This document shows positions 1 through 37,368 of a stretch of DNA of 37,368 nt, piece by piece; the stretch's first letter is position 1, and the number at the start of each line of letters is the position of its first letter. The position numbers and the translations under genes are program-made. The stretch comes from Vitrella brassicaformis CCMP3155 (taxonomy: Eukaryota > Protista > Chromerida): positions 1 through 37,368 of the forward strand of contig CDMY01000645.1 in the NCBI GenBank assembly GCA_001179505.1, given 5' to 3'. The notes below the pieces were generated by a model. The model was not told where the DNA came from and made no database searches. It saw nothing but the letters and a program-made list of their open reading frames with translations.

Positions 1-386
1 AGTTTGATGGTGAGTATGACTTCATATATGAGTTGCATGAGATGGAGCAGTGGGTGCTTGACGCTGACTTGTCAGACTAGCACCCACTGCTCCATGGGAA
101 GGGCAGATAGGCCTTGTGCATGCATTCTGCATGTGCCTGTTGCCTGTTTGGTGTGTGCTGTGGACAGAGAAGATGCCTGGTTGCGCCGGAAGGTAGCGCC
201 GGGCTTAGGGACAGGTGTCTCGTCAAACCCTTAACCAACCAACCAACTAGTATTGTGCCGGCCGCCTTCGGCGGCCGTGGATCCCGAGGAGCTCAAGCTG
301 GAGCGGGCAAAGTAATAAGGTTGACAACGCCACCTCGGCGCACGTCTTTATAGGTTCTGCAACAGAAGCCTGAAGCCGCTCGGTTG

Positions 387-406
387 GGGTTCAGGGTTTA
401 GGGTTT
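387..406 (+). repeat. Interstitial telomere-like repeat GGGTTCA-GGGTTTA-GGGTTT
   Basis: Read directly from the sequence; matches the TT(T/C)AGGG telomere type; only about 3 units. Confidence 0.5.
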
Positions 407-532
407 GAATGTCCCATTGGCCCAGATCTTGATCGAATTGCACTATGCTCGCGAGATACTGTGCCGCGCGACTCGAGAAGCGCACCTTTCGAACCACCAG
501 CGGGCGCTTGACATCGCCATGAGGCCGAAAAG

Positions 533-562
533 GAAACCCTAAATGTGCACCTTTAGGGTTTC
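533..562. repeat. 30-bp near-perfect palindrome built from telomere-like arms (GAAACCCTAAA-t-GTGCAC-c-TTTAGGGTTTC)
   Basis: 533-543 is the exact reverse complement of 552-562; the central GTGCAC is itself palindromic; one mismatch (544/551). Confidence 0.8.
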
Positions 563-605
563 TTCCGTCGTTAGCTAGTGGGGAGATCGACATCCGTTGG
601 GACAG

Positions 606-2108
606 GTGAAGCATGGCTCGTCGGTGGTCAGCTTTTTCTACCCGCCACTTGAGGAGGAAATCACCATCTTCTGGTCAGTCTGCTGCCCTCTCGTCGTGTA
701 CGTACACGGAAATGCACTTTGTGTGTCTGTGTGTGTGAACAGGAACGAGATATTCGTGGACGGAGAGCTGAAGGATCCCGACGGCACAGAGGACTTTGGG
801 TATCTGCAGTACCAAGGGAAGCAGTTTGTCGCCGTGTCGTAAGCAAGCCAAGCCAGAACGCACACCTGCCTGCCTGCCTGCCTTAATTGCGCCTTCCGTG
901 TTCCTTGTCGGTCCGTGCAGCTTTCACTTCCACTCCCGGTCGGAACACACGTTCGACGGCAAACAGTTCCCCCTGGAGATGCACATAGTGCACGTGCGAA
1001 CCGACAATGATCAAACCCTGCGTGAGTAGCCCACCGAATGACTGCTTTGCTGCTTTACTGCCTTTGGTCTATCCTTCTCTGTGTGTCTACTGACTGGCAG
1101 CTGAGTTTGCGGTTCTTGGTTTTCTGTTCGCGGAAGGCCCGACGAGAAATCGATTCCTCGCGTCTCTCGGTGAGCACTTTGGACTTTCGGATGCAGAACG
1201 ATTTCCATGTGATGTGTGCACACGGATGTTATTGGATGAATATGCAGAGAACCCAGATGGCGAGCCCAGGCTCCCTTCAGCCGACGAGCCAGACGTCATG
1301 TATACAGTCGACTCTGACCTCTCCGAGGTACCATGTACCAGAAGGCAAAGTTCTTCAGATACACACACAAAGGGAGACGCGCAAGGAGCGCGAATGAAGT
1401 GCTCTTCTTTCTCTCTGTCTCTCTGTCTCTCTCTCTTTCCTCTCACTCTCAATAGCTCGGCCAATTTGCCGCGGATTCCAGGATCTTCCATTACCCGGGC
1501 AGCCTGACGACGCCCCCCTGCACGCAGGCAAGCCACTAACTATCGCAGCGGATTTCACCTCACTTGGTTGGTGCAGCCACCCTCTCTTTCTCTTTACCTG
1601 CTTGTCAGGCCGTGAATTGGTTTGTGGTTCAGAAGCCCTTGCTGGCGAAGAAAGAGCAGCTCGACTTGTGGGTGAAGGCCAACCTCAACGGAAACAGCTT
1701 CAGATTGACACAAAACCCCGAGTCGTTCGAAGGACAGGTGAGCGATTCACGGCAGGCACTTTCTTTGAGGAAGGCTTCGCATGTCGCGTTGTGCGGTAGT
1801 GTGGGTGTTGATTCATTCAGACGACGCAGAGGAACGAGCTGGTGGACAGGTTTGGAGTCCTGAAGATCCATGCCGACTTTGTGCCGTCACTGATACCGGT
1901 TGACAGAGGAAGCATCCCAGTCAGTCCCGTGTTCCCTGACGAGATGCGAGACGCCGTCATGATGGCGTTGTACCGAGCTGAGAAAAGGAGACAGCATGCA
2001 GATGCCATCTTGCAGACAGCAGAGAGAGAGCGACACGACCCACTGGAGAAGTTGAAGGACCTTTTCATCAGCTCGATTGGCGGAGGGAACCTGGCAGGAC
2101 TGAACTGA
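606..2108 (+). CDS. Alpha-class carbonic anhydrase (multi-exon; 5' end unresolved and probably upstream, possibly before position 1)
   Basis: Phase-consistent exons 606-673, 743-838, 921-1021, 1101-1169, 1248-1327, 1456-1527, 1609-1737, 1821-2108. They encode FHFHSRSEHTFDGKQFPLEMHIVH (three Zn-ligand His), FAVLGFLF, HYPGSLTTPPCTQAVNWFV and NSFRLTQ, all diagnostic alpha-CA motifs. Intron 1528-1608 is GC-AG. Confidence 0.93.
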
Positions 2109-3162
2109 CAGAGGGATGCGTGTTTGTTGGGTGCGTGGGTGCGTGGGTAGCCGGCCAAGGCTCATCGGCTGGTGGTTCGTTCCATTCATGACTTGGCTAA
2201 GTGAGTGAGTGCCTTTTTGTGTGTGTGTGTGTCTGTGTGTGTGTCTCTGCATTGATATGTGATAATTTGGACTGTAGTGAGTTTTTGCCGTGGGGGTTGT
2301 TTTGGGCTTCAGCAAGGCCCGTAGCATGCGTACGTACGTAATGCTGTGTCTGATTGCCTTGCTGCTCGATCATTCGTTCATACGTTCATTCATTCAGTCA
2401 CATCCGTGTGCCGCATTTATCGTCTTGCTGTCCATTTGGCCACAAAGACAGACAGAATGGGCCCACAGTGATGACGGCTGCGTGTGTGTGTGTGGGTCGA
2501 TGGAATGACGTCCCCCTGTGTGTGTTTACGCACGTGTTTAAATTGCGTGCGCTGGTTCGCCTTCATGTACGTGTGATGTCTTGTGTCGTGTTGTGTTGTG
2601 TTGTGGGTGTGTTGTGTCTGTCTGTGTGACCCGGTCACTGGTGTGCTCCCAAACGCGAGCGACTGACTGACGGGTCGACATGACGAGACATCACTTGATC
2701 ATGATGGGGGCGGGTCAAAGGATGGATGGATGGATGGATCAGCACACACAGATTGGAACGGTATCCTTCACACCGTCCTTTCAACAAGTGAATTGATCGG
2801 TGTTCAATTCAATCAGCGATTGTGTCGGAATGAATTAGCCATTCTGTCTGTCTGTCTGTCTGTCTGCCTTGGCACGCAGGATGCCTGGAGGAAAAACCCC
2901 ACTCGCCCACCGTCTCACTTGGAGGCGTGCGTCTGGCCCGCCGGCCAGCAGCAATCCATGCATGCCTACAGACTGCCAGCGAGGCTCGGCTCTCATTGGT
3001 TGAATATCATACATAGACGCGTGCATGACATGTCATCGAACGCCACTGTGTTCCATGCCATCGATTCCACTCAGCCATCGACACCACCACGTACTTGTGT
3101 GTTTCCCTCCCTGTCCGTCTGGCTCTGGCTATGGCGGCTGGAGGTATCTGAAAGAGGACGAA

Positions 3163-4628
3163 TTAGCATCCCGCGAGTCGGGTGATGAGGTGCAGGGTCG
3201 ACTCTTTCTGAATGCTGTAATCAGACAACATACGGCCGTCCTCCAGCTGCCTGCAACACACACACACCAGTGGGTGGGGGCCGCACACAGAGTGTGGTGA
3301 ATGGACGGACACGTGTGTGTGCAGTTGTAAGGTTGTCTGCCTGGGTCGGTCGTCACTTACTGACCGGCCTGCGAAGATGAGTCGCTGCTGGTCGACGGGT
3401 ATCCCTTCACCCCGCTGGATGGCCTGCTTGAACGTCTCAATGGTGGCCTCTGCACACGCCTCCACGGTGATGGTCTTGCCTGCACACGACAACCATCCAT
3501 CCATCCATCCATGGCGGACAGACTTTTGTCAGTCAGTGGCATTCAGTGGTTGACCGGTGAGTGTCTTGACGAACAGGACCATGTATGACTTGGCACGGTC
3601 CTTCAGGCTGCACACATCCACACACAACAGCCCCGCTCCTTATTGTTCGTATCCCTCTATGCCTCTCTCTCTGTCTGTCTGTCTGTCTGTCTGCTGCGTA
3701 CTGTTGCTCTTGAGGGAGTAGTACGTCGGTGGAGATGCGGCTGCTCTCGGGGGCCGGCTCCCAACCAGGCAAAGGCAGCTGCGACGGCTCCGGACTGACA
3801 ACACCCAACCGAACACAGACAGACACGTGGTGAGTGCTCTTCGGTCGTCTGTTTTGTCCGTGTCCCCGTGCTCACCCGCCGTCGTAGTCATATCCAAATG
3901 TCTGGAGGAAGTTGCCCAGTGCATCGCGGCGTCTGCTCTCCTTGACGTCATGGCTATCGTACTCGCCCATCGGATCACTGCACACATACACACATGCATA
4001 CATAGTGATTGACTGCACGGGATGGAGGGATGGCATGTAGGACTGTGGTATGACGGGTTCGATGCCGACGATGCGCGAGAGCGACATGTACAGCACCGGA
4101 TCGACCAGCACAGAGTGCCACACGAGATCAATGTGAGGAGGCACCGACAAACGGCACTGACGGTCATTCTCCTCGCCCTTCTGTTCGCAATCAACACACA
4201 CCCAACAGCAGTCAGAAAGCAGCACACAGCGGCGATCAAATGAAATGCCCCACATTGCTAAACGTACGAGCATCATGAACAGCAAAAAGTCCCGGACAGC
4301 CACGGGCGCCTGGGCGGCGTCAAAGAGGCCCTCCTGTGTGAGGCGGTAGATGACCTCGGACCACTTGAGTGTCTGGATTTCATCCCACAAACACACCAGG
4401 TGCTGTAGGTAACACAGGCACACCACACACGACGCCAAAGAAACGGCTCTTGCTGCACAGCTGTCACCCGCCACTTTGTTCTTCCTGAGTTACCTCTGGC
4501 AGGTCGTGTTCGAGGGCAGCCACACGCTGAGGCCTCCCAGCCATCTCAATCACGCCCCAGAGAGTTCCAAAAGCTTCCTCCAGACTGCGAGCTGCAGAGC
4601 GGAGCCGGAGGGATTCGGTCGAACTCAT
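3163..4628 (-). CDS. GRDP/DUF1399-like domain protein with C-terminal ubiquitin-like domain
   Basis: Seven exons joined in phase. The N-terminal part has [11 protein letters not shown]...[20 protein letters not shown]...NFLQTFGY, resembling the GRDP/DUF1399 P-x-x-[IV]D-x-x-WH motif. The C-terminal part (3163-3582) is [76 protein letters not shown], clearly ubiquitin-like. Start may be 4628 or 4544. Confidence 0.82.
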
Positions 4629-5331
4629 TGCATCGTTGGAATGAATCATGTGGAAGTACATTGACTCATAGCGCAACGGCAGGCAGAGTCGGTCTCTCAT
4701 GCAATGAACTGTGTCGATCGACAACCCCTCAAATCAGGCGGAGTGAATCATCCATTCATTGACCATTGCAACACGCACACGCCCCCGCAGGTGTCCGTAG
4801 GAAGAGTCCCCTGCATGCCACCAAGTACGAAGCCGTCTGGCTTGTGTTGCGCTGTCGTGTGAGAGAGGCCTGGTGACTGTATGTACTGTCTATCCGTCAG
4901 GGAGGTCAGGTGGGTGTCCCGGCCAAGTCGGTGGGTGCACCCATTCATTAACTAGTGGCTGCACTGCACTGCCTGGTGTGACTGACACCCTACACGTGCC
5001 CTCACCAGACCCCTCACCTCACGCACACACGAGACTGACATCATACCACAGCCCATGGACCGAGACAGACACAAGGAACTCGCTCGGGAGACCGGCATCT
5101 CATCGCATCACACACACACATACATGCAATGCAACGCAACGCAACGGATGGATGGATGGCCCTCCATCAGTGCATTGCATTCACCGTCTGGGCAACATGC
5201 TTACGATACCCACTCGTTTTGTCGAATTAATTAGCCACTGCGTCTGTCTCCCTTGCTGTCTGTCTGTCTGGCTGCCTGTCTGTGCGCTGGTCAGGCGAAT
5301 TAAACTTCCTGCCAGCTGCAGGTACATCACA

Positions 5332-8274
5332 TCACTGGAACGCATTGGCGGTGGCCTGATAGATGACGCCGGGTCGCGGGGGACCATCCACAACACCTGC
5401 GCACCAACAGTCACACGCATCGATGCCCGAACTAACTTGTGCTCCTGTGTTGTCATGGTAACTCGCTCACACTTGAGCGTAGGTACCTTCATGCTGCATG
5501 GTGGCAGGGTTGAACTGCTGCTGGTGTGGCTGCTGCGTGGGGTGTGGCTGTGGCTGGGGGCCGAACAGGGATGAGGAGTCGTGCTGTGACTGCGACGAAC
5601 TGGGCGGGCCAAACAGGTCACTGGGCACTGAAAGGGAGTGAACACAGAACGACGCAGGCGGTTTGGTCTATGTCTATCTATCTGTCTGTATGTATGTATG
5701 TATGTGTTGTCGTGTCATTGATTAGCAGATCCGCCTCACCTAGGTTGTGCTGTTGGTGCTGTCCGAATATCTGCTTCGGATCCGCCGCGGGAGGCACCGG
5801 GGCGACAGGCGCCTGGGGCACGCATTGCAACACAATATAACACAACACCCATACTATATACGTATGAATGCACCGACCATATGGTGTTGTCTGTCTGTTG
5901 TTCTGCCCTCAGCCCACCCACCCTCCTACCCACTCACTCACCTGTGGCTGGTACATGTAATGGTGCTGGTGGTGGTGTATCATTGGCCCCTTCTGGACGT
6001 CCATCCTGGCATTGCCCCTCTCCCTCTCGTCCCCTGCGGCGTAGGCGTACCCCTGCTGCCTCTTCTCCTCACTGGGGCTGCTGGATATGGTGCTGCTCGT
6101 GTCCACATGCACCCCGTTGGCCTTGGCGGGCACTCCATTGAGGTCACTAGTCTGCGACGGGACGGTAGGGGCAGCCTGAGGAGGGGGCGGGGGAGGGGGC
6201 GGCTGGGGGGGCGGTGCAGTGGATGTGTTTGCGGAGGCATACGCTGCCATCTGCGGACCTTCCTGTGGCTGGGCGGCTGGTGGAGGGGACGGTCTCGGCG
6301 GTGCACCCTGGGCACCGACACCACCATGAAGATCTGCCAACAGAGCCATGAACCCAAAAGGAAAGACACCTTTGTAAGAAGTCGACGTGTATGTTGTGCG
6401 ACACGCACTCACACACTAACTCACTCACCTGTGGCCCCCCCAGCGGCCTGTTGTGGGTAGCCCATCTGTTGCGGGGGTGGCCCATACTGGTGGTGGTGCT
6501 GTTGCTGTTGCTGAGGGGCATACCCATACCCACCCTGGTAACCCACCTGAGGCCCCTGCTGCTGCTGCTGGTGGTGCTGGTGGTGCTGGTATGCACCATA
6601 TGGCTGCTGGGGGGGATAGCCGTACGCAGCCTGGGGATGCTGCTGCTGCTGCTGGTGCTGCTGCTGCATGGACTCGGTGGCCCCTGGCTGTGCATACGGT
6701 GGTGGCGCATTCTGCCCTGCCGCTGCGTTGGCGGCAACATACTGCTGTGGTGGTGGGGCTTCCGGCACCTGGTCGAGAGAGAATCGAGACAGACACCGCA
6801 CAAACAAACACATGTCCATTGCTCCGTGCGTTTGTGGCGCGCGACCGTTCCTTGGTTACCTTGTGGGGGTGTTGTGGTGGTGGTGGCTGCATCTGTGGTG
6901 GGGTGGGGTACGTCTGTTGCTGCGGCTGTTGCTGCTGTTGTATTTGCGGGGTTTGTGGCTGTGCGGGCATGCTGCGGGGGGGCGGGATGCGGTGCAGCAG
7001 ACCTGTCCCGATGTCACACCCAATGCTGGGCCACGATAGAGAAAGAGGAAGCAAAGATGAGTGCGGCAGGTAGGGACGTGTGCCATGGGGTACCTGCCGT
7101 CCCCTCCCCAGTTGTGGTTAGGGGTGAGAATGACCTCTCGGATGGTCTCGACATCGCTGTTGTAGACGTACACCGCCACCGGCTTGTTGAGGTAGTAGTT
7201 GACCGTCTCAACCAGCTCATCCAAATCCTTAAACATCACCTGCAATCAACCCACAACCAATCAACCATACACACACCACACGAATCTCTTCGTGCTTTTC
7301 TCCCTCCCTCCCTCTGTCCATCCCTCTGTCCCTGTCTGTCTGTCTATCTGTCTGTCTGTCTGTCAGTGAGTCAGTCAGTGAGTCAGTCAGGTGTCGTACG
7401 TCTGATGTTCCGAGCAGCCAGTCCTTGTAGGGGACGAGGCCGGCCGCTGCAGCGGGCGATCGTGGAAAAATGTCGAGCACCCTGACCCCCTGGTTCTCGC
7501 AGTTCTCGAACGTGTCGTACCGCACCGTCGCGCCCAGCAGCCCCTGGCCGCCCCACTTGCTCGGTATCACATACACATCTGTGACGTGCACAAACAACAA
7601 ACAAAAACAAACAAACGAACATTCAGTGATTGCACCGTGGATGGAATGTGGGTCTATCATCTGTGTGTATGTGTGCCTACCTCTGACGTTCCTGCATCTG
7701 CAGTTGTAGACGGCGAGTTTGATCTGCCTCCCCTCCGACTCCTGCAGGGAATGAGTGGGAATGGATCCACAGGTGCCGATAACGACATATGCACACCGCA
7801 CCCTCCCCTCCCCCGTGTCGTGTCGTTGGCGTGTGGTGGCCGAATGAACTGGAGCTGCTTGGCTGACTGACTCCCTGACTGACTGACTCCCTGACTGACT
7901 GACCATGATTTTGTTGAAGAAGACCGTCTGGTCAGGCACCTGCACACATCGATGGAGCTTAGGCAGACACAGTATTCAATGTCCGCCGTTCATCGCCCCT
8001 TACTGACCATCTGCAAGCCGTCCACCTCAGTGATGAAATCGAAAAACACCTCCAGACCCGCGCGCTCTGCACACACACCCAAAGCACAAACGCACTGCGC
8101 CGTGTGTCGGTGGGAGGTAGGTGTTATCTTTCTCTGCGTGCCTGCGGGGCTGTGGCGGCACACTTTGAAGATGCGGAAACCTGCACACATTATACGGCAG
8201 AAACATGGAGAGGGCAGAGCACATCAGATCTGTCCACCTCAATCACCTCCAGGCGCTGACTGGGAACCGCCCAT
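5332..8274 (-). CDS. GRASP: Golgi reassembly-stacking protein (GRASP55/65 family) with long Q/P/G/Y-rich tail
   Basis: Starts MGGSQS (N-myristoylation consensus). Tandem PDZ-like GRASP domain: [116 protein letters not shown]. About 12 exons; the final exons and the stop at 5332-5334 are less certain. Confidence 0.95.
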
Positions 8275-8454
8275 CTCGCCGCTTTCGACGCACACTAGGC
8301 CTACAGACGCCTCTTCTTGCACGACGCTTCTCGGGTGTGGCCAATGGCGAGCTTTTGCGAGCTCCAGAGTGCTTCGCACTCCAAAACCGCTCCCTCGCTT
8401 CGCATTCAGCCTCTCTCTCATCTGATCGTTCTTTTGCCGTATCAGATCTGTGAA
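8275..8454. promoter_or_regulatory. Putative bidirectional promoter GRASP/CSP41b (180 nt)
   Basis: Between divergent ATGs at 8274(-) and 8455(+). Contains GCGAGCT twice (8347-8353 and 8357-8363; TGCGAGCT at 8356-8363), CCAAT at 8341 and the small inverted repeat GAGTGC-ttc-GCACTC at 8367-8381. Confidence 0.7.
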
Positions 8455-9977
8455 ATGAAGTCGGTGGCAGCGCTGTGGTCCATGGCCCTCTGTGGCCATT
8501 GGCTCTGTGGCTCATCCCTGGCTTTCCTGCCGCCCTCCCCGCTCTCCAGCTCCCCTCTGCACCGCCTGAGAGCCAAGCACCGTCCCTCTGCAACCCTGAG
8601 GATGGCGGCGGACCAGCCGATGAAGGTGCTGCTCATCGGCGGCTCCCGCTTCTCGGGCCTCTATCTGTGGCGTGAGCTGCTGGACCGCGGTCATGACGTG
8701 ACGGTGTTCAACCGTGGCAAGACGGCCCTGCGGCCCATCCCGGGCGAGAGCGCCTCGGAGTTCGAGCGGCGCAAGAGCAGCACCAAGTTTGTCACGGGCG
8801 ACCGCAAGAACCTGGCCGACCTGCGCCAGGTGGCGTCGATGCAGTTCGACGCCATCTTCGACATGAATGGCCGTGAGGTGGATGAGACCAAGATGCTCGT
8901 GGACCTCTTCCCCAACCGCCTCAAGCACTACGTGTACATGAGCAGTGCGGGCGTGTACCTCAAGAGCGACGAGATGCCGCACCGGGAGGGCGATGCCGTG
9001 GACCCCAAGTGCCGCCACAAGGGCAAGCTCGACAGCGAGGAGTACCTCAGGTCCATCAACGCACCCTGGACATCCATCCGACCGACTTACATCTACGGTC
9101 CACTCAACTACAACCCGGTCGAGGAGTACTTCTTCGAGCGACTGGCGCAGAACCGGCCCGTGTGCATCCCCGGACATGGACAGCACCTCACCGGGCTCGG
9201 ACACGTCAGGGACCTCGCCAGGCAATTCGCTAACGTCCTCGGCAGGCCACACGCCGTCGGCAAGACCTACAACGCTGGCGTCAGTCAATCACGACACATT
9301 TAACGAACACATGAGCCACGCGACCCGACCCGGCAGGCAGAGAGCGATCGATGGAATCTGCATGTGTGGTGTGGTCAGGGTCTGGAGGCGGTGACGTTCG
9401 ACGGTGTGGCCAGGCTGTGTGCCGCGGCGATGGGCAAGGACCCGTCAAGGGTGGAGTTGGTGCACTACAACCCCAAGGACTTGGACTTCGGCAAGAAGAA
9501 GGCTTTCCCATTCAGACCACAACACTTCTTCACATCCATAGAGGTCCGCACCTGTGTCGGTCGTGTCACCCAGCGAGCCACACACGCACAAGGCATGGCA
9601 TACATCTCATCTCACCGTGTGATGCGATGCGATGCGATGCGATGCGATGCGTCGTGTCTTGTTGTGTCGGCGTCTGTCAGAATGCCATCCGTGATTTGGA
9701 TTGGCTGCCCGACTATGACAACCTCGAGGGCCTCAGGGACTCGTACCAAAACGACTTCGTGGTCAGTCTGACGGCATTGTTGGCGCACACCAGACACTTC
9801 ATTGTTTGCCTCACTGTGGTTGGTGCTTTGTCCATCCCTCCATCCCTCCATCGACGGATTGATTGATTGCTTGATCAGATCAAGCAGCGCGAGGGCAAGC
9901 TCAAGAACGACTTCGAGACCGACGACATCGTACTCGCAGCCGCAAAAAGAGACACGCGAGTCCCCACACTGGCGTAG
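8455..9977 (+). CDS. CSP41B: Plastid RNA-binding protein CSP41b (NAD-dependent epimerase/dehydratase fold), bipartite plastid-targeting leader
   Basis: [113 protein letters not shown] and [10 protein letters not shown]-terminus is a hydrophobic signal ending SLA-FLP, followed by a S/R/P-rich transit-like peptide. Four exons. Confidence 0.93.
9621..9650 (+). repeat. (GATGC)6 pentanucleotide microsatellite in a CSP41b intron
   Basis: Read directly from the sequence. Confidence 0.95.
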
Positions 9978-10571
9978 GTGGCTGACCACCTACATGATTG
10001 ATCTAACCTGTGTAAGTGACGTCCGAGCTGTGACAGTGCTTGCCTTTCATGTGTGTGTCCGTCCGTCCCATTTGGACGACTCAATGTATGTACAGAAAAA
10101 GGGGTGCAGGGGAGGGAGACGGGGAGAGAGGGAGGGAGAGAAGTTAGGCTTTCAACTGATTGATTGCTACATCTTGCTTACATCAGTTGAAAGAAAGTGG
10201 ATGGATGGATGGCTGGGAGTGCTTGAATGGAATTTTGATGCTGTCTGGGGAGGGGGGAGGGGGGGTTGCTGAGGCAATGAATTTTTCCGACCTCCAGGTA
10301 CCGAACGATTCGGACTGTTGTGACATGATTCAAGACAGCAACAGTCTGTCAACACACGACTAAGAAATAGGTCAGTCACTCGACTCCGTATCACCTTGAC
10401 CACCAAATCATGAACTCACCCAACAACACTACACTGACTGACTGACACAGTGAGTCCACAGGCACGAGGCTCCCTCCCTCCCTCCCTCACTTTAACAAGG
10501 CAAGCGAACGTCCACCCCGCAGCCCACCCCACAAGCCCTCCCTCTGTGCCCATTGCTTTGTTAGGAGATTG

Positions 10572-12621
10572 TTAGTATGGCGGCGGCACATATTCGCAGT
10601 GCCTAGTGCCGAGAAACTTGCCTGTTTTTGGATCGACCACCTTCTCAATGTCGGTCTCGAAGCAGAGGGCGAGGGTGGACCCCACGGCCATCACAAACAG
10701 ACACGCCAAGGCAACACGCCGGCCCGTCTGGTACCAACTGCACACACATGCAATCAATCAGTACACATACATAGCTAGCTACGTACACGCGTCCTCCCTC
10801 CCTCACTGCCTGCCTCTTTCCTCCTTACGATGGTTTGTTCTCCTGGTCGGCGTAGATGAGGAAAAGCAGAAAGAAACCAGCTGCACAATGACAGACAGAC
10901 CAGACAGACAGACATGGCCCAGCCGAAAGAGACAGAGGAGGCATTCATCTATCTCGTGGACAGCACTCGACTAGCAGCGTCCATGTCTCTGTCGCCTTGC
11001 TGCGATGTGGAATGGTGTGGTGTGGTGTAGAGCGTACCAAGTGCGCCCCCCAGGTGGCCAAAGTGATCTGCCGCACCCCACCCACACAGGCACATACAAG
11101 ATCGTGCCTCACGTGTCGGCACACGTACGCCTCTCACTCACTCACTCACTCACTCACCGAGATTTGTTCCCTGGGAGGTCACAAATAACATAAAAAACAC
11201 CAGATAGACGGCGAAGAATCTGCACCACACCACACCACACCACACCACACACAGCGGCACCGGATGAGTGAATGGGCGCCATTCATGTGGACGTTGCCCA
11301 TGCCCACATCCATCCCTCCACCCCTTGAGGCGCCAGTCGTACATGAGTTGGTAGATGGCTCTTGAGCGGCTCATGCCGGACAGCAGGTGCCATATCAGCA
11401 CCACCTCTGCTATCTGAACACAAGCACACTCACGCAGACACATGGGCCAATGGATGGATGGATGAATGGATGAGCACCGTGGGACGGACGAACTGCTGCC
11501 CACCTGCGCCCCGATGATGCCGAACCCAGATGTCGACGCGCCCACGGCAGTCTACAAACACAAATACATACGTACATACGTACATGCACGCAGCACGCAC
11601 ACATATGAGTGGTTGGTGCTGCCTGCCTGCGTGTGTATGTGGCTGCAGGGGTTGCGGGGCTTACGTTGCAGGGATGCACGGCGGTGGAGAAGAGGTTGGC
11701 CAGGATGCCACTCCCGAAGTATATCAGATGGAAACGACCTATCCCGTACCTACAACACGCACAACCACAACCACACGCAAAACACCAACGACTGAGGGGG
11801 CCAAACCACCGTGGCGAAGACGCCTTGAATTGTGCTTGTGTTGCTTGCTCACTTTTGTTCGACCTGCATCCCCATAGCGATCTGGACGAAGACGTTCATC
11901 TGACGCAATCAACACCACCCACACCCACACAGGCAGGCAGGGAGAGAAGAGGAGTGTATGTGTGCATCCTATCCTCCCTCCCTCCCTGCCGCCTGTTTGT
12001 TCAAGTGTTTGGTGTCTATCTTTGTGCTGTCTGCCTGCCTGCCTGACCAGCAGGTGGCTGAGGTTGGCGTGCAGGAATATGGGCATGAAAAGGCGCCACA
12101 CCTCGCCCCTCTGCAGATTGGGACCATAGGAACACCCGAATAGCAAAAGCGAATGCCTGCAGGCCGCCACGCGCGACACACACCACACCCAGCCGCCCCC
12201 ACACAGACAAACAGTCACACATGACAACACATCTGTCTGTCTGTCTGTCTGTCTGTCATCCGCCAAGTGTCTGCCTGTATGTGTGTGTTGTGACTGACCG
12301 TGTGGGCGCGGCTCTTTCCTGCCCCGGGATGAGAGATAGGAAGTAGACGACCATCTGGATCATGCTCAGCCACACTATGTGGAGCTGCCACGTGCAACCG
12401 GGAAAAAACATGTCCACAAACCTGCCACACACACATGCAATGCACAACCAACACGACGGACGCACCACAATGACACACATCAACCACCATCAGCCGTCCA
12501 TCGCCTGTTTGTCGTTGATTCACCTGATATCTCCCGAGCCGCCTGACGCCGCCACCGTGGGCAACGGCGTGCCTTCATTGCGCTGCTGCTGGTAATCAGT
12601 CAAACGATGCACGTTCGGCAT
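10572..12621 (-). CDS. Rhomboid intramembrane serine protease, apicomplexan ROM1/2/3-like
   Basis: About 9 exons: MPNVHRLTDY..., DMFFPG, EVWRLFMPIFLHANLSHLLMNVFVQIAMGMQVEQKYG, TAVGASTSGFG (catalytic Ser) and DHFGHLGGAL (catalytic His); stop at 10572-10574. Confidence 0.93.
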
Positions 12622-12832
12622 GGCGAAATGAGCAGCCGAGTCCGAGGCGGGCACAACCACTCACACACACTGCTCTGCTCTTGACTGACTTGAGTGGACG
12701 GAGGGGGGGCAGGCGTCCTCTCTTCCCTCTTTTCTCTTCTTGGGCTCGCCGGGAAAGCTCGCACGAGCGGACGAGAAGAGAAACCGCTCTTTCCGCTCTT
12801 TCTTGGGGAGGCGTCGTCAGGCACGCAGTATC
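12622..12832. promoter_or_regulatory. Putative bidirectional promoter rhomboid/EamA (211 nt)
   Basis: Between divergent ATGs at 12621(-) and 12833(+); AGCTCGCA at 12756-12763, plus a degenerate GGCTCGCC at 12743-12750. Confidence 0.65.
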
Positions 12833-15088
12833 ATGCCAGTATCAGCCCGTGCTTTGCGCGACGATGTGTACGTGTCGCTCGAGGACGGCCCGGCGTATCC
12901 CGTCGCCGAGGACGTCAAGGGGGCGAAAGCTCTACCTCAACACACCTCCACTGGACACGCGTGAGCAGAGCGAGCTATGAGGGAGGAACGAGGGAGAAGA
13001 AGTGAATGAGAAATGCCCGGCTACATACCTCTCTTGTGTGTGTTTCTGTTCACAGCTTGGACTCGCTCCTGCTGACTGACGTTCCTGAGGCCGCCAGTTC
13101 ATCCCTGCTGGTCAACCCTGCTGATCACCCCCTGCCCTCCGGCCGCCCCCGGTGCTTCGTTCAGGGTGTTTTGCTGTGCATTGGCTCCACTGTATGCTTC
13201 GCATCCATGTCGCTGTGCGTCAAGCTCACCGCTGACCACGGCATCAGCGCAGGAGAGACTATGTTCATCAGGTGGGCACGGGTCTGAGAAACGCTGCACT
13301 GCACATTTCGGGGCTGCCCCTGCGGGTGTATATGTGTTGATCTTATCCCTGTCAGGTGCATATTTCAGTTCTTCGTGACTCTGGCTTGTCTGTTTTATCT
13401 GCGGCTGGGGATACTGCCAAGCCAGAGCAGGGGGACCTTCAGGGTCAGGTGGTGGGTGCTCGCCAGAGGTGAGGGAGGGAGGGAGGAAGGAGATACGCAA
13501 CGCAACAGACAACCCGTGTGTGGGGCTTAACTTGCAGGTGTGGTGGACTTTCTAGGAGTGCTCATGTATTACTATGGGCTGAGCCAGCTGCAGTTGGGCT
13601 ATGCGACTGTTTTGTACTTCACGGCACCACTATTCGCTGGCCTCATTGCCCGATCGATGTTGAAGGAGAGCTATGGCATCATTGAGGCGGCGTGCGGGCT
13701 TGGGTGCGTTATTGGGGTGGCCATGACGTCACTCGGTAGTTGAGCCACCCCACGCCCCTTGGATGGATGGATGGATGGATGGATGTGGCTGTAATTGATG
13801 TTCACTACCTTGCTCAGGTAGTGAGAATTTCCGCACTATATCAACAGCTGAGGTGTGCGGCATCTCCCTGTGCCTCCTCGGCGCACTGTGCCAAGGTGAG
13901 TGGGAAGGACCTACCGCAGTGGACAGGCGGAGTGTATGCGTGTGGTGTGTGTTTCATTCAGGCCTGACTTACTGCATCATCCGCAAGTCAGTCAGCTTCA
14001 CATATGCTCATGGACGCTCACTCATACTCATTCACTCACTCACTCACTCACTTATGTCCTACCTAGGATTGGGAGGAAGGCGCATTACATGCAGCTGGTG
14101 AATTCATTCGCCCTCAGTGGGCTCTTCATCTCACCCCTGTTCATGCTGACGGTGCCGAGCCAGGCGCCCATCTCGCCCTCATCATTCACAGTGACCAACT
14201 GGTGTGACCTGCTCATGCTGGGCGCATTCGCCACGTTCGGCCAGATGTTGCTAAACATGGGCACGCAGCACGTCAAGGCCTGTCTGGCGTCCATCACGAG
14301 GACCCTGGACATTCCCATCTCAGTTCTTTTACAGGTGGGTCAACAGATACACACTGACACATGGGGAGCAGGGTAAAGAGAGAGTACTTGCTGGGCGGGG
14401 GGGGGAGGGGCATGGGCCTGTGTTTTGTCCCTTTGTCTGCCGTTGCTGCAGTGAGTGCTCTGAGGCACCGACACAGGAACGAAAGTAGACCTAATCTATC
14501 TGCTTTATCTTGTCTGCGTATCCTGCCGCAACAGAGAGGCAGACAGACAGACAGAGTCAGGCAGACGGGAACGGGGTGGGTCACCAAATTGTTGTCTCAT
14601 CGGTCTGGTTGGCTGTGTTGCGGGCGCCCTGTGAAGTCTTGCAGCACCAATCGAGGAGCGGCCGACAAGACGGGCCTGGCGCAGCGCGGAGCTACAGTCA
14701 GTACACTAGACACTCACTAGACAGTGCAGCCAGCGGCCCTTCGTCTATGTCGTGACGTGTTACCTACCATCTCCAGACAGATCTTCATCCTCCCACTGCA
14801 CTCTACACTCTCATTCTCTTCCATGAGATGCATTCGTTGGTCGTGGGTATGCTTGCTGTGCTGTGGCTCATGTCACACATACGATATTCCCTCAAGCCTC
14901 ATTGGTTTCTGTGGGCTGTTGTCTCTTGTTCAGTGGTGGTTCCTGCACGACGCACCCTCGTTCCTCAGCATACTCGGGTAAAACGGATAAGACACAACCG
15001 GCTCGCCTCAGCCTTCATTGCCTTCCTTTGGTGCAGGTGTTGTATGGTGATCTGTTGCTGCGGCGCGTCGGCTGTCCTGCGAAGATGA
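12833..15088 (+). CDS. EamA/DMT-family transporter (SLC35G-like, two EamA repeats)
   Basis: About 10 exons giving GVLLCIGSTVCFASMSLCVKL, GETMFIR, WWVLARGVVDFLGVLMYYYGLSQLQLGYATVLYFTAPLFAGLIARSMLKE, GISLCLLGALCQGLTYCIIRK, LGAFATFGQMLLNMGTQHVKACLASITRTLDIPISVLLQWWFLHDAPSFLSILG. The tandem five-TM-type repeats are typical of DMT. Confidence 0.9.
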
Positions 15089-15379
15089 GATGTCCCTTAA
15101 GATGGCCACTACATACTACATCAAATCAAGTGGCTGTGGCCATTAATTACCACAATGAGAGGATCGGCGTGGGTGAGGGCAGATAGGAGGCGTGGTTATC
15201 TACGTGGGTATCTACGAAGTTTTTTGGACCATTTCTGGGGACAGAGATGCCTGGGTCTGAGACGTCTTGCCTTAATTGAGTGTTTCATTTTTTCCTGGGC
15301 GACATCATTGATGGCAAGCTCTCTTCCCCTCGATGCTTCTCTGTCCCTATGATCGACCGTTGTCTTTTTCCTTCAACCC

Positions 15380-15679
15380 NNNNNNNNNNNNNNNNNNNNN
15401 NNNNNNNNNNNNNNNNNNNNNNNNNNNNNNNNNNNNNNNNNNNNNNNNNNNNNNNNNNNNNNNNNNNNNNNNNNNNNNNNNNNNNNNNNNNNNNNNNNNN
15501 NNNNNNNNNNNNNNNNNNNNNNNNNNNNNNNNNNNNNNNNNNNNNNNNNNNNNNNNNNNNNNNNNNNNNNNNNNNNNNNNNNNNNNNNNNNNNNNNNNNN
15601 NNNNNNNNNNNNNNNNNNNNNNNNNNNNNNNNNNNNNNNNNNNNNNNNNNNNNNNNNNNNNNNNNNNNNNNNNNNNNNN
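15380..15679. other. Assembly gap (300 N) abutting a poly-C run
   Basis: Exactly 300 N; CCC before and C12 after, consistent with a homopolymer-induced contig break. Confidence 0.99.
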
Positions 15680-17536
15680 CCCCCCCCCCCCGAATTGACC
15701 GAGTCTGTGTGCGCGTATGTGATGCACGCAGGGAGGTGTGTCGTGTCATGTCATCCTCTCTCCTTTGACCTTGCCTTTCTTTTTCTTATGTACACTCACT
15801 CACACACATCATTGAATATGCGCACATACACATACATACGTGTCAGTCCATCGTGTATGCCATGCCGTCACTGTGCCTGGCTGCCCTGCCAATCATATCT
15901 ATGTGTCTCGCTGCGAATTTATCGGGGGTCTGGCCGCTCAGTTGCATGATGCTAAGTGTTTTTCACGTATGTACCTCTCTGTCTGTCTTGTCTGTTTGTC
16001 TCACTTTGCAGACCAGACAGACGGTTTCCAGAGTGCGTGGGCTGCTGCTTGAGGATACACACGGGTGCGTTTTTAACACTGACTGACTGACTGTCCGGGC
16101 AGCTGCCTCTCTTCAACATGGCGTGCGCTGCATTTTCCAAAGCATGTATGTATGTGTGTGTGTGTATGTATCCTCGCGTGTCGTGTGGCGTCCGTCGTCT
16201 GCAATTTTGTCATTACGTAGAGAGGAGCAGGGTGAGTGCTGCTTGATGTGCGCAAGATGCAAGTGCCGTGTCAGATCAGACAGGCGGTCCGAACAGCGAG
16301 AGGGGGACCTCTCGCACAGCTATACACACACGGGGACAGAGAGGGAGGGGAGAGGGGGGGAAGGAGAGTTGTAGGAGAGTTGTTGGGTTCCAATTGCACG
16401 TTGTCGTGTCTTGGCTCTCGTGTCATATCTGCGTGGCTGTCTGGGTGTCTGGTGTTTGGGTGTTGTCTGTTGTCGCCGTAGAGAAGACACGAACAGCGCT
16501 AGATGGATCTAGCGTGAGCTGCGGTACCTATTTTTGCACGAGAGATGCAAAGCGTGGCCCCCCTCCTTCCCTCTCATGTGCTTGCCATGACCACATATAC
16601 GTATGTCTGTCTGTCTGTCTGTATTCGCGTGTGTGTACATATGCTTGCTTGTGAGCGCACAATGCCTCGCGTGTACAGTAAGCCTGATGTGCTTTTTCTG
16701 TGCGCCACATCTAGTTGCGCATGCCCCGTCCCTACCTGAACGTCTGTGTGCGCTCGACGGAAAAACATGTGTGTATTCATGTGGGTGTGGTGAGGGGGTC
16801 TCTGTCACCGGTGTTTGTCATGTGGTGCGTGAATGAATACCCCCTCTGCATGCCGGTCGCTTCAGACAAAAGCGACAGTAGCGGTATGCTGGATGGATAA
16901 CTACTGTGGGGTCGGGCGGAGGTATCTTCTCTGCCTAATTTCCCACAGCGGCCTCCTTCTCTTATGCGTGTCCGTATCTTGACTTGCCTGCTTGTCTCTC
17001 TCATGATGGAATCTACTGATTCGTCAAGCACTGCCTGCCTATGTGTGGGGGAGTGATGTGCAGGATGCACATGTCAGACTGTTTGCATGCTCCCAGACAG
17101 ATGTCTCTTTGTGACACCAGTCAACCGAACTACGCTCTCGCATATGTGGTCCTCGTCTCACACGAGTGTCTTCCCACACACTGCCTCAACGTCACGTACG
17201 ACAAACACGGCACACGGTGCATGATACCATAGCACCACTTCCCAATTAGGACGCAAATCCCTTCATTCCCATCTCAACAGGGCACAAAACCGTGAGCGCT
17301 TGATACTTGCATGACGACACTGATGACACAAGGAAAACGTTGCATGCCATGCACTCACTACTCTGGTACGAAAATTGGAAGAGCGCGTGAATACGATGCT
17401 ACGGTGCACTGGGACGCAGGCTGGAGAAATGACCTTCGCTACCCATCAATCCATCCATCCATCAATCATTCGCAAACGCACAAGACGGCACAAAACCACG
17501 TCTCAACCACCGATCCGAATCTCGGCCGTCACGTGC

Positions 17537-18765
17537 TCACTGCACTGAATTTTGTGCATAGAAGAAGTTAGCGCCGATGAGCTTCAGATCGTTCTTGTCT
17601 GCCCATGATGCCACCTGGGTGCACACACCGATCGATTTGGGCGGTAAGACCCTATGTAATACATCTCATCGTTCGTTCATGTACCTTGAAGCGGGGTCTG
17701 TCGAGCGGGGCCGTTGGCGTCTTGGCACTCGCCTCCTGGCGGTACAGCAGAAAGCAATACCGGTGCATTCCAGTCTTGGGCGGCGCTCCAGGTCCAAAGT
17801 ACGGCACAAGCGTCGTTGGATCCTTCAATTCGATAGCTGTGGGGATTGACAGGACACGACAAGTACAGCAAAGATAGGCAGGCCTATAGACGTGGGTGGC
17901 CGACTCACAGTCACTGGCGACGAGCCAATGCAGGAACTGCCCCTCGGTGGGGGCCTGACGGGATGGCGCGTCCGGATCCACCTGCAAGAATCGTCAAGTT
18001 AGCCATCATCTCCAGCTCATGCAACCAACCCTCTCCCTAGTCCACCATGGCCAAGATGTAGCTGCAACACATGAGAATCCACGCATGGATTCAATGCAAC
18101 CATAATCTCATCTGTGGGACCCTCTGTGGTCCTCCCTTCTCCGTTTCTTGCCTGCGTACCGGGCGTCTGGTCTCGGCATGTCTCCGATGATGATACTTGG
18201 GCGCTGCTTCGTCTCTGGAATGGAACACACACGGATGCCTGTTTCCGCTTGTGCCAGTGACGGTGTAGTCCACGCATACCATCCAGCGTCAGAGTGTTTC
18301 CGAACTCGACTTCCACATTTCTTGGGTACGAGATCTTGATGAACGTTTCCTTGTCAAGATCAGGCACCACATCTGACACACAAGCCGACCATTTCCCACT
18401 TGTGCAGACCAACAAAAGTGAGCCATCCTGTCAGTCCTCCTGCCGTACCTCCGATGACGCCCGAAGACCTCAGCAGCGACAGCTCCCTATCCCTCGGATC
18501 ACCCAGATCCTCCTTCTCCAATGCCTGCACACACACAGCAGACCACAACAGGTACGTCCCCACTGCACCCTCACAATCGCACCGTGATGAGGTCGGCGGC
18601 ATCGGCAGGTGCAACGATGGGCAGCACTCGAGGCTGCACAATGGCGGGAGGTGTGAGGGCAGAGGCATCGGCTGTGACGGGCGGCAGGTGAAAGGCAGCC
18701 GAACGGAGGCGAGCGCCCGTGGCAGTGCTCAGCAGCAGCGCCGCAAGGGCCACATGGGGCAGCAT
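17537..18765 (-). CDS. Phosphatidylethanolamine-binding protein (PEBP/RKIP family) with N-terminal signal peptide
   Basis: MLPHVALAALLLSTATG signal; [70 protein letters not shown] and LKLIGANFFYAQ. The DPDAP and GxHRY motifs are diagnostic. Seven exons. Confidence 0.93.
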
Positions 18766-19006
18766 CTTTGCGGGAGGAGAAAGATTGTACTGCAGAAACC
18801 AAGATTCGCCTGCAGATGACCGTTTTCTCCAGCCTCCGCGATGCTCAATGGACGTGTGAGCGCGCCAAAGTCACAGATCTTCGCTGGCCGCCGCGAAGTT
18901 TTCGGGCTTTCCAAGCTCGCAGAAAACGATCGGAGCCCTTCCTTCCACTTCCCGACCGGCATAACCATGATGCAAGCAAGAAGCGGATGACATAAGGGAG
19001 GCTGCG
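18766..19006. promoter_or_regulatory. Putative bidirectional promoter PEBP/ABM (241 nt)
   Basis: Between divergent ATGs at 18765(-) and 19007(+); AGCTCGCA at 18914-18921. Confidence 0.65.
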
Positions 19007-20223
19007 ATGAGGTGGATCTCTTCTGCATCTATGCCCCTGGCATACGTTGTGGTTGTGGCAGGAGCCTTCCAGCGCCCCCTGTCACCCGGGAAGCGACAAT
19101 TTCCCTCTCAGAGAGGGCAGCGGCTGAGGCACACACTGTCGATGGATGCGGCTGAGCCTGTGGCTGCGGCTGCCATGGCAGTCGACGGCAGCCTCCTTCC
19201 TTCATTCGTCGCATGCACCAGGTCGCACGCAACGCGCACAGAAACGCTTCACCGCTGCTGTGGTGTCTTTGATGAACGCGATGCAGTTTTCCTGTGATGA
19301 AGGGCTGCGAGGCAGCTTTTGAGCAGAGGTGGCTCGAGGCCGAGGAGAGGGCGCCGATCGCCAGCATAAAGGATTTCGCGGGGTTCATCCAGTTCTTCCT
19401 GCTAAAGGGACAGTACGATGAAGTCAACGACGCCACCGAGTACGTGTCGATGTCAGTGTGGAGGGACCGTGAGGCCTTCGAGGCTTTTCCCAAGTCCGAT
19501 TACTTCAAGCTGCGGCACGCTGCTGACTCGTCGCTGCCTCCGTCAACTCATGCTGCCGGGCCATCTGTGTCGATCTATGAGGCTGTGCTCTACGAGCCGA
19601 GAGCGGGAATGACGATTGAACAGCTCAAGGAAGGTGCCTTTATTGCCACCAACAGGTCCACACGGGCGTGCCAACTGGCTGACGGTGTCAGGTTCATGCC
19701 ATGGCGACTTGTTCTAGCGTGCAGGTTTGCTGTGGCCGCGGGCAGCCAAGACGCCTTCGAGACGAGATGGAGAGTGCGTACAGAAAGACACTTGTGCGTG
19801 AGTGCACTTGTACATGTCCCCATTGCTGCTTTGCATGCAGACTCGTGACCGCAACCTCCCGTCATTCCCAGCGTTTCGCAAGTTCATGCTTCTCCGTCGG
19901 GTGCCTCTGCCGCCCGACATGGGCGTGCCATCAAACAGCCCCCATCCGGCGTGCATCCAGCCCGACGTGACGCACATCTCGTTCACCGAGTGGCAGTCGG
20001 AGGCGGGCTTCGATGAGTGGCGGAACAGCCAGTCCTTCGCCAAGACCCACAGTGCCGCTGAGGACGCGCAGCCGAAGGGGCCACCGAAGGGTAGGTTTCG
20101 TTTACCTCTTCTAAAATGTGTCTGTGTGCATCTGTCTGTCTGTTTGCAGGTCCTGTGTCTGGCGAGCTGCGCGGGCCGCCGAAGCCGACCTTTTTCTCTG
20201 TGGTTCTGACGGAGGCCAATTGA
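19007..20223 (+). CDS. Tandem ABM-domain (IsdG/HmoA-like) monooxygenase, probable plastid-targeting leader
   Basis: Five exons. Leader ...YVVVVAGA-FQRP then an R/S-rich stretch. Domain 1: FVACTSFPVMKGCEAAFEQRW...FAGFIQFFLLKG...YVSMSVWRDREAFEAFPKSDYFKLRH. Domain 2: FIATNRFAVAAGSQDAFETRW...FPAFRKFMLLRR...HISFTEWQSEAGFDEWRNSQSFAKTH. Confidence 0.85.
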
Positions 20224-20567
20224 TCCAAAGACAGACGTGCACGGCAGGGGCGGCTTCGCACGTATGTTGTGATGGCTGTCGTATGGTGTGGGTGGTGCGG
20301 CATCGCCCTTGTCTGTCTTTATGAAGTTCATGATCCGGGTTATTTTGGCGTGGTGTGTTGCTGGTCTTCTATGGTCTTGTGACGTTGGATGGGCTGGCGG
20401 GAAGAGAAAAGAGGACAGACACAGTGGCCTGCCTAAACCGAGATACATACAGTGGATCAAGGAGTATCACTGCAGAGGTCCGAGGAAGAATGTGCCCGTG
20501 TAGGGCCATTAGAGGATGAGACGAGACCACAGAGCTACACACAGCGACCCCAACAGGAAAAGAAGCG

Positions 20568-23500
20568 TCACACTTTGGTGGTCGTGTTCATCCCTGGCAC
20601 CTGCAAGTATGCAAAATGACACCCACCCACAACGCACACCACTTTCTGCATCGCACATACATGCCATATCTTGACACCTTCGTAAATCGCTGGGCCTCAG
20701 GGTTGAACTCGGGCGTGCGAGCAAACTGCAGGAAGAGATTGGCCAGCCGCTGACGCAAACCTGAAAGAAGACCAATAGTGCAATACGGATGGATGTCTTG
20801 ACAATCTGCCATCTCGGTGAGCACCGAAGCGACCTTTGAGTGAGCTGTCCCTTCTCCCCCGATTGAGCATGTCGGCCTCCCTGTCTATCAAGTCAACAAT
20901 CTCGCGAGTCAAATTGCAATCAAACTCCTGCTCACCAACACACAAGAGACAGACACAACAGACAGACAGACAGACAGACAGAGAGACAGAGAGAGACAGA
21001 GACACCAAACACGGATGCAGACACCCTGTGCAACTATATGGTCCAGGGGTGTTATTGACTGACCGACCGACTGACTGACTGAATGACCAATTGACTGACC
21101 TTGACAGTCCACTTGACGTGTAGGAGCACATCGAGGCGCTCGTCGACAGTCAGGAGGGGCAGACGCAGACCGTTGTACAAATCCATCAACTCCTTTGCAC
21201 CTGGATTTGCGAGTGGCATCACTCGTTGACACAGACATGGATAGAAGATGCCGCCTGCGTACGTGTGGAGAATGGGGTGTGTACGATGGTGGCCTCCCCG
21301 TCAGACTGCGCCCACACCTTTGGGTTCGCCATCTGCACACACCACACAAGATGGTGGTACATTCGCCTTTCGTGTGTTGGCTGGGTGTTTACCGCTTCCA
21401 GCAGTCTCCTGACTTTGGCATCCCGGTTGGCATCGTGGGCCTGGATCTTCAACCGGTCGATCGTCTGACACAAGATGGCGGAACAGATCCACAAATGCAC
21501 GCACACGACACGCACACACGGTGAGTGCACACTCTGTCTTGCCGTGTACCTGGAGGAGCTTTGTCTCCTTTGCCAGCAGCTCTCTTAATGCCTCCTGCTT
21601 GGTTGCCTGCACGACCGACACAACACCCATGGTCACTCACATTCATGTCACGCCCGCCCACACCCACACACCTGGTCGAAGGTTGATTTTTTGATGCGAT
21701 TGGTCTCATTAATGCGCCACGCTGCACACATGCCGAAGACATTCATTGAGGAAGACGTCTGTCTGGATTCTTGTTTTCTGTCTGAGTAGAGTGTTACCTT
21801 CGAGTTCTGAGTAGAGCGTTTCGAAGTCTTCGTATGTCCGCGGGTGCATCCGCTTCCCGATCTCCCGCTTGTGACGCAGATCGGCCTCACGCTGCCTGCA
21901 GCAAACGGGCAACCAGCCAACCAGCCAGCCAGCACGATTCCTCCCCTCTCCCGCCCTCTAATATATCGCCCGATGGATGCATTGTACGTACAGTCTTTCT
22001 GCCTCTTCGCTTTCGAATTGAATGAGGTCGTCTCGCTGCTTGCGCATGCCCCTGACTCTCTTCCGAGCAAGCATACCCCTAGCCAACCGCTGCAGCAGCA
22101 GCACCTATAGGACACAATGGGAGATATGGCCAAGGCTAAATGGATGATGGATCAGAATTGTGACGGTGCTGACTTTCTGGCACTGGCGTTCGAACAGCTC
22201 TTCTGCGGTGAAGTACGCCTTGGGATGGAGGACCTTGTCGTGTTCGGTCGACACGTACACACTCACCGTCCTCTGATGAGTGAGGTGAACAAAGAAAGAA
22301 TGGGGATGACACAGATGCCGCGGCCCGTCTCGTCCATTCTCGTTTGTGTATCGTACCACTTGTGTACCGGCCTCTCGCTTAGGTTGGATGGAGCAGCTTC
22401 GATACTCGTACGTCTGGGTCTCACGATGATACTTGACGATGGTCTGAGCGGAAGGGACAGTAGAAGGAGACATGGATTTATCAGCCCCGTGTCTCCACGC
22501 AGCAGCACCGCATCCACCTGTGGTTTCTTGTCGATGGGTGTCTGGGTGAAGGCGTCATGGTATTCCACCCGAGTCTGCTTCTGACGGTACCCACCTGAGA
22601 CCAAACACACGCTGCAGTCTTCTTTTTGCACTCATCTGTGCCAGTGGTCTTCAGTCACCGACCGATGAAGGGTTTGGCCTCTGAAGCCTTCTCGATGTGC
22701 ACTCTCACGAGCTTCACCGCGCCCTGGCTGTCTGAAGCAAGAAGAGGCAGCATCGCACCCATAAATACCCCCTTTCTTCTGTCGCCCATTTATCAGTGGT
22801 GTCCGTTGTCTGTCGCACCCACCCACCCACCCACCTTGGCACTGCAGCTCGAGAACGTCCGGCATGACATACTCGGGCAGAGGCTGCTCCTCGTAGAAAT
22901 TCAGACGAAGCTGGCAAAGCACAAGGAACATAGAGTCAGACGATTTCCATGGCCTGGAGTGTTCCCTTTTTCCTGGTCCGTCTCGCACCTCGATGCCAAC
23001 CCGGTCTCCCGCCTTGAGCTGATACCCTCCCAGTGAGCGAGACAGATCCAGCAGACCATCAGCCGCTACAGCCCCGCTCCTACACACGCAAAACAGACAG
23101 TCGCACACACACACACACACACACACATATATAACAGCTGGATGACGTGTCTGTCTACGTGCTGTACGGCCGATAGATAGCTACATGCATACATAGATAC
23201 ATGCATACGCACATACGCACATGTTCATGAGGAATAGAGTGCCCTCCGGCAGGCTGAGCTCTGCCTCCAGCTCCCCCCGGATCTCTATCAGTGTCCTCTC
23301 AACGGGATAATACTTGGTCTGCCCGTAACCCTGGTTGACAAGGCAAGGGATGCACTTCCGTTCTTTGCCTTTCGGTGCACACATGCTCGCTCGGTGTCCG
23401 AACCTCAGGCAATATGATGAAATCGATGGCCACATTGCCTTCCGCACCGGCTGGCTCCTCGCCCTCCGGCGGCCCCACCCCCTCCTCTGCAGGCGGCATC

Positions 23501-23817
23501 TCACTTTCGCCCTCAACCGCTTCAGCCCCTTCCTGCACTGCAGATGCCTCTGCCTCTGCGGGGGGCTCCCCTTCCGTGACCGCTGGCTGCCCCTCCCCCT
23601 TGACCTCCGGCGGTTCTTGCGGCTCTCCCTGCTTGTCGTCATCCCCAGCAGGGGGGACCTCTTCTGTGCTTTGCCTCGGCTTGACTTCAGGGTCCTTGGC
23701 CTCCTCGGTTTCCTCCCCTGGCGTCTCCTCTTCCTCCATTCCATCTTCCTGGGGGGCGGCCGCAGGTTCGGCCTCCGCTGCAGCAGGGCCCTGCTCGTCC
23801 ATGTCCGCCGTATCCAT
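20568..23817 (-). CDS. IQUB: IQ and ubiquitin-like domain protein (IQUB/FAP253, flagellar radial spoke)
   Basis: About 15 exons: acidic N-terminus, Ub-like VAIDFIILPEG..., YVMPDVL, KPFIGGYRQKQTRVEYHDAFTQT, YHRETQT, IQ motif [73 protein letters not shown] and LRQRLANLFLQFARTPEFNPEA. The last exon and stop are tentative. Confidence 0.93.
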
Positions 23818-23818
23818 C

Positions 23819-23836
23819 GCGAGCTAATTAGCTCGC
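23819..23836. promoter_or_regulatory. Perfect 18-bp palindrome GCGAGCT-AATT-AGCTCGC in the 77-nt IQUB/Tudor divergent spacer
   Basis: Read directly; two inverted copies of the motif shared by all five divergent spacers. Confidence 0.75.
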
Positions 23837-23894
23837 AAAATGGGAACTGATCTGTGTCGCGTTGTACTAGTGGCCTCGTGGTGTGGCTTCCGGT

Positions 23895-25358
23895 ATGAGA
23901 ACCCGCAAAGCTGACTACCTGGCAGACGACGAGCTGGTCGGACAGGTGAGTGATCTGGCAGATACCACCACGGACGGCATCACTCTCCCCCGTGCCTTCC
24001 TGCGACTTTCAGTTTCTTGCAAAGTATTTTGGCCGCTCGAAATATTTTGGAATTGGTAAGCTTGGGGCTCCTCGCGAGGGTGGTGTGATGTGATGTGGCC
24101 TGGTTTGGTGTGCAGTGGTTCACAAGGAGTCGGTGCTGGACAAGAGTAATCGCGAAGTCGAAGCCTATTTGGTGGTATACACCGATGCTGAGACCGAGCA
24201 TCTCAGCGGTGGGGACAGATGATAGTTCTGCACACATGCAAACACACTTACAAACACACTCATCGATGCGTATGTGCGTGTGTGCAGGCAAGTCGATACG
24301 GTATGCGCACGGCGGGAAGGAGAGAGATAGGGAGCGACAAGACGTGAATCAGCGAGGCGTTTCTCGTTCCTGTGCTGTGCTGTGTTGGTCAGCGAAAAGA
24401 TCGCCCATGTGAGTGACGACGATGTGGCAATGCAGCTCAACAATCTGAGACTCGACCTGCGCAGGTAGGGTGGCACAACACATGGCCTCCCCCACCACTG
24501 CCCCTGTATGTGTATCCATCCATGCATCCGTTGATGTGTTGGTTGGTTCATTCAGCAAGGGCATCGACCTGGCGCACAGCCTGGAAGAGGGCCCTCCCAA
24601 GGACACGGCAGCAGCATCAGCCAAGGCTGACCCCGGCAGCGGCAGACGTGGCAAGCGCCAGCGCGGCGCCGCATCGGCGGCAGCAGCAGCGGCTGGCGCT
24701 GGTGCCAGTGAGGGGGATCATGAGGGCATTGCGGAGGAGGGCGAAGACGTGGACTCCGCAGGGGAGGAGGCCGATGACACCATGGGGGCCGCTGCTGCGT
24801 CGGCTACTGCCGCGGCTGCGGGGGGTGAGGAGGCTCAGCCCAAGAAGAAGAGACGCAAGCACGTGAGATATATCCATGAATTACGCATGCAGCCGAGTTG
24901 CCGGGTATTGTATTCAGGCTCCTCAGCCGCATGCCAAGTCGCTTTCTGCTGCATCTGCTGGAGATGAACGGGTCGTCGAGTTGAATGACATTCTCATGTA
25001 AGACGGGAAAGGTGCACAGGTGATTGACGCGTGGATCCATTTACGTGTATGCTGCTCAGTGGCGGTGACCTGCAGCCCCTGTCGGGTGACTGGACGGTGG
25101 AACGGCTCAAGGGCATTCCTCGAGACGACGTAAGACATACCTACCTACTAGAGACAGCCAGCCAGGCAGAAGAAACGGGTGCAACGACGTATGTACGAAG
25201 TCCTCCGTTTTGCCTGTGTCGATTCGATTTAGTTCAAGTTGATGCTCCAGAAGTCCGCCGCTGTGCCGCTGGTGGGTCAGCAGCTGGAGGCGGTGCTCCT
25301 CTGCTACGTACGGCTGCAGGAGATGGCCAACGCGGCTGCGGGGGGGCCGACCGGATGA
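23895..25358 (+). CDS. Hypothetical nuclear protein with N-terminal PTM/DIR17-like Tudor-like domain, acidic/Ala-rich linker and basic NLS-like segment
   Basis: MRTRKADYLADDELVGQFLAKYFGRSKYFGIVVHKE...EAYLVVYTDAETEHL fits the K-x-F...F-G-x-V...Y-x-V-x-Y-x-D-x-D/E-x-E Tudor pattern; PKKKRRKH; phase-consistent exons. The 3' exons are less certain. Confidence 0.6.
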
Positions 25359-25888
25359 ATGATGGCGGGATGCGTACGGGGCAGGGCAGGTTTTGCCGTC
25401 ACTTTGGCTGTCTGTACGTGTGGTGGGTGGCATTTTCTTCGTGGACACGTGTGCATCCTTCTCCATGAAAATGCATGTGTGCATCCTTCTGCATTGTGGT
25501 GCTGCGGTTTGGTGCTGTGGTTTATTCAATGTGTGGTGAGTGGTCCGGTCCCATGTACACTCGCTCAGAGACATGCTCACGTCCATTGACCTGTGATACG
25601 GTGCCTGTAGACTGCATTCATACCACCAACAAAGGAAGGGAACCAACACGGGCACACATGGGGCCAGCTCTTCGCAGGTCACAGACAGAGGCGCACATGA
25701 AGAGATCAGAGCTAACGTGCATACGTTCACTCGCGACACATGCACCACCGGCCAGCTGCAAAAAGGGCCGATGAAGCGCACCAAACACACGTATGCATGG
25801 CATGGATGCTCTCCATCCACATGGATCGAGGAGAAAAACACACCATCGACCCAATAAGACAAGGGCAGGGCAGGGCAGGGCGGCTCTG

Positions 25889-28390
25889 TCAGCCACCTGA
25901 CGCGTACGTCACCTGCACACACACACGGGAACCATGGCCAAGATCCATCCATCTACGTGTATGCACATCCAATGCAGCCGTGTGTGTGACGCTGCTCACT
26001 CACTGACTCACTCCGTGTTGGTCCACAAGATGCGATTCGTCTTCCATCATCTGCACCTGCAGCCGTGCCGCCGGCGAGCAGCTGGCGATGGCAGCCAGCC
26101 GCGCCGCCCGATGCACCTCCACAGATGGAGGAGCCGTCAGCCGAATGGGCATCGTCATGCGTCGAGTCAGCCGCAGCGCGGGGCTCTCGGTGCTGTCATC
26201 TCCCCTTGCTTCCATGTCGATGGGGTGCGACAGAGTGCGCTGGATGGGCTTGGAGGGCTCCTGGGGCTGCTGTTGCTGCTGGTGGTCCAGCTGCACCGAT
26301 TGGGGGAGGTGCTCGTGTGGTGCCGGCTGCTTTGGCGGCTTGTAAGTGCGGATTGAGTAGAGGCACATGAAGGTAATGGGGATGAGCAGGACGCCCATGA
26401 GCTCAAATGAGAGGGCGTAGTCGTTGTGCAGCAGCTCAACAAGGGGGGAGGCCACCAAGGGGCCCAGCATCAGCCCGCCGTTGAAGGTCTGCTCCTCCAG
26501 TGCGAAGGCCTTCCCGTGGTCCTCAATGCCCTCGTCGTGCAGCCATGAAGCTACAGACACACACAACCACACACAGATATGCAGGACCACAAGCACCTCC
26601 TTTGTCCCCTCTGTGCGCGTCTGTGGGCGTGTCAGTCAATGAGTCAGTGGCGTACATGCGAATGCGAATGCGCTGGTCTCGGCGGACCCCAGCCCCACAC
26701 CGAAGAGGGTCAGCACCGTCACCTGGAATGTCGACAGAGACGACGAGGCCAGGGAGAACCCCATCACAATCGTGCACAGCGCGCACCACGCCGACGCAAC
26801 CAAACAAAACATCATCGGACGCAGCAGAAACCTGCACACATGGGACCTCTCTGCAGACAGACAGGAGCGTGGTCCACTTGTGTGTGGACGTACGTACCTG
26901 TCTATGAGGAACCCGGTGGTCGGCCCGCAAGTGATCTTAGCGATGAATTGCGGCATGAACAGCGCGCCGGTGGCACTGGCAGAGAGGCCGTAGGCGTCCC
27001 GCCAATATAGCGGCAACAGGGCCTGTAGACAACGGCACACACATGCCACCACATGGTACATCCTGGCTCGTACACGTAAGTGCGGAGACGCATACCTGCA
27101 GAGCTGACGCCGCGGCCCACGGCAGAGTGACACACAGCATTGCCGTGATGAAATGGACATTGGCGAAGACGGCGTAACCCTGCCGCTTCGGCTTGTCCTC
27201 CTCTGTCAGCGGCACCACCAGATCGGGCAGGCTGCGCAACACACAGGTGATACGATCTCGTTGTCTTGTGCACAAATGGCCGTCGTCTCACTCACTCGTG
27301 TGCCAGCTGCTGCGCGTTGCTGCCCACTTCGGTGGGAAAGCGCCCGGTCGCCGCGATGAAGACCACGGCGGCCAAGGAACCACAGGCAAGGACGAGCATG
27401 ACGCCCCACACGCACTTGCTGCCAGCAGCGTCGTAGAGGAAACCTCCAGCTGCCGGGCCGACAATAGCGCCGACGTCACCCGTGAGCGCAATGCCCACTG
27501 CGGTGGCCCTGTTGGACTTGTCCTAAGGTGAATGGAGAGACACAAGCAAGATACAACATGCTTCACGCTGGCCAAGGCACGACACAAAGTGCCTCACGTG
27601 AGTGCGGGCCAGCGCCCCAAAGCCCGCCGGATACAAAATGGATGACGCAAAACCCTGACACATACAGACGGCAAGCAGAGACGATAATGCAGTGCACGTT
27701 TACGTGGCATTCAGTGTGTCACCTGCAGCACTCTGGCGACGATGTAAGACGCGAGGGAATCCTAAAGCACAGATGCACGCGGCACAGCGGTCAGCAGTGT
27801 ACTCGGGACGAGGCAGGTAGGCAGGCAGGCATGCACTCACCTTGATAAGGTAACACAGGCCACCCATCGCCAGCAGGGCGAACGGCACGACCAGCATCTT
27901 CTTCCACCCCACCCTGACCAACAGACAGCGACATCGATTGCAGCATTGACACGGCCGGCGTACCTGTCGATGATTATTCCACCTGAACCAATCCCAAACA
28001 GCCAGGGAAATCCTGGATGAATGCACGAATACACATGATCCCTTTGCTGATTCGTACCGATGGGCGCGAAACCGATGGCAATGATTGGTCGTGCGATGAA
28101 GATGAGGCTGTGCAGAACGGGTGGAAGGCTGAGCGTCCGGGGGCTGACCGTAACAATCACCGTCTGCACACAGAATACATAAGTGCCGATAGATGACACG
28201 ACCCCCAGGACGTCGAAGGAGTCAACCGTTCGTCGCATTGATGCTACCTGGTACATCATGTCGGTGAAACAGCCAAACCACACAACCTGCACCACACACA
28301 CACAACGTGAAGCACATCTTCGCATTCACACGGCCCTCGACTGCCTCTGCGCCTATATACAATGACGAGGCCGTAGTGAATGTCCTTCAT
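25889..28390 (-). CDS. Major facilitator superfamily transporter (SLC18/DHA1-like)
   Basis: About 12 exons: GLVIVVWFGCFTDMMYQ, motif A-like APIGGIIIDRVGWKKML, YIVARVLQGFASSILYPAGFGALA, GAIVGPAAGGFLYD, TGFLIDRF and GLMLGPLVASPL; hydrophilic C-tail. Terminal exon tentative. Confidence 0.88.
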
Positions 28391-28452
28391 CGTCGAAAGC
28401 AGATCAGATGCCAGATCTTCCCTTTTCAGCTCGCAGAGATCGCCTTGCTGAA
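28391..28452. promoter_or_regulatory. Putative bidirectional promoter MFS/hydrolase (62 nt)
   Basis: Between ATGs at 28390(-) and 28453(+); AGCTCGCA at 28428-28435. An in-frame upstream ATG at 28408 makes the hydrolase start ambiguous. Confidence 0.55.
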
Positions 28453-29833
28453 ATGCGTGTTTTTTTCTATGGCAGTGCAGCAGAGCAGTTCGTGCGCCTC
28501 CATCTGCCCACAAGCAGCGAGATCCATGAATCAAACTCGACGAGATCTCCTCATCCCGTGTGCGCGGTCATCCACGGCGGCTACTGGTAGGCAATCACCA
28601 AGTGCAGGAAACCTCTCCTCCCCCAGACTGCTGACTGTCGGCATGTGTGCAGTGCTGCAGGAAGAATCAGTATGATTTGGATTCGTACTGCATCAAGAAC
28701 ATCGCGCCTGCGCTGGCGAGGAGAGGCTACGCAGCGGTGGAGGTTGAGTACAGACGGCGAGACCACCCGGGAGGAGGATGGTGGGTGGCAGCCACATCAG
28801 ACACCGGTGCAGCGGGGGGTACTTGCCAAGCCATGTGCACTGGTGTGTTTGTGTCCATCACATGATGCAGGCCCGGCACCAACGTCGACGTGGTGCTCGC
28901 CCTCAGGTGATCTCACCTTGCTTCCAAGGAACCAACCATTGTCGCTGCTTTGCTGCACCCCTGCCTTGTGTGCGTTGTGTGTACATGCAGGTACCTCAGC
29001 GACCTTGCTGACCCCTCATCGGCTGCCCTTCCCTTGGACCTCTCCCGTCTGGTCATCATGGGCCACTCAGCGGGTGGCTGCCTTGCGATGTGGGCAGCGG
29101 AGGAGAGTCACCGAATGCACGCCACCGGTGCTGTCGACACCGATGGGGCTTTGAGGCTGAGTGAGGACGAGCGACAGCGGCTGGAAGGATGGCGCGCGGT
29201 GGTGCCGCATGGAGTGGTGGCGATTGCGCCCGTGGCTGACCTCATCGAAGGGTGAGTGGGCGGACGGCAGGGAGGGAGGGATTGAACAGATGAAGACAAT
29301 CACTGTTAGTGATTCAGTTATGAGCAGAAACTGAGCGACGAGGGCGACGCGGTGGAGCGATACATGAAGGTACTTGACGAAGTCTCTGGTTGTCTGTTGT
29401 CATGCTATCGCTGTGCAGATGCGCCCCACTGACTCGGTGGCTGCGCGTGAGGCCTACATGAGGGCATCCCCCGCCCACCAGCTCCCGAATCGTGTGCCGC
29501 AGGCTCTCATACTGGGCCGTCGCGACACGGGACGTGCCCTTGGCGCATGGAGAGAGCTACTACGAGAAGGCCAAGATAGCGGCGCGTAATGGTGGGTGCA
29601 TAGGAGGATGGGGGACCTGTGTATGTTGGACGGGCGCACGTGTACACGTTCGTTCGATAGCCTCTGTACGTGTGCTGTGCTGTGCTGTGTGTGGTGTGTG
29701 TGGTCATGCAGATGAGTCGAGTGTGCGTCTGTATAGCATTGAGAGTGCGGATCACTTCGATCTCGTCGACTGTGACAACAAGAAGTGCTTCGAGACTCTC
29801 ATCGAGGCCGTCGAGGGGTTCATCCACACCTGA
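28453..29833 (+). CDS. Alpha/beta hydrolase (HGGxW/GHSAG lipase-esterase type); contains a +1 frameshift at 29529-29531 (assembly error or pseudogene)
   Basis: FYGSAAEQFVRLHLP, VIHGGYW, LARRGYAAVEVEYRR...GGGWPGTNVDV, LDLSRLVIMGHSAGGCLA, VAIAPVADL, ASPAHQLP..PQALILGRRDT [extra G] DVPLAHGESY and ADHFDLVD. The triad Ser/Asp/His is present only if one G is removed. Confidence 0.88.
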
Positions 29834-29928
29834 TATACGCGCATAGACGCAGCGTTGGCGGCTAGCTAGGACAATGAACGGTTGTCGTGCGTTTCATGAT
29901 CGGCGAAAGAGATGGACAGAGACACCAC

Positions 29929-29929
<1 letters not shown>

Positions 29930-29959
<30 letters not shown>
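29930..29959 (+). repeat. (GTGTAT)5 microsatellite
   Basis: Read directly from the sequence. Confidence 0.95.
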
Positions 29960-29960
<1 letters not shown>

Positions 29961-30162
29961 CAAATACAAATACATGCACCAACCGATACATATACAGACA
30001 GACAATCAACCAGCCAAATAATCGGCTCTCTCGACTGACAGACTCACCAGTTAACTGTCTCATCCATTGACTGACTGACTGACTGCTTCGCTCCTGCACC
30101 GGCGTTTCTGTCTGTCTGTCAGTTTGTTTGTTTGTTTGTGACTTGCTGCTGGTGTTGGTGCG

Positions 30163-32352
30163 ATGATGCGTGGAGGGGTGCGTGTGGATCGCGTCAAGCT
30201 CTTCCTGGGCGGGCTGAGCCACACCACCACCGAAGACGACATTCACCACCACTTCACACACTTCGCCAAGTGCTACAGAGCTGGTGAGTGCATGGGCGGG
30301 CCAGCACACACGTGTACACAAAATGAATGCCTCTCGCATGTGTGTGTAATGTGTGTGTCAAATGGTCAGTTGTGAAGCGTGACTTGCGTGGCAAGCCGCG
30401 TGGCTTTGGCTTCGTGGTCCTCAGCAAGGAAGGCGCACAAGTCGCTCTCAGATCACCGCAGGCAAGCAAACACACCCACACTGACACACCCACACATCGA
30501 TCCATTGCACTGTGTGTGTGTGTGTTAGGTGTTGTGTGGTCGCGAGGTGGACGTCGAGCCAGCCATCCCGTCGGAGCTGCACACGGCCGCACCCACACGA
30601 CAGCCACACACACACTCTCGCCGCCCACCCGCCGGCCTCACTCCCACACGTCTGCCCCATCTTCCCCACTGAGAGTCAGCCACCCAACTCACAGACACAA
30701 CCACAACGCACAGCAATACACGCACCTTTGTCTCGTGGTCTGGCTGGGTGTGTGTGTGTGTGGCACGATACATAGAGGTGTTTGTGGGTCATCTGCCGTT
30801 GTCTGCGTCGGTCCAGCAACTCGAGCGCTACTTCGCCAACTTCGGCTCCACCGTCGAGCAAGTCACCATCATCCGCGGTACACAATCATCACGTGTCTCC
30901 ACCCATCCATCCATCCATCCACCCATCCATCCATGTCTCTCTCTGTGTGTGGGTCAAGGTGAGGACGGCCGATCGAAGGGTTTTGGCTTCGTCACGCTCA
31001 AGGACTGGGCCGCCGTCGACAAGATCATGACCCAATACCACACACACAAGGCAACCCACACACATTCGACACACCACAACACACACAAACAAGACAAGCA
31101 AACAGCAGCCACACGCCATCCATTCATGTTCTCCCTTCCATTCATCTCGGTGTGTGTGTGTCTCTTTAGATTGATGGCCAGTGGGTGGAGGTCAGCCAGC
31201 CATGCACATGGAGCTGATGCGTGCATGACCAGCGTCAGACTGTGTATCTGTGTGTCTCTGTTTGTCTGTGTCTCTGTCTTTAGGTGAAGCGAGCAACGCC
31301 ACAGAACGAGCTCAAGCTGCTCCCCGGCGAGATGCGACACCAACAGCCCCACAGCCACAGCCACGCACAGGCGCCGCAGCACGACTGGCGCACAGGTGCC
31401 ACAGACGACAATGAAAAGGACAACGAGGCCTTCGAGTACCAATCGGCCGTCTCACTCCTCGACGAACACAACCAAGTGCCAGGTCACCTTCTGACCCACA
31501 CTCGTGCCACATCTCTCTCTCTCTCTATCTATCTATCTATGTCTGTCTCTTCGTGTCTGTCTCTTGCTTAGAAGATGCGTTTGAGAGCTCTGCCGCTGAC
31601 GTCCTTTCACCGCCGCCAGGCAACCAGCACAAAACCACACCAGACGAGACAAGATCTGTCTGTCTGTGTGTGTGTTCAGGTTTTGAGGACGTGATGATCC
31701 CCGACACGGCTCAAGTGCACCACACCCAACCAAACCACGTCCAAGTAAAACCAACCCACACACAATGGACGGATATCGAGTGCACATGATGCGTATCGAT
31801 TGTGTGTCTGTGTGCAGGCCGACTCTGCCAAGACGGCCGTAGACGATGGGGCACAGCAACTCTGCAAGACCGACGCCAATCAACCAACGGTGACTTAATT
31901 AAACACATCCATACCACACCAAACCACCATCACCGTCGATGGACACATGCGTGTGTGATGTATGTGCGTGATCGATCAGTGTGGGGCTGTCAAGGGCCGA
32001 AAGAGTGACGAGAGCGACAAGTCCAAGGCATCGTCGAGCGGGCTGTGCTCATCCAGCCGCTCGTCCATCGTGACGCCGATCCCCAACTACCAACCCACTG
32101 TGCAGGTGCGCATCCATCCATCCATCCATGTGTCGTGTCTTAGTTGTGGATGATTGCAATCACGTCTATGTATGTGTTTGTGTGTGTTCGTGTTGTGTGC
32201 AGGAGTGTCTGCGTCTGCTCAAGTCTGCGATCGAGCGAGAGGCGAGTGGCGGCGACGCGCACAGGCCCCCCACACACCTCACCGCTGCACTCATCAGCAC
32301 ATGCACCGCACTGCTCGACCAGATGCACGACAACCAACACACGCACGAATGA
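30163..32352 (+). CDS. RNA-binding protein with two RRM domains (Musashi/hnRNP A/B-like)
   Basis: RNP2 KLFLGGL, RNP1 KPRGFGFV, LCGREVDVEPAIP; second RRM VFVGHLP...RSKGFGFV...HKIDGQWVEVKRATP; low-complexity C-terminus. The start and the inter-RRM linker splicing are uncertain. Confidence 0.88.
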
Positions 32353-33361
32353 AGAAACACAAACAGAGACAGAAGGAAAGAGGAAAGCACGGAAGAGAGT
32401 CGGTGGAAGTGGTGGGTGAATCTTTCATGGATGGATGGCTGTCGTACGTGAGTGGATGTCCATGAGCCAGTGTGGAACGAATGAATGAAGGAGACCAACC
32501 AACCAAACAAAAAGTCAATCGCATGAATTGATGCATGAGGGTGTCTCTCATCGATGATAGAGCTAGGATGCGGGCGTACATTTCAACAAGACACATGCAG
32601 GGCATTGCAGGTGCGTCTGTCTAGCCGAGAGACAACTATACATGTGTGACGGTAAGAGGCGTGGCGCCCGATATATATTGGGACTCGCCGCTACTGCGCG
32701 TCTACGAATTGCACGCTCCCATCGGTGCCGTCTTTTTCATCCCGATCGCCGAGGCGCAGTTGAAGACGCGGAAGGGCTTTCATATGCATATGGGTGGATG
32801 GATGGATGGGTGGATGGATGGGTGGACGAATAGACGAGTGTGCAATGTGTGAGCATGGATGGAACGAGACGAACAACCAAATTGGCAAGTCAGTATGGCC
32901 GCGACTCCACTCATTTATGAGCCATCCATCCACTCATCCGTCCTTATCCGACCATGCGATGCATGCAGCCACCGTCAACACTCACACACATTCGCTCTCC
33001 ATCCATGGATCATGTATGTGTCCATCAGTCTGCGTGTCTCCCTCTGCCTGTCTGTCTGTCTGTCTGTGTTGTGTGTCGTCTTCATTTTCTCTTTCTGTCG
33101 ATGACGCGGCCACGCTGGTACTTGCTCTGCGTGGGAGAACACACAGCACAGCAGAGTGGGAATACAGAAAGGGGAAAGTGAGCGGCAAGCGAATGCATCA
33201 CACCTGCGTGGAGATGCCTTTGGGCTCACACAAGGGCGGGGGGCGTCCGTCGTTGTTGCACTGTGCGCATTGTTGACAGAGGGGTGTGTATGTGCGTGTG
33301 TGTGTGTTGGGGGACTTACCATGTCGTCATTGGTGTCTTGTGCGGGTGAGGCCTTTGTTCG

Positions 33362-36300
33362 CTACTGCTCTCGCTGTCGCTGCTGCTGCTGCTGCTGTTG
33401 CTGCTGGTCGTGGTGTCGCCGGCCCTCCAATCGACGTACAGCCAGCGCAAGAGATGAAACCTGATTGATGAGTGAGACACGCTGCACCATCCATTCCATG
33501 CATCCCATCAGTGTGCATGTGCTGTCTGCGTGCCTCGGCCTCATGTGGGGCGAGTGTCTTGTCTCTGTTGGCAGTTATCTCCTGTCGCGCTTTCGCGAAC
33601 ACTCCACACCAACGCTGCACACAGATGACACTTGTGTGGATGTGGGGGGGTGTTTGCGTGTGCCTTGCTGACTGGCTGACTGACGTACACACTTACATCT
33701 GCCAAGTGCTTCTTGTTGGCCTCGCGCTGTCTGGCCGTCGCCTCCTTGTCGCTGTCATCAAACGAACCACCAACCGCACTAAGGAAGGCCATACACACAC
33801 ACAAAGATCCAAAGGCACTCATGCTACAACTGTGTGTGTGTCTGTGTGTGTGTGGTCGCTGACGTGTATGCGGCTTGTTGCATCTGTCTCTCGAGTTGCG
33901 TCTCCATTTGTCGTTTGATGGGTTCGTGTTTGTTGGCCTCGCTCTGCGCGTACACACTCAGGGTCCTTTCGTCGGCCTGCACACAGCACATCACGAGAGG
34001 GACATGGACAGGGCAGCTCTCGTGACGTGATCTCGAGGGTCACCATGCGCATCGAGACGTGAGATTGGCTTTGGTGACGTCGCTCCGCGTGCTTGAGACG
34101 AGCATCGAGTGCAGACAGCCTCGCCACAAGCTCACTCTCCCTGCCCGGCACACACGACACACACCATACACATGACATACATGACATAGATGTGTTTCCT
34201 TTCAAGATTGGTCTGTGTTCACCAGTTGGGGAATGTACCATCCGTCTGGCGCTGCAGCGCGGTGCACTCGTCGCGGGCCGCATTCTCATTCTTCTGCTCG
34301 GTCATCATGGCCTCGTCCAACGAATGGATCTCAGCTGAGGCATCAGCACCACATACGCACACCGAGTGAGAGACTGTGAAGTTTCCCTCTTTCTGTGTGT
34401 GTCGGTGACCCTCCATTTCTGCGATGCGTGCCTGCACCTGTGCCAACTCTCTCTGGACACACGGAGACACACAACATCCGCTTTGCCTCGTGTGCGTCGT
34501 CGTTCAGTATGCAGTGCACCTGTGTGTTGTCGATTTGGTGTGTCTGTGCCTTTCGCTGATCGGTTGCCTCGTCCAGTCGGCCACTCACTGATACCAACTC
34601 CTCGAGCAACTTCATGCCAGCCTGTGCACACATTCGCACAAGTCCACAAAGGTGCTGTTGTGTTTGCATGTTTCTTACTGCGATTTGCTGCTGGATGGCG
34701 CTTGTCTTGCTGTCGACATCGCTCAGCTCATCGGCGTGTCGGCTCTCCTCACCAGCCAACTCTACATCCACACAACACACATGAGACACATGGACGTCTG
34801 TGTCTGTGTCTGTGTCTGTGTCTGTGTATCGCGCTAACGGTCGATGTTTGTTTGTATGTTGTGTTGGTGTGTGCGTTTGTCGGTCATCTGCTGCTCGAAG
34901 GCCTTTGATGTCTTGTCCACCGCTGCGATGACGTCGTGCACTCTGAGCAGCTCGGCTGCGATGTCACTGTCACTTGTCTCATGCGTCACCACTGCTGCCC
35001 TCTGCTGCGCACTGGCCGTGGCCTCGCTCCAACTCGCTGTCTCCCTCTCCACGTCAGACACCCTGACAGCACGACACACCATCCATACATCCATCCATCC
35101 GTGTGCGTGTGCATGGGTCTTTGCTTACTTCATCGACCGCTCTTCTGCCAGCAGCGCGTCGAGTCGGTGAGCGGTTTCTGCATGTCTGGCCTCCTCACGC
35201 GAGACGCACTCAGCACGCACAGCCAGCTCCTGACATGCGCACATGACCTCACATGAATGACGGTATGTGAATTGTGTGGGTCGTGTTTACCTGTTGGAGG
35301 CCCTGGTCTTGCTCTCTGAGGAAGTCAAGCTGCATGGTCAGCCCTTGCTGAACACAGCCACACACACACACACACACACACATGGCACACAGATACAAAC
35401 GTGATGTGTGGTCGGTGTGAGGTTGGTTTGTTTGCCATCTCTGCATCGGTCTCGAGTGCGTTGAGCTCCTGCCTGGCCGCTGCGAGACTGCTCTCGAGCG
35501 TGTCTCCCTCCCGACAGGACAGAGAGAAGTTGGACTCGATCGTACGCAACGCAACCTGCACACACAAAAACAGAGTGAGCGCATGTGAGGAGGATGCATT
35601 GTGGTGTGGTGTTGGAGTGTTACCTCGGCCTTGTCCATCGCTTCATGGAGTGACTGCAGCTCTGCGGTTTTGCTGTCTCGGTCACGCTCGGCAGCCGACT
35701 TGTCGGCGAGAGACACGGACAGATGACTGTGCGCTGTGCGATTGTCGGCCTTGTTCGACAGAAGCTCTCTCTCGCCTGAGAGAGATGCACAAAAAATGGA
35801 TCCATCCATCGCCCTTTCTCTCTCTCTTTGTGTTGTCTTGTGTACACACACGTACACTGGTCGAGCTGTGCGGCGACGGCTTTGTTGGCGTCGATCAGAC
35901 ACGCAGCGCGATGGGAGGCAGACGGGAGCTGACCAGACGAGATGAAATGGATGCGTGCGTGGATGGATGTTGTGTGGGGTGTTGGTACTTTGTCGTTGAT
36001 GATGGTCATGATTGCATCGGCCTCGTGCTTGCAGCCATCGATGAACCCACGGTAACGGTCACGGGCAGAAGACAGCGTCTCATGAGCTGACACATCACAC
36101 ACACACACACACATGCATTGGATGGATGCGTCGACATGTGTGTTGGGTGGTTGTTGGTGTGAGTATGCGTGCCTTGTTGGATGCACTGCTCAGTGGTTTG
36201 TGTCTCCTGTCTGCAGAGGGTGTGTTGCGTCGATGCGATGTCGACCTTGCACGTGATGTCTTGCCACTTGCTGTGCAGGTCCACTGCACGCTGCTCGTGA

Positions 36301-36796
36301 CCCGTGAACGACTCCTATGCACACACGACCGAATGTATGCAACGCACCACACAGGGAAATGGATGAACGAGTGGATGTCGTGTGCGTAGATGTGTATAGG
36401 TGCGTGTGGTGGTGACTTGGAGTTTGTCGAGCTCCTGCGCGAGTTTGTCGATCGCTGCCACATTGTCGATCAGACACACAGCACTCTGGTCAATCCGACC
36501 TGCACGGCAGAGACACAAGTGTGTTGATGCACTGCAGTGCAGTGTATGGGTCGGCGTGTGAGTGTATACTTTTCTTGGCAGTGTGCTCGCGCATCAACGC
36601 CATCAGGTCTTCCTTCACACTGTGGAATATCTGCATATATGTCGCCCACACGCGCAGCAAAGGAACAGAGGGACACATTGACTAATGGTTTGGTGTCTGT
36701 CTGTCTGTCTGTCTGTGTGTGCGGTGTCCGTGCCTGCATGTCCTTCCGCTGCTTGTGGATGGAAGCGTGCACACCCGCCGAGCCGTCTTCACTCAT
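33362..36796 (-). CDS. Long multi-exon coiled-coil protein of unknown function
   Basis: Many phase-consistent exons with heptad-rich translations (IDKLAQELDKLQ, ETLSSARDRYRGFIDGCKHEADAIMTII, ELLRVHDVIAAVDKTSKAFEQQM, ESELVARLSALDARLKHAERR). No recognisable domain. The start at 36796 is inferred, upstream exons may reach the window end, and the 3' end is ambiguous. Confidence 0.7.
34796..34825 (+). repeat. (GTCTGT)5 microsatellite in an intron; representative of dozens of AC/GT, ACAG/CTGT, CATC/GATG and ACTC/GAGT tracts across the window
   Basis: Read directly from the sequence. Confidence 0.95.
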
Positions 36797-37368
36797 GGCG
36801 ACTCACACAGACAAACAGACAGCCGCAGATCGCTCGAGAGGCAATCAATCGGTCGGCGAACGAGTGAACGACTCACAAGTGAGGCACACAAGCAACGAGG
36901 GCGACCGTCGAGTGTTTTCTCCGGTTGACTGGCTGCCGCTGCAGCTTCGAATTACGTACATGTATTCGTGTACACACATGTACATATGTGTTTGTTGATC
37001 GATCCATGTACGTATGTATGTCTGTGTGCGTGCAGTTGGCGCATGTCTCTGATGCACTAGCCACAGTGGCACTCACACTACCTCCCTACCTACAGGTACA
37101 GCGGGTAGACTACCACATGCTCAGCCGCGGAGGACGTTCCCTCCGCGCCACCCTGTTGAGACCCTAAAGCTTCCCACCACTGCACACACGCACCCACATT
37201 CCATCAGACACATGCATATAGATGCATAGACAGACAGACAATTGAACGATCAACTTTCCCCTCAGTAGCTTACCACGGCAAGCAGTGAGGCCCCCTGGAC
37301 GACGGACGGACTGAACCGGACGGCAACGGGAATCCTGTCGCCATTGTTGACCACACCTCTGCACACAC

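Follow-up and report, generated by a model that had tools for sequence, protein, structure and literature searches.

This locus raises the question of whether a single short word marks the compact promoters shared by divergent genes in Vitrella. Chromerids are free-living photosynthetic relatives of the malaria and Toxoplasma parasites, and to our knowledge nothing is known about promoter definition in these algae. The Vitrella/chromerid genome paper reports only that head-to-head gene pairs are in excess (PMC4501334). The stretch of Vitrella brassicaformis DNA analyzed here (37,368 nt, the window) contains five divergent ATG-to-ATG spacers, located at 8275-8454, 12622-12832, 18766-19006, 23818-23894 and 28391-28452. 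Together they measure 771 nt, 2% of the window. The original prediction placed the 8-mer AGCTCGCA in all five, with one extra copy at 4586-4593. An exact search of both strands reproduced all six coordinates and strands and found no further copies. The copies start at 4586 and 8356 on the minus strand and at 12756, 18914, 23830 and 28428 on the plus strand.

Five of the six copies are inside the divergent spacers (binomial p = 2.3e-8). The total in the window is mildly high, 6 versus 1.58 expected, and a count of 6 is reached in two of 100 shuffles. What stands out is where the copies are, not how many the window contains. This modest count, and the post hoc discovery of the motif, would favor chance, compositional bias or a dispersed repeat as the source of the pattern. 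However, AGCTCGC(A) ranks first for spacer enrichment in an unbiased scan of all k-mers and passes Bonferroni correction over all of them. AGCTCGCA is at the top of 17,621 8-mers (p ~2e-8), and the 7-mer AGCTCGC is enriched with p = 1.9e-10. Against a shuffled background, no 8-mer common to all five spacers appeared in 5000 dinucleotide-preserving rounds. The flanks of the sites are unrelated, with a mean identity of 26.7% and a maximum of 33% over ±30 nt. This is the random level, indicating that the sites are independent, neither a repeat nor copies of one element. Chance, bias or repetition is effectively refuted for this window. A dispersed repeat or a promoter carried by a mobile element was specifically rejected, similarity stopping at the AGCTCGCA core in the ±30 nt compared. 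A 10-mer found in two spacers, CGTCGAAAGC, was judged to be shared by chance.

All six copies are located in 5' intergenic DNA. Every divergent spacer contains one, and none is found in the six convergent (3') regions of the window. The DNA around an assembly gap at 15380-15679 looks non-coding and separates two convergent genes; the closest copies are 2.6 kb and 3.2 kb away, and the right flank of the gap opens with a run of 12 C. The gap touches no AGCTCGCA site; its unread letters could conceal a copy.

The flanking genes are largely those named in the original prediction. GRASP, CSP41b-like, EamA, PEBP and ABM genes are clear by Pfam or homology. Matches for rhomboid, IQUB, MFS and hydrolase are weak, and the Tudor assignment of the IQUB partner was not confirmed in the same check. 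Coding strands were resolved by a self-trained codon model together with Pfam; GC3 alone did not resolve them. Local tblastn covered 8001-10107. The best CSP41b match in the protein collection is from Chromera velia, with 63% identity, and an exact look-up of eight ORFs of the window in this collection found none of them. Among the Logan contigs, ORF 8344-9300 is present on one 2.3-kb DNA contig only, and ORFs 8455-9300 and 36473-36796 have no record. Relatives found in a scan of JGI metagenomes have at most 64% identity, and all are from other algae.

The site at 4586-4593 (minus strand) is in a tandem, head-to-tail arrangement behind the 3' end of the GRASP gene. As predicted for the extra copy, it marks the 5' end of another gene: a minus-strand gene with a ubiquitin-like domain starts at ATG 4544, 41 nt downstream of it. 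This single tandem case is in the sense orientation. The 180-nt spacer between GRASP (minus strand) and CSP41b (plus strand) carries two direct minus-strand copies 10 bp apart at 8346-8363, near its middle. They are AGCTCGCA at 8356-8363 and AGCTCGCC at 8346-8353; the second GCGAGCT reported near this site is real and occupies 8347-8353. The pair is 81 nt from the GRASP ATG 8274, to which it is in sense; the distance to the CSP41b ATG 8455 is 91 nt. Between rhomboid (minus) and EamA (plus), a spacer of 211 nt contains AGCTCGCA at 12756-12763 on the plus strand, 69 nt before ATG 12833, and a weaker copy, GGCTCGCC, is found close to it at 12743-12750. Between PEBP (minus) and ABM (plus), the spacer measures 241 nt, and AGCTCGCA at 18914-18921 on the plus strand is 85 nt before ATG 19007.

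The 77-nt spacer next to the IQUB-like gene contains an inverted pair, GCGAGCT-AATT-AGCTCGCA, at 23818-23837, in which each copy faces outward to its own gene. The left copy (AGCTCGCG, minus strand, a 7/8 match) adjoins the candidate ATG 23817 of the IQUB-like gene, and 57 nt separate the right copy from ATG 23895. This right copy and the GRASP site share the longer 11-mer TTTTGCGAGCT, present at 8353-8363 and as the reverse complement of 23830-23840, as had been noted previously. The last site, at 28428-28435 on the plus strand, is in the 62-nt spacer between MFS (minus) and hydrolase (plus), 17 nt before the hydrolase ATG 28453. This start codon is anchored by a conserved HGG block in exon 1.

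Two additional promoters define the limits of the pattern. A probable seventh promoter at the left end of the window (423-453, plus strand) is located upstream of a plus-strand gene starting near 613. It shows the same ordered pair of words as other promoters of the window, CAGATCT at 423-429 being followed by TGCTCGCG at 446-453, only a 6/8 variant of the main word and part of the palindrome CTCGCGAG. The tandem promoter of an RRM gene (ATG 30163) contains no copy, indicating that AGCTCGCA is neither obligatory nor universal. The original prediction of a promoter element or general-factor site is partly supported, the non-random, 5' intergenic placement in divergent rather than convergent regions being confirmed and positioning relative to the transcription start still a prediction.

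The sites were also compared with previously described elements. No TATA box (TATAWA) is present in any of the five spacers. TTTTGCGAGCT does not fit the E2F site TTTSSCGC, and the sole TTTSSCGC in the spacers, at 18869, is apart from the motif. No Rfam family matches over the AGCTCGCA sites at the gathering score (1-10107 and 10144-37368 were searched). The word had not been recognized as a published motif, and full-text literature searches, both for AGCTCGCA and for promoter motifs of Vitrella or Chromera, agree with this, returning no description, only primers and unrelated work.

AGCTCGCA is a promoter motif, a familiar kind of object. We think that it is probably, with AGCTCGC as its core, a promoter-proximal element near the transcription start sites (TSSs) of TATA-less, mostly bidirectional promoters, and the putative site of a sequence-specific, probably general nuclear factor. 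The motif is 17-85 nt from the start codon of the nearer gene, which would put the TSSs no more than a few tens of nucleotides away. In the hydrolase gene the ATG follows after 17 nt and the whole spacer measures 62 nt, and the TSS must therefore be near the motif. Copies occur on either strand, once or twice per promoter, and are single, in direct repeat 10 bp apart or in an outward-facing inverted pair. Such arrangements are typical of protein-binding sites on DNA. Together with the variable distance to the ATG, they fit a factor-binding site better than a core element at a fixed distance. We infer that the word acts as DNA rather than RNA, and that it binds protein. AGCTCGCA usually faces the nearer gene, an orientation preference that is not significant with six sites, and a purine/pyrimidine switch around it is marginal (p = 0.05).

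A candidate general ('housekeeping-type') nuclear factor would bind AGCTCGCA and thereby mark very short TATA-less spacers that serve one or two genes. Once bound, it may help to recruit or position the transcription machinery, or may keep the spacer nucleosome-free for both genes. ApiAP2 proteins are the largest transcription factor family in the lineage of Vitrella; linking them to AGCTCGCA is pure conjecture.

The same distances allow a different reading, in which the word itself serves as initiator or forms the 5' end of the mRNA. The start of transcription would then be at the word or just upstream, for example at the AATT center of the inverted pair, and the word would be a core initiator or an RNA-level signal in the 5' leader. 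The gaps between motif and start codon (17, 41, 57, 69, 81 and 85 nt) are plausible as 5'UTR lengths. The inverted copy that adjoins ATG 23817 and the hydrolase ATG 17 nt away also suggest that either the motif is transcribed or the 5'UTR is tiny. At four of the six sites no sense ATG is found between the motif and the start codon, and sense ATGs precede the motif by 20-42 nt. Upstream ATGs at 8344, 28408 and 4628 are in frame, and some copies may thus be transcribed and even translated. However, upstream ATGs nearer than the start codon follow the motif at the other two sites (18967/18970/18987 and 23840), although the predicted distance of 25-93 nt to a sense-strand ATG holds. In three divergent pairs no copy is in sense to the partner gene, and both copies at 8346-8363 face one gene.

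Transcript data bear on the initiator or leader reading from both sides. Putative RNA runs contain 0.83 of the sampled words of 8300-9400 versus ~0.735 expected from exons alone. This excess corresponds to about 100 nt of extra transcript, which would reach the motif, but it is weak, and intron retention would explain it equally well. In contrast, Chromera CSP41b RNA contigs from four runs start 0-2 nt before the ATG and carry no upstream DNA, hinting at very short leaders and not 90-nt ones. Overall, an initiator or leader signal is possible but unlikely, and we favor a factor-binding site.

A role other than initiation was also considered, in which AGCTCGCA, at gene 5' ends, separates divergent units as a boundary or insulator, excludes nucleosomes, or marks an origin or a recombination site. 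Its position in divergent spacers, in many cases close to the midpoint, and its absence from the tandem RRM-gene promoter are consistent with such a role. General boundary factors of other eukaryotes also bind near the TSSs of housekeeping genes. On the other hand, a sense copy is found at the tandem promoter at 4586 as well, and no sequence feature separates the pattern from ordinary promoter activation. We consider this role very unlikely.

A second word, CAGATCT/CACAGATC, accompanies AGCTCGCA, and the order of the two is fixed in four promoters. It is found as CAGATCTGTG at 8443-8452, 3-12 nt before the CSP41b ATG; as CACAGATCT at 18872-18880, on the PEBP side and preceding the main motif by 33 nt; as GATCTGTG at 23849-23856, 11 nt downstream of the main motif; and as CAGATCT at 28412-28418, on the MFS side and preceding the main motif by 9 nt. 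The two words could form a lineage-specific, orientation-coded promoter grammar that replaces TATA/Inr in chromerids. AGCTCGCA would face one gene and CAGATCT(G) would indicate the region in which its divergent partner starts, and a dedicated candidate factor pair would read a nucleosome-free spacer of 60-240 nt in two defined directions. We regard this more elaborate proposal as doubtful.

If one word marks most compact promoters, it would provide a handle for purifying the factor and aid the prediction of gene starts and the correction of gene models. It would also assist the design of expression cassettes, and make it possible to ask whether the promoter logic of apicomplexans was inherited or arose anew.

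Similarities to known promoter systems are partial in each case. Like TATA and Inr elements, AGCTCGCA is probably near the TSS and possibly directional. Unlike them, it has no AT-rich TATA sequence, and its spacing to the start codon varies between 17 and 85 nt. A TATA-like core element would be at a constant distance of about 25-35 nt upstream of the TSS. The gaps before ATG 28453 (17 nt) and ATG 23817 (0 nt) speak against such a -30 position in these two genes, and in the hydrolase gene, with only 17 nt between motif and ATG, it seems hardly possible. Apicomplexan promoter words and ApiAP2 sites, such as TGCATGCA, GAGACGC, GTGCAC and CACACA, are similarly short (6-8 bp), lineage-specific and upstream of genes in the relatives of Vitrella. 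We know of no ApiAP2 or apicomplexan word that AGCTCGCA matches. Such known words are mostly associated with particular regulons or stages, whereas AGCTCGCA is present at nearly all divergent promoters of the window. CACACA and GTGCAC are among the apicomplexan words named in PMC11417369.

The palindromic CGCG element TCTCGCGAGA drives divergent transcription from vertebrate TATA-less promoters (Mahpour et al., 2018; PMC6192621), and AGCTCGCA might be a diverged half-site relative of it. Both are short GC-rich words in TATA-less promoters of housekeeping-type genes with CTCGC as a common core. The left-end promoter has a GCTCGCGAGA-like, nearly palindromic sequence at 446-456. Bidirectional transcription from promoters lacking a TATA box, the reported role of the CGCG element (PMC6192621), agrees with the context in Vitrella, where the spacers lack TATAWA and five of six copies are between divergent genes, divergent transcription being deduced from gene orientation. 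However, the CGCG element is a 10-bp palindrome reported to be conserved in vertebrates only (PMC6192621). The six full copies in Vitrella are AGCTCGCA with non-palindromic flanks, oriented as single, direct or inverted sites, and CGCG is absent from them, occurring only in the 7/8 copy at 23818. Of three CTCGCGAG occurrences in the window, the one at 448 alone belongs to a promoter. Descent from the CGCG element is thus extremely improbable.

Sites of housekeeping promoters include TATCGATA, the Drosophila DRE bound by DREF, Motif 1 bound by M1BP, BEAF sites, and those of the yeast general regulatory factors Reb1 and Abf1. As proposed for AGCTCGCA, one short word is located near the TSS of many compact, often divergent, TATA-less promoters, at variable distance and in variable orientation. 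The Vitrella word differs from these in its sequence and in belonging to the alveolate lineage.

The 8-mer AGCTCGCA (core AGCTCGC) is a real motif, and within the window it is specific to 5' intergenic DNA. It occurs six times in the 37,368 bases, at 4586 (-), 8356 (-), 12756 (+), 18914 (+), 23830 (+) and 28428 (+), exactly the positions and strands of the original prediction, with no further copies. The core is found ten times. Two of its four additional copies are second copies within motif-bearing spacers (8347- and 23819-), and the other two are at 12970- and 20162-.

Genes were mapped with a self-trained codon model, Pfam scans of open reading frames and a local tblastn search with the Chromera CSP41b protein. 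Their strands alternate, creating five divergent spacers between start codons. GRASP (ATG 8274, -; Pfam) faces a three-exon CSP41b-like gene (ATG 8455, +; homology). The GRASP protein starts with MGGSQ, as is usual for myristoylated GRASP, and the closest protein match of the CSP41b-like exon is from Chromera velia (63% identity). A rhomboid-like gene (ATG 12621, -; weak Pfam match) faces EamA (ATG 12833, +; Pfam), and PEBP (ATG 18765, -; Pfam) faces ABM (ATG 19007, +; Pfam). An IQUB-like gene (ATG 23817, -; weak Pfam match) faces an unnamed gene (ATG 23895, +), for which the proposed Tudor label was not confirmed. MFS (ATG 28390 or 28325, -; weak Pfam match) faces an alpha/beta-hydrolase (ATG 28453, +; weak Pfam match, with a conserved strand-HGG block in exon 1). 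The spacers measure 180, 211, 241, 77 and 62 nt, reproducing the predicted total of 771 nt. A ubiquitin-like-domain gene (ATG 4544, -; Pfam) lies head-to-tail behind the GRASP 3' end. Pfam also identified an RRM gene (ATG 30163, +), and the codon model placed genes with no named product from about 613 (+) and, one or more, at 33.6-36.7 kb (-).

Each divergent spacer contains one full copy of the motif (5/5), as predicted. The sixth copy, at 4586, is in the sense orientation, 41 nt 5' of the ubiquitin-like-gene ATG. No copy is found in any of the six convergent regions in the window. A boundary-type role for the motif is a minor alternative.

Every 6-, 7- and 8-mer, reverse complements pooled, was compared between the 771 nt of spacers and the remaining window. 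AGCTCGC(A) ranked first at all three lengths, with p = 1.9e-10 for AGCTCGC (Bonferroni threshold 7e-6) and 2.3e-8 for the 8-mer (threshold 2.8e-6). When the spacers were shuffled 5000 times with dinucleotides preserved, the most spacers sharing any 8-mer was two in 4442 shuffles, three in 552, four in five, and never five. The excess over the whole window is modest, six copies versus 1.58 expected, and six were reached in 2 of 100 shuffles. Chance recurrence is a minor alternative. The flanks within 30 nt on either side of the motif share a mean identity of 26.7%, indicating independent sites rather than copies of one repeat. Short tandem repeats (CACA, CAGA, ATCC, GTCA) are numerous in introns and intergenic DNA throughout the window, for example at 7338-7400 and 29930-30140, and supply its top 8-mers. 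Public short-read contigs end at such repeats, and one (L005) begins inside one.

The motif is arranged in several ways. In the GRASP/CSP41b spacer (8346-8363), two copies follow one another in the same direction at a 10-bp period. At 23818-23837 it forms an outward-facing inverted pair, GCGAGCT-AATT-AGCTCGCA, in which the two copies face their respective genes and the left one directly adjoins the candidate ATG 23817. The other sites are single copies. Read along AGCTCGCA, the next gene's ATG follows after 41, 81, 69, 85, 57 and 17 bases. On the opposite side, the divergent partner's ATG is 91, 134, 148, 12 and 37 (or 102) nt away. No TATAWA was found in the divergent spacers. AGCTCGCA does not match the E2F consensus, and no Rfam family matched in the parts of the window searched (1-10107 and 10144-37368).

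A second word, CAGATCT(G)/CACAGATC, accompanies the motif. It is located at 423-429, 8225-8232 (within GRASP intron 1), 8443-8452, 18872-18880, 23849-23856 and 28412-28418. All three window copies of CACAGATC are within spacers (p = 9e-6, borderline after correction), and CAGATC is the fourth-ranked 6-mer for spacer enrichment (p = 2e-5), after three sub-words of the main motif. In four promoters CAGATCT is found upstream of the main word and toward the partner gene (423/446, 8443/8356, 18872/18914 and 28412/28428). A fifth has the opposite order, the main word coming before GATCTGTG (23849). The 423/446 pair, in which the main word is a 6/8 variant, TGCTCGCG, probably belongs to a seventh promoter, located at the left end of the window. 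This region (385-560) also contains three telomere-type repeats, TTTAGGG/AAACCCTAA (397-405, 534-542 and 552-560), similar in appearance to plant promoter 'telo-boxes'; a fourth TTTAGGG is at 37162. The CCAAT-box-like GGCCAATGG adjoins the motif in two promoters (414-422 and 8339-8347), with a third copy at 11445.

The motif is present only in 5' intergenic DNA, is used on either strand, with some copies paired as direct or inverted repeats, lies at variable distances from start codons and has a companion word. We therefore consider it probable that AGCTCGCA serves TATA-less, mostly bidirectional promoters as a promoter-proximal DNA element, and that it is a putative site for a sequence-specific factor. 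An ApiAP2 protein, as the original prediction suggested, is a conjectural candidate for this factor.

The main alternative, an initiator or 5'-leader element, depends on where transcription starts and is considered less likely. The hydrolase starts at 28453 or at the in-frame 28408, and its conserved fold begins about 13 residues past 28453, so that either transcription starts no more than a few tens of nucleotides from the motif, or the transcript includes it. In CSP41b, the in-frame ATG 8344, just past the motif, would put 37 residues before a typical signal peptide, which suggests a start between 8347 and 8454. A sense ATG between motif and start codon is absent at four of the six sites and present at two. 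RNA-like runs contain 0.83 of sampled words from 8300-9400, and exons alone predict about 0.735 (a difference of ~2 SD, which is not decisive). This is compatible with a ~100-nt leader reaching the motif, and equally with a retained 99-nt intron. Chromera velia CSP41b-like mRNA contigs from four separate RNA-seq runs (L001-L004) start 0-2 nt before the ATG, which points to very short leaders, contrary to a ~100-nt leader, or to assembly breaks. Together, the start-codon, leader and contig evidence makes a fixed TATA-like -30 role unlikely. The in-frame ATGs 8344, 28408 and 4628 lie upstream of the accepted starts with no intervening stop; if they were used, the motif would be coding. Automatic gene models may thus have wrong starts at these places.

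The RRM gene lies in tandem with the upstream hydrolase gene across a gap of only about 330 nt, almost all microsatellite (TGTGTA, ACAGAC, CTGA, GTTT). Its promoter region (29834-30162) contains neither the main nor the companion word. This gene may have a different promoter type, or be expressed by read-through from the upstream gene. The assembly gap (15380-15679) falls between EamA and PEBP, which are convergent, in DNA of non-coding appearance. The 12-C run on its right flank (15680-15691) likely caused the break, and ORFs spanning it are artefacts of the N run. The nearest motif copy is at least 2.6 kb away, and the motif finding is unaffected.

The motif had not been recognized as a published one, and full-text literature searches on the word and on Vitrella/Chromera promoter motifs likewise returned nothing relevant. 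On promoters, the genome paper goes no further than an excess of head-to-head pairs (PMC4501334). The motif is probably undescribed. The vertebrate CGCG element TCTCGCGAGA activates divergent transcription at TATA-less promoters (PMC6192621), and AGCTCGCA could be a diverged half-site of it. However, a palindrome test of this minor alternative failed in the window, and the core CTCGC is the sole part that the two have in common. As a probable promoter motif, AGCTCGCA belongs to a familiar class.
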